64,000 nt of DNA from Tubulanus polymorphus. Lineage: Eukaryota > Animalia > Nemertea. The notes under the pieces are model-generated. The model saw nothing but the letters and a program-made list of their open reading frames with translations, did not search any database and was not told where the DNA came from. The DNA is taken from the NCBI RefSeq assembly GCF_964204645.1, contig NW_027437436.1, positions 62,001-126,000 on the forward strand, given 5' to 3'. Below are positions 1 to 64,000 of the stretch, in pieces (the stretch's first letter is position 1; each line of letters starts with the position of its first letter). Both the position numbers and the translations under genes were made by a program.

Positions 1-1
1 T

Positions 2-991
2 GATAAAGAAAAAATAAAATATAGTGAATTAAAATCATGGTTACAAAATCAACCAACATATCAAATTCATAAAAAGATGGATAAAAAATATTTAACAAGA
101 AAAGTAATGGTTTCATATATTGACCAACAATGGCAAGCAGATTTAATTGACATGAAAAACTTAGAAGAATATAACAAAGGATATTTCTGGATACTGAATG
201 TTATAGATATATTCAGTAGATACGCATGGAGTATCCCGATTAAAAATAAAACTGGTATAGAAGTAACAAATGCTTTTAAATCTATATTTAAAGAAGCTAT
301 CCCAGATAAGATACAATTTGATGAAGGTAAAGAATTTTATAACAAACATTTTAAAAAACTATTAACTGATAACGATGTAGAATATTTTTCAACACATTCA
401 GATAAAAAAGCATCTGTTATAGAAAGATTTAATAAAACATTGAAAACTAGAATGTGGAAATATTTCACCGCTAATGAAACATATAAATATATCGATGTGT
501 TAGATGATTTAGTTAAAGGTTATAATAATTCTAAACATAGTTCTATAAATATGAAACCTATACAAGTTAGAAAAGAAGAAAATTCAGAAATAGTTTGGAA
601 TAATTTATATGGAGCATTTGTTACACACGATTTTGGAGAACCTAAATTTAAAATAGGACAACATGTTAGAATTTCTAAATATCGAAAAACATTTTATAAA
701 GGTTATACCCCTAATTTTACAGAAGAAATATTTAAAATTAAAAAGATAATATTAACTAAACCATTTGTTTATAAATTGTTTGATTTAAAAGATGAAGAAA
801 TATTAGGTTATTTTTATGAACAAGAATTATCATTAGTACCAAATCCAGATGAAATAGAATACAAAATAGAAAAGGTATTGAAAACAAAAACTCTTAAAGG
901 AAAAAAGTATTCTTTGGTCAAATATAAAGGATATGATGATAAATTTAATGAATGGATTTTATCTAGTAAAATTAAAAGAATAAATGAATAA
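2..991 (+). CDS. Retroviral-like (rve) DDE integrase with C-terminal chromodomain, 5'-partial
   Basis: Frame is open from base 2. Core motifs WQADLIDM, IDIFSRYAW, QFDEGKEF, KASVIERFNKTLK; chromodomain-like YKIEKVL...YSLVKYKGYDDKFNEWI. Confidence 0.95.
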   Translation, partial: DKEKIKYSELKSWLQNQPTYQIHKKMDKKYLTRKVMVSYIDQQWQADLIDMKNLEEYNKGYFWILNVIDIFSRYAWSIPIKNKTGIEVTNAFKSIFKEAIPDKIQFDEGKEFYNKHFKKLLTDNDVEYFSTHSDKKASVIERFNKTLKTRMWKYFTANETYKYIDVLDDLVKGYNNSKHSSINMKPIQVRKEENSEIVWNNLYGAFVTHDFGEPKFKIGQHVRISKYRKTFYKGYTPNFTEEIFKIKKIILTKPFVYKLFDLKDEEILGYFYEQELSLVPNPDEIEYKIEKVLKTKTLKGKKYSLVKYKGYDDKFNEWILSSKIKRINE

Positions 992-1598
992 AGATTTATT
1001 TATATTTGAACCACATAATATGTTAATAACTGGAGTTACAAACTGCGGTAAAACACACTTCATATTAGACTTGTTAGAAACTATTTATAAAAATCATTTT
1101 GATAATATAATATTATTCTGTCCTACTTATGAAATGAATGAAACGTATAATAGAGATATAGTTTTTAAAGATAAAAAGTTTATTATATTAAATTCTAAAA
1201 CAGTAAAAGAAAATTTAGATAATTGTATAAAAATTGCATTAGATATTTATAAAGGATCTAATACATTATTTATTATTGATGATTGCGCAAATTTACATGA
1301 TTCTAAAATTAGAGAAAGTGAGTTATGTTATTTAGCTTTCTCTGGTAGACATTTTGGGATAACAACTTGGGTTTTAAATCAGAAATATAATTCAATTGTG
1401 AAAGATTTTAGAGAGAATATAAGATTTCTAGTTTTATTCTACAACAAAGATAGAAAATCTATGCAACAATCATTGGAAGAAAATCAAATTATACCTACTG
1501 AATTACATGATGAATATATGAATAAATTAAAAAATAATAAAGGTTCAAAATTACTTATGAGATTACAATTTCCATATGAATATAAATTTATAAAATAA
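984..1598 (+). CDS. A32/FtsK-HerA family DNA packaging ATPase
   Basis: Walker A GVTNCGKT, Walker B LFIIDD, SGRHFGI...NQ motif; starts in TAAATG. Confidence 0.93.
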   Translation: MNKDLFIFEPHNMLITGVTNCGKTHFILDLLETIYKNHFDNIILFCPTYEMNETYNRDIVFKDKKFIILNSKTVKENLDNCIKIALDIYKGSNTLFIIDDCANLHDSKIRESELCYLAFSGRHFGITTWVLNQKYNSIVKDFRENIRFLVLFYNKDRKSMQQSLEENQIIPTELHDEYMNKLKNNKGSKLLMRLQFPYEYKFIK

Positions 1599-1614
1599 CT
1601 ATTTGTATACCTAT

Positions 1615-1740
1615 GTATTAGATACCCTAATACCTGATACCCTAATACCTGATACCCTAATACCTGATACCCTATTAGATACCTTAAATAATTTAATCCC
1701 CCTTTTTTATTTACTATTATTTTATACAATTTTCAACCTT
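1615..1740. repeat. 15-bp tandem repeat (GATACCCTAATACCT) plus CCCCCTTTTTTAT box at the convergence of the two transcription directions
   Basis: About 4 direct copies at 1621-1685, between the stops of the + strand ATPase and the - strand 307-aa ORF; related cassette at 25245-25335. Confidence 0.8.
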
Positions 1741-1757
1741 TATTATTCGAGTTTTAG

Positions 1758-2681
1758 TTAATCAATTTCTGAATCACTTTCACTATAAGACGCTAACAAT
1801 TTATTTAAATGCTCTACCGAATCTTCTTCAATATCTTTATAATTTTTTTTCACCTTTTTCACCTTTTTTACCTTTTTCATATTTTTTACTAAATCATCAA
1901 TAGTTGTTTCATTTTTAAACTTATTCTTCCAATCAAATTTATTATTATTTTCTACTTTAAGTTTTATAGAATCTTTATTATCAATATGTTTAACTGTAAC
2001 TATATCATCATGTGGGTGTATGGCATCATTTTCATTATCATCTTTATTAGTGTTTGCTCCTAATATTTCATTTACAGTGTTTGATCCTAATATTTCATTA
2101 GCATCAGTTAAATCTAATTCATCTTTATTAGGTGTTGCTAATAATAAATCTTCATATATTTTTTCACCATTTACTTTTTTATTTGAAACAAATTTTGTAA
2201 CATATCTAAATGGGTGTTCTATAAATTCTTTTTTACCAACACGTTCTATAACATTAGTAATATGTGAATTTGTATTCATATGTTTATTCCAATTTGATGG
2301 AGCGTTTGAAAATTCACCATTACAATAATCACAATAATTTCTATTTTCACTAACATTTAATATTATTGCATTATTATATGTAGAAGGTATTATATTATTT
2401 GATGTAGAGGGTATTACAGATGTAGAAGGTATTACGATATTAGATGTAGAAGGTATTACGTTATTAGATGTAGAAGGTATTACATTATTATCAATTACAT
2501 TACTTAAATTATCAACAACACCACTTTTATTATTATCGATTTCTATCAGTTTAGTATTATAATTTTTAAAAATAGGATCAAATATCAAAGCTATATTACA
2601 AGGTATTACATAATATAAACCATCATTATTTTCATGTGTATCGATGTATGGAATATGTTTATATACTTTACCTCCTTCCAT
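1758..2681 (-). CDS. Polinton hypothetical protein with VIPSTSNN repeats and a C2H2-like zinc finger
   Basis: 307-aa ORF; CDYC...H...H motif; about 5 VIPSTSN(N) repeats; starts in TAAATG. Confidence 0.7.
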   Translation of the reverse strand: MEGGKVYKHIPYIDTHENNDGLYYVIPCNIALIFDPIFKNYNTKLIEIDNNKSGVVDNLSNVIDNNVIPSTSNNVIPSTSNIVIPSTSVIPSTSNNIIPSTYNNAIILNVSENRNYCDYCNGEFSNAPSNWNKHMNTNSHITNVIERVGKKEFIEHPFRYVTKFVSNKKVNGEKIYEDLLLATPNKDELDLTDANEILGSNTVNEILGANTNKDDNENDAIHPHDDIVTVKHIDNKDSIKLKVENNNKFDWKNKFKNETTIDDLVKNMKKVKKVKKVKKNYKDIEEDSVEHLNKLLASYSESDSEID

Positions 2682-2713
2682 TTATTATATATATTTTTAT
2701 TAAAGTTAAAATT

Positions 2714-3961
2714 TTAATACATAACACTATCTAATTGTGAATTTACAATATTTAATTGCGTGTCAGATATAATATAAATGTGCATTTTAAAATTTTTGAT
2801 TCCCTTTTTCTTTGTCATGAATAATTGTATTCCATCTTTAGTGTTTTGTAATTTTTTCCCAGAACCATGTAATAAGTTATCTTCAGTTGTTCTAAAATCT
2901 AACCATAATGCATATTTATTACCGGTATAATAATCAATTTGATTAATGTTACAATTTTCAAATGATTTTACTTTTTCATTCATAAAATGTTTTTTAATTT
3001 CTACCCATTGATCTATCATTCTCATTCTTTGACAAAATATTTTATTCGCTATTCCTTCGATAGTTATTTCTACTTTTGTTATTTCAGGATTATAATAATT
3101 GTCAACATTTATTGCGCCATTAGTATACGTTCCAATAGTAAAAAATATTAATATACCTTTAATAGATCTTCTAGGGAAGTTAATATTCTCATTTATTATT
3201 TCATCATTTGCATTAATAGTTACAGTTTTAAATTTATCAATATAATCATATAATAATGAAAACCCTTGATTGTATTTAGTTTGAATTATACTTGAAATAT
3301 TTTCATCAGTTACTGTATCATATTCTAAACATATATTCGATAATTTATAACTCATATCTTTAACAACGCTAGATAATACAATTTCATTTACAGGAGCAAA
3401 TGTTATTTCGAATATAATATCTTCTTGAATTGCGTATTTATATAAAGGTGCATTATTATTTATCAATTCAAAATCTAATGGAATTTTATATTTGCTTCCA
3501 TATATACTTTTTATCAATTTATCTACATCATTTGTTAATATTGCGCTATTAGCTTCTGATCTTAATTTATTGTGGTTTTCTGATTGGATGCCTTGAAATA
3601 TCATATTATTTCTATTTTCTTTAGTTAACCATAAATCTTTATAATGCATAAATAAATTATAATCATCTAATGAGAAAACTGTTTCTGGACCAATCTTTAT
3701 TGTTAACTTTTTAATCAAATATCTTCCAACATTATCAACGACATAATTATTATTATTACCGATTACTTTTATATCAGCTGATAAATAATTACTGTTTGGA
3801 ACATAAAAAGTATTTTGTGTTAATCTCGGAATTCTAACGTATAAAGTTTCATCGGGATTAATATTTGAAGGGTTATGAGTAATTATATGATGTGATCTTT
3901 CTGCTTTAATAGCATTAGATATTCTATGATTCTTAGAAGGATTGATATAACTCCCACTCAT
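2714..3961 (-). CDS. Major capsid protein (double jelly-roll, Polinton type)
   Basis: 415 aa, beta-rich; motifs HNPSNINPDETLYVRIP, NVGRYLIKKLTIKIG, YKIPLDF and KYALWLDFRT that I recognise from invertebrate Polinton MCPs; size and context fit. Confidence 0.8.
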   Translation of the reverse strand: MSGSYINPSKNHRISNAIKAERSHHIITHNPSNINPDETLYVRIPRLTQNTFYVPNSNYLSADIKVIGNNNNYVVDNVGRYLIKKLTIKIGPETVFSLDDYNLFMHYKDLWLTKENRNNMIFQGIQSENHNKLRSEANSAILTNDVDKLIKSIYGSKYKIPLDFELINNNAPLYKYAIQEDIIFEITFAPVNEIVLSSVVKDMSYKLSNICLEYDTVTDENISSIIQTKYNQGFSLLYDYIDKFKTVTINANDEIINENINFPRRSIKGILIFFTIGTYTNGAINVDNYYNPEITKVEITIEGIANKIFCQRMRMIDQWVEIKKHFMNEKVKSFENCNINQIDYYTGNKYALWLDFRTTEDNLLHGSGKKLQNTKDGIQLFMTKKKGIKNFKMHIYIISDTQLNIVNSQLDSVMY

Positions 3962-3985
3962 TTATTTAACAAAAAAATTAATTAT

Positions 3986-5686
3986 TTATTTTTTGATATT
4001 TTTTGATATCATATTCACTAACCCAAAAATAATAGCACTTACAACTGTAATTAAAAATAAAATAATATGTTCAGCAGCAAAGTTAATAATGTTTCCTGCA
4101 GATTTCAATATAAAACCAACAATTGATGCAATAACTCCTGGTAAAGCTGCAGCAGATTTCTTTGATAGTTCCCATAAATATTTTGCTAATTTCTTTAAAC
4201 CATCTTTAACTTTATCTTGTATAGAATTATTACTTGGAGGTTTATCTGGTTTGTTAGGAGTAGGAGTAGATTTCAAAGCATTTGATATTGATAAACCAAT
4301 TGTTGTAAATAACATAGTAACAGCTGTTAGAATTGAAAGAATTGTTATTCCTTCTAATTTAAATAATAACTTTATTCTGTCTTTTAATGATATTTCAGAA
4401 TTTGGTTTAATCAACAAATCTTTAAAAATAACTTTTAATCTATTAATATTATAATCATATGATTTTAATAATAATTTAATTTCTTCTTTTTGTAATTCTA
4501 TGTTATATTCTAAATCATCTTTTTCTTTTTCTAAATATGCATTTCTTTTTTTAAATTCGATTTCTTCAATAACTTTATTATCTCTATCTAATTTTAGTTG
4601 TTCTATTTCTTTATTTTTATCAGTTCTATCTTTTTCTAAAAATCTAATTTTAATATCTCGTTTACTTTTTTCATGCGCAATTTTATCAGCTGATTCTTGC
4701 ATACCTTTAATTTCTCTACGTGCTTGTTCAGGAAATGCTTCTAATTCATCATCAGTTAAATCAAATAATCCTTTTTCTAGTAAAGATTGTATTCGATTTA
4801 TTCCAGCACTATTCATCAGTTCTTCTGAATCTCTTAATCTATCAATTTGTTTTTCTAATTGTAATTTACTTGAATCATTATCAATTTGTTGAGTGTCTCT
4901 TCTAGATGTTTCGGGTGTTGAAGATCTTAATCTATCTAATCGATTTCTATTCTCTTCCATTTCTGGATCAAAATCAGTAGGATTTGGATTTGGATTTTTA
5001 AATGGATTTTTAAATGGTGAATATTTGTTTATATCAATTTTAGGAATTGGTTCTTTTTCATTTATTCTATCGAGTGCATTCCATATAATTCTGAGAAATT
5101 CTGTGCCACCTTTTGAATGTTCAATTGTAGATAATGCTCGCATTTCAGGTTCATAAATATTTTCTTGACCCATTTTAGATAATTGAATTGATACAATTTT
5201 GTTATTTAAATCAAGATTATAATACCATGCATCATTTTTAAATTCTAAATTATTCATGAAATATGGGTCATCTTTAAAAATTTGTTCTACAACACCTTTT
5301 GGATTAATTTTATGTATTACAGCTATTGGTAGTAATTCGTTAACAATTGTATCTGTTACTCTAGATTTCATTTTATATAATTCCAAACGTTCATTAGGAT
5401 ATTTTTCTTCTTGTTTTACTAATAGTTCCATGAATTCTTTTCTTTCTGTTCTAGTTGAAATTTTACCACTTTCAAGAGCTTCTAAATATTTATTTAATTT
5501 TTCACGTACTTCGGTATTAATTCCATCATCATCATCATAATCATCTTCACCTAAATTAGTATTATATGTTGATTCATCATCATTATCAATATTAGCGTCT
5601 GCATCATTATAATCATCATCAATATATCCTTCATTATCATTTCCCATGTCATCCAATGGAATATCTTCTCCACCTTCTACATCCAT
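3986..5686 (-). CDS. Polinton coiled-coil protein with C-terminal hydrophobic/amphipathic helices (putative membrane protein)
   Basis: 566 aa; acidic N-terminus, long coiled coil, hydrophobic segments GITILSILTAVTMLFTTIG and IILFLITVVSAIIFGLV. Confidence 0.75.
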   Translation of the reverse strand: MDVEGGEDIPLDDMGNDNEGYIDDDYNDADANIDNDDESTYNTNLGEDDYDDDDGINTEVREKLNKYLEALESGKISTRTERKEFMELLVKQEEKYPNERLELYKMKSRVTDTIVNELLPIAVIHKINPKGVVEQIFKDDPYFMNNLEFKNDAWYYNLDLNNKIVSIQLSKMGQENIYEPEMRALSTIEHSKGGTEFLRIIWNALDRINEKEPIPKIDINKYSPFKNPFKNPNPNPTDFDPEMEENRNRLDRLRSSTPETSRRDTQQIDNDSSKLQLEKQIDRLRDSEELMNSAGINRIQSLLEKGLFDLTDDELEAFPEQARREIKGMQESADKIAHEKSKRDIKIRFLEKDRTDKNKEIEQLKLDRDNKVIEEIEFKKRNAYLEKEKDDLEYNIELQKEEIKLLLKSYDYNINRLKVIFKDLLIKPNSEISLKDRIKLLFKLEGITILSILTAVTMLFTTIGLSISNALKSTPTPNKPDKPPSNNSIQDKVKDGLKKLAKYLWELSKKSAAALPGVIASIVGFILKSAGNIINFAAEHIILFLITVVSAIIFGLVNMISKNIKK

Positions 5687-5702
5687 TTACATAATAAAAA
5701 AA

Positions 5703-7091
5703 TTAAAATTTAAAATATAATATTCCTCCGATTACAATTCCTATACAAGTTATAGCTAATTTAGTATTTTCATGGGATTTATTATCATCATTTAGTTTAA
5801 TTATATCATGTTGAATTTTATCAGTTTTAATATTTTCTGATGTATTGTAATCTTTTATTTTAGAATCATTATTTAATTTAATATTCTTAGTTTTAGTTTC
5901 AGTTGATTGAATATGTTTTTTATTTTTTTCACCTTCTATTAATTTTGGAGCAGTAATAATCTTTTTATTTATATCATTTAATCCAAATGAATTATTTATT
6001 GTTGCAGTTTTAATTAGATTATTATAACCAATTATATTTCCCATCTTCAATACTAAATCATTAGAAATAATTAATAGATTAGGGCCTATAAAATAATTAA
6101 GTCTTACATGAGATTTATCTAAATAATTTTGATATCTTATAATATTTTCTGGAATCGATCTATTTTTATCATTATGAATTGAATCTTCAAATAAAACTTT
6201 AAACTGTTTTTGTGTATCGAATGATGTATTCAAATTTCCAATTATTGGGGATCTTGTTTCAACTTGTGATCCTAGAATACAAATCAAATAAGTTCTAATA
6301 GATTGATTTATTCTTTCTATACCTGATTTAGTAAAACCTTCACTATTTTCTAAAATAAAATAAACCCAACCATTATTGTTTTCTTGTTTTAAATTATCAT
6401 AAAATTTTGGTAATTTATTGAAATTTAATGTTTCTAAATCCTTTGTTTCTATTTTACCATAACCTAATTTTTTATTATAGATATTATAAAAACTATTAGA
6501 TGGTATGGGAAGTGCACAATATTCTGCAATCTTTTTAGGGCATGGAAGTGATCTTATTGTTCCAATTTTTATTCTAAAATCAGAATTATTTATATCTATT
6601 TTAAATTCATTGCAAATTTTATAAAACTTTGATAAATTAATATTATTATCTAATTCTTTGAAATATCTAGATCCTGGTAAAGCGCACTCTAATTCATTTA
6701 ATATTATTCTGATTTGAAAGTATGTATGAAATCTAAATAAACTTTGAATTAGTTTATATTTAGAATTATTCAAATGATCATTCCAACTAATTCCACATCC
6801 TGTTGTTGCACAATAAACAGCAAAATTTAATTGATTCTGCCAATACTTCATATTAGATTTTAATAACCATTGTTTTTCATCTTTCAATTTTTTAAAATTA
6901 ATTTAATATACATGAAATATATTTTCCATCTTTGCATTAAAATTATTAGTTTCAATAACATAAATTTCTAAATTAGTTAATGAATCTAAAACTTCATTTC
7001 TATATGTAATATCATTATTAAAATCTATTGCTGGAATATTATATTTAATTGATTTATTATATCGGAAAGTTTTTGGAAAACTATCTACCAT
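5703..7091 (-). pseudogene. Polinton conserved protein (~462 codons, C-terminal TM) broken by one in-frame TAA at 6903-6905
   Basis: ORFs 6903-7091 and 5703-6887 share a frame and are separated only by the stop and INFKK. Only the upstream part has a TAAATG start. QLNFAVYCATTGCGIS motif; TM at the C-terminus. Confidence 0.75.
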
Positions 7092-7108
7092 TTATATAAC
7101 TAAAAAAA

Positions 7109-7543
7109 TTAATAATTTATTAATTCTTTTAATAATTTATCTTGTTCTTCAACTGTTATATGACCATTTAAACTTATTATATAATCTAGTGTATTCTTTA
7201 ATTTATTAATTTCTTTTATATTAGATTTTATTTTTTCTTTATTACTTTTTATATTTAATTTTGAACTTATACCAGTTAAAACACTTGAACTTAATCCTAA
7301 TACACCAATTGATATAGCTAAAGGTGTTAATGGACTGAATATTGCTAGAAATTTTATTACAGAACTAATTGTAACCGAACCACTTATAATCAAATAATAT
7401 ATAATTTTACTTTTTAAATATTTTTTCTTTTTTATCTTTAAGTCACTTTCAAATTCTAATATTTGTTTTTCTAAATATGTTTTTAATTTAGTTTTATTTA
7501 TATCATGAGGAATAATATCAATACTATCAACTTTATCTTCCAT
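7109..7543 (-). CDS. Small two-TM coiled-coil Polinton protein
   Basis: 144 aa, two central hydrophobic helices; TAAATG start. Confidence 0.7.
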   Translation of the reverse strand: MEDKVDSIDIIPHDINKTKLKTYLEKQILEFESDLKIKKKKYLKSKIIYYLIISGSVTISSVIKFLAIFSPLTPLAISIGVLGLSSSVLTGISSKLNIKSNKEKIKSNIKEINKLKNTLDYIISLNGHITVEEQDKLLKELINY

Positions 7544-7562
7544 TTATTTAGAATAAAAATTA

Positions 7563-7985
7563 CTAATTAGTAAACTTATAAGCAACAAATATAACAATAA
7601 CAGTTCCACCTAAAATCCATATTATTTCATATTTCTGTTGTTCTTTACTTGGGGTATAATAATCTGATAATTTAGGTTTGTATAGATGTAATTTTTCTTT
7701 ATTGGTTACTGCGTTATATAAACTCATTGCACCATCAACTGATTGAAAATCTCTATGTGAAATCTTCTGATCATATAATTCTTTGTTAATATAATCCATA
7801 TAGTTTTGTCTCTTTTCTCTATATTCTTCTGCAGCTTTATTGTATTTCTCTAACGCTAAGTTATGTCTTCTTTGTTCTCCTAATGAACTATTTTTATCAA
7901 TATGTTTAAATAAATAACCACCACCAGTAAATGCTAAAGCGTTAACAATTGCCGATCCTATAATAGTTATAATTGCAGAAGCCAT
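7563..7985 (-). CDS. Small Polinton membrane protein
   Basis: 140 aa; N-terminal hydrophobic helix (GSAIVNALAFTGGGYLF), EQRRHNLALE motif, C-terminal TM; TAAATG start. Confidence 0.72.
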   Translation of the reverse strand: MASAIITIIGSAIVNALAFTGGGYLFKHIDKNSSLGEQRRHNLALEKYNKAAEEYREKRQNYMDYINKELYDQKISHRDFQSVDGAMSLYNAVTNKEKLHLYKPKLSDYYTPSKEQQKYEIIWILGGTVIVIFVAYKFTN

Positions 7986-8008
7986 TTATTTAGCAAAAAA
8001 TTATGCAT

Positions 8009-8230
8009 TTATATGGGAGGAATATATTTTTGTTTTTCCAAATAATCAATAGTTAAATTAGATAAAGTAACTGCTAATGTTAACTTTAAAATATCATTTA
8101 TATCAAATCTATCAACATTAACACTTCCCATTTTGAATACTTTTTTTAATACCATTGAATAACCAACAGTTCCAACTGATAGTAATGCGCCATTATATAA
8201 TCCAGTTATTATCCACTTATTATCACTCAT
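8009..8230 (-). CDS. Small hydrophobic Polinton protein
   Basis: 73 aa, two hydrophobic stretches; T7-N6-TAAATG start. Confidence 0.65.
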   Translation of the reverse strand: MSDNKWIITGLYNGALLSVGTVGYSMVLKKVFKMGSVNVDRFDINDILKLTLAVTLSNLTIDYLEKQKYIPPI

Positions 8231-8587
8231 TTATTTATCAAAAAAATTACTATCTTCAAAATATTTAGTTAACTTAGTGATGATTATTTCAACATTTATT
8301 TCATTACTAGTTTCATTTGTATATATTTCAATTAGTATTTTTTTAATATCATCGATGATAAAATCTTCATCTAATTCATAAAATCTAAAAGATTCTCTAA
8401 TTAAATTAGTAATCTTTTCTACATTTAAAGTTTCTTTATCTATTGTTGTTTCATACTCAAATGTTGTTTCATTAGAAAATGTAATATTTTTGATATGTGT
8501 TATTACATCATTAATGTTAAATTTCATTTCTTTCTCACGTTTAAAATCAAATCCAAAACATATACTCGGTCCAACAGTTATATTCAT
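8231..8587 (-). CDS. Polinton hypothetical acidic protein
   Basis: 118 aa; T7-N6-TAAATG start; abuts the next ORF. Confidence 0.6.
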   Translation of the reverse strand: MNITVGPSICFGFDFKREKEMKFNINDVITHIKNITFSNETTFEYETTIDKETLNVEKITNLIRESFRFYELDEDFIIDDIKKILIEIYTNETSNEINVEIIITKLTKYFEDSNFFDK

Positions 8588-8603
8588 TTATATATCAAAA
8601 AAA

Positions 8604-9362
8604 TTACTCTTTACATCTTATAACTAATTCATATATCACAGGAAAGTTATTTAAATCAATTAAGTATCCATTATGATTTCTTATTTCTAATTTAAAATTA
8701 TTAAATTTAGGAATGCAAGGTTTAAAATCACATTCTGTTAAATTATAATTTATTTGAGTTCCAAATTGTTTAACATTTTTTAGTGGTAAAATATTTAGTA
8801 TACTAGAATTACAAATTGTTTCTTTAGTTGCTTCGAAAGTTTTTGTAGGCTCGATTAAATTGCAATAAATATAAAAGTGTGTAAAAGGTATTATATTTGA
8901 AATGCCTTCTACGTTTACTGTAACAACATCTGGTTCAATTCCTAGCAATTTAGCTATAGGTTTTTTTACCATAAATGCGTGTTGACTTTCATCAAATACT
9001 TTTATTTTAATTCTATTTGAGCTATCACTTTTACTAAATTTAATTAAAAATTTATCATCTTTTCTAATTTTCAACCGTGCTCTACGATTAATTTCTTGAG
9101 CTAATGTTTCTAAATTATATAATCCTGGTCTTAGAAATAGATGAAACCATTTACTTATACTTCTAATATGAATTAAAAAAGTATTATGTTCAATAGTTTT
9201 ATTCGATATATTGTAAAAAGAATTACATAAACTTATATTTACTAATTTTAAATCTACACAATTTTTGAATTCTCTATCTAATTGTACTAATAAATTATGT
9301 GATTTATAATTTGTAAGTTTTCTAGAATCAACAAATATTCTGTATTCTTTTAATTCCGCCAT
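8604..9362 (-). CDS. Minor capsid protein (penton, single jelly-roll)
   Basis: 252 aa; IFVDSR, NSFYNIS, PGLYNLETL, FYIYCNLI and EIRNHNGYLIDLNNFPV pattern typical of Polinton/NCLDV-like pentons. Confidence 0.75.
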   Translation of the reverse strand: MAELKEYRIFVDSRKLTNYKSHNLLVQLDREFKNCVDLKLVNISLCNSFYNISNKTIEHNTFLIHIRSISKWFHLFLRPGLYNLETLAQEINRRARLKIRKDDKFLIKFSKSDSSNRIKIKVFDESQHAFMVKKPIAKLLGIEPDVVTVNVEGISNIIPFTHFYIYCNLIEPTKTFEATKETICNSSILNILPLKNVKQFGTQINYNLTECDFKPCIPKFNNFKLEIRNHNGYLIDLNNFPVIYELVIRCKE

Positions 9363-9379
9363 TTATTTTACATATTTTC

Positions 9380-9721
9380 TCATTCGAAATCTATTTCATG
9401 GTGTCCTTTTTCATTCTTACCTTTGTATACGAAATAGAAATCTCCAGAACATAATTCTTCTAGATCTTCACTTGATAATCTATGAAATCTATCTGGTAAA
9501 TAAGTTCTGAATTTATGTGTATTTCCTTTTAATCCTTCATATTCTAAGTGTATAACTAATTTATCTCCATATTTGTTAGTAACTGTAACAATATTTGTAA
9601 TTAAATATTTCTTGTGAATTGTTAATTCTGTTAACTTTTTGAATTTATAATCTACAGATTTTACATTTGTGGTATCTTTAATTCTATCTAAGAATTCACT
9701 GTGTACTTGTTTACTCTCCAT
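9380..9721 (-). CDS. Small Polinton protein, possibly OB-fold ssDNA-binding
   Basis: 113 aa, KKLTEL...KKYLIT...NKYG...YLPDRF pattern; directly downstream of PolB. The function is inference. Confidence 0.55.
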   Translation of the reverse strand: MESKQVHSEFLDRIKDTTNVKSVDYKFKKLTELTIHKKYLITNIVTVTNKYGDKLVIHLEYEGLKGNTHKFRTYLPDRFHRLSSEDLEELCSGDFYFVYKGKNEKGHHEIDFE

Positions 9722-9749
9722 TTATTATACAAATTTTTATTGAAATTGA

Positions 9750-12700
9750 TTAACACGTTAGAATCCTTTTCATAATCTCATTTTCTTTTGTTTCTTCTCT
9801 TTTGAATTTTATATATTCATCTAAATTGCAACCATACGTGACTGTGTGGATTCCATCATCTAAAATATATCTTTTATCATCAAATGGGTTTAGACTTATC
9901 TTCTCTATCTCTTCAATATACATTTCATGATCTTCAGATCTTAAACATTTCATTTTATGTTTTCTAACTTCTTCATTAAATATACAATTGATGTAATCTT
10001 TGAAATGAATATTCTTTTCTACTACACTTTTGGTTATTCCTTTTAACTTTTTAGCTTCATGTTCTTTAGTTTTATATGAATACATTTTAGATCTAATACC
10101 TATGAACTCTATCATTTCTTCACCGCCTAATTCATCCTTAAACTTCCCAGGAACTTTTTTATTATCATTGCTAAACAATTCATGATCTTTGGGATAGTTA
10201 CTGAAATCAAAATGATGATTTAATATTTTTAAATCATCTTTTATATTATCACTTTTTATCTATAATATGTAAGAATCTGTATCAAAGTATAGAATTTCTA
10301 TATGTTTTTCCCCAAAATGGGGTTGCAATACATTATAATAGAATTCATACATCAATAGCTTTGAAATTTCTAAAACTGCAGCTCCAACATAAATAGGTTT
10401 ATTGAACTTCATAGAAGTTCTTTTTAATTTAACTGCTGCTAAATTTTCATCGAATATTCTATTACCTATAAATTTCGGATACGATTGTAAATGTCTAATT
10501 CTTTTACCATTACTAACTAACTCAATATCATTTCTATTTCTAATATTTTCACATGTTTTTCCATAGAACGCATTATTCATTAGTTTAAAGTAATCTTTTT
10601 CAAAATCAGTTTTAGCTTCAGTTCTCTGTGTAGTATTAAAATCTATATATTTTTCTAACCACTTAGATTGATTAAATGAAATATATCTATGTACTTTTTT
10701 TAATATCATTCCTTGTCTCAAATAAAACTTCAACATTCTATAATGTACAACATAATTATATTTATCTTCTTGAGTTACCATTAACTTTTCAGTATGAATA
10801 TGATTATCGGGTTTAATTCTTTTTTGATAATTTGATAATTCTTCATGTTTAACAATTTTATGTTCGGGACAATATGCTAGATTTCTAGATTTAAATTTAA
10901 TATTTTCGGGGTATTCTAAATCTACAACGAAGAAGTAACCAATATCTGAATCATCTGCAATATCTAGGATTCTTTTCTTCCAATCAAATTTATCAATTTG
11001 TAAAACTTCAGTTAATTCAAACATCCCATAAGGTTGTGGTTCCATCATTGCCCAACCATAAAGATTATTTGCATCTATGTATAATAATTTATATCCAGGA
11101 TTATCATTTACATTGAAATATCTATCACCCAATACACCTGAAACACCTCCTCTTATAGATTTTTCAAATAATAGTAATTGATCTATATTTGTTAACAAAT
11201 CCATTTTTATATCTGTAAATTTTAAACCACAATCCCATGTTAATCCTGGGCTAGAATAACAATGACAAGGATCAATATTGAAATATTTTAGGTTTACATC
11301 TCTAAACCTTTCAAATATATCAGTTAATAATAATACATCTGATTTTAAATATAAATCTACTAATTGTCCATGATTTTCTATTTTGAAATGATTCCAAATA
11401 TTCAATGTTCTATTATAAACTTCATCTTTAACATATTCATTTTTTAATTCATCAGAGAATTGTTCTTTCAATAATTCAGTTATTTTAAAATCATTATGAT
11501 TTTTATAGAAAGAATATGGAATTGCACCTTTATATCTCATTAATTTAAAATCATCATAATTTGGGTAATATTCTTTTAATATCTTTAATTCATCATCAAC
11601 TAATGATTTTGATAAATTATCTAATGAACTATTTAAAAATCTATATGAATCTATAAATCTTAAACAACCAAATTGGAATGATATATAATTCTCAGATGTT
11701 TTAGCTAACATTCTAAATTTATAAGTTGGTATTTTATCTTTTGATCTATTTGAATTTAATATTTCTATTTCATTATTAATTTCTTCTATTTTATGACACA
11801 GTTGCTTAATGAATAAATGCGCGTCATACCCCGATAAATTGTGAAATATAATGGGGACAAAATTTACTTTTTTGGCTTGCAAATTACAATTCTCATGTGC
11901 AGCGCCTCTAAACTTTCCATTCAAATGATCATGGTCTCTTACTTTTTTATCTTTATAATTAAATAGTTTTTCACAATAATAACATTTATCTGCAAACTCA
12001 AATGCTTCTTTATCTTCTTCTGTCATTATAATTTCTATATTTGTATTCAATAATTTACTAAATCTTATTTCATATTCAATTAATAAGTCACAAAAATGAT
12101 TGATAACATTTTCATTTCTATAATGATAATATTCACTTTCAATTAGTTCTGGATAATCAGATTTAATATATAACCCGAAAGCAGCAGCTGATTGATGAAT
12201 CTTTTTAATTGTATTTGTTTTTGGTGGTTCATCTGAATAATCACTTTCATTAGAATTTAATTTCTTTCTTTTATAATATATATCTTTTCTATCTTTATCT
12301 GTTAATTCTTTATTTAATGATTCAAAATCTCCATATATTACAAATGGTACTTTATTTTTGTAATCATATTTTTTGAATTCTAATATTCTATCTTTTTCAT
12401 TTGGTAAAACTAATTTACAATAATCATGATTATCACATAGTTGTTTATGATTTAATAATGTACTTTCATTACTGAATTTATGTAAACATTTTCTACATAG
12501 ATATATTTTATTATGGTGATCACTTTCTGTTCTAAAAAATAAATCGATTTGTTTAATCCACATATAATGATTCTCATAATATAGTATATCTATAACATTA
12601 TTTGAATCATAATCTTTTGATAGATATAAAGGTTCTAATGTATAATGTTTAATATTATTTCCTTTTGTATTTGGTAATTTAATTAAATCAAATACATTTA

Positions 12701-13779
12701 TCTTTAAATTATTATCTCTTTCTATTTTGGGGATGTTTTTAATTCTAACAGGATACTTATCTATCTTATAATTATTTTCAAATTGTTTATAATGAGTTAA
12801 TCTAAAACTATGTGTAATATCTTCTGTTGGGTGTAAACAACTTATTATAGCCCATATAAAACATTTATTATCAAAATTTTGTATATTTATTACACCATTA
12901 GTTTTAAATGGTAGTTTAATATAACTTGTTCCATTTATACTATCATCTTTATAATATGATAAATTATTTTCATCAATTGGTTTTGATTTAGTTAACTTAT
13001 TATATTTTGTGTTATAAACATGTAAAGTTATAAATATTATCTCATCAAATATTAAACCAGATCCTTCAAAATATTTCTCTTCTATTTTAGTTTTTATTTC
13101 ATTATAACATTTATTTAATTTATCATCTATATGTTGTTTAGATATAATATGTTGTGAATGAGAATTTATATTATATATTGGTTTATATTCATTTTATGAA
13201 TTTAACTTTAGAAGATATACTAATTTTAGGATATTCAACATCTGTAATTATTTTTATTATTTCTTTCATATTTTCTAAATGTTTTTTATTTTCTTCTAAT
13301 GTTTTTCCTTTATGAAATTTAAACCTGATAGCTGCTGGACCAATATCACTTTTAAATGCTTCAGTTATCTCTATATCTTTTTTATTATCTAATGAATTAA
13401 TATAATTTCTTACATCTTCCATGTATGGTCTTTTATTGTTTAATTTATTTTTTATTCTTTTAATTGTCTTCTGTTTCTTATCGTTATCATTATCAAAATA
13501 ATCTTCACCTAAAATATCATTATTCTTATTTCTAATATGACTTATAGATTTTAAATGTTCTTTATAATATCTTTTATCACTGAATGATTGATTACATGTA
13601 TCACATTTATATGTTTCCTTTTCATTCTTTAATTCTTCTAATTTAGTTTCTAATATATCATCCTTATATTCTAGTTTCAATTTATTCTCTAAATGTGTTA
13701 TAGTTTTATTGTGTCTTGCTTTTTGAGATTTATCTATATCGATATTACATGTTGGGCAGTAGTACTTATTTGCTTCCAT
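9750..13779 (-). pseudogene. polB: Protein-primed family B DNA polymerase (group-2 Polinton type, ~1340 codons), with a frameshift near 13190 and an in-frame TAG at 10260-10262
   Basis: Joins ORFs 13189-13779 (two C2H2 fingers), an ATG-less open stretch (EGSG...GTSYIKLP...NIQNFDNKCFIWA), 10260-12563 (YGDFES, FHNLSGYDAH, FIDSYRF, YLKSDV, YIDANNLYG, KLMNNAFYGK, YFDTDS) and 9750-10178 (GKFKDE, RSKMYS, KKLKG). Endonuclease VII-like insert CYYC...RDHDHLNGKFRGAAHENCN. Confidence 0.93.
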
Positions 13780-13804
13780 TTTAATACTATATTTTTTATT
13801 AAAA
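13777..13804 (-). promoter_or_regulatory. AATAAAAA-N9-TAAA(A)TG motif upstream of PolB (also at starts 2681, 9721, 23423 and 27054)
   Basis: The same 9-nt spacing at all four distinct genes. Confidence 0.7.
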
Positions 13805-13861
13805 TTGATTTTAGAAGTTCAATGATTTAAATGTTATTCATATATATATGAATATTTTAAG

Positions 13862-14267
13862 AGTAATAGGGGTAATAGGCTTTCATATCAAAGGTTTAAT
13901 GATCGAGTTCATTAATAACATATATTAAAAGTAATTAAAAAACTATAATATATTTTCATAACCGCGTGCATTTCAGTTGAATAATAGAATAATTATTATC
14001 ATTTGAATATATTTGATTATTTGAATTTGTGTATTGTAATTAAATCAATTGGTCGCGGAGCGGAGCGGTAGCGAAGTGGAGCGACCAATTGATTTAATAC
14101 AATATGCTTTTTATATTATTGATATCTTATAATAAATATTTAGTTTTGATATAAAATGCACGCGGTTATGAAAATATATTATAGTTTTTTAATTACTTTT
14201 AATATTTTGTTTTTTAATGGGCTCGACCGTTCGACCTTTGGTATGAAAGCCTATTACCCCTATTACT
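13862..14267. repeat. Polinton right terminus forming a 406-bp imperfect palindrome
   Basis: AGTAATAGGGGTAATAGGCTTTCAT...(13862) pairs with ...ATGAAAGCCTATTACCCCTATTACT (14267) over about 110 bp; inner stem ATTAAATCAATTGGTCGC/GCGACCAATTGATTTAAT around a GC-rich loop. Confidence 0.9.
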
Positions 14268-14879
14268 TACATCACTAAAAATCCCCCAAAACGGCATAAA
14301 ATTGCCAATTTACCCAATTTAGGCATCATCAATAACCTTCAAAAGCAGCCGCCACTTAGCTGCCATTATAACAGCCAATTTAATACAGACCTTGGCCCGT
14401 GAATCATTTTACACTCGGATGATATAGCGGTAAACACGAATTTAATACTCCGTTTGATACTATTAGATATTGATCGGCAGAAATTATGCATCGGTTTTCG
14501 GAACATAAACAAAGACCTCTTGGTGACTGTATGATAAGCCCATGAAAATAATTTCATTATCAGTGCCACAGCCTCCCCTATTCAATGAAGAAGAGACAAA
14601 GTTGTTTTTATTGTCTAGAAAATTTTGTTAAATTCGCTCATTTATCGATGATATCGATCGGCTTATTGATTACTCCGACTTGTTATGACAAATGGATTAA
14701 TACGTGTTATTAACAATTCATTTGCCTGTGCGAACAATTTCACTGGTAGCTGAGAACGAGGGTCATAACGTAATATTCCCGGTATGCAAATGAGGTTGCC
14801 AGATCGCCAGAACGAAAACTAGGTGTCCAGGGACACCATGCCCGCTCAAGAAGTGGTTTCAAATGCTCAACAATCTAAC

Positions 14880-15591
14880 AAATTCAAAATTCAACACCCC
14901 TGGTGCCATATAACAACACAAATGTCGTCTAAACTCACCACAATCATAGAACATGTCAGCAGCGGCGATTTTGTAATTGATTGTGATAAAATATCCGTAG
15001 GTACCAATGTAATATGGAAATACTAAGTCATTCTACTATTTGACGCCCCCTGGTGACCATATGCAAAACCCATTGATCTTGAAACTCACCACACTCATAG
15101 AACATGTCATGAGCTACTACTTTGCAATTTATCGTGGTAACAAAATATGCCTAGGTACCAATATAATAAGGAAATACTAAGTTATTCTACTATTCAACGC
15201 CCCCTAGTGACCATATGGAATAACTAATGACCTTGAATGTCATCAAAATCAGTGTCTATGTCATAAACTAATACAAAAACCAATGACCTTGAAACTCACC
15301 ACAATCATAGAAAATGGTATGAGTTACAACTTTCCAATTGATTGTGGTAACGATATATGCTTAGGTATCAATATCATGTAGAAAAAAAATTTTTCCTCCT
15401 CGAATGAGTAGTGATCACACCAAGATGACCGCCAACCGCGTGATAATTGGCTGATCAAAAATTCCTTTCTCAGGTATTATTCCTTTTCCACAGAATACCC
15501 ATCAAAATTGCAATGAAAAATGGTGGACAAACGACGGACGAAAAGTGAACGCAATAGCCTGCTGGGACCAAAGTCCCAAGTGGACTAAAAA
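14880..15591 (+). mobile_element. Helentron/HINE-like non-autonomous element with ~150-bp internal tandem repeats
   Basis: 3-4 copies of ATTCAACRCCCCCTGGTG...AAACTCACCACAATCATAGAA, then GACGGACGAAAAGTGAACGCAATAGC, a GGGAC-CAAA-GTCCC hairpin and ACTAAAAA. Related pieces at ~16290-16460, ~20380 and ~57900. Confidence 0.5.
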
Positions 15592-17829
15592 CATCATTTT
15601 TCCTTTAAAAGGTCAGTTTATGAATAATGCCGTATATCGGACTTGGGCCGAAAGTTCGTCACGTGATTGACCAAAATGCTATTAATTTAATTTTCCCTTT
15701 ATTGATCTACAGTTAAAGGAGCAATCAAAAATCAAACGGCAATTCTGTTTCAATTATCCATTTTATCAGACAATAATTATGTATCCATATCGAAGATACG
15801 ACGGTACGTAGGGGAGGCCTAGTCGTATCAGGAGTTTTGTCTCATATTTGATATGTATGTTTTAGAAATACCGGTTTACTAATTGATAATTTTCTGCTTT
15901 GACTGTTTGGTGGTGGTTGTTAGATCTTCCAACTTTTGGTGTACCTGGCATCCTGTTAAACAAAGTTTAATGGCTTGAGAGACAATGTGTTTATCGATCT
16001 TCCTATTTCCCTTTAAGCATCCGCTGCATTCATTAACCCAACAAAACCCAAGTCTAAACTTGGAGGCCTATTAGTTAATGGCCATTAGGTGATAGGTGGG
16101 CTCATAGGTGAGCTACAAGACCATTGGCGAGTTAAAAGACCATCTTTTATTACTGCTTCATTGTAACCGTTTCGATGTTAATTGTGTTAGTAATCAATTC
16201 GTTTGCCAGTTCTAGTATATGCATTAACTGCAATTTTATCTCAATTTTATTGTTATGGTTATATGGAAATACTATATATGTTTATATGGCTATTCAATAC
16301 CCCCTGGTGACCGTATACAAAAAACCAATGACCTCGAAACTCAAACACAATCATACGACAAGCTTCAACGATTGATTGTAGTAATAATTTATGCATACCA
16401 ATAGACAAATTGTATCAATATTCAATATCTAACCCCCCCTGGTGGCAAGAACAAAACATTGACTGATTCCAAATTCCATGTAAGGAGATGAATACTACGA
16501 CGGTGCGAATAATAATCAATCAAGTATAAAAGTATAAAAACTGTTTAATGTCAAAAACCTGTTGTTGGTTTCCTCAAAATATTTTCCATTAGCAAATGCG
16601 TACTAATGACGCTGGGATGACATTGCTATTGACCAGATTAGTCAAAAGAAGAATTTCACATTGCATTTCTCATGAAGTGGATTAATTTCATTGTTCACAA
16701 TTGTTTCACATTACCAGGTAGTTTTCTTTTTTAATCTTGAAGTAGGGATATGCCCTGTTATTTATTTAATTGGTAGATGTCGTTAGCATTTTATAATTTG
16801 GTATCCCTTTACCAACCCACCACACCTGTCGGGAATGAAAACAGGGGGTTTGATGTTTGAAATCAGAAATCGAAGTACAAATGTAGTCCCGTGATCGGCG
16901 GTCGAGTTGTTTGAATCGAAGTACATAATTGGGAAATTCGGTTCTGGTTCATTCGAACAATCTCCAATCGGTCTGAACCGGCAAGCGATTGTACCCCAGA
17001 TTTCTCACTAGCCAATTATACCCCAAACGATTTGCCATTAGTGTAAAAAAATATAAAAATAATATCATTGATGAAAACATTTTCATTCTTACCACAAACA
17101 TCTTTGATCGCAAAACGGTACAGGTCGGCCACTCCCATTTCTGTAACACAGAACATCAAGACAGTACTATTTACATTTATTCAGGAGTTACAAAGATACA
17201 ATTTATGACAATATCTGAATAAATGTTAGATACTCCTACTACAAACCTGTCCTTGTTTTATCGCTAACTTCCAGTTTGTTGATTTGTCTTACGAGGTTTT
17301 CTGAAAATTTAATGTTTAATACGTTTACAGTTGTTGGCCCTCGTGCCCGATAGATTCATAGATTAACTGAACACTCACCATTCTGTTGTCTGACTTCTTT
17401 ATCAAGTGTTTCCCTCACTAACTTTTCTATGAAGATACAGTCACATGCCAGCTATAATTGAACCGCATAGTCTCAGCACCAGTTTGAACATCATAGTGAA
17501 TATTATGACTTACCAGCAATTTTAACAGTAGCTGAAATATAGAGAAAATGTATTAAGCACAGAACTTACGGATACTACAGCGAACGCACATGTACAGTAC
17601 AGTACAGTACAGTACGTACAGTAGATTATAGAGCACATGTATTTATAAACTCAGTTGAGGATAAATGAGAATTAAAACCTACGTTTAATGTTTAATATTC
17701 CTCGATCACATAATTCAGCATCTACAGTAAAAATAAACACGACCCGCTATTCAATGATTCCACAAAAAACTCTAGTATTTTTACTGAACTGATTTGTTGA
17801 ACCTACCAGACATTTTAGCAAACCAATTA

Positions 17830-18181
17830 ACCACTCACTCCTCTTCCCTCCTTATACTCTTACCAGACAAAGCCCTTACCACTCACCACTGACTTTTCAC
17901 TACTCTTACCACTCACTGCCCTTACCTTTCCCTACTCTCATCAATCACTACTCTAAGCACTCACCCCTCTTACCACTCACTCCTTTTACCTCTCACCACT
18001 CTTACCTGTCACTACTCTTACCAAACACTGCTCTTACTCTTACCTCCAACTCCTCTTACATCTTACTACGCTTACCTCTCACTACTCTTACCTCTCAATC
18101 CTCTTCCACTCACTACTCCTCTTACCTCTAACTCATTTACCTCTCACCACTTTTACCTCTCACCACTCACTACTCTTACCT
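17830..18181. repeat. Degenerate C/T-rich minisatellite (CACTACTCTTAC-like)
   Basis: Visible low-complexity tandem units. Confidence 0.8.
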
Positions 18182-19359
18182 TGTTTATCCATATCTCTCG
18201 ATAACTCCCAATCAACATCAGTTCCGAAAACATCAATAATTATTTCAACCATTTCTATGAGAGAAAAATTGATGATAAATTCTCGTTTGAAATGAATTCG
18301 TCGATGTTACAAACAGTCATCGGATTTCAAAATGAATTTTCTGATTTTATATTGTTTGATCATTATTCTATGTCTCAGATGTTTTAACAGATCAACACAA
18401 ACATTAGCTACATATATTCATAATAAATAAACCTAAACAAAATACATAATTGATCCGAAATACAAAATGGCCATCAGTCAGCCATCTTGATTCTGATTGC
18501 GTCACTGTTTGAACTGCATATATATCTAGCATAAATATAAAGGTTATGGTTAAGTAGGAATTTATTCTATGAATACAGACATCAGCCCTATGTGTTCTGC
18601 TGGCTAATAAAAGCGAAAAGTATCATGATCTTGGAATGAATGTCCCAACTACATTAAAATGTGGAAAATGCTGCATTTGTGCTGATGAAGCAATTTCTGT
18701 CAGGCCTATACTTTAGAAGGTGGGATCGGGGGCTCAGAAAATTGTAGGAAAATGAAGTTAAACTCTCTTCCCGAATAAGCTGGAAGTTGTGAAATTACTT
18801 CTCGATTTGCATCTTAATTTCAAACATTTTCAAAGACCCGACATAAGCATTGGACACTTTTACAAGAAAAGGGTTCCACTTCCATGAAAATCAAATCTCC
18901 CCAAAGACAAAGGCTGGTTACGGGCCTGCTGTTGGATATCATTCTGAATTATAAGCAACGGATATTGTTTCATTACATTAGGGGATCAGGTACTGGGTTA
19001 ATACTAAAAATACCTGGCTGCAGTTGGTCACGTGTCTTCACCCAATTCTCATGATCTACAAAGAAAACAACACCTAAAATTGTCAAACCGATATCCGAGA
19101 ATATGTGCAGTAAAACATGTAAGAGAATCTTACCTTTTTCACACCAGGTCTCACTTGTCCAACGTAACAATCCAATCACATCTTCAGATTTCTGACCCAA
19201 ACACGTGACTGTTAATTAGATGCAACATGATGCACATTCACCTGACAAATCAGCCCATTAAAGTAATGGTGCGTTGGAGCCATCGGGAAGAGAAAGGCGC
19301 GGATACTGATGCCATGAGACAATTGAACTTATCATAAGGTAATAAGGTTAAAGCCCACT

Positions 19360-19535
19360 AGTACAAATTAAAAGAATTTTAAAAACGAGAATTTTATTTA
19401 TTCAAAAATCTTATATATGAAATAGACGACGTTTCGATCTCAAACAAGAGATCAACGTCAGGTATCGTGTATTTTAGATTTTAGATTTTTTGAATGAATA
19501 AAATTTTCGATTTTAAAATTCTTTTTATTTTGTAC
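19360..19535 (-). mobile_element. Penelope-like element end in inverted arrangement, with a hammerhead-like motif
   Basis: Minus strand CCTGACGTTGATCTC...GAGATCGAAACGTCG (19427-19462), flanked by inverted AT-rich arms; same family as 62757-62860. Confidence 0.6.
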
Positions 19536-19648
19536 ATAGGTTTTTGCGTGTGGTTATTGTACTATTATCATGAGGTATTCATCACCACGCTATGAATTAG
19601 AAATAATGCAGTATCTTATTTTTACAGTTTATTGATTATCTTTTCTTA

Positions 19649-19990
19649 AGCCGCGATCACAATAAACAATTTTGACCCGTACACAATTGGCACAGAACTA
19701 CTGACCACGTTGGCACCAATGGACTAAAAATGTTGGACCGGGCCCGATTTTAGCACGGGACAAATAATTAGCCGCGTGCACGTTTTCGTCTCGGAACGGG
19801 TGCCAAATGGGCCTGATGTTAGGACGTTGTTCCGGGCCAAATTTTTAAAACGGGACAGATGAATGCATTTGAATTGCAACTAGTTCCGGAAGTGACTCGT
19901 TTCGCTTTGTTTGTGCATTGTTTAGTATCGCTTTCTCATTTGACTCCAGCAAAGCGTCTCGGTTTGATCGCAACCTCAGATTTAATGGTG
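19649..19990. mobile_element. Degenerate copy of the AGCCGCGATCACAC MITE family
   Basis: Shares its terminus and internal TTTGAATTGCAACTAG...TTCGCTTTGTTTG with 39501-39826. Confidence 0.55.
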
Positions 19991-20008
19991 GTTTCATGTA
20001 AAACTTAC

Positions 20009-20773
20009 GGCAGCCACGACGCCACAGTATAAACAATACCAGAATTAGTATTATCAGAATCAGTAATATCAGTATACCGACTACAACACCAAACACTCTT
20101 CCTCCATTCCATCCACCTGGAATTTAAATTTAAATCAATCAGCAATTGCATTAAATCATTGATTTAATTAGCTAGTTATAATTCTACTGTTTGTAGCTAA
20201 TGATAAAAGTAACACACATGATGGGAAGATTCGCAAAAGTTTATTAGAATATTTTAGCAATGTAACAAACGAATATTAGGTTTTTCGGCTATTCAACGTC
20301 TCCTTCAACGTCAGCTTTGCAATTGATTTTGGTAACAATATATTATGTACCAATATAAATAGACAAATTGTATGTAACTCGGTATTCAACTCCCCCTGGA
20401 GGCGAGAACAAAAACCTGGGTGATTTCGCTCGGACCAATTCTTGTTCTGCTAGTTCCGATCAGGTCATCTTCGGTTAAACACGATTCAAGGATGCTTGCA
20501 TAATCCAAACATAAAGACAATCCATTGAAGCGTTTTCAAAATTTTTTATTGAAAATGACGTTCTTTATGTAGTTTGAAATCAGCTTTGAACTTGTACGTC
20601 GTGTCAAAACCATTGTGTCCCATTGTTCAGAACCTCTTGTCTCCTGTTGGTATATTACTGTAGGATCGGGCCTCCCACCTTCTGTTCTAAAATATATTTT
20701 ACAACTTCACCTTGTGTTCTTATTTCAGGTTTTGTGGTGGAATTATCTTGGGTTTGAACGTCATTGGGAAAAT
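20009..20773 (-). pseudogene. Degraded paralog of the Ig-domain receptor (Ig exon ~20450-20773 with frameshift and stop; TM exon 20009-20116)
   Basis: PDPTVIYQQETRGSEQW matches GNPTVIFQQKRQGSEQW of exon 49536-49856 at DNA and protein level. The AG/GT-bounded TM exon encodes VFGVVVGILILLILIILILVLFILWRRG. Confidence 0.65.
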
Positions 20774-22053
20774 CTGAAACAAACAAAAAATGTAAATCGT
20801 CATCAATTATTTGTTCAATCATTTTATCTTTTTTCACAAATCTACCCGTCAAACTTTCATTTTTACCCGTTTAAACTAAGGCCAAACCAAAAAACCGTTT
20901 CTCGGGCCCGACCGCCCCGATATTTCGTCATTTTAAATAACTATTTTCGAAAGAGAATTAAATTTCCGACTTCACAATTACTTCACAATTGTGGGTGAAG
21001 TTTTTTTTTAAATGTGACCGACCGACTGCAAAACTCTCCATTCTCGTTAATATTTTTTGTCCAATCAAATCGTGATGTCGGCACTGGAATCGATATCTAA
21101 AAATATTTTTTACATCAGTTGAATTCAATTCAACAATTTGACTCTGGAAATGGTACAGCTGTGCTCAGACAACTTTGCTAGTAAGACAAAATGCCGACCG
21201 CAGAATATAAACCGCAGAATGTATTAAAACTATATTTTTCTGCGATAAAACTGATAAACTGATAAAACTGATAAAAATGGGATAATTGTGCCAGGTAAGA
21301 CAAATTATGGGCCTGCAACACGCCAACAGACGTTTGGAGATGTTTATACGGAGATCGGCAGCGGACACTTAAATGAGTATGAGCTCACGAGGTCAAGTAT
21401 TGTGTCGTCCTCGTCGTCAAAATCAGAACCCTATCACAATCGTCCCAAGAAATGCCGCTGAGCCTTCTCAGGCAATTTGGTGGCGACCACATTAATTATA
21501 TTGTATCTAAAGTGATCATTCCGTATGACACTCTCGGTGTTTTGTTCGCTGGGGCTAAAAAAAAAGCCCCGGGAAAGAGGCAAATAAGACAAGAAAAATT
21601 TGATTAAAAATGTTGAAGTGAAAACCAAGTAACAAGAGTTATTCAATGATTTAGTTGATTTATTAGAAGGAATGGAATTTTCGCCGAGCATATTGACTTC
21701 AGTAGAATCCTGCTTGTTCAGGATAGTCAATGTGCTGTATCTTGTCCCGCACATGTTACTCCTCAAAGAGCGGGGCATTTCTTTCACGTAACATTCCTGA
21801 TGGGTAAGGGTTATGGTTAGCTAATGCCAACTTCTTTTCATTATTGTGGTCTTCTAGCGTATCATCATATGTTTTACTGGAAATTTGGTTATCCAAAACG
21901 TTTGAGGTTTCGTTTTGATAGATTAATTCATATAAAATTCGAATTGTAGGACTCCCACTGTATACAGTTACTTATGGTTAGAGTGTTGCGTTCGACCGCT
22001 ACCTTGAGAATAATGCCTTTGTTTTTTAAAAAGGCACTTATATACTAGCATGA

Positions 22054-22146
22054 ATACCCATCTTCAATGGGTTGGAAAATTATGTGTGGCTATGTGCTAT
22101 TTATTAAGCCGCACATAATTTTCCAACCCATCGAACATGGGTATTT
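22054..22146. repeat. ~90-bp foldback (MITE-like)
   Basis: AATACCCAT..ATGGGTTGGAAAATTATGTG.GGCT pairs with AGCCGCACATAATTTTCCAACCCAT..ATGGGTATT. Confidence 0.65.
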
Positions 22147-23422
22147 TGGCAAGTTTCAAATACAATGAGACGGATAGCACATAGAGGAATAGACTCTCGT
22201 GTTAACGATAACAATCTTATTTGGATTTAAGGTCATTAGGTTTAAATTCACTCGAATTCAAATCCCCCAAATCCCATTCCAGAAGTTGGCAGTGGATGGT
22301 GTGTACATAATATCCGCGAGTATTTTGTTAACCGTAACTCAAGTGTGTTGTGTAGGGCATTCTTGCCAGGCTTCTGGGAAGAAACATTGCTTAATGTGAT
22401 ATAAGTGAAAAGGCCAATTGGGATTTATTAGGCTGATATTATTATCTTACCATGATAATCTATTCCTCTATGTGCCTGCAAAGTTTCAAGACCAAACAAT
22501 GAATATATTTTCGGTTGTGAAAAACGGCAGTTTACCCTCAAACTGAACAAATCGATTTGGAGCATCTTTGTGGAACTCATACGTTTTATGCAAACCCGCA
22601 TTGCTAGGTAACAATTTCTTTATCTTTTCCTAGACCGAAGCATAATCGTATTTCTTTTTGCAGCTTAACAATTGATTCCATAGAATTTAATAATTCCACT
22701 TACGAATAATAATGTGTTTATTCTAATTTCCATGTGTATTCGGGGCACTTGGCTTCGATCCTCAGGAGAGGGTCGGCGCCAGGCCCCGTTTCAATTGGTC
22801 GGGTCACCTGGTCTTGTCCTCATGTGGGGGCTCAGGCCAGGGCCCCTAAACGTTGGTTATCTTATAGTCGCATATCCACTGACCTAGGCTTGATCCTCAG
22901 GAGGGGGTCGGGGCTAGGAAGTGGAACAAGTAGATACATCCTATTTGGTATGATATTACATGAAATTTACTTTGATAAACATTCGATATTGTAATCAATT
23001 CCAATGAAATATGTTTCCTCACCTGTTAAGGGGGGCCGAAAAACAATCGGCTTGATAAGTTGTCGTGACTCCAGCGAACTTAGACCGCAAACGCAGCTTC
23101 GACATAGGTGCTCAGGTGGCAGCGTAAGGAATAGTCTCGCAAAACTAAGCGGTGTAGGTCAGTATATAGGGTTTAGTTGTTTCATACCAAAGGTCGAACG
23201 GTCGAGCCCATTAAAAAACAAAAAACATAAAAATAATAACAATTTCTACTTGAATTACTCGCAAAACTCATAAAAATGAAAAATAATTCTCGCACACTCG
23301 AATTTATTTTTCATTTTCTACTCGCTAGAAGAAAGTGTGAGTAAAGTGTGAGTGAAATAATTCATAAATCATTGAATATTTATATGCGTTGGATTCATTT
23401 TAATAAAAATTTTGTTATTAAA

Positions 23423-23996
23423 ATGAAGACAGAAGAAGAACCCAACTTTAAAATCGAAATCAATGAAACCAATAAATCATTTTCACAGTTTTACATTAAA
23501 AATTATATTTCAGCAACAAATTTAGTGTCTGCAAGGTATTATAAAATCGATAACATAACTATGATTAATCAAATATCATCAAATGAAACATATTTACTTA
23601 CTGAACTAGTAGATACTTTTGATAATGGCGTTAAAAATCCTAAAATATTCAATACAGTTTTAAATTTTAAAGGAACTTTAGATGAAAACATAATTAATAT
23701 TCTTAAAACTCCTTTCAATGAAAGAAATGATGATATAATACTTTCAAAAGATTACAATGATTTGATTAACTTAAGAATTGAAAAAAGACAATTATATTAT
23801 TTCAATTTTGATAAATAAACAAATTATCTATAATGAAAATTCATCAAATATTGCAGTTCAATGTAATTTAGATGATGAATTTAGAAAATTCAATCCTAAT
23901 GAAAAAGTGCATTGTTATTGCGGAGGTAAATATTTAAAATCACATAAATCAAAGCATTATGAAACAATTAAACATAAAAACTGGCGTAAAGAGTAA
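23423..23996 (+). pseudogene. Left-TIR copy of the ~190-aa CxCG-zinc-finger protein, frameshifted by an extra A at ~23813-23815
   Basis: Reverse complement of 26482-27054 except for the 1-bp insertion and 4 substitutions. Confidence 0.8.
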
Positions 23997-24049
23997 CAAT
24001 TCTACATTATAATTATTGAATTGAGTTAAATGATTTAAATATCTAATAG

Positions 24050-24450
24050 ACTGTTAAAATAATAAATATTTTGACAGTTGAAATGATAAATATTTTGACA
24101 GTTGAAATGATAAGACAGTTGAAATGATAAATTGTTTGACAGTTGAAATGATAAGACAGTTGAAATGATAAATATTTTAACAGTTGAAATGATAAATATT
24201 TTAGCAGTTGAAATGATAAATATTTTAACAGTTGAAATGATAAATTGTTTGACAGTTAAAATGATAAATTGTTTGACAGTTGAAATGATAAATTGTTTGA
24301 CAGTTGAAATGATAAATATTTTGACAGTTGAAATGATAAATATTTTGACAGTTGAAATGATAAATTGTTTGACAGTTAAAATGATAAATTGTTTGACAGT
24401 TGAAATGATAAATTGTTTGGCAGTTGAAATGATAAATTGTTTGGCCGTAA
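24050..24450 (+). repeat. 24-bp tandem array (GACAGTTGAAATGATAAATATTTT / ...AATTGTTT), ~17 units, in the left TIR
   Basis: Direct units, two truncated to 17 bp; mirrored at ~26030-26428. Confidence 0.95.
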
Positions 24451-24567
24451 ATTTAATTGTTATTTGATTTAATCATTTAAAAGTTTAATATTTTTAAAAT
24501 GATTATAAAATATTTAATTAAAAACTAGCAAATATTTTATAAACTGTTTAATTTTTCTCTTAAATAA

Positions 24568-24786
24568 ATGGATGGTTTCATTCCAACTGGGAAAAGTGAT
24601 TTGAAACATTATTTAGTAGCAGGCGGATTAATATTGGCTGCGCTTTTCTTTTATTATGAAAATATTTCAAAAGATTTGATGATTGAAAATAATAAATTGA
24701 GTAAAAAATTAAAGAAGTTAAATGGAAACAATCACAGAAATAAAAAGAATAAAAAAGTTAATGATTTAAATGATTTAGAGGATTAA
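24568..24786 (+). CDS. 72-aa single-TM protein with basic coiled tail (left-TIR copy)
   Basis: TM YLVAGGLILAALFFYY; AATTTTT-N8-TAAATG start like the Polinton membrane genes. Confidence 0.65.
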   Translation: MDGFIPTGKSDLKHYLVAGGLILAALFFYYENISKDLMIENNKLSKKLKKLNGNNHRNKKNKKVNDLNDLED

Positions 24787-24846
24787 AACAGCGTCTTTTA
24801 ATTTCATATATTTTGACTATAAAAATGAGTGAAAATATATTATTTA

Positions 24847-24940
24847 GAATAGAAATTAAAAAGATTTAAATAAAAAAACCATAAGTTACTAGATAAAGTA
24901 ACTTATGGTTTTTTTATTTAAATCTTTTTAATTTCTATTC
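24847..24940. repeat. Perfect hairpin, 44-bp arms, 6-nt loop AGATAA
   Basis: 24847-24890 is the exact reverse complement of 24897-24940; lies at the inner edge of the left TIR. Confidence 0.95.
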
Positions 24941-25350
24941 GCGCTATTGGTTAACAAGAATTGACTAGAATTCAAATAGATTTAACAAGAAATTCAATAA
25001 CTTTAACTGTTAGTATCACTCTTGTATTATTTCATTGTTTCTCTTACTGAATAAGCCAACTAACTAATATCACTCTTGTATTATCCTAGTTAAATGTAAA
25101 GAATTTAAAATATCATACTTGAATGAATTAAAACATAAATTACTTCTGTTACTTCATTTTCAGAAATAAAGCATAATATGTATTCAATACCATTAATATG
25201 TATTTAATACCATCAATATGTATTTGATATGTATTTAATACATGGTATTAGGGTATCTAATAGGGTATCTAATATATTGATGCCTCAACCCCCTTTTTTA
25301 TTAACTTACTAATATATTTTATATTTTCAGCTAATTTAACAGTCGATTTC

Positions 25351-25653
25351 TTATTTTGATTCATATAATTTTTCATCAAGTTCATGAATATACATGTGAT
25401 TTCTCAAACTCTTTTTATTTTTATATCTTTTATTGCATATTTCACAGCATTTTATATTATTCAATCTATCTGAAATATAATTCATATTTTCTATTAATTC
25501 AGTGTATCTAATTTTACAGCAATCATAGAATTCTAACAACTGTTTTATACTATAAATTGAAAAAGAAAATAAACCTGTAAGCATAATAATTGATTTAATA
25601 TTCTGTTGATTTTTATATATTAGATGTAATAAGTTTAATATATTTTCACTCAT
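25351..25653 (-). CDS. ~100-aa protein with a hydrophobic segment and a C2H2 zinc finger
   Basis: CEICNKRYKNKKSLRNHMYIH; ATG in TAAAAATG at 25653; starts in the right TIR and runs into the unique core. Confidence 0.7.
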   Translation of the reverse strand: MSENILNLLHLIYKNQQNIKSIIMLTGLFSFSIYSIKQLLEFYDCCKIRYTELIENMNYISDRLNNIKCCEICNKRYKNKKSLRNHMYIHELDEKLYESK

Positions 25654-25691
25654 TTTTATAGTCAAAATATATGAAATTAAAAGACGCTGTT

Positions 25692-25910
25692 TTAATCCTC
25701 TAAATCATTTAAATCATTAACTTTTTTATTCTTTTTATTTCTGTGATTGTTTCCATTTAACTTCTTTAATTTTTTACTCAATTTATTATTTTCAATCATC
25801 AAATCTTTTGAAATATTTTCATAATAAAAGAAAAGCGCAGCCAATATTAATCCGCCTGCTACTAAATAATGTTTCAAATCACTTTTCCCAGTTGGAATGA
25901 AACCATCCAT
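25692..25910 (-). CDS. 72-aa single-TM protein (right-TIR copy)
   Basis: Same translation as 24568-24786. Confidence 0.65.
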   Translation of the reverse strand: MDGFIPTGKSDLKHYLVAGGLILAALFFYYENISKDLMIENNKLSKKLKKLNGNNHRNKKNKKVNDLNDLED

Positions 25911-26029
25911 TTATTTAAGAGAAAAATTAAACAGTTTATAAAATATTTGCTAGTTTTTAATTAAATATTTTATAATCATTTTAAAAATATTAAACTTTTA
26001 AATGATTAAATCAAATAACAATTAAATTT

Positions 26030-26428
26030 ACGGCCAAACAATTTATCATTTCAACTGCCAAACAATTTATCATTTCAACTGTCAAACAATTTATCATTTT
26101 AACTGTCAAACAATTTATCATTTCAACTGTCAAAATATTTATCATTTCAACTGTCAAAATATTTATCATTTCAACTGTCAAACAATTTATCATTTCAACT
26201 GTCAAACAATTTATCATTTTAACTGTCAAACAATTTATCATTTCAACTGTTAAAATATTTATCATTTCAACTGCTAAAATATTTATCATTTCAACTGTTA
26301 AAATATTTATCATTTCAACTGTCTTATCATTTCAACTGTCAAACAATTTATCATTTCAACTGTCTTATCATTTCAACTGTCAAAATATTTATCATTTCAA
26401 CTGTCAAAATATTTATTATTTTAACAGT
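26030..26428 (-). repeat. 24-bp tandem array in the right TIR
   Basis: Reverse complement of 24050-24450. Confidence 0.95.
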
Positions 26429-26481
26429 CTATTAGATATTTAAATCATTTAACTCAATTCAATAATTATAATGTAGAATTG

Positions 26482-27054
26482 TTACTCTTTACGCCAGTTT
26501 TTATTTTTAATTGTTTCATAATGCTTTGATTTATGTGATTTTAAATATTTACCTCCGCAATAACAATGCACTTTTTCATTAGGATTGAATTTTCTAAATT
26601 CATCATCTAAATTACATTGAACTGCAATATTTGATGAATTTTCATTATAGATAATTTGTTTATTATCAAAATTGAAATAATATAATTGTCTTTTTTCAAT
26701 TCTTAAGTTAATCAAATCATTGTAATCTTTTGAAAGTATTATATCATCATTTCTTTCATTGAAAGGAGTTTTAAGAATATTAATTATGTTTTCATCTAAA
26801 GTTCCTTTAAAATTTAAAACTGTATTGAATATTTTAGGATTTTTAACGCCATTATCAAAAGTATCTACTAGTTCAGTAAGGAAATATGTTTCATTTGATG
26901 ATATTTGATCAATCATAGTTATGTTATCGATTTCATAATACCTTGCAGACACTAAATTTGTTGCTGAAATATAATTTTTAATGTAAAACTGTGAAAATGA
27001 TTTATTGGTTTCATTGATTTCGATTTTAAAGTTGGGTTCTTCTTCTGTCTTCAT
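26482..27054 (-). CDS. ~190-aa protein with a C-terminal CxCG..H zinc-finger-like motif (open right-TIR copy)
   Basis: KVHCYCGGKYLKSHKSKHYETIK; likely ATG at 27054 in AATAAAAA-N9-TAAAATG. Confidence 0.7.
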   Translation of the reverse strand: MKTEEEPNFKIEINETNKSFSQFYIKNYISATNLVSARYYEIDNITMIDQISSNETYFLTELVDTFDNGVKNPKIFNTVLNFKGTLDENIINILKTPFNERNDDIILSKDYNDLINLRIEKRQLYYFNFDNKQIIYNENSSNIAVQCNLDDEFRKFNPNEKVHCYCGGKYLKSHKSKHYETIKNKNWRKE

Positions 27055-28975
27055 TTTAATAACAAAATTTTTATTAAAATGAATCCAACGCATATAAATA
27101 TTCAATGATTTATGAATTATTTCACTCACACTTTACTCACACTTTCTTCTAGCGAGTAGAAAATGAAAAATAAATTCGAGTGTGCGAGAATTATTTTTCA
27201 TTTTTATGAGTTTTGCGAGTAATTCAAGTAGAAATTGTTATTATTTTTATGTTTTTTGTTTTTTAATGGGCTCGACCGTTCGACCTTTGGTATGAAACAA
27301 CTAAACCCTATATACTTAGGTCATAAAGGATAAGCCTGACTCACTCTCTTCACATGTTTATATTCACATTTGCCTCGAGTCTTATTTTCCATATAAAATA
27401 TTCGTATATGATATTCTAACACTGATTGCTCATTAGATTTCATCATTTGGAGTTAACGCGATGATCAGAACATATATATCAATATCTAGATAAAGCATAA
27501 AGCGGCGATCACACGGAGACGATTCGGCAAGCCAGGGCCAAATTCACACGGGTCGTATTTATAAATAAATTCACATGTAAGTCACTAATGAGTTATTTAT
27601 CGTGTCGTTGCATAGATATAATTCACATGGAGCCCTTCAATTCTGAGCACACAACTTGGCTTTGGTAATTGTAGGCTGTCAGTTCTTGTCTAACTGGGGA
27701 CACTCGCATCGTCTGCGGTCGACAACCTCAGTCACACGAGGCGACAGGGCCACTTAAACAGGTATTTGAATCGGCCAACTCTTGTTGTCCACTAAGAACG
27801 GCATGTATCTGCACCTGAGAGGAGGTTCTCCTGGATTGACAAGCACATGGAGGTTTCTTCAGGGAGTTGTTGGGTGGTTCTGTAATCTCTAACCGTTCTG
27901 AGCTGTTACAAGCAGTGGCAGGCTTAACTTCAAGCAGGAAACTCTTCCTTGACTTCAGGAGCCTGCACGCTCAATGTGTATCTTGGACCTGATTAATTCT
28001 TTTTCCATCGATTTTGATTTGTTAAAGGCATAGCAATCTGAACTAAATACAATAAATAGGGTTTAAAAACATTCAATGACAATTTATTGGCGCGAAACCT
28101 ATCAACCAGATTTGATAGTTCTAAATTCAATGTTTTACATAATTTCTTCGAGTTGTATAAACAGGGTCGCGATGGAAACGCTTCTTTCTTGACCCGTTAC
28201 TAAACAATGCTTAAAAATGTGGCTATTAACACTAGTGCTTATACATACGGTTGATGACGTCATCAAATGGATGATAGCTAGCCGCAGGCTTTTTAAGTGC
28301 ATAGCCATCAAAACCGTACTCGGTTGATACATCAAGCCTTGGAGTAATCATTTGACAAATGATTATGATTACTATGTCAAATGATTACTCCAAGATCAAG
28401 CCAACAGAATACGCTAGACGCGGGGCCATTTCACAGCTTCCTTTAAAGAGTTCCATTTATTATACATTTATCATCACGGTTATTAAGACAATTATATACA
28501 TAAACTAAGTTGGTTTTTGAAACGGTTCTAATATTTCTGAGTTAACGCATACAGAGATTATTAACACGTCCATGCAGTCCATACATAAGCAAGTTAACGA
28601 TTTAACTCATTGTTTTAAATGATATTAATTTCAGAAATTTCAAAAAGAGTTGGACAAAGCATGAACTGAAGGATTTTCAAGCGTGATTTAACAGAATTGT
28701 TGGCAACATTAAACGTAACGAGTTCAGTGCAGTCGATGGATCTACACACGTGACGCGTCTACTGCAGACACTGCGCGCATTTTGTATCTTTACTAGCCGA
28801 AAGTTGAATTCTAATGATTGTCGAAGTAGATTGATGTTCTTTAGTGTGCAAATTCCGAATCACGTATTCGATGTTGAAATCAGTACGTCGTTTATTTTTG
28901 TCCTCTTACACAATTTCATCGTGAGTATATTTAACAGAAGCAGAAGAATAGAGTTAAATATCATCTTTAACAGTT

Positions 28976-31900
28976 TCATTGGTATCCGCCGTCAGCTGAA
29001 GAAACGTCTCCAAAGCTTCGCGATTCATGCATTGATCTGTCTCCATCGGCTTCCATATCCATGTACGGAGTTGTATCTTTGCCCTTCTCGGCTTCCATAT
29101 CCATGTAAGGAGATGCATCTTTGCCCTTTTCGGCTTCCATATCCTTGTAAGGAGTTGTATCTTTGTCCTTCCCGTCTCCCGTATTTATGTAAGGAATTGT
29201 ATCTTTGTCCTTCTCGGCTCCCATATTCATGTACGGAGTTGTATCTTTACCCTTCCCGGATTCCATTTTAATGTAAGGACTTGTATCATTGGCCTTCTCG
29301 GCATCCATATCAATGTAAGGACTTGTATCTTTGGCCTTCCCAGCTTCCATATCTATGTAAGGACTTGTATCTTTGCCTTTCCCAGACTCAACGTTCTCGT
29401 ATGGATTTTTATCTTCCTTCAAACTTGTATCAGTATCAGACTCGAGGTCGTCGTACAACTCTTCGTAGACGTCATACACCATCTCGACTTGTTGCTGCGG
29501 TGGTGTAGTGTCCACACGACCTTCACCGAACAGTCGCCTGCGTCTGAAAAAGGATATTTTACGCTGACGAAATAGATCGTGAAAAATAGAAATTTTGGTG
29601 GCGAAGAAATTTTTGATTATGGCATAGATCATAATCGTACTAGAATAATGAAAATCCCGCCAGATTTTGTGACAGCCAAGAATCAGTTCGGGTTCATAGT
29701 TAGGACGGAAAACATCTTTTTTTAATAAATGGTCACTGATTCATCAAATGACTTCGCGTTATACTATTTAGTCATGGGGTGATTATCTTTCATAGATTGA
29801 AGATCTGTCGTGTTTGTTCAACTGAGCGAATAGTTATATGTGTATATGAGTAGCGTGTGCAGTGTGCGAACGATAGCGCACACGAGATGTGTGCTGGAGC
29901 GTGCACTGAAGGCAAATGGATCAGATAACAAGGTGGGAGTTTGTTGGAAAGTTGAAAGAGCATTTAGGTCCTGTATTTAAAATAAAATGATTTATAACAT
30001 TAACCATAAGAAACAGTACGTAGGAACATTTATCGGTTCGTCTGGTAATGTATAGACATCGCAAAACCTTTATTTTCACTCGAAATTTTCATTGGAAAAG
30101 TCGCGATATACCGTATAGCGTATACCGTACATACCGAAATCCGTTCCGCTTGAACAATCACAACACGGTGAAAATGTACAACCAAGGTGACCAAACGCCT
30201 GTGACCGTGAATAGAGATCCCCGACCTGGAGATAAACGATCGAGAATTCACTGGAGTACAGAACAATATAGAAACCCGGAGTACCTGAACGTAGAAACCG
30301 GAAAAATCACGAAAGTGGACTGTGAACGGTGTCCTGATTGCAGCAAATTAGAAAACAAATTAGAACTGGTGCTAAATACCGTATTCGAGAAAGTAAACAT
30401 ACTCCCAGATCTAAATGCAAAGATTGAAACAATCTCCCAATCGATCAACGATTTATCCAGAAGAGTTACGAAAGTCGAAGCCGAAATGACCGCAGTCAAG
30501 AACTCAATTCTTAATACCCGTTTGGAACACAATGAAATTAGAAAATATATTATAAAAACAAAAGAGCGCATCACGGATATAAATGAACAATCGAAGCGAA
30601 ACGCCTAACGCATACGTAACATCGAAAATTATAGTAATAATAATAATAATAATAATTTTATTTTTCCATTTTGAATTATAATAATTACGCAAAATAATAC
30701 AAATACAAAAATTCAAGATGGAGGGAAACATGAAGAAACCTGTTAAGGTTTATATGATATTCATGCCACCCTCGTACACCCAATCACACTCTCTTTCACA
30801 CCACATTCACACAGAAAATATTTAAGTGCCAGATGGCAGAGACTGGCAAAGTTATCGAAACATAAATTGAGGAGACACTGATTGAGAGCACGTTTAAAAA
30901 CTGGAGGGGATACTGATCCAATGATCTTCAGTGAGTAAGGTAAGTTATTCCAAGTTAAAGGGGCTGATCCTTTTAACGAAAATTTCTTTCGATTGGTCCT
31001 AAATTGTTCTACTTTGAATGCATGACGGTTTCGAGTATGATGATGGTGAAAGTCGGAATTTAATGTAAATGGAATTTAATAGTATAGGGGACAACCTGAT
31101 ATTCTACGGCGTGCCTGAAGCTGACAGTGAGAACTGTGGAAATTTGTTACGAGATATTCTGAAGAATAAGATGGAAATAACCAATGCAGACGAAGTGAAA
31201 TTCCAACGCGTCCACAGATTTAACCGAAGAAATACCGAACCCGGACCTCGTGCAAAAGAGGACAATTCGCTAATTTTCCTGACAGAGAAAATGTCCGTCG
31301 TAAAGCGCATAAATTGAAGAACTCTAATATATCCGTTAGTGAAGATTACTGCCCAGAAACAGCAGCTGAAATTAAGAAAAAACTATCAGTAAAAAAAGAA
31401 GCAAACAGGGACACAAAGTTACACTTCAACTGGGAAGGGAAGCTTTTCATCACGGGTAAGTACAGACCGGAGATTTCAAAGACCTCCGAAACATATCAGG
31501 TCAACAATCAATGGACACTCAAAATGCTGAATCTGAGCCGGATCCTGATCGGTTGGAAAACAAGACAAGGAACACAGAGAATAAGACATCAGCCAGTCTC
31601 TAGACTGTAATATAACAATTGGACAATGGAACGTATATGGCTGGACGGAAACAGAAAATCATGCCGCAAATCTACTTCGCTGATATATCATAGAAAAACT
31701 TAATCTAGATATATCGATACTTAACGAAACACACTTAATGGACGAGAAGGTGATAACGCTGACAGGATACACTTGGTACGGTCATAATCATTAAGAAATA
31801 CACGAGAAAGCACTGCGGGGATCCGGAGGAGTAGGAATATTAGTTAAAAACTCAGTACTAAACAGTTTTGAACCGCAAGTACTTGATCGTTCATATGGAG

Positions 31901-34900
31901 ATATAATGTGGATGCGATTTCGTAACCAAGAAGATAATTCAACATTTACACTCTGCGCGACATACCTGCCACCGGAGAGATCGTCACGTGGCAATAAAGC
32001 TCAAGAGTTCTACGACACGCTCACGACACGTACTACTACTGGAATAACGATACACTCATAATCGCAGGTGACTTAAACGGGAGAATTGGTAGTAAAAAAA
32101 GACTACGGAGACCAAAACCTCCCCGAAAGAATAAATGTAGATGAAACACATAATAAATTCGGTGACTATCTCCTATCATTCGTGCAGGACACCAATCTTT
32201 GCGTATGAAACGGGCGCTTTGAATCGGAATACGATAATTACACATGCGTGTCATCGAAAGGTCGATCGGTTACCTCTGAACACCGATCAGTTGTTTTGAT
32301 AAAATCGAAAACTTTAAAGTGCATACTATCTCCGATCTCGCAAATATATCCACCTACGGTGCAAACTGTCGGATTCCCGATCACTCTATATTATGCTGAA
32401 CGATCAATCATTCAGGATATATAGATGGCTGATAATTCTCTCGAAAAACTTCGCAACGTGAACGCGATACAAGAAAAGAGCGAAAATATTCACCAAACGG
32501 AGCGCAGTTAAATTTCCTAGTGAATGATCGTAGACGTCGCGCAATTATCGCTATATGCAACAATAAAATTAAATCACACTCAACACTGAACTGAATGAAC
32601 CGATAAAACGAATTGAAATTGTCAAAGCTGTTTGTAAATTAGCAGGGATTGAACAAACCAAATAGGGTAAGGTTAGAAGTGGGTGAGGTAACAGTTTAAG
32701 AATGTGTAAAATGTATAAATTAGTATATAAGTTTATGAGTTGGAGAGAGAGGAAGAGAAAGCAGAAGAATGTAACAAAACGAAGAAAAATAAAGAGACAG
32801 TGTGGTCATACAAGTTATCACTTATATTTGCTTGAGAAGGATGAAGGCTAATGAACAACCCAAATAAACAGACAGGACACCCAGAACAACCAACTAGAAA
32901 GAAGATCCAGTGGTGCGGCCAGTCAACAATATTGGCGGAGATAGTAGTCCCACAACAGTTTAGTACATACCTGCAAATTATGATAATTATGGCAATTGCG
33001 ATGATGACAATGATGAGGAGAAAACATATAGCTCCACTAGTAATGTAAACTATCGTCGTGGTCCAGTCAGGTGTGGTCCACTGGATTTGGTCAGTCTGAG
33101 TAATAAGATAAAAAGAAAACTCAAAGAATGTTGAAATTGCTATTTTGGACGACGTTTCGGGTATAAACTAGAAACGAACAGATAGAATCAAACCGAAATG
33201 GCACAAGGAGCAAATATCAATTAATCATTTAGTTTTATTTATTTGATTATTTGATTATTTTTCTTAGATTATGTGATTGCATCTTAATTCATAATCACCT
33301 TGTTTTTCGAGCCAACATTTTCAGTGGTAACCAGTGGAACTCTGAATGAAAAGGACGTAATTTACAATCAGAATAAATCAGCAGAAAAGAAATGAAAAAG
33401 CAGGGCTGATGGTAGCGGCATTGAGGTCACGTAATTTGCAATTCCCTTCATTTTAGCTGCTGTTTTTATCATAAGTTCAATTCATAGACCCCGACGCACC
33501 TTAAACTCAGCATTATTAATACGCCATCCAGGACCCGATCTTATTTGGAAACAAAAATGCCAATGAGACAAGCGAGATATCGAATGTTATTTAACAAAAA
33601 CATCGACCACAAAGAAATGATTTTCATGAGACAAAAATCTAATATCTAGCCGATGTTCCTAGTCTGATATTGTGACTATGTAAAAAATGAAGTGAAATGA
33701 ATACTGACCTTGATGTACTTTCTACAGTCGCTGGGATTAGATTCAAACCTGAAATGAGAAGAGGCACTTAAAATTGTCACTGACTACTGGTGCGTAAAAG
33801 ATTCCCATCAAGACAAAAGCCATGCAGCCTATATTGTAACATCCGCCTTTCATGAATGATGAAATTTGCGTTTAACATGTGTCAGAATAGGCTTCCGTTT
33901 CAATGTAACTAATGAAGTACAATCGTGTTTTTAGACAACACCGACATGATGGCAGAAAAATGTTCCCTACGTATCATTGATTTGAATGCGTAAGAAACAG
34001 CGGTGTATCCAGGATTCCATGGAGGGGTGCACACATCCAAATAGGGGGAGGGGTCTTTTTTTCAATCAGATGCGCGGAGACGCGTTCTGGGCACGATCGG
34101 AGTACGATTTAACTCGCAATTTGAGTAGTGAGTTTCACAACTTTCACTTCATCACTTCGGGAAAACCTATCACACAGATGTGGACCCGGGACCACTCCAG
34201 TCCATTCAAAACGACCAAACGCAATGAATATCGGCCAATGAAACTACATGAAACATGTAGGACTGCCGTTAAAAAGCGCTTGTAATCGTAAACCACGACA
34301 TAAGCTACCGCATTTTCAGGATGGTTGTCTTCGTTCTCACAAGGTCAATCCATGAAAAATTAGCCATGACTTAACGGGGTGCACGTGCCCAATGTGCACC
34401 CCCCCCCCCTGGATCCGCCGCTGAGAAAGGAGTTGGATTTAATATGACTTAGATCTATATAATGAAATTCTATTGGATTTGTTTTCTTGCAAAAGGAAAT
34501 TTGATTGAATTAGCAATTCAGTCATATCAAGGTTTCCATGCCTACCACCGATTTGAGAGTTTTTTTCCCGATCGTTGCGCAAGCGATGTCAAGGATAGAT
34601 TTTCTGAAGTGCAAATAAAAACTCGATTTCACGGAAATCTAAAAATATATCCCGGAAGTAAAACAGTTGAACGATATCCCGGGTTCACTTCACCAAAAAC
34701 CTTAGTGTCTGACGTACACACTGGGGTCGTTGGGTGACGACAGTCATTTGAGCGGCATCGGTAGCTCAATGATATAAGGCGTGATGCTGTTACATCCACT
34801 ACCGAGGGACATGCGGGTTCGAGTCTTGTTGGCTGCTTACGTTGTGCGGTTAACATTTCAAAGGCCGTCCCGTCGTGAGGTGAAATGAATAATCCGATGG

Positions 34901-37900
34901 GGTTAGTCTTGGGAAACCAAGATCCAAGCGACGTAATGCCAAACAAACAAACATACTGTTGTGAGCGGCCATCAAGCGGACGCCTTAGACATCACGTGAA
35001 TTAGGATAAACCTATTACGTGAAGTAATGTAGGCCTAGTAACGTCAAGGATAAACTCATAACGTGAAGGATCACGTCATCTAGGATATACCTATTATGTA
35101 ACAAGCTGTTTATTATGACACAATATAAACATCAAACGAAACAGATACAAATCATCCTCGCTTAGCATGAACTTGCTTCATTATTTTTACAAGCACAGCA
35201 ACCCGAACTCTATGGAAGACCTGAAGGAAAATGCCAGTTGCTCATTATCCAAATGCTAGTTGTCAGTTGCTTATTCAACTGGTATGTCCCTACAATACAA
35301 TATAGTTTTCCAGTTCAGAAATCTGACTCGTCGTGATTTCAATCTATTTGGACTCTTTGCCAAATCAACTCAAAAAGGTAATGCCGGCCCACTTCGGAAC
35401 TTTAGTTACTAATTCCTTGGAATCTCAAGTGATCTTTTAGCCGGCTATTGTAAATCAATTGATAGAAATAGGCCCACGTTTATCGGCGTCAATATCTGAT
35501 ATCAAAACACCCTGGTATATGAAGGTATATCAGAATGGGACACATATGGGGGCCCTATCCGCTACCCCATGTTTCACATACCCTCATGCTGGTGTCATCA
35601 AAGTTCACACGTCATGACGCCTACGCACCACAAATTAGCCCACCATGCTGGTGACATAATAGGTTTATAATAGGTTTGATGACGTAAGTTGATCCTTCGC
35701 GTTATTTATAGTTTATCCTAACCTTACTACATTATACTTCGCGTTATAGGTGTATCATTCACATGATGAGTTAGTGTCTGTTTGGCAGTGATGGCCCATA
35801 CACAGTAGAAACAACCACTACCAGGACTGAGTGAAGGGTTCGCGTGAACACAAGCTGAATTCTGAACTAATCCAATCATATAGGAGAATGGACTTGTAAA
35901 TATCACGTAAAGAAAATTTTATAGATATTATATCATATCATATAATTCTTTCTTTCCTTTCTTTGTTCTTCATGTACTCTGATTTACGATATATAAATGA
36001 ATTTGAATTTGCCCTCTGATTGGCTCTTCGAGATCGAACTTTTTGACTTGCAGGGAATTGGAGAATGGACATCCATGCATAGATGCATGATTTGTATAAA
36101 CACATGTGAGGTCGCAGTAAAAAAGCCTTTCATCTGGAGACCACCATTTAAATTAGCTCCATTTGTATATATGTAATTGGCTCAGCCTACGGCTGGCCTC
36201 GAAATGTAGTTCAGTGCCACTTGTCTATTGGTATAACTAAATGTGAAGGAATCGTGATGTCATCAGGTTCAAATCCCCGAGAAGGAGAAACTTCATATTT
36301 CATACAAGTACGCGTTACCGCGGATGGTTGGCCTTTTCCTTTTCTAAAAACAATCAAATATCGTTCGTATCATTTTCAAGCTTATTAGTGATTATCCAGT
36401 TTTAAAGCAAAACTCGTGCGTAATAGAAACGAGATGCGACACACTGAATATTAATGACCGGAATATTACCAGTATATCAAATATACTAAAAATAATCTAA
36501 AATCAACAACTCATCATACGACCTTGAAAGGGCAACTTTTCACACAAGAAGATATTTTTGTACAGAGATAAAGAGAACAAACAGAAAGATGAATAAATAG
36601 AAACGTTTATCAACAAGGAAGCTACAACAAATTGGCCCAGCTACAATAATCCGTTAAAAAGAAATATTAATTTGACTTTATAATTGTGGTTATAGATACA
36701 AGAATGCAATAGAAATTCCATCAGCACGCTTTCAAAAACTGATCATCCACACTTCACAATCGTGTTCAGTGCTTCACCTGAGACATTTTTATTTGTGCAC
36801 TTTAAAAAACTGATCGTCCACACTTAACATGTGTTCAGAACTTCGTCTGAGACATTTTTAATTGAAAATGAACTAAAAACACCAGACATCAGACATTTCA
36901 TCAGCACGCAAACAAAAACTGATTGTTCACACTTCACATCTGTTCAGTGCTTCACCTGACACATTTTTGATTAAAAATGACAACACCAGATAATTTTTAT
37001 ACGTCTGGGCTTGACGCGGCAGCTTCACAAATTATAAATGACCTGCCATTCAATCAATTTCGTATTTCAAATATTGTCGAAGGGCATATCTAGGAACGGA
37101 TCCACGGATCCATGGACATTGAAAAGGCCAAGTTAAGTATCCATGCAGACAAAACAAAGGTTCAAAATATGAAATTTCAGTGCAATTTTATATAATTTCT
37201 AGGTACTGAGAGATCTTATCATTTGCTGGTGTTGTCGAAGAATGTACAGAATAGTGACATAGCGACGATTCGACACCGAAATACCAACAACGGAACCAGC
37301 AACGACATACGTTTGATATGAAAAGCACACAGATTTATTCCTGAACTCGTATTTATAACAAACAGTAGCTGAAGAGCATTCCGACTTAACAATAAGGTTT
37401 TATGATAAGGTTTATGTTAAGGATTTTATAAGTTTTACAATGAGGTTTATTATATAGTTTACAATGGGGTTTATACACAGTTAATATACACAGTTACACA
37501 CAGTTTATCGAACGATATTTAAGAAATATTAATATCTAAGAAAGTAACCTTAATAGTTGAATCAAGTAAACTTTATGAAAATTTGTCAAATGAAACGATC
37601 TCAGCATTATACACACGTAATAATCGCACGCAACTGCATGAAGAAATATTAATATTTAAGAAAGTAACCTTAATTGTTGAACCAATTGTTGAACTGGACA
37701 TTTTTACCTTCAATCATCAGGGTCGGGCCTACCCAACCAATGTTTGCTTCCGATGTGTCTGTTAGATGCGTTTTCTTTGATCACAGGTGCGTCAATAAGT
37801 ATCACATTTACATTTACACGTTTGACATGTACATGTTACAGGATAAAATCCACCATGTTACAGGATAAATACTAGTGAAAAGACTGCAATTTTTGCTAAT

Positions 37901-40900
37901 TTTGAGAATTGCATACTAGACACGGCTCATTAATCAAGCTTATCAACTTGAGGCAAAACTTTGGTCGGAAGATTTAAAAGAACGCTAGTTAAAGATGATA
38001 TTGCGTGTTTGAAATCAAATTTCTCTTAGCTGTTTTAACAGCAGCCTAGCGAAATTTCGCTGATAGCATTTTAAACGCAGTCTCAAATGTTTTGTGACTT
38101 TCTCAAAATGTATCAAAAATTTAACTAATTTTTAGTTCATAAGTCCTCAAATTTTCATAAATGAACAGTTAAAAATTGTTGAAACATGTCGACTCTGCTG
38201 TAAAATCAACCTATTAACAGTCCGGAATTTGGGATAATATTGGGCTTTAGAGAACATAATGCCCCCGAGGTCTTCACATTTACAGAAAAGATTACGTAAG
38301 TGATTCACGCGCAGCTCGCGATAGGCGCACAATAGAAATCTGAGCCGCGCGTTCTTTGAGTGTCTCCAATTAAGAGGACCGCAATTGTTAAAATTGACTG
38401 CGGGAGGAATATTCCTCCCAATGTCAATCGATGGAAACTTGACCATGGGGTCCGATATTCAAAGAATTGACTTTGGGAGGAATATTCCTCCCAAGGTCAA
38501 ACGAAGAGAATTTGACCTTCAGGTCTGATATTCAAAGTATCGACTTCGGGAGGAATGTTCCTCCGAATGTCAAACGAAGGAAACTGGACCTGGTCTGTTA
38601 TTCGAAATATAGACTTTGGGATGAATGTTCTTCCAAACGACTAAACGCTAAAACCTGAGCTTTTAGAATGATAGGTGTATATATTAATTATATTGGTGTA
38701 ATAATTGTTTTAATAAGTAGTATACTATAGCGACGACACCAGACATATTTAGGCAATTTGAGTGATAATGTACACGGTATTTGAGGGTCTGCGACGAATG
38801 ATTTATAGAAAGTTGAATAGCTGTAGTGCAGGTTCTAATAATAAGGCTTATATAGTCTTCACATCGCAATCAGTTGTTAGAATGCATCTTCCTTTTTCTT
38901 TACTTGATCTTGAGTCTTTGACTAGTTAAATTTTTTCTTCATTGACTGACGCTCGGAGGTCTAGATCAAATTATACTGTTAATCAAATCAATTATTTTTC
39001 AACTGCAAATTCACACTTGATATTGATATTAACAATCAATATTACTTATTTCATTATATAGCGCACTGCTACAAATTGTAATCAGTGTGCTTTGCATGAG
39101 TATAAAATTAACACAAGCCGAAAGAATCGAAATTTAAATACGTGGATGATAAAAATCAAGTTAAAAGGTGTAGGGACGGAGAGATCTGGCGAAAAAAAAC
39201 AGTAATGGGTGCAAAATGGACCCGTGCCTAATCGCCCGACCAAAAACGACGGACCAGACCTGAGTCAAATTAAGCGTGTTGATTTAAACTGGTTCTGGAA
39301 GTCAGTCACTTCGCTTGGATTAAGTATGGACTCGTTTTAGATTCCATGGTTTAAGCATTGTTTAGTAACGAATGAATGGGTTTGAATTTGACTGTGAAAT
39401 GAATTTGAACATGAAAATCTGCGCGCTCTTTGGTAAGCCATGCGTAAAATTTAAGTCGGACCTGATTCGAGCCAATTTAGCCCCGACAAATCGTCTCTAT
39501 AGCCGCGATCACACGTGTATTTTTTTAGGCCAGGGCCAAATTTGGGCCGGACCAACTGTTCACACGGGTGCCAATGGGCCCGAGCCTGTTTGGCCCGGGC
39601 CAAATTTGGCCCGACCAAAAACGTCGGACCAGGCCCGAGCACCAGACAAATGACTGCGTTTGAATTGCAACTAGCACCGTAAATGATCCACTTCGCTTTG
39701 TTTGAGCATTGTTTAGTATCGAGTGAATGGTTTGCGTGTGAAAGCACTCTCTAATTACCAAATTTGGCCCGAGCCTGATCGGTGCTAATTTGGCCCGGGC
39801 CAAATCGTCTCCGTGTGATCGCGGCTTATGTGGGTCATGATTGTTGAGAGAAATCTTTCCCTTTATGTTTGCAAATTAGCCATTGTCCTAGTTTTAACTT
39901 CTGATTTGTACCCTGTATAGGGTTTATATATCTGTTTGTACTCTTTCATAGAAATACGACAGATATCAAATGGAATCTTTGATTTAAGACACTGTAAACC
40001 GGTACACACTAATATGTCCATCCATCCGACCTACGAGCGATCATCTCATTAATATGATAATTGCTCGTAAATCCGACAGCTACGTTTTACAACTAGAAAT
40101 ATATTAGATCAGATTCCTAATAATAAAATCATTACTATTAAGAAAATGTTATTGATTATGGATAAATTCAAAAAGAATTGACAAAATATATTGCTTTGAA
40201 TGGCCTTTACATATTGGATAGGGCGATTTTGAATTATTTTTGGGGAATTTTATCGAGAAGCTCGAACTCCCTAAGGCGATAAATTCTTTAAGGCAGATCT
40301 TTCCCGATTATGATCCCACCATATGAATTGTTCACGAAACTATTATGTATAAACACCTCACAATTAACGTAATCAGGGAAGTGTGATGATCATCACACTT
40401 CCCTGACGTAATGAATCAGTGACGTCCTGTTGCACAAGCTATATTACACCATGATAAAAAGCCTATTATAGTCGAGGTGGATTTCTCGATGTATAAATGC
40501 AGGGAGGGTTGGGAGCTTTATGTTCAATAACATTAGGTTCCAATGTTTGCTCTATGGATTTCAAAATAAAAGAAAAATCTACGTTTAAACGTGATATCTG
40601 TTTCATTACTCGTGATATATCGGGGAATCTCTGCAATAAATTTGGACGATTTCAAAAATATTACAAAATGAGCAAATTGCGATTCTTAGTGATTTTTGCT
40701 AACAGTATTGATTCTAGCGTATACGCGGATTTGTGTGATATGTAATAAGTAACGTAGCGAATAATCAAAGTATCTACTGTAGCTAGATATGACAATTAAA
40801 AATCCCCCAGAATATCTCCTTCAAAATACCTTCATCCGTTCAAAAAAGATCACCTGGTAAAGATTTCCTATGTAGAAATCTAAAAAATCTAAACCCTGGG

Positions 40901-43900
40901 TAAACATACCCTGGGTAAAAATCCCCCAAATATTCATACTTGGTGATTGTCAAGAACATGTGAAAGCACGATGTTTCTCGAATTTGCAATGAGACTGAAA
41001 TATGTTTGAACTTTTAAATGAAATCTTTCGTTGCGATAAATTCTTACGGATAAAATAAATTGTAAGAATTAATAAGAGTAATAAACTTTTATTTGTAATA
41101 TCTTAAGATTCGAACTGGAATATTTTTTAATTTCAGCTGTGCGATGCCATGAATTATTAGAAATAACGTACTTTTGATATTAAATATTTTAGATTCAAGC
41201 TAGTGTAATATATTTGAAATGCGCGATGAACCCCTTTACTAAGCTGTGCAATAACTACATGTATATGTACTAATTTAGTATCAATGAAACGTTAATTTGT
41301 AGTATGTTTTAATTTAAATAGCATAGTTTGTATGGGCATATTGATATCCTTACGGTGTTCGACAGTAAAATATGAATAAATTGGATATACGTATCAATAA
41401 TACGAATTAATTGACCTTAAGATTGTATCTGCTTATAATCCCTTCAAAGGGAGGGGATTACCTAATTTGAAGAATTGGGGATTTTTACCGAGGGGATTTT
41501 TGCTCGCTTACTTAGATGTTTTGAATTATTGACTTAGTTATTTTATTAAGTTTAAGTTAATCACTAGTCAGTTTATTCATTGACCACTTGCATGATAGTA
41601 CTTGATATATTCATTATATGCAATGAAATGAAATGTAAGTTCATCACATTTTTGAACTCATTAATACCGATTTTAATTGTTTTAAGCCCCATGAAAAATA
41701 TGTGATGTCATTATATTGAAAGCTTTATGTTTTATTAACATTGGCAGTAGTTCTCATAAATTTTCCTTGGCCTTTTTTCCGTGGCCATTTTTTCCTAGAC
41801 AAATTACCTTGGCCATTTTTTCCCTGGCCATTCATTCCTGGCCATTTTTCCTTGACCATTTTTCCAACATTCTGGGGTTTTTTACAACTAACCCTTAGCA
41901 ATGCACTGTAATGAACAATTTACTTTGTTTTGCTAAATTAACTACTTGTAATCAATTCACTATAGAACTGTGGTCGATCCTAACAAAGAGTCCGGCGTGC
42001 TATTCTAAACTTCAGTGGACAAAAATCTCTTTCTAAAAATTATATTGCTAAGATATTCTTAGTCTTCATCCTTCAGCATGAACTCTAGGCCTGGATATAT
42101 TTCGGATTCATTTAATGGTATCATGTGTGTGTAGAACGTTTGGGCGAAAGTATTATCCCCCTGGATCACGCGTAAAACAAACAGAAAACATATTTTCATA
42201 CATAGGTCATCGCATTATAGAAATTGAACTGATGACAAGTTGTATTAAATCTCTATAGATGAAACACTTTTAAGGAAAATGAATTATGTTTGTTGTTTCC
42301 ATATAACTACTATCGACTTGCGCCTCGGGCTCAGTCAACTCGCCATCTTCATGATTGAAATATTTGATTAGGCAATCCTATTAAAAGTGGCGTAAATTCA
42401 TACAAGCGAATAATTTGTTGTTTCCAAAGGTTTTTGTTACCGGCTCGTCTACACGGTAATGGTCGAAATTCCCCGGTAAAAATCCCCTAAGAAGACCCAT
42501 TAAAGAGCTTATGATTTGCTGCCGCTGGTATGTTTTCGTTTGTATTGCAAAATTAAGTCCAAAATAACTGGAATCGTTTTAAAGGATTTCTGTGAAAATT
42601 TTCAATTTTTCCCCACACGTCAACAAGTGCCTTTCAAATCAAGATCGATTCCTCATGCGTAAAAACGATTGAAGCAATTTTTGCATTTTTATTTATTTAT
42701 GGTTTGATACGTCAAGATTTCAGTTAAAAGGGCAACATCATCGTTTATGTTAGCGAAGCTTGGTATACAAGCAAGCTGACAATAACAAGCCACTGAATTT
42801 TATCGGTTTAGGCTTTGTATAGCTCATTATCTATAGAAAGTCAGTGATTAAGTCCTAAGTAAATATTGCTCAATTAAAGAGAATTCATTGTACAAGCGAT
42901 GACAGGCCTATGAGGCACCCGTAAATCAAAAATGTATTTCACGGATTTTGCTGTGCGATGCGATAAATTATTGAAACTTTTTATTTGATATATCTTTGAA
43001 ATACTATTTGAAATTTGAAATATTATTTTACCAGTGCGATAACTTTTAGCATAAGTTTAGTATTAATGAAGTATTTCAATCTTTGGATAAACGTTGGAAA
43101 AATGGCAGGGGGAAAATTGCCGCTAAATAAACATTAGAATTTGCAAGTTTTGTAGTAACTTTGAGTTGTTAAATTTTACTGGACATTGGTGTATGCTGAA
43201 TATCACGAACAACGAAACATATATCTCATAAAAACGTTGATTGTCTTTTTCAACTTTCATCATTTCAATAACAATCAATCGATTTTTAAGTCGATTTAAT
43301 TACCAAAATAGCGACTATATGCGTTTGTGCTTTTAATCAACTAGTTTCCGAATCCGTGGTATGTCGATCAAATAATAATTTCTAAGTCGAGAAAAAGTAA
43401 GATGCATTCTATCAACTAATTTCAATGTAAAGACTATAATGCTTCCTATATGAATCAACACTAAATCATTCATACCACAGGCCACTTAATCTTAAGCTTG
43501 ATTGTGAGAGGTGTTTAAACATAATGGTCACATGAGTAATTAAATGGTTGTGTCACAAAGGGAGAAATCTGCCTTAGACATAACTTCCCGATATCTGGAG
43601 TTCAGGGCTTAGTAACGCATGTTTAGAATGAATTTATCCGATATTTTTGTAACATAATGTTTTCTCTCTGCAAATTCCTGACGTTTTCTGGGAGCTAACG
43701 TTCAGTGGCTAGTAGGCTGGATTGTATTTTCCCTTATTTCATAGATCTCCATGCATATGAACTTGAACTGAACTGAATGGGAACTGAGTTCGGTTAGGAG
43801 TAAAAACCTCCTTATCAACTCCTATTTCTGAATTGTATAAGGTAACGTGGGGTGACTTAGCCATTGGGGTGATTTGGCCACCATAATCAATAAAAAATTA

Positions 43901-46900
43901 AGAAGGCACGACCCAAAAAATCAAACTGTGCTTATTATTTTCTTTGTGATATAGTTTTATTGTCATGATCGTACTGTATTATAAATTGATAATTGTCAAG
44001 AAGTCACATGACCAGTCATGTGACTTGAAGATATTCAAAATGGCGGACTGCAAACTCACGCTGTGAAGTCAAGGAATTAAGGTAGGAAAAACTTGTAATC
44101 ATGAGCACTGGAACTGAATTGTTATGTGTCATTATAATTAGTTAGTTAGTGACGTATAATTTAGAAATTGAATCTTCTGCAAGGAATTTTATACTTTAAT
44201 GTAATCAAGAAATTACTTGTTTTGGGGTGACTTGGTCACGGTGGCCATGTCACCCCACGCTTGTACCTATATAACAAGTGGTCTATGTATAAACTCTTGG
44301 ATAATAACTGATGTGCTAAACCTTATAAGCTGATAAGGTGCAATCATCGGTAGGTCTACTGGGATCTAGCCTACTGTATACTATCACAAATTTGTTTTTG
44401 TAGTACAATACCTGGTAACAGGTAAACAGGTAACCCCCCCCCCAAATTTGATTTCACAGCAAAATTCAATAAAAATACTTCTATATTCTTATGTTGAAAA
44501 ACTTGAATAGTTTTCAAAAATTTCACATTTTCCATGGCGTTTTTCACAATATTCACCTTGGATAATCTGTGACTTTTACCAAGCTACGTGCATAGAAATG
44601 ACATTATTCTGTGACTTTTAGCTACCAACATGCATAAAAATCACATTATCGTAGTTTTGATAATTTCTATAAAGAAATCTAGTTTGTAATGGTGAAATAT
44701 CTACGTACCCTAAGTAGTATTGTAAAAACTATTATCTGTTTTAATTTAGGTTTTATACTTAAGTTTGATAGAAAACTGATCTGGGGGGGGGGATTTTTCC
44801 CATGTCGGATTTTTACCGGGGGGATATTTACCGGTGGGATTATTACCTACATTCAAAATACCTTATTATCTAAGTATTTTTCGTCTTTATTTTCAGGGAT
44901 GCCACGAGATTATGTTAAAAAAGTTGGTGGGCGCCCATACAATTGCTATGATGCTGGTGATATGCAGGCGGCCATTCAAGCCTGCGAAGATGGTCTCTCA
45001 AAAAAGAAAGCAGCAGAATTATTCCATGTTAGTCGTACTTCTTTACGTAGACATCTGGAGGCATACAGACGTGGCGAAGAAATAAAAAAACCAGGAGGAC
45101 AGACAGTTCTCACAGCGGAAGAAGAGGAGTTGGTTGTTCATTCGTTGCAAATCCTCAGCGATTGGGGCTTTGGTTTAGATCGCAATGATATAAGATTGAT
45201 CGTGAGAGATTTTATAAGAGGCCTAGGAAGAAAAAACCAATTTAAAGGCGATCTACCAGGGGTGGATTGGATGAGACTATTTGAAGAGCGCCATAAGTCT
45301 AAAATATCGCGTCGGATTGCACAGAATTTCCCTCTCAATCGTGCCGAAGCATGTTCTCAGAAAATAGTGGATGATTTCTTTATGAAATTAGAAAAACTGT
45401 TAGATGAAAACCAGCTGCTGCATAGTCCAGGTCATATCTTCAATATGGATGAAACAGGCTTTCAAACTGACATTGGCTCGAAAAAAGTCCTATGTCGACG
45501 AGGTGATAAAAACCCACACGTAACGGTTGGTTCTAGTACCAAAACTATGTACACAGTTGTTGAATGTTGTTCTGCTGATGGTAATTTTCTAGCACCTTAT
45601 GTTGTCTACAAAGCAAAGAACTTGTATGAGTCTTGGTGCACTGGTGGGCCTGAGCGAGCGAGATATAACGTATCAGACTCTGGATGGATGGAAACTCCTC
45701 AATTTTCTGAATGGTTTAAGAAAGTTTTTCTAGAAGAGACCAAAACCATACCTGGAAAAAAGTTACTGTTATATGATGGACACAATTCTCACATCAATTT
45801 GGATGTGCTGAACCTGGCTATGCAGAATGATGTGATCATCTTTTGCATACCAGCGCACACTAGTAGTATTCTTCAACCACTTGATGTAGGGGTATATAAG
45901 GCGCTAAAACAAAGTTGGCGGAAGGTTCTAAATGAACACTACGTATCAACTAGGTTTAAATCTGTAGATAAAGCTACATTCCCTTCCCTCCTGAATAAAG
46001 TCCACCAATCTAGTTGTATGTCGCGAATGAATGCAATCAACGCATTTGAGAAATGTGGAATATACCCGCTTGATAAAACCAAGATAGGCAATGAACTACT
46101 CAAGACATCTTGCGCTTTGCCTGAAACTCCCACTGAAACTGTAACTAACGACAACGAGATAACCAGAACTGATGCCTCAAGATCCCGTGAGAATATATCC
46201 GTTCAACCGAGAGACCTTCTACGCTCGAGTACACAATTCAGAGAAGGCCCAAGTACAATCACTGTAACTGCTGAAGTCCATAGTAAGCCACCTGGTAGCA
46301 ACGTCATCACCCCTCGTCCGGAAAGATCGCAAAACTCTGATGTCCTCAGTCCAAAATCTAGTCTTGAGAAGGCATTGCTTGATCATTTCAAGTATTCTGC
46401 TCCTGAGCCTCCGAAGAAGAGAAAAAGACTAGACAGGAAATTTGCTTAATGTCTCACAGTAAATGACGTTGTTGAGCGGCTCGAACAGGAAGAACAAAAG
46501 AAAGAACAGAAGAGAGCTAAAAAAAAGAAACCAAACTCAAAAATAAGAAAAAAAGTGAACGGAAACAAGGAAAATGTGTCTGATTCTGAAGATGGTAATG
46601 AAGAAGAACCGGAAATTGATGATGATAGTGATGACGACATCGGTCAACTGGAAAATGATAGCGATATGATTGGCCAAATGGAGAACATGATAGCTAGAGA
46701 GTATGAAATTGGAAAATTTGTTATTGCAGTCTATAATCAAAAGTGGTATGTCACGACAGTGTTGAAATCAAGTCCAGCAATTTCTCCAACTGTATTCTTA
46801 AAGTATAAACGATGGCATGGGGTGAATAGGTTCTCGTCACCACCTAAGGATGATATTCTGGAAACCTGTAAGGAAGATATTCTCTGTTCCATCTCTGAGT

Positions 46901-49900
46901 CAGATATCATCAATGTTGGTTCACGATTTGTAGGTGTGACATCAGAAAAGCTGGCCCTCATAGAGAAATGTTTTTCGAAATGGTGTGATGAGTATGGTGA
47001 ATAATATTGTTCTACGTACTTGTGTTTTATCGTTATATAGCAATTAGTTGCCGTTATTCATGTTTTGTTGATCGTTAGAATTTTACTAAAATTTGATTGT
47101 TTAGTGTTCTTGAATAAGATTGTCTATGAATAGATTTGAATAAATTCTGGCATAACACACAACTGTACTTATGTGAAAAGTTGATAATGCATGTATATAG
47201 CATAGATTTATGAGGTATTCTGTCAGATATAAAAAAATATAGCAAGGTTCTGTTTGAAAGATTACATTCCATCAGCCTTCATTACTTTTATTCAAGAGAG
47301 AGTCATTTTCAGTTCAGACTATGGTTTTTATAGAGCATGGGATTTAACCCTGTAACGTCAGAGTTATCAAGGTTTCCTGAAGTTATTATGCTAGAATGAA
47401 AACACCACAAACATTACACCCTATTTGTAGCGTTTTTATTCTAGCATACCGTTGTATTATATCGGAAAACAGGATTTTCTGCATGTGACTGTCTAATCAA
47501 GGGATCCAGAAACAGACCCATTTACTACCCAAGCCTACTAGTCATTAACAACAATGAATTTAGTCGCAGCATGATCTTGTTCAGTATAATGGTCAGTGGT
47601 CCACAAGTAACCTATGATTGCAGAAGTAATTGCGGAACACTTCTACTAAGCTTATAGGAGATCTCTGCAATCGCAAAACCATCCTTTTTATCTTTTGACC
47701 AAGGTACCGGTGGGTAAAAACATTTTACACCGGTCAGAATAAAACTTCTCCTGAGGGTAGGGCCATGGGTTGTCATATACATGTATTATAGCTAATATGA
47801 CCAATTCACCCCATGCACTGACCAAGTCACCCATGTTGTATGGGGTGACTTGGTCACACAATAATTCCCGTTTACTCCTGATTATACAAATCATCCATAG
47901 CACTTTGGCTAACTAATGACAGGTACAAGATAACCTATGGTCCATACTATCAAACATAATAATTGGGGGAATGATTATGCAATCAAGTGATTAAGAATAT
48001 CTGATTTTAAAGACATATGGCCAAGTCACCCCACGTTACCTTATAAGGAGTGAAGAAAGAAACAAACCCTCATACCGAATACACTTTTACGTATAAATGA
48101 GAATAATGCTGACTAGGACGATGGCTAATTTGCGACCGTAAATGAAAGAAATACGACTCGAATAATTTTTTTTTATCATGCGTGACACTAGAATCTCCTA
48201 TTAACACTAGTGATGAGAGAAGAATCCACACGAATGAAATGTATCAGCTTCATGATGATCTTTAATCCTTGAATGACCATTCTTAATTAACACAAAACAC
48301 TTAATATAAATGATTTGTATCAATTACTATAGAATTTCCATTTAAAGAATGCATTTATCAAATTACGTCCATTGACTCTGAAAATGTTTCTTTAAACCCG
48401 TAAATTAGCTAAACTCGTGCCGTATTAAGCTATTTAGATTTATCGCAGTCTAGTGAAAATTTGTAAGCTGTCCTAATATATTCCCTGTATAATCAAAACT
48501 TAATTTCTATGTTATGCACGTGTTTTAATTACGATTTCCCCTCTACATGTTTATCGAAAAGGGCCTGATTACAATCTGATTACAGTTGATTGTCAACAAA
48601 GTTATAGCAATTTACTGTTAGACAAAGAAAATACAAAATCTATTTAGTTTTCTAAAATTGTATGTAGGCCTATGTCTCATACCGTCTCATTACCTCGAAC
48701 ACTGTGTATCGTATCACTCGAAATTCATAAATCTACCGGCTTTATGGCTTTAAAAAAACTAATTACACCCAAAACACCTATCTTTCTAAAATTTCAGGTT
48801 ACAGCATTTAGTGGTGGGAGGAAAAATTCTTCCCTAAATCAATATACTTTGAATCTAAGACTCGGGTTCGTTTTCCTTCAGTTGACAAATGACAATATTT
48901 CGAATATCAGACCAGGTCCATTTTCCTTCGTTTGACCATGGACGTATAAACTAGATTATACGTCCATGGTTTGACATAGGGAAGAACAATCCTCCCGACG
49001 TCGATACTTTGAATATCAGACCTGAAGGTCAAATTCTCTTCGTTTGACCTTGGGAGGAATATTCCTCCCAAAGTCAATTCTTTGAATATCGGACCCCATG
49101 GTCAAGTTTCTATCGATTGACATTGGGAGGAATATTCCTCCCGCAGTCAATTTTCACAATAGCGGTCCTCTTAATTGGTGACACTCAAAGAACGCGCGGC
49201 TCAGATTTCTATTGTGCGCCTATCGCGCGCTGCGCGTGAATCACTTACGTAATCTTTTCTGTAAATGTGAAGACCTCGAGGGCATTATGTTCTCTAAAGC
49301 CCGATATTATCCCAAATTCCGGACTGTTAATAGGTTGATTTTACGGCAGAGTCGACATGTTTCGACAATTTTTAACTGTTAATTTATGAATATTTGAGGA
49401 CTTATGAACTAAAAATTAGTTAAATTTTTGATACATTTTGAGAAAGTCACAAAACATTTGAGACTGCGTTTTTATTATAGTGCGAAGCCATTGCAATAGA
49501 CAGCCCTAATGTCACATTTTAAAACTGTTACTTACCAGTTCGATGAACTACGATAATATCAAAATGACGAGGTTTCGAAAATGTTTGGTTTTCCTTCACA
49601 ATAAGACATCTAAATATTGTTCCGTTGTGGAGTTTGAAATCTGCTTTGAATACTAGCTTAACGGATTTAACATGTTTCACTTTTTCGATGATGCTACGCT
49701 GATCACCCGGAATTGGTTCCCATTGTTCAGAACCTTGTCTCTTCTGTTGGAATATAACTGTAGGATTTCCAACAAGTGTTTTACAAGTATAATCAATCTC
49801 TTCTCCTTCTGTTTTAATGTCGGGTTTATCATCGGGAACAGGCTTTAGATGGATTGCTGAAACGAACGAATATACTAACTGTAACAAACTTGGAATAACA

Positions 49901-52421
49901 ATTACAACCAATAACGTGACAGCCCCCCCCCCCCCCAAAAAAAAAAGAATCCGAATAAACTGCATTTTTCCATCACCTCAACGTTTGGTTTTTACCTCTC
50001 TTTCTATTCATTCAAATTAGCATTTACTTCAAATCCCGTTGTATTCATTTAAATACATCAAGAACGAATGCAGGTTGTCAGAAAAAAAGTGCCAGTATAG
50101 TGAAATAGGATTTTTCTAAATAAATTATTCTAAATAATAGCCAAAAATGTCAAAATAGAAAAAAAAAATTCTTATTGTTATCGGTAAAATACTATATTCA
50201 TGTGACAACTCATGAAATAACTATCACAGACTCACTTTCTGGAAACCTGTTTACTCCGAGTGTATGTATTCATCTGTTATTGTTTTTTTTTTTCTCTATA
50301 TATAATTATTTTCTTTAAAAAGTATTTTTCATGGAACAACAATGACTAATTGAATTGAATTGAAATGTGATCGCCGGTGTGAGTAGAGACGAGTTGTTCG
50401 TCATAGACAGTACATCGAACTATAAGCGAACGGGAAGGTCAACTCCGTGACGTCACTATATATTTGCCTTTGCTATCTTCGAAATTGATCAGCGCCCTCA
50501 CCGGTGGCGATAAACAATACGTTTTCGGAAATATTTTCGAATATAATCATCACTGCGAGCATTGAACCTTACCGTTTTTCAAGATTTGGTATTAAGAATT
50601 AAATAAATCAATGAAAATCGCTAAATCAAGAATAGAGGACCGTCAATCAGTCTACAAAATCTATTGTTTATCGCCACCGGTGACGGCGCTGAACAAAACA
50701 CAAGATTACTAGCGGTACCTAGCGGATTTTTAAGGAGTCGGCATTCCCGTTGGCTAGGTAATTGTTGTATCATAGTTTGGAAAGTTTATTGTTAATTTGG
50801 CTGTCTGACACATTTTGGATCACGCATTTCTTCTCATATTTCACTCGTATATACTATAATATCTAAATTCTACAGGTAATGCCTTAAAGTAATTTGGCAA
50901 TATTTGTTCATCATATGTTAAAAGTCGCGATATTCCATCTTGTATCTTTTTTTGTATATTATTTTGTGTTTATTATTTTGTAAACTATTTTGTCCTCTGT
51001 GCATTAAGTATTTAATAGTGGAACAATAAACTGAAACTGAAATTGAAACGTCAGCCAAATTCGTTTCAAATTACCAACTTTGGAGAAAAATAATTGATAT
51101 AATCCTAGTTTTGAAAGTTAAATGCATGTTTTGCAGTGTCTCACATCTCAGTTGAACGCTTAATGTCAACCCTAGCCGCCATCACTTATAAATATCTATG
51201 TAATAAACATAATCCAGGTTTAAGCGGTAAAAATCCCCGTGGTAAAAATTCCCTTGGTAAAAATCCCCAATTATTCAGAGTAGGTCAAAATCCCCTTTTC
51301 TGACCTAGGGGATTTTAACCTACATTCGAACGGAACAGAGACATAGATAGAGTAAGACTTGCCCAAAAAGTTCTGAAACCGAAAAGGGCCGATCTGCGAG
51401 TCGTGAGCTCCGGATATCATATTCACGTGACATCTTCAAAACTATACTAGTAAGTATCCTCCTCGACTCGATTTAGATTTAAGAGACGTTCAAAAAAGGA
51501 TCGCTTTCTAAAAGTCTCTCTACAATTACAATTACATATGTTGATCCACAAAAAATTTGCATTTGCACCGAACACAAAAAACCAGGTTCAAACATGATAT
51601 ACGTATTCATGCAGTTACATAATTCATACAAACACAGTTTAAATTAGAAGAAATTACATGAATACTTATCAATCAATTAGCAATAGTTTGAGGCGGATAT
51701 TGAACAATACATATTCCAATATAAGTTAAAGAAGCTGTTTGCCCTTAGAACTTGATAATATTGTATCAATCATAATATCGCACGGTAAGAACTGGTTCAA
51801 TGCTAATCGTTGAAAGATTTACGAAAATAACCCATTAGTGGGATTCGAAACCAATAGCTTATGATAAACTAGACACCTAAGTCCTCGAAATACCGAAGAT
51901 AAATCAACATACTCATATTATATATTTCAATTTCTCGAGTTTTTCGATTATGAACATGATAGATCCGAGAGCTCACTTCAAATCCAAGTAAGTTTGGATG
52001 AATTTCGGGGGGCCAAAAGGACACGATTTTGGTGGCCCATCTCATTAAATCTTACAGCATAAGCAAATGAGCTATTCGGTATCGCGATGAACACGGATTT
52101 TACCTTGAATTTTTTTAGGAATAATTGACACTACATGAAATTCCTTAGTACTAATAGGATGAGGGATCATCAATTCGTTTCACAGCATCTGGTGGTCATA
52201 CAATAAAAATGACTTTCATCACAGACGCTCATTTGTTATAGCCAGCACTGAGGTACAAACAAACTATGACGATACACACCGGAAATATTAACACAATGCA
52301 GAGTGATGGCGGCCAGTAACTTACTTATTTCATTCGTCTTAGTTCCAGATGTTTCTATAATGTATAAATCTCCCAGTAGCAATAAAACTGTGCAGATTAT
52401 TAAGAATAAACATGTCTTCAT
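28976..52421 (-). CDS. Host type-I transmembrane Ig-domain receptor, ~397 aa; exons 52421-52325, 49856-49536, 33748-33709, 33341-33299, 33095-32971, 29543-28976
   Basis: All introns GT..AG and phases consistent (1,1,2,0,2); total 1194 nt. Signal peptide MKTCLFLIICTVLLLLG, Ig-like YTC...W...FRC domain, S/T stalk, TM ICFLLIIVIIAIAIIIIIC followed by RRRR, Tyr-rich tail. Extra exons in the 16-kb intron cannot be excluded. Confidence 0.75.
29054..29389 (-). repeat. Coding 42-bp x8 tandem repeat (14-aa unit E[AS][GE]KxKDT[ST]PYxxM)
   Basis: 336 bp = 8 x 42, within the last exon. Confidence 0.9.
30150..32660 (+). mobile_element. Degenerate non-LTR retrotransposon (ORF1 coiled coil + RRM; APE endonuclease; RT missing)
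   Basis: ORF1 ENYS..DNLIFYGVPE...FQRVHR...VSEDY; APE motifs GQWNVYGW, LNETHL, GSGGVGILVK, TYLPPE, IAGDLNGRIG, PDHS; many stops and frameshifts. Confidence 0.8.
30637..31078 (-). mobile_element. 5'-truncated CR1/L2-like LINE 3' end inserted into ORF1 of the older LINE
   Basis: (TAA)n tail at 30635-30655; ATAGTA duplicated at 30631-30636 and 31079-31084; removing the insert restores ENYSIGDNLIFYG. Confidence 0.6.
33998..34423. mobile_element. MITE with CAGCGG..ATCCAGG TIRs and 5-bp TSD AGAAA
   Basis: CAGCGGTGTATCCAGG ... CCTGGATCCGCCGCTG; AGAAA at 33993-33997 and 34424-34428. Confidence 0.7.
34750..34953 (+). mobile_element. tRNA-derived SINE
   Basis: A box TAGCTCAATG, B box GGTTCGAGTC, (AAAC)n tail at 34941-34953. 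Confidence 0.65.
36711..36990 (+). repeat. Three imperfect tandem units (~70-110 bp)
   Basis: AAAAACTGAT..TCCACACTTCACA..TGTTCAG.GCTTCACCTGAGACATTTTT repeated three times. Confidence 0.7.
38073..38620 (+). repeat. Dispersed repeat, high-identity inverted copy of 48890-49471
   Basis: Long reverse-complement match; internal GGGAGGAATATTCCTCCC palindromic subrepeats. Confidence 0.85.
39501..39826. mobile_element. PIF/Harbinger-like MITE with 3-bp TSD TAT
   Basis: TIR AGCCGCGATCACACG/CGTGTGATCGCGGCT; sits at the end of an older copy of the same family (~39170-39497). Confidence 0.75.
40373..40406. mobile_element. 34-bp perfect palindrome with 5-bp TSD CGTAA
   Basis: CGTAA-TCAGGGAAGTGTGATGATCATCACACTTCCCTGA-CGTAA. 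Confidence 0.7.
43838..48043 (+). mobile_element. pogo/Tigger-superfamily DNA transposon, 4206 bp, TA TSD
   Basis: TIR TAAGGTAACGTGGGGTGACTT(A/G)GCCA at both ends, TA flanks at 43836-37 and 48044-45; subterminal GGGGTGACTTGG repeats. Confidence 0.92.
44899..47004 (+). pseudogene. pogo-type transposase (HTH_psq + CENP-B HTH + DD35D) with one in-frame TAA at 46447-46449
   Basis: FNMDETG, LLYDGHNSH, LQPLDVG with 35 residues between the last two Asp; ORF 46555-47004 is in the same frame; likely ATG at 44899 after a TTTTCAG acceptor. Confidence 0.88.
48890..49471 (-). repeat. Dispersed repeat, inverted copy of 38073-38620
   Basis: Reverse-complement identity, apart from the 34-bp insert at 48936. 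Confidence 0.85.
48936..48969. mobile_element. 34-bp hairpin insertion with 5-bp TSD TTTGA
   Basis: TTTGA-CCATGGACGTATAA-ACTAGA-TTATACGTCCATGG-TTTGA; the paralog near 38570 has a single TTTGA (empty site). Confidence 0.85.
50489..50691. repeat. MITE-like inverted repeat
   Basis: TCAGCGCC.TCACCGGTGGCGATAAACAATA pairs with TATTGTTTATCGCCACCGGTGA.GGCGCTGA. Confidence 0.6.
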
Positions 52422-53891
52422 CGTGATATAGAAAGAATTGATTCACCAATCGCTCTGGTTGAGGAAGGTTAACAGAATATTTGGATGATGAATTGATCAT
52501 GGTGTATATATCTGAGTGCTTTGTAGCCTATTCATCAAAATTCTAATTTTGATCTCGTTAAATAGATAACTAACCTATATACCAGTAATAAATGTTATTT
52601 TTCGATAAACATTGAACTTGAATTAACATATGAGTTAAAAAAAAACAGGTGCACGAATTTTCTAAAACGCGCACTGACCACATCCTATGCGTGTAACGTC
52701 ATGCGGGCAACAGTGCATACAACGAGCGCTGTACACACATTGTCGTGTAAGTTTAATCGTTTTTTTCGTACTCGGTGTCAACTGAATTCGTTAATTCAAT
52801 GATTAATCATTGGTATTATCATTATGTTCATCAGATAAATCTTAGATATAATCAAGATATGACACGATTTTGTTACCTTCAATCGGCGCCAGTACAGCGT
52901 GGAAGCCGGCAATGTAAACGCGATGATCAGTAGTGTTTCCCACGCCTCTGAAAGACATATAATATACCACAATGCTGATGAATGTACTATGCAGTAAAGC
53001 CGGTTATATACGATAAACGGGAATAACTCAGGGCCTTATTAATGGGTGGGGGGGGGGGGGTGACACAGGTGCGCGAACGCGCCTACCCGCACACGTTCGA
53101 GTTCCGCTTAATTGCCTCTCCTCGAAAAATGCCTTCAAATTTTCCATGCGTTGTTCATATGTCTTACACTTTATGTGGTTGGTATCCTGTTGTTTTATCA
53201 ATACAAAATTTTAAAACAGGCATGTTATCCCAATCTGTATAGGCCTACCTATCATCAGTGGTACGGTATGCATATGGGGTTTCACTCTCCAAAGGTCATG
53301 ATAGCACGGGACTTATTGCATTGAATGATTGTATGCAATGGGTCCCATGCTTCACCGCAGGAGTATGAAGTAGACATACGGCCTATATCACATATCCTTC
53401 TGGACGATTAATTTCTGTATAATTTCTGTAGCGTCTTGTTTCATCAAGGGACGTTAATCCTCAAATGGAAATGATAAGAAAAAATTATCGTCGGATAAGT
53501 CTAGAGCTTTTTACATGAGTCTTAAGTTTTTTTTTGAATGCACGGATTAGTTTTCTTAGGGTTGGAAGCATTCAATGATTACACTGCTTTGAAGTGATGA
53601 TCATTAAATCAAATTTTCAGATCTGATTATAAAGAAAATTATTCAGATTCTGCCGTATTCAAGATGGAAAATTTCATAAAAGAAAGATAGCCAGAAAGCC
53701 TTGAGAATACAGATTATAGAGGCCCTTAAATGAAAAGGTTTTCTGGTTGAGGGTCCCAGACCCTGAGGCCTACCCATAGAAATTGATACATACGGCCCTG
53801 TAACTTGAACTTTAAATAACCATGTCTTGAATTTATCATTAATTGTTCATGGACTGAGATAAAAAAGGGTGGAAATGAATATAAAGATGTA

Positions 53892-55460
53892 TGGTGGCTG
53901 ATTCGGGCCATGTAAAAAAAAATCACAAATGGTGCAAATTTTTTTCTACAGACGCCTTAAAGTCGTTTTATCGCGCAAAAAAACGAAAATTACCACGTTA
54001 AAACGAGAAATTACCACGTTAAAACAAGAAAAAGTCATTTTATTTCGCAATAAAACGAGAAAAAGTCGTTTTATCGCGCGATAAACTTTTTCGTTTTATT
54101 GCCACGTTAAAACGAAAAATAGCGCGATAAAACGAAAATAAAAAAATAATTTCATTGCGTTAATTTTTGGTTTTATCGCGCTAGTTTTCGTTTTAACGTG
54201 GCAATAAAACGAAAAAGTCCGTTTTTTGCGCGATAAAACGACTTTTTCTCGTTTCATTGCGCAATAAAACGACTTTTTCTTGTTTTATCGCGGTAATTTC
54301 TCGTTTTAACCCTATGTTAACCAAGCACATTTCTAGTGGGAAAAAAATTACTCAATTCATTTTCTGAACGTGTTAAGATACTAATAGTCCATAATTATAG
54401 TTATTTTAATTGTTGCCTCTGTTTGACCTAGTTATTAAAAATGTTGCAAATTCGCAACATTGGTAAAATATGAAAAGTTTCCATAAACCTGACAAGAAAA
54501 TGTTTTCAGATCTATGCTTCTGATTTTAAAGAACATAGTTTCTTCTAATAAAAACTTACAAAATATTGTGATTTAGTCTTCAAACACAGCATTTTGAACA
54601 ACAATTTCAGTCATAACCACCTGGGCATAGTCTACCCCTCTGGTGAATCTCGATATGGTCAGTCCATGACCCAAGAAATCATATCTAACATCATCATGTA
54701 ATAGGTTTATAACAGACCTACGTTTATTCGTGGCTGGAGGGGATAATTGGGCTTCAAGACATTGGTGACCAACATGAGATTTCTTACCAGCATCGATCAT
54801 GGCTTCAGCAACTGAAGCCCAATACCTCCTCATCATGAAATCTTATAAATAAGTACTGTGAATGCTAGGATAAAAAGGCTCTAATCAATAGAAATAGATT
54901 TAAAGGGGGAAACGTCAATTAAAAAATATTTGTCAAAATTTTATTTCACCCTGTCAACCAATGTTGTATTTTTGCACACCAAAATTCATGGACCAAATTA
55001 CAGATTTTCAAATGTAAAAAAAATTGAACTCAATATATATATGTACTCTATAGGCTTTATATTTCAATATTAACATGTGATGTTTTCAAGGAAACAACAA
55101 GTTCTTGCTTTGGTAAAATCGAGCAGAACTTGCCTTCAAAAATTTGACACACTTAGGTCATGGAGGCAGTGACTTGCAATGCCGACCATTGTAAGGTATT
55201 GTAAGGTGCTGCCATCTCTTGGGGCTTAAAAGAACTACTTTTATGTTGCGATTCTACAACATTGGTTAATAATGGACAAATATTAATAATAAGGGTACCA
55301 ACCGACCCCAAAAATGTTGTTGCAAATTCGCAATCCTGGTTAACATAGGGTTAACGTAGTAATTTTCGTTTTATTGCGCAATGAAACGACTTTTAAGCGT
55401 CAGCAAAAAAGAATTGTAACGTTTGTGATTTTTTTATTACATGGCCCGAATCAGCCACCA
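53892..55460. mobile_element. Non-autonomous TIR element (TA TSD) with internal TTTATCGCGCGATAAAACG-type repeats
   Basis: TGGTGGCTGATTCGGGCCATGTAA ... TTACATGGCCCGAATCAGCCACCA; the same terminus recurs at ~63062-63082. Confidence 0.8.
54310..55350. mobile_element. piggyBac-like non-autonomous element nested in the previous element
   Basis: TTAA-CCCTATGTTAACCA ... TGGTTAACATAGGG-TTAA. Confidence 0.85.
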
Positions 55461-58400
55461 TATGAAACCCCTACTGTGTCATCATCACCTCCATCTACAT
55501 GGGTGTCAGATGAGCTACGCGATGTGAAAATTCCTTCAAATTCACACCTTTCAATCACTTATATTTCAGTAATCCATCACTCATTGCAGCTAAAATATCT
55601 CAAAATTATTTAAAAGTAGTTATGTAACATAATCTATCGTTAAAAACGAAAGCTATTGTGGGCTACACTTGATCTTTTAGCAATCAGAGGAAGCGAAAAG
55701 TAAAAACGTTTGAAGGAGAAATTGTCGGACCCTCCCAGAGCTGATTGTAGCAGCCCTATGGGCGATGTTCCTTTCATGAAGTCAAGAACGATATTGCCGC
55801 AACATTTTCAGGCCCGTAGTCAGCCATGTATTGAATTTCGTGTAAGTGATGGAACGTCATTTCACGTAAATGTTGGATCCTGTGAGAATATGAGCAGACA
55901 ATTTTTGAAAATAAAATGCAAATTGTCGAGAAGCAATTTCACAACTTCTAATATAGTTGGAACTATGGTTGAACGAAAATGAAAAAACCAATGAAAGTTT
56001 TACTAATGAGTGAAATTGGTGTCCACACTTTTTTGGTGGCATCTGAGCGGAAATTCGTCAGTGACAACTCGATACTCCGTTGCTCATAAGATCGCAGCCA
56101 AGATTTAGTTTTCAAATCGTCTTGTCGCCATTCTCCTGAACTGACCCGTTGCGGCGTATAGAACCGTCTGTCTAGTTTCTCGACTACTTTGTCGCCAAAC
56201 ATCTCCATTCAGCCGTAGCTGAAAAATCGAGGACTCTGCAAAACAATATATTTGATAATCAGACGCCATCTAACAGAATAGGCTATAGCATAGTGTCTGC
56301 TATGAATAGACGATATTCCCACAATACAAAATGGTTTACCAGATCGATGAATGACCTGATGAACATGGATGCATTCAGCGCCACCTTGAACTATAAAGTA
56401 GGTTGGACAAACACATTTCTTTCAATTAGTTTTCGGAATTTTGCATAAATCTCATCATCAGAGAAAGAATGCTATGTTCAAATATGGAACGAAAGCTATA
56501 TAGAACGAATATTGACATTTGAAATCATGAGTCCCTTTGCTTCCATATTTTACAGCTGGTTGAATGTAAAGAATACGTGTGGCATCAGAAAACCGAAAAC
56601 TTCAACTCAGATAACTTATAGCCATTTTCCGGCGTGCTGATGATGCTAGCCTGCGCAATACCTCTTGCTTTCTTCATGACCTGCTTTGAACAGAACTTTA
56701 TCGCGTGAAACCTATAATCATCTCATCGGATTCATCTCTTCAGCCGATCAAACTCATTAAACTCAAAGAAACCTGTACTCGAAGAGAAACCTCGTACTGT
56801 AAGTGTCCCAAACCAGAGTTGGACGTAGAACTTATCAAATCGAGGACAAGACGGCTACAATCATAAAAGGTCTAACGCACTTTATTTTCGAATGTGTGAA
56901 ACGCACAGGTTACAGATACACAGTGAACACGAGCGTGTAGTTAAAAGTCTTTTTAGTTGTAGAGAGCCTATGGTTTCCTCTATCAGAATACTGTGGCGAA
57001 TGCACAGAAGTAGCAAACGTAAAGGAAAATTAAACCACCCATGAAACAGCTTACCTACACTACACAATATCAGTTTATATGAATTCAAACCACACAAAAC
57101 AGCTCACCAACACTACATAATACCAGATTAATATGAATTCAAACCACACGAAACAGCTTACCAACAGCTTACCAATACTACCTACATACTACCTACAACA
57201 ACATACTAACATAAAGCACACAGAATAAAGACCAAAAAAGATAATAAACTAAATTCACTGAAACTTAACAGACCTAAAAGAAAAACTGTTGCCAGTGGGC
57301 AACAGTAAGAAACCTCGATTTTAGCACGCACATGTACTTTTCATAATTGCCATTGTAGTTCTTCCATGGCGTTAATTAAATAAACGCGTTGGGAAGTTAA
57401 ATACTGTTGTTTTATGGCTTAGAGTACATTAGTGTTCGTAGGTGGCGGGGGAATTGCTTTCTATACACAATAGAAATGGGTCCAAACTCAAACAAATAAC
57501 ACAATGTTTTCCAGACGGCTGGGTGATTAGAAAACACAATCATACCTAATTACTTAAATTACGAAGCTTTGTAAACATAATAATCCACGATAATGATAAT
57601 AAGGTTTGAGCGTTGTGTGTGTGGGCTACGAGCAAATTGCGGGGTGTGGGTTAATGTATTATTATTACTATTTTAATGTTACAGTTTCTTATGACAATCG
57701 GCAATATTGAGTCCGATCGGCCAAATTTTTCTTAAGATGATAAGACCATATAAAGATCAGTAAGATAATCGATCCAAGTGTCTTCAGAATTTTCCTGCGA
57801 AAACTTCAAAATGTGTCTTAAAATACACCTTTACACAAAATATCAAAACAATTCATTTACTCGTCTTCAACACTTCCACAAAATGACTGGATTCCATCTA
57901 CGGACGGACGGACGACGGACGAAAAGTGAACGAGCTGCCGAAGTATGAACATTGCAAAGCGTTTAAACGGACGTTTCCTCGTGGAAAACTTTTCACACGT
58001 TTGCAAAGGGTACCAATGTACTTTATACAAAACTTTTTTTTACCTTCGATAAACGGTTTCGTGATTACTGCCAGCAATCACGCGTAGTTATCGGTCTATT
58101 TAATAAAATTACTACTAATTTGACATTATTTCATTCGAATATAAATAAAGAGAGACTGGCGATCGAGTTGTCATTTGTTTTACTTGGATTCACTGGAGAG
58201 TCAACCTTGCGAGCGCTGCCATTATGATGAAGACGGTCATTGCATTTTTGTGTAAGTTGATATTTAGTTATTTGAAAATCCGTCAAATCAAAAACACTAA
58301 AAATCTTTTCGAATAGTAACTAACTGTTTTGCCGCAAACGTTTTCGGGAGCTACATTTCCCTTGTTCAGGCATATTGCAAGTGAATACATTCACAAAGGA

Positions 58401-60519
58401 GGGTTCCCCCATTTTGTTCGCAGTGCGCATGCTCAGTTGTATTTTTGAACAGATGCGTGGAATCGATGAACACCAATACCGCAACACCGTCGAGAACTGT
58501 GTTACTGTATTGTAGGCATGTGCCCGCGTTCGTAATAAGGGCGTAAACTATTGTTAATACACTGATACATACGTGTGTACGGTCTACTACTTATCGGACG
58601 GAAAACCTGCTCATCAAACCCGGAAGTAGCGTTTGCTTACTCGATCATATTGTTTAGAACTTACACAGAAAAGACTTTTTGATGAGTGTAACGAATTAGA
58701 AATTTGCCTCACAGAGATCAACTTTTGGAGAATACTTAATGCATAAAATGAGATTCCAAATTTTAAATTTCCAAACCACATTATCCAATGCAGCCCCTTT
58801 GAAAGAGATTCGAATGATTTTGATTTCGATCTTTTATTTTCAATCATACTAATTTCCCTTTCAAGCATGTATGTGCAATCATTTGAAAGCTTAACGACGG
58901 CAGAAAATCAATTTCAAAACTTTTCATCGTATAAAATAGTAAAAAAGGTGCCCGGGTTGACGGGTATATTTGACGCAATTTTGATTGTAGGTTTAGCCGC
59001 GAACAACGCTGATACAGCTTGTGTAGTGCACCACACGTGTGGGTCCGGTGTTTACAAACATAATGGAAAGCATGCGAACTGCAAACAAGATGGCGGAAAC
59101 TAAATCGCCCCGTAGTGTGAGAAAAATGCGGATGGGTTCGTTTTTAACTTGGTTTGAACAGAAGAGGGGTATTGTGCCCGCCCCTTATATGGTGCTTAGA
59201 TGCAGATATGGCCTCGGGCGATTTCTGGCTGGTTATCAATTAGATGGATGATTCATTCGCACGTTTTCTAAAAACATCTTTTAAATGATATTCTGTTTTC
59301 CTTGATCGTGTATTTCAAGTCGTAGCAATTTTTGCTATCGTACTCGCAAACGATAAGGAGGAAGCGTTTCTGAAAACTTGTAATCAACAGTGCGCCGCGC
59401 AAGCAGGAAGCGTTCCCGAAGAACAAAGAGAAATGATGTCAGCTATGTGTGACAAGTACGTTCATTTTCTTCTCTTAATCAGTGCAATAATTCGTCACTG
59501 GTTCAAGTGATATATTAATGTGTTCATTAATGGGAAAATGATGAGCTTTAACTGCGGGAAAATAAGTCATGGAGGATAAATGAAATATCTAAAATGTTGA
59601 ATTCTCATTGCCAGGATGTGTAAGCTTACCGCTCCGTGTATGTCAAACTGTGCCGCAGGGCCTTCATCTGAAATGGATGCGTGTATGCAGAAATGTCAGG
59701 ATGATGCACGACGCGTCGCCATGGGTCACCAATAAATTCAACTGAATTTCCGTCAACTTGTAAACATCGTTATAATTAAACGTTCAATCTGAGACAATTC
59801 ACGATAAGTTTCTCGTATTTCTTCACTATGATTGAAGTGTTCATTTTATACTTGAATCGTTAATTTGGGTCTATACTCAATACCGATAGAAAATTGCTCG
59901 GTCGTCATTTTTAAAACATCGAATCCATTCGAAAATTGAAAGAGGAAAATTACGTTTTATCAGTGTCGACACCACAATACTTCATGTTTTGAATTTAAAT
60001 TTGTATGGTTTATGACGATTCCATCTACTAGAAGTTCGCGGTGAGATATTCGTACATTCTATTTCGCTTTCTTTATTTGAACTTCGCAAGTCGGATGGGT
60101 TTTATATGAGATAGGTCCTTTTTGACGTCTAGGAGCAAATGCGACACTTTGTTACAGGAAACCAATAAATTTGGATCGCGCTGAGCGACACTACTGACAA
60201 GCGTATCGGACTAAAGGACAACAAAGAGAAGCATGATACCATTCACATGATGTATTTTCATCTAATTTTTTTAGGCATTTTAATCGGAATCAAGATAATC
60301 CACATAATGTTAAGACCTGGGAGATAGATTCATCATTTACCGAATATACGAAATAATTTCGACTAGATTGAATCTCAGTTACAATGTGGAGCTTAAACTC
60401 CGTTACGTTAACGATAACACACAAACTTCCGGCAAGTGTAGATACGATATAACATGATATTGATATAAGTATACAAAGTGCTTTCTACTAGAAATGGTTG
60501 GTTTTTTTAAATATTTTTG

Positions 60520-61700
60520 ACTTTATTTGACAAAAAAAATTATAATGTTCAAGGTTTGCTCAGGTACAAAGAACATTTATAGCAACACCATAATAATAAT
60601 TGTTAACAAGAAAAGGGTCAAGTCATGTACATTATTAACATATAGATACATAAGATTGGAAGAACATAAGAGAGAAAAGAAAACGATAACAATAACAACA
60701 GTGGTAATAATTGAAATGTGATGAGAGAAAAAAGAAAACAATTTAAAAAAAGAACAGAAAATTAATTAAGGAAAGAAAACAATTGTCGGTTACTAAACAG
60801 TGTGCTGGTGGTCATGTATAAATTTTGCAGTATTCCGAGTGACTGTAGAGTTAATGTTGAATGAAAAGTTAGAGTCGCCAAATAGTAGTATATGACATTT
60901 TTCAGATAACGATTTTGAAAAGAAAAAGTTAGATAAATCAGGGGATATTTCATCAAGGTTTGTAAGTAGTGGCTGGATGTGACATCGATAAAGGAAATGC
61001 CGGCACTGAATTAAGAAGTGCTGCCGACTAAGTTTAGCGTTACAAAAATGACAGAGTGGATTTGTATTGACAAAATTGTGGGAGTTGGGAGCGAAGAAAA
61101 AGGTCAACCCTTACTCTATTCAGACATATCTCCTCCTTGCGATTAAGGTTCGGAAAAAATTTTTTCTAATTCTTCCTATAACAGATTTTGCTCTTGAACT
61201 GAGATAAGGTAGGAATTTTACGAGTTATTACATCAGTGTTATTCCAGGCTATTATTAAATTCAACAGAGGAGAAGTTATAGATTTCTCAATTAAATTCGG
61301 TGGGATACGAAAAGGTAAAGAATTTCGCATGTCTCTAGCTGGATGCTTGCGGTAGCATTGAAAGAGAGAAGATACGTAGGGAGGTGACATGCCTTTATCT
61401 AGTTTAAACATAAAAAGTTGTTGACGTTCAAAACGTCTGGATGAAAAAGTGCCATTTTAAAACGCTAAATGCTTTGGCAGGGTTGGAGCCATGAATGCAC
61501 CCCGAGACGTTTATGGCTGCTCTATAATGCAGTCTTTCCAAACTATCAAGATTTACCTTATTTGCGCTATTGTACAGCAAATCGCAATATTCGTAACGTG
61601 GGTAAATAAATAAATGGTTTAAAGTATTCAGGTGAACGGTGTTAAGTCTGTGCGGTGATAGCTCAGGATTGAGAAGTCTTTTAATTTTTTCTGGTCGTTT
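60520..61700 (-). mobile_element. Degenerate 3' portion of a CR1/L2-group LINE
   Basis: Fragments MFKLDKGMSPPYVSSLF, AWN...PTLSQFKSKI and a CHFC...HFLIQC knuckle, typical of LINE ORF2 C-termini; frameshifted. Confidence 0.6.
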
Positions 61701-62079
61701 TAACTTTTTCTGGAAATGGTTTGTTGTACAGATAAACCAATAGAATGAGAGATATCATTATAGATGGGTAGCTTTTTTCATTTGAAGGCATCGGCTTTCG
61801 GATTCAGACGATGAGATCGATGAAAACAGTACTACGCCAGTTATTTCGCGAAAGAACTTTGACCCAAGAACACCACAACACAGAGTGATCGACGAAACAA
61901 GATTAGCTTCAATATATGAAAATCTACACACCACAGCCCCTAGATCAACACTCGTCTCGGTATTGTTGTTGCAGAACAATTCACACTCGGCACCTGCCCT
62001 TCCACAAACTATCCAGGAAATAATTGATAAGAAGAGGATTCTAAAATAATTGAAGCGATAATTTCAATGTCGAATATGC

Positions 62080-62730
62080 AAATTGAAGCACTCGAGAGTT
62101 CATCGAGAGTTCGGCAGAATTACTGGGTCCGTGTGCTACAACGTATACACCAAGGTACGTAACTTGAACGATTATCATCACTGCTCGATCGTAGGCCCAT
62201 TGATTATAATGAAAAAAACTATCTTTTCATTCAAGGTCAACACAAATCAAGGGCAGCAGATGTCGACTGCGAATTAAGTCTACTTGTTCGAATTTGTACG
62301 GCTGGTCCTTCATTAGCTGGAGTTCCAGCTCTAATTTGGGGAAACGAGAAGGAGGAACAGGCACAATTGAAGTTCCTGTCGACGATAAAAGAGAGGGGTC
62401 ATGTCGATTATTCTTTATCGGCATGTGGTCTGTTATGCGACAAACAGAAGCCCTATATCACTGCGTCCCCGGATGCTATTTTCGAATGTAAATGCTGTGG
62501 GAAGTTTGTCGCGGAAATTAAATGCCCGTATTCGATCAGAGGGGAAGACAAATTCTGGAGAATTATGACAATACGACATTTTTGGTCATGAACGGTGGTC
62601 AAATTCAACTGAATCGCAGCAGTCACTACTACAGTCATATGAACTGCGAAATGAAAGTGACGAGCATTCCGGCGTGTTTCTTCGTTGTGTGGACAGGTCA
62701 CAATGATCTGTTCATTGAACAAATTTCATT
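62080..62730 (+). pseudogene. YqaJ/lambda-exonuclease-like domain remnant (ISL2EU-type transposon accessory gene)
   Basis: RITGS, CGL...PYITASPDAI..C.CCG...EIKCPYS and HYYS.....M......CFFVVWT across frames. Confidence 0.75.
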
Positions 62731-62756
62731 TGATAATGATACTCATCGTCAGCCTT

Positions 62757-62860
62757 CAGACCTGACGATGATCTCTAGTGTGAGATCGAAACGTCGTGTT
62801 CTTATATTTTAGATTGAATCAATTAATAAATTCTCGATTTTAGATTTCTTTTAATTTGTA
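62757..62860 (+). mobile_element. Penelope-like element fragment with a minimal hammerhead ribozyme-like core
   Basis: CTGACGA-T-GATCTC-TAGTGT-GAGATC-GAAAC-GTC at 62762-62795. Confidence 0.6.
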
Positions 62861-62884
62861 AATAGTGGGAGAAAACTAAACTCC

Positions 62885-63082
62885 TTGAATTCTCGCGCGA
62901 GAAAACCAAACTTTTTGAATTCTCGCGCGAGAAAACCGAAATGTTTTGTTTTCTCGCGCGAAAAAACCAAAAGTTTTGAATTCTCGCGCGAGAAAACCAA
63001 AAAATGGGTCAATGTGAAAATTTTTTATCGTTGCTTTTGTTCTACAGAAAAATCGTTCATTGTGGCCCGAATCAGCCACCAT
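62885..63082. mobile_element. Fragment of the TGGTGGCTGATTCGGGCC TIR family with GAATTCTCGCGCGAGAAAA repeats
   Basis: Four ~30-bp repeats plus the terminus GGCCCGAATCAGCCACCATA. Confidence 0.65.
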
Positions 63083-64000
63083 AGAATCGAATCGAACTCG
63101 GCATTTTTTTCGAAAAAAAAAATCGAAGACAAGATAGTACGATGTTCAAAAGGAAGTGAAAAGTGAGAAATACTTGTACGATGAAGCGATATAAATTTGT
63201 ACAGTCCAATAGATTATTTTAACTTGTTCATTTAATTTGTCTGTATATTTCAATGTGTTATGTAAATACATGTAGGTAGCTAATATTTTCGTAAATGCCT
63301 TTAGTAATTCTAATTGTTATTATTAAATCAGCTTTTATTAATCATAAATGAAAGTTTTAATAAATCATTCAATTCGTCAGTATCATTTCCAATACATAAA
63401 GTTAATATTTTTTTCTGATGACAGGCGAGGATAGTTTGCGGACTGGCTGGTGTCGAGACAAAGGATAATGAAAACCATATCGTAAAGATAAAACGACATT
63501 AAAATTCAAGCAAAACACATCCAAATGAAAATGTCGAAAATAGCTAAATGAAATTGACATCAATCGGACGAGTGGTGCGCTCATATCACTTAAAACACTG
63601 AAGCTAAATTGAATTGAATACATTTTGGCCTATACGGCTTCCCATAGTCACCCTCCGAGGAGCTCCACTGCATATGAACTTTGAACTAAAATGGTTGGCA
63701 GCCGCTCGAAATATACGCTCATTTCGCGAAACAATGGGATAATTCTCAGGCCTACGGATGCGATAAGGTAAATCTATGGCATCCATAGAAAGATAATAAA
63801 ACACTGAAATCAATTGCTCGATACTTACCTCAAATGATATTTAAGTCGTAGATGAAGATTTATTCGTCTATTACAAAGTGATTGTTAAGCGCCATCTAGT
63901 GGTCATTGGTAACCCCGAGCAAAATGGCGTTAGAGATAAACGAAATTATCTATTGGCATCTTGGCCCAGGCCTAGTTGCAGTCGTGACTTCAGAGAACTG

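Follow-up and report, generated by a model that had tools for sequence, protein, structure and literature searches.

Virophages bear the late promoters of their helpers (PMC6723459), and the promoter motifs of endogenous mavirus-like elements (EMALEs) vary by clade, matching different helpers (bioRxiv 10.1101/2025.10.09.676808). Vaccinia late promoters are described as a T-containing core, a spacer of 5-7 bp and TAAAT(G/A) (PMC5294985), vaccinia intermediate promoters have a spacer of 12 bp (PMC12917281), and slippage at TAAAT gives rise to poly(A) leaders (PMC6211774). Small polinton-like elements associated with entomopoxviruses have been proposed to be hyperparasites of invertebrate poxviruses (Barth et al. 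2024, PMC11296320); the main text of that paper contains no match for 'promoter', 'TAAAT', 'transcription' or 'endogenous'. Promoters are also unmentioned (0 matches) in the account of animal Mavericks/Polintons (Polintoviricetes) as 'adintoviruses' by Starrett et al. (PMC8502044), and we found no report in the literature of poxvirus-style promoters in such an animal Polinton.

We analysed a window of 64,000 nt from the ribbon worm Tubulanus polymorphus. It contains a Polinton, element 1, whose gene starts match poxvirus intermediate and late promoters in sequence and spacing, which makes cytoplasmic transcription by a co-infecting poxvirus-like virus likely. We therefore consider it probable, from the sequence, that this integrated animal Polinton parasitizes a cytoplasmic virus of pox type, in the manner of a virophage, and is transcribed by the RNA polymerase of this putative helper, on which we infer it to depend. 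If this is true, a jumping element in a marine worm genome borrows the transcription machinery of a poxvirus-like virus instead of that of its host.

The element and its copies

Element 1 is an AT-rich Polinton/Maverick with tens of integrated copies (Table 1). As in other animal Mavericks/Polintons, there are a protein-primed polB (PF03175), an rve integrase, an A32-like ATPase, capsid-like genes, terminal repeats and many integrated copies. The window copy has two broken genes, polB and one core gene. The first-pass annotation had spoken of seven consecutive capsid/membrane genes. They are consecutive only when the 62-aa and 382-aa ORFs count as two pieces of one broken gene, as the L003 homologue indicates. 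The functional label is tentative: the Capsid_N match of the major capsid protein (MCP), for which 423 relatives were retrieved, is sub-threshold, and hydrophobic segments were found in the 566-, 144- and 140-aa proteins.

Its placement in an invertebrate germline is supported, since a transposase in the flank is 100% identical to an annotated T. polymorphus protein and one element end is joined to many differing flanks. In run X7, 1425 reads leave the element at 14267 into unlike flanks (agreement 0.33), and the reads are mostly 90-95% similar to the window copy (58,280/88,360 of those placed on an 18-kb stretch, host repeats included). Pieces with 90-98% identity occur at low depth in runs X5 and X6, of which one carries the label of a second organism and the other is a marine metagenome. 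Element 2, whose terminal repeats are near-identical, has 58 bp of terminal sequence in common with element 1 (93%).

Table 1. Features of the window and their positions
Feature	Positions	Strand	Remarks
Element 1	1-14267		AT-rich (20-25% GC) Polinton/Maverick; left part beyond window; right terminus 14267
rve integrase + chromodomain	2-991	+	PF00665 E 2e-9, PF00385 E 7e-5; start codon beyond window
A32-like packaging ATPase	981-1598	+	PF04665 E 8e-13; TAAATG at 981-986 overlaps integrase end
307-aa gene	1758-2681	-	preceded by class II signal
MCP, 415 aa	2714-3961	-	label from context and relatives; Capsid_N E 0.012, sub-threshold
566-aa gene	3986-5686	-	two hydrophobic segments
Broken gene	6903-7091 (62-aa ORF), 5703-6851 (382-aa ORF)	-	L003 homologue: 442 aa in one ORF
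144-aa gene	7109-7543	-	
140-aa gene	7563-7985	-	
73-aa gene	8009-8230	-	
118-aa gene	8231-8587	-	
Putative penton-like gene, 252 aa	8604-9365	-	TAAATG start, A-rich block upstream; L003 homologue with class II signal
113-aa gene	9380-9721	-	candidate phi29-type SSB (atlas score 0.85, a weak lead only)
Protein-primed family B DNA polymerase (polB)	9750-13779	-	PF03175 E 4e-15; broken near 13190 and 10260 into three open stretches
Right terminal region	13862-14267		imperfect palindrome of ~400 bp, 78% self-complementary
Class I (late-like), MCP	3959-3980	-	TAA-T7-GTTAAA-TAAATG
Class I, 566-aa gene	5684-5705	-	TAA-T7-ATTATG-TAAATG
Class I, broken gene	7089-7111	-	TAA-T7-AGTTATA-TAAATG
Class I, 144-aa gene	7541-7562	-	TAA-T5-ATTCTAAA-TAAATG
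Class I, 140-aa gene	7983-8003	-	TAA-T6-GCTAAA-TAAATG
Class I, 73-aa gene	8228-8249	-	TAA-T7-GATAAA-TAAATG; within 118-aa ORF end
Class I, 118-aa gene	8585-8606	-	TAA-T7-GATATA-TAAATG
Class II (intermediate-like), 307-aa gene	2679-2701	-	AATAAA-N11-TAAATG; same class before L001 and L005 homologues
Class II, 113-aa gene	9719-9741	-	AATAAA-N11-TAAATG
Class II, polB	13777-13800	-	AATAAA-N11-TAAAATG
Element 2	23161-27316		related, non-autonomous; 1.68-kb inverted repeats; 6-bp target duplication TAGGTC
Element 2, repeat-borne ORF start	23402-23425		AATAAA-N11-TAAAATG
Element 2, repeat-borne ORF start	24549-24570		TAA-T5-N8-TAAATG

Start signals and their conservation

All seven minus-strand starts at which a T-run and TAAATG had been noticed are present with the spacers given, five of them 6 nt long. 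The AA said to precede the T-run is there in every case, as part of a full triplet TAA (7/7), which is the upstream stop in 3/7. The T7 run of the 73-aa gene is, as described, located within the 118-aa ORF, but it counts for little as evidence, because in L003 the upstream ORF stops immediately ahead of the T-run. On the minus strand of the element, T5-N5-8-TAAATG occurs seven times, each time at the start of a gene, whereas 300 dinucleotide shuffles contained it 0.34 times on average and never more than twice; it is absent from 45.6 kb of host flank. The proposed enrichment above an AT-matched background thus stands. Only the class I seven among the 33 minus-strand TAAATG hexamers carry the T-run. 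The ATPase, putative penton-like, 113-aa and 307-aa genes also open with TAAATG, as annotated, and a bipartite signal, a G/C-free A/T block 9-15 nt upstream plus TAAAT overlapping the start codon, is found at 12/13 visible gene starts (11 TAAATG and one TAAAATG, with the 62-aa and 382-aa ORFs taken as one gene and the integrase start outside the window). TAA precedes 18/221 out-of-frame ATGs within window ORFs. A trans-splice site was rejected on direct reading of the sequence, as the AG acceptor is absent before the ATG.

The comparison set comprised 80 related loci, in which the TAAATG-positive capsid clades A, B and C were compared with sister clades at homology-anchored starts. TAAATG was present at 78/89 such starts in the three clades (A 32/40, B 43/45, C 3/4) versus 1/84 in the others; at ORF starts the counts were 57/69, 51/59 and 5/6 versus 2/212. 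The contrast holds at equal GC content (clade B, 35% GC, 43/45; clade N2, 35% GC, 0/24). The signal is therefore lineage-wide and all-or-none. A purine at -3 was found at 9/85 starts in clades A and B versus 77/84 in other clades; T at -3, which is anti-Kozak, is selected. The motif is conserved down to ~30% capsid identity (range 30-76%) in relatives whose gene orders differ, indicating that it has long been under selection. In diverged relatives, TAAATG with a T-rich block at -9 to -12 is kept, whereas the exact T5-7 with a 6-nt spacer is confined to the near clade (T>=5 with 6 nt in 16/69 clade A, 1/70 pox and 0/52 clade B starts; a T>=5 run in 3/52 starts of the distant clade B).

Both starts of head-to-head pairs carry TAAATG in 5/6 pairs of clade A, 12/12 of clade B, 8/36 of pox loci and 0/23 of the others. 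Seven of the clade B pairs have 14-37 nt between the start codons and five overlap. Since divergent gaps are short (15-69 nt) also in sister clades without TAAATG, compact promoters by themselves do not imply a pox helper. The class II motif AATAAA-N11-13-TAAA precedes 9/71 clade A starts (shuffle mean 1.0, max 5), although the exact motif was picked after its sighting in the window, which gives three of the nine matches; it is found at 0/81 starts of pox loci and 0/53 of clade B. AATAAA overlaps the initiator at 23/57 clade A starts.

Likeness to poxvirus promoters and alternative readings

As a reference, seven chordopoxvirus loci were retrieved via Pfam G9, L1, L3, L4, L5 and J1 and processed with the same script as the Polintons; their 70 starts are orthologues and are not independent. 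T frequencies were 0.73/0.71 at -11/-10 in pox (G+C <=0.06 at -12 to -10), 0.67/0.72/0.91 at -11 to -9 in clade A (G+C <=0.03 at -12 to -10) and 0.79/0.71/0.71 in clade B. The upstream profile of clade A correlated with that of pox (r 0.47, p 0.018), and that of clade B did not significantly (r 0.33, p 0.10). After removal of opposite-strand initiators, the T-rich block remained at 39/55 (A), 19/38 (B) and 20/43 (pox) starts, against shuffle means of 16.4, 5.5 and 6.9. The G/C-free, T-rich block 9-12 nt upstream thus resembles that of chordopoxvirus loci. Enrichment, conservation and this geometry support the pox half of the pox/asfar-like promoter reading in the first-pass annotation. Its asfarvirus half is not supported: the T-runs are fixed relative to the next start and not to the previous stop, and PMC5294985 places the start of late genes in asfarviruses at TATA rather than at TAAAT.

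Under a pox-type helper, integrated copies would be silent until helper infection. Transcription would start within TAAAT, and slippage of the polymerase on three template T's would replace upstream DNA with a 5' poly(A) leader, which would account for T rather than a Kozak purine at -3. The T-run class I signals may be late promoters of capsid and membrane-associated genes, and the AATAAA-N11-13 class II signals intermediate-like promoters of polB, the SSB-like gene and others. An excised copy would be replicated by the polymerase that it encodes, within or close to the virus factory, then packaged, and returned to the germline by its integrase.

The same mechanism with a non-pox cytoplasmic partner using a TAAA(T) initiator, such as an AT-rich giant virus, an egovirus-like poxvirus relative or a pGKL-like cytoplasmic linear plasmid, seems rather unlikely. 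To our knowledge, no poxvirus has been described in ribbon worms, and 'nemertea' appears nowhere among the papers listed (15 of 98 matches). Egoviruses have marine-sediment branches (bioRxiv 10.1101/2024.03.23.586382), and pGKL promoters combine a TAAAN initiator with 5' poly(A) leaders (PMC6211774). The motif is short, AT-rich and not unique to poxviruses: three pattern-selected AT-rich giant-virus records hold it at about twice the reversed control (35 vs 21, 51 vs 26, 58 vs 33), and 7/34 ORFs of six AT-rich giant-virus loci open with TAAATG. The profile of these loci, however, does not match, with a non-significant r of 0.33 (n 7), whereas clade A fits the profile of pox. At +4, where G or A is found in Polinton and pox starts, 4/7 giant-virus starts have C. 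We likewise give little credence to transcription in the nucleus by RNA polymerase II of the host with an element-encoded factor (e.g. TBP-like) or an unusual core promoter, the pox likeness being convergent. Integration would require a visit to the nucleus, several core proteins lack an assigned fold, TATAAATG is found in 22/57 clade A starts, and a self-encoded factor could lie at the left end of element 1 beyond the window. Yet Pfam matches to TBP or RNA polymerase were found in none of the 18 window proteins and none of 33 unlabelled proteins chosen for the search, 31 of them encoded by relatives in the positive clades and two by element 2 (0/51 for TBP). A TBP box precedes the site of initiation by 25-30 bp (PMC5294985), so that a box 9-15 nt ahead of TAAAT would place the start within the coding sequence. 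Templated leaders have no space between divergent start codons separated by 14-15 nt, and the selection of T at -3 runs counter to Kozak.

That the lineage formerly depended on a pox-like helper and its present copies are decaying passengers with inactive promoters would agree with the broken genes of the window copy and the 90-95% similarity of the X7 reads. This is improbable, given the maintenance of the motif across diverged relatives with differing gene orders, the closely similar pieces in X5 and X6 and the near-identical repeats of element 2. Least credible are 3'-end or translation signals, that is, a U-rich element plus AAUAAA polyadenylation, upstream poly-T terminators or TAA-ATG stop-start coupling on polycistronic RNA. 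T-runs directly follow the upstream stop in 3/7 window cases, AATAAA is part of class II and AATAAATG is found in 23/57 clade A starts, but in only 9/51 of clade B, and the TAA of TAAATG is an upstream-frame stop in only 3/57 (A) and 6/51 (B) starts. The signal also stands ahead of genes without a co-directional upstream gene: polB, the first gene after the terminal repeat, has a class II signal with no upstream gene to end, and head-to-head pairs separated by 14-37 nt have the signal on both sides, which largely refutes the polyadenylation, terminator and stop-start readings.

Comparison with known systems

Like vaccinia intermediate and late promoters, the element 1 signals are bipartite, with a TAAAT(G) initiator on the start codon and a G/C-free T-rich block at -10/-11 (PMC5294985; PMC12917281), and vaccinia also has bidirectional promoters for head-to-head genes (PMC3185747). 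They differ in the longer and more uniform T-runs of clade A, in its A-W-A right before TAAAT and in the exact class II hexamer, not found in the pox loci analysed; the Polinton signals are putative promoters. Like element 1, the yeast cytoplasmic virus-like elements pGKL1/2 are linear and protein-primed with a TAAAN initiator (PMC6211774). They are not known to have a capsid or an integrase, and they carry genes for an RNA polymerase and a capping enzyme of their own; neither enzyme was found here. From other animal Mavericks/Polintons, element 1 differs in the poxvirus-type grammar of its gene starts, with T at -3, and in that a scan of its part inside the window and of long relatives, whose ends are missing, showed no adenain protease. 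The elements of Barth et al. (PMC11296320) come from moth virus occlusion bodies, some with a primase-helicase and a tyrosine recombinase, and have an adenovirus-type protease, whereas the evidence here is a promoter code in a germline-integrated marine element. Mavirus, Sputnik and the EMALEs of Cafeteria offer the parallel of an integrating polB/rve element in which every gene has the post-replicative promoter of a large virus (PMC6723459). These have protist hosts, Imitervirales helpers and another capsid lineage; element 1 combines an animal host, a Polinton-type capsid and a pox-type TAAAT signal with a putative helper.

The gene-start signal in the Polinton of the window

Element 1 is a Polinton/Maverick that enters the window without its left end. 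Bases 1-14267 form an AT-rich block, with a GC content of 20-25% against ~36% in the flank, and encode a protein-primed family B DNA polymerase (PF03175, E 3.9e-15), a retroviral-type (rve) integrase with a chromodomain (PF00665, E 2e-9) and an A32-like packaging ATPase (PF04665, E 8.2e-13), all assigned by Pfam. A row of small genes surrounds a 415-aa capsid-like protein, and the Pfam matches for the double jelly-roll major capsid protein (MCP) and penton were all sub-threshold (Capsid_N, E 0.012; DUF5901, E 0.019). The single terminus inside the window begins with AGT and is joined to many flanks. An adenain-type maturation protease is a usual feature of Mavericks/Polintons. Pfam gave no match to such a protease in 18 window proteins and 33 further proteins, which came from incomplete elements only, and none was seen in the window part of element 1 or in three metagenomic relatives of 11-12 kb (L003, L029, L045). 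The 33 proteins comprised 31 ORFs, narrowed down from 33 of the 49 unlabelled ones, and two from the window; ORFs that were near-duplicates, fragmentary or probably spurious were omitted. If the absence is real, maturation might also lean on the helper, the presumed co-infecting large virus whose RNA polymerase would transcribe the element.

Sibling copies of element 1 were seen through raw DNA reads. In run X7, most of the element was ~30-100 times deeper than the single-copy flank bin (about 9.5), a rough ratio since X7 is a different sample from run X1, and 1425 reads ran off at 14267 into differing flanks (agreement 0.33). The differing flanks and the depth together indicate tens of integrated copies in the genome. 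A transposase in the flank is 100% identical to an annotated protein of Tubulanus polymorphus, which makes this ribbon worm the likely host. Three runs with the same species label (X8, X9, X10) held next to nothing on element 1 (one 166-nt piece of ~83% in X8), and because their run type is unrecorded, this near-absence bears on expression neither way.

The first-pass annotation had described seven genes preceded by a T-run, a short spacer and TAAATG, and all seven motifs and spacers were present as it claimed. We call this late-like signal, TAA followed by a T-run, a spacer and TAAATG, class I. T5-N5-8-TAAATG occurs seven times on the coding strand of element 1, where 300 dinucleotide shuffles led to an expectation of 0.34 and gave at most 2, so that the enrichment over a shuffled background, which the annotation had wished to see checked, was borne out. 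Every one of these matches is a gene start, and the 45.6 kb of flank contains none. The T-run is preceded by TAA in 7/7 signals, and this TAA is an upstream stop in three of them. One T-run does lie within the upstream 118-aa ORF as had been noted, but the argument drawn from this location is weak because the counterpart ORF in L003 stops just before the run. A second signal, missed in the first pass, belongs to an intermediate-like type (class II, AATAAA-N11-13-TAAA(A)TG); it stands before three genes of element 1 (307-aa, 113-aa, polB) and before the opening ORF of element 2, in each case as AATAAA-N11-TAAA(A)TG. Element 2 has its terminus and both promoter classes in common with element 1. 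The features of both elements, of the host flank and of one relative are collected in the table.

Features of the two elements, the host flank and one related locus (window positions unless a locus is named)
Feature	Position	Strand	Description
Element 1	1-14267		Polinton/Maverick
Terminal ~400 bp of element 1	13862-14267		imperfect palindrome, 78%; able to fold, as a terminus, into a long hairpin or a racket shape
Short TATTAGGGTATC-type repeats	1620-1700; 25240-25300		adjoin an A6-G5 run in both elements; located either where genes converge or in the central part
Element 2	23161-27316		related to element 1, non-autonomous, AT-rich; 1.68-kb inverted repeats, each with a 24-bp tandem array inside; 6-bp target duplication
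Palindrome in central part of element 2	near 24870-24920		perfect
C2H2 zinc-finger ORF in central part of element 2	25351-25704		
pogo-type DDE transposase (PF03184), sharing these ranges with the receptor exons of the next row	44683-47004; 28976-29740; 49528-49977		host flank
Exons of a likely membrane receptor	44683-47004; 28976-29740; 49528-49977		host flank; one exon Ig-like, and repeats of 14 aa that contain tyrosine
42-bp array	29004-29465		host flank; the 14-aa tyrosine-containing repeats
Deoxynucleoside kinase (PF01712, E 1.7e-31)	L003:10343-10981	-	in a close relative; preceded by a class I promoter and facing a class II gene head-to-head

Distribution of the signal among relatives

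A capsid alignment search found 129 metagenome loci, of which the best 80, with 28-76% identity, were fetched. When ORFs of at least 70 aa were called automatically from the first ATG and six near-duplicate loci (L002, L045, L017, L049, L056, L063) were dropped, TAAATG opened 57/69 ORFs in capsid clade A (15 loci, window excluded), 51/59 in clade B and 5/6 in clade C, and 2/212 in the other 42 loci. Four loci whose capsid fragments are short (L018, L038, L054, L058) were absent from the tree and were put in A or B by eye, a partly circular step. With homology-anchored starts (L033, L036, L041, L050, L068, L078 and L080 excluded), the counts were 32/40 (A), 43/45 (B) and 3/4 (C) versus 1/84 in the others. 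Base composition was rejected as the cause, since at an equal mean GC of 35% clade B had 43/45 TAAATG starts whereas the sister clade N2 had 0/24. The gene-start signal is a real and strongly conserved feature.

The same core gene families are present in clades with and without TAAATG, which indicates that a change of signal affects all genes together. An unrooted capsid tree (33 of 59 rows, LG+G4, quick search) requires three changes of the TAAATG state, two of them forced by well-supported branches. A single TAAATG clade was rejected (AU p 0.009) for a group that had been defined after the first tree was seen, and elements may exchange their capsid genes. At least two whole-element switches of the code on the capsid tree are what would be expected from helper switching.

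In clade B (L029, L032, L040, L043, L046), the ATPase gene and the gene of the 382-aa family are divergent and their 5' ends overlap by 22 or 28 nt, each TAAATG falling within the coding sequence of the other gene. Just four relatives of the L003 deoxynucleoside kinase were found at E <= 1e-20.

Comparison with viral promoters and other roles of the signal

In vaccinia, the core of a late promoter contains T and is followed, after a spacer of 5-7 bp, by TAAAT(G/A) (PMC5294985), and the core of an intermediate promoter is AT-rich and is followed, after a spacer of 12 bp, by TAAA (PMC12917281). As a control, the same script was run on seven of eight chordopoxvirus loci, the near-duplicate L094 being dropped, and TAAATG was found to open 70/159 ORFs. 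The chordopoxvirus starts showed a T peak at -11/-10 and an almost complete loss of G+C at -12 to -10. In clade A, T peaked from -11 to -9 and the G+C hole recurred (r 0.47, p 0.018 versus pox), and in clade B the peak lay at the same place (r 0.33, p 0.10); the pox starts in these comparisons are orthologues and not independent. After removal of starts with a nearby opposite-strand initiator, a block rich in T and devoid of G/C, spanning -12 to -9, was counted before 39/55 (A), 19/38 (B) and 20/43 (pox) starts, against shuffle means of 16.4, 5.5 and 6.9 (maxima 27, 14 and 14). Element 1 and the clades carry the TAAAT(G/A) initiator over the start codon, as in poxvirus late promoters, and a T-containing A/T core ~5-7 bp upstream, which is strict in clade A and looser in clade B. 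The strict form with T>=5 and a 6-nt spacer was present at 16/69 starts in clade A, 1/70 in pox and 0/52 in clade B, and the exact class II hexamer at 9/71 (three from the window), 0/81 and 0/53, respectively. Poxviruses have the initiator and the position of the block in common with the element, and their family is a candidate for that of the helper. A putative helper-type post-replicative promoter was found before most genes, its match to the chordopoxvirus loci being one of sequence.

The first-pass annotation had also brought in asfarviruses, whose late initiator is TATA (PMC5294985). TATA within 14 nt of ATG was not enriched, with 15 observed versus 15.2 in shuffles for clade A and 6 versus 11.6 for clade B, and the asfarvirus assignment was therefore rejected for this clade. 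In three AT-rich giant-virus records, the class I pattern was ~2 times as frequent as in the reversed control. A cytoplasmic helper other than a poxvirus, which would give the element the same lifestyle, is considered unlikely. In sister clades without TAAATG (L016, L019-L024, L028, L052, L057, L047-L077), TATA within 14 nt of ATG was above shuffle: 4/6 versus 0.4 in N1, 14/24 versus 6.4 (maximum 13) in N2 and 14/48 versus 5.8 (maximum 12) in N5. This placement recalls the late initiators of asfarviruses or else a host promoter with a short leader. In clade N5, the capsid gene and the gene divergent from it are further preceded, at ~20-28 nt, by a palindromic box of the TTTTCAATTGAAAA type.

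That the motif acts in 3'-end formation or translation is highly improbable. Stop-start coupling was rejected because the TAA of TAAATG is seldom an upstream stop (3/57 starts in A, 6/51 in B). A polyadenylation or terminator signal as the main role was likewise rejected: AATAAATG was found in just 9/51 clade B starts, the signal precedes polB directly behind the terminal repeat, where there is no upstream gene to end, and both starts were TAAATG in 5/6 (A) and 12/12 (B) head-to-head pairs, some with start codons merely 14-15 nt apart. Compact bidirectional promoters are described for poxviruses (PMC3185747) and were also present in the seven pox loci examined. A purine at -3 was found in 9/85 starts of A and B versus 77/84 in the other clades, so that a Kozak context was rejected; a trans-splice acceptor was rejected as well. 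The poxvirus polymerase is described as starting within TAAAT, slipping and making a poly(A) leader (PMC6211774). The T at -3 would make sense if it were absent from the mRNA, as with such poly(A)-leader initiation. Transcription by host polymerase II with an element-encoded factor is quite unlikely; a host TBP box is expected at a distance of 25-30 bp from the start site, on its upstream side (PMC5294985), and the block 9-15 nt before the initiator would fit none. The window copy of element 1 is decayed, its polB being split into three open stretches and its 62-aa and 382-aa ORFs being one broken gene that is intact, with 442 aa, in L003; a relic state is considered very unlikely.

The proposed helper and lifestyle

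Neither an RNA polymerase nor a capping enzyme nor a TBP was detected by Pfam in the 18 window proteins and the 33 further proteins, among which no complete element was seen, and no poxvirus RNA polymerase subunit appeared among the 33 or among short TAAATG ORFs checked by eye. Two conserved core proteins were folded, the 442-aa protein of L003 (pLDDT 62) and a 160-aa protein of L029 (pLDDT 78.5); neither had a match at E <= 0.001 in BFVD, and the best VIA Z of the L003 model was 4.8. Scans of viral_contigs with the MCP, the MCP alignment and the ATPase alignment returned no relatives, nor did a scan of genome_contigs. A double-motif scan of viral_contigs returned 12 loci, one from a chordopoxvirus and the rest from AT-rich phage or giant-virus contigs whose matches were mostly chance, and no marine pox-like helper was among them.

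Transcription by a helper-type machinery, poxviral and non-poxviral helpers taken together, is quite probable. The most likely reading, which we favor with moderate confidence, is that the integrated copies are turned on by an infecting poxvirus-like virus. The copies would stay silent until such a virus infects the cell, class II promoters would then be read by the intermediate transcription factors of the helper and class I promoters by its late ones, and the element would be copied by its own polymerase and spread by its capsid. Antiviral defence is at most a possibility.

We propose a wider scheme only tentatively, and consider it doubtful as a whole. A broad group of animal Polintons would live as endogenous virophages on large DNA viruses of the cytoplasm, with the promoter code naming the helper class. 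TAAATG lineages, the element of this ribbon worm among them, would be parasites of poxvirus-like viruses, so far undiscovered, in marine and other invertebrates, and the TATA sisters would use asfarvirus-like helpers, the code having switched at least twice (2-3 changes). Germline copies could serve as an antiviral system that is both inherited and inducible. Should a poxvirus-type polymerase read the promoters, widespread residents of animal genomes would be virophage-like parasites, poxvirus-like viruses would be predicted in marine invertebrates, and the helper class of any Polinton could be guessed from sequence alone.

No report of TAAAT or poxvirus-type promoters in integrase-bearing animal Polintons was found in the openly accessible main texts searched. 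Promoters are unmentioned in the accessible portions of Starrett et al. (PMC8502044), a 2026 classification (bioRxiv 10.64898/2026.06.19.733378) and the egovirus preprint. Entomopoxviruses are known to be accompanied by polinton-like viruses (PMC11296320), again with no mention of promoters in the accessible text, and virophage-like polinton-like viruses are described from protists. If the proposed reading is true, the lifestyle of protist virophages reaches animal germlines; the lifestyle proposed for the element is likened to that of mavirus with CroV (PMC6723459).
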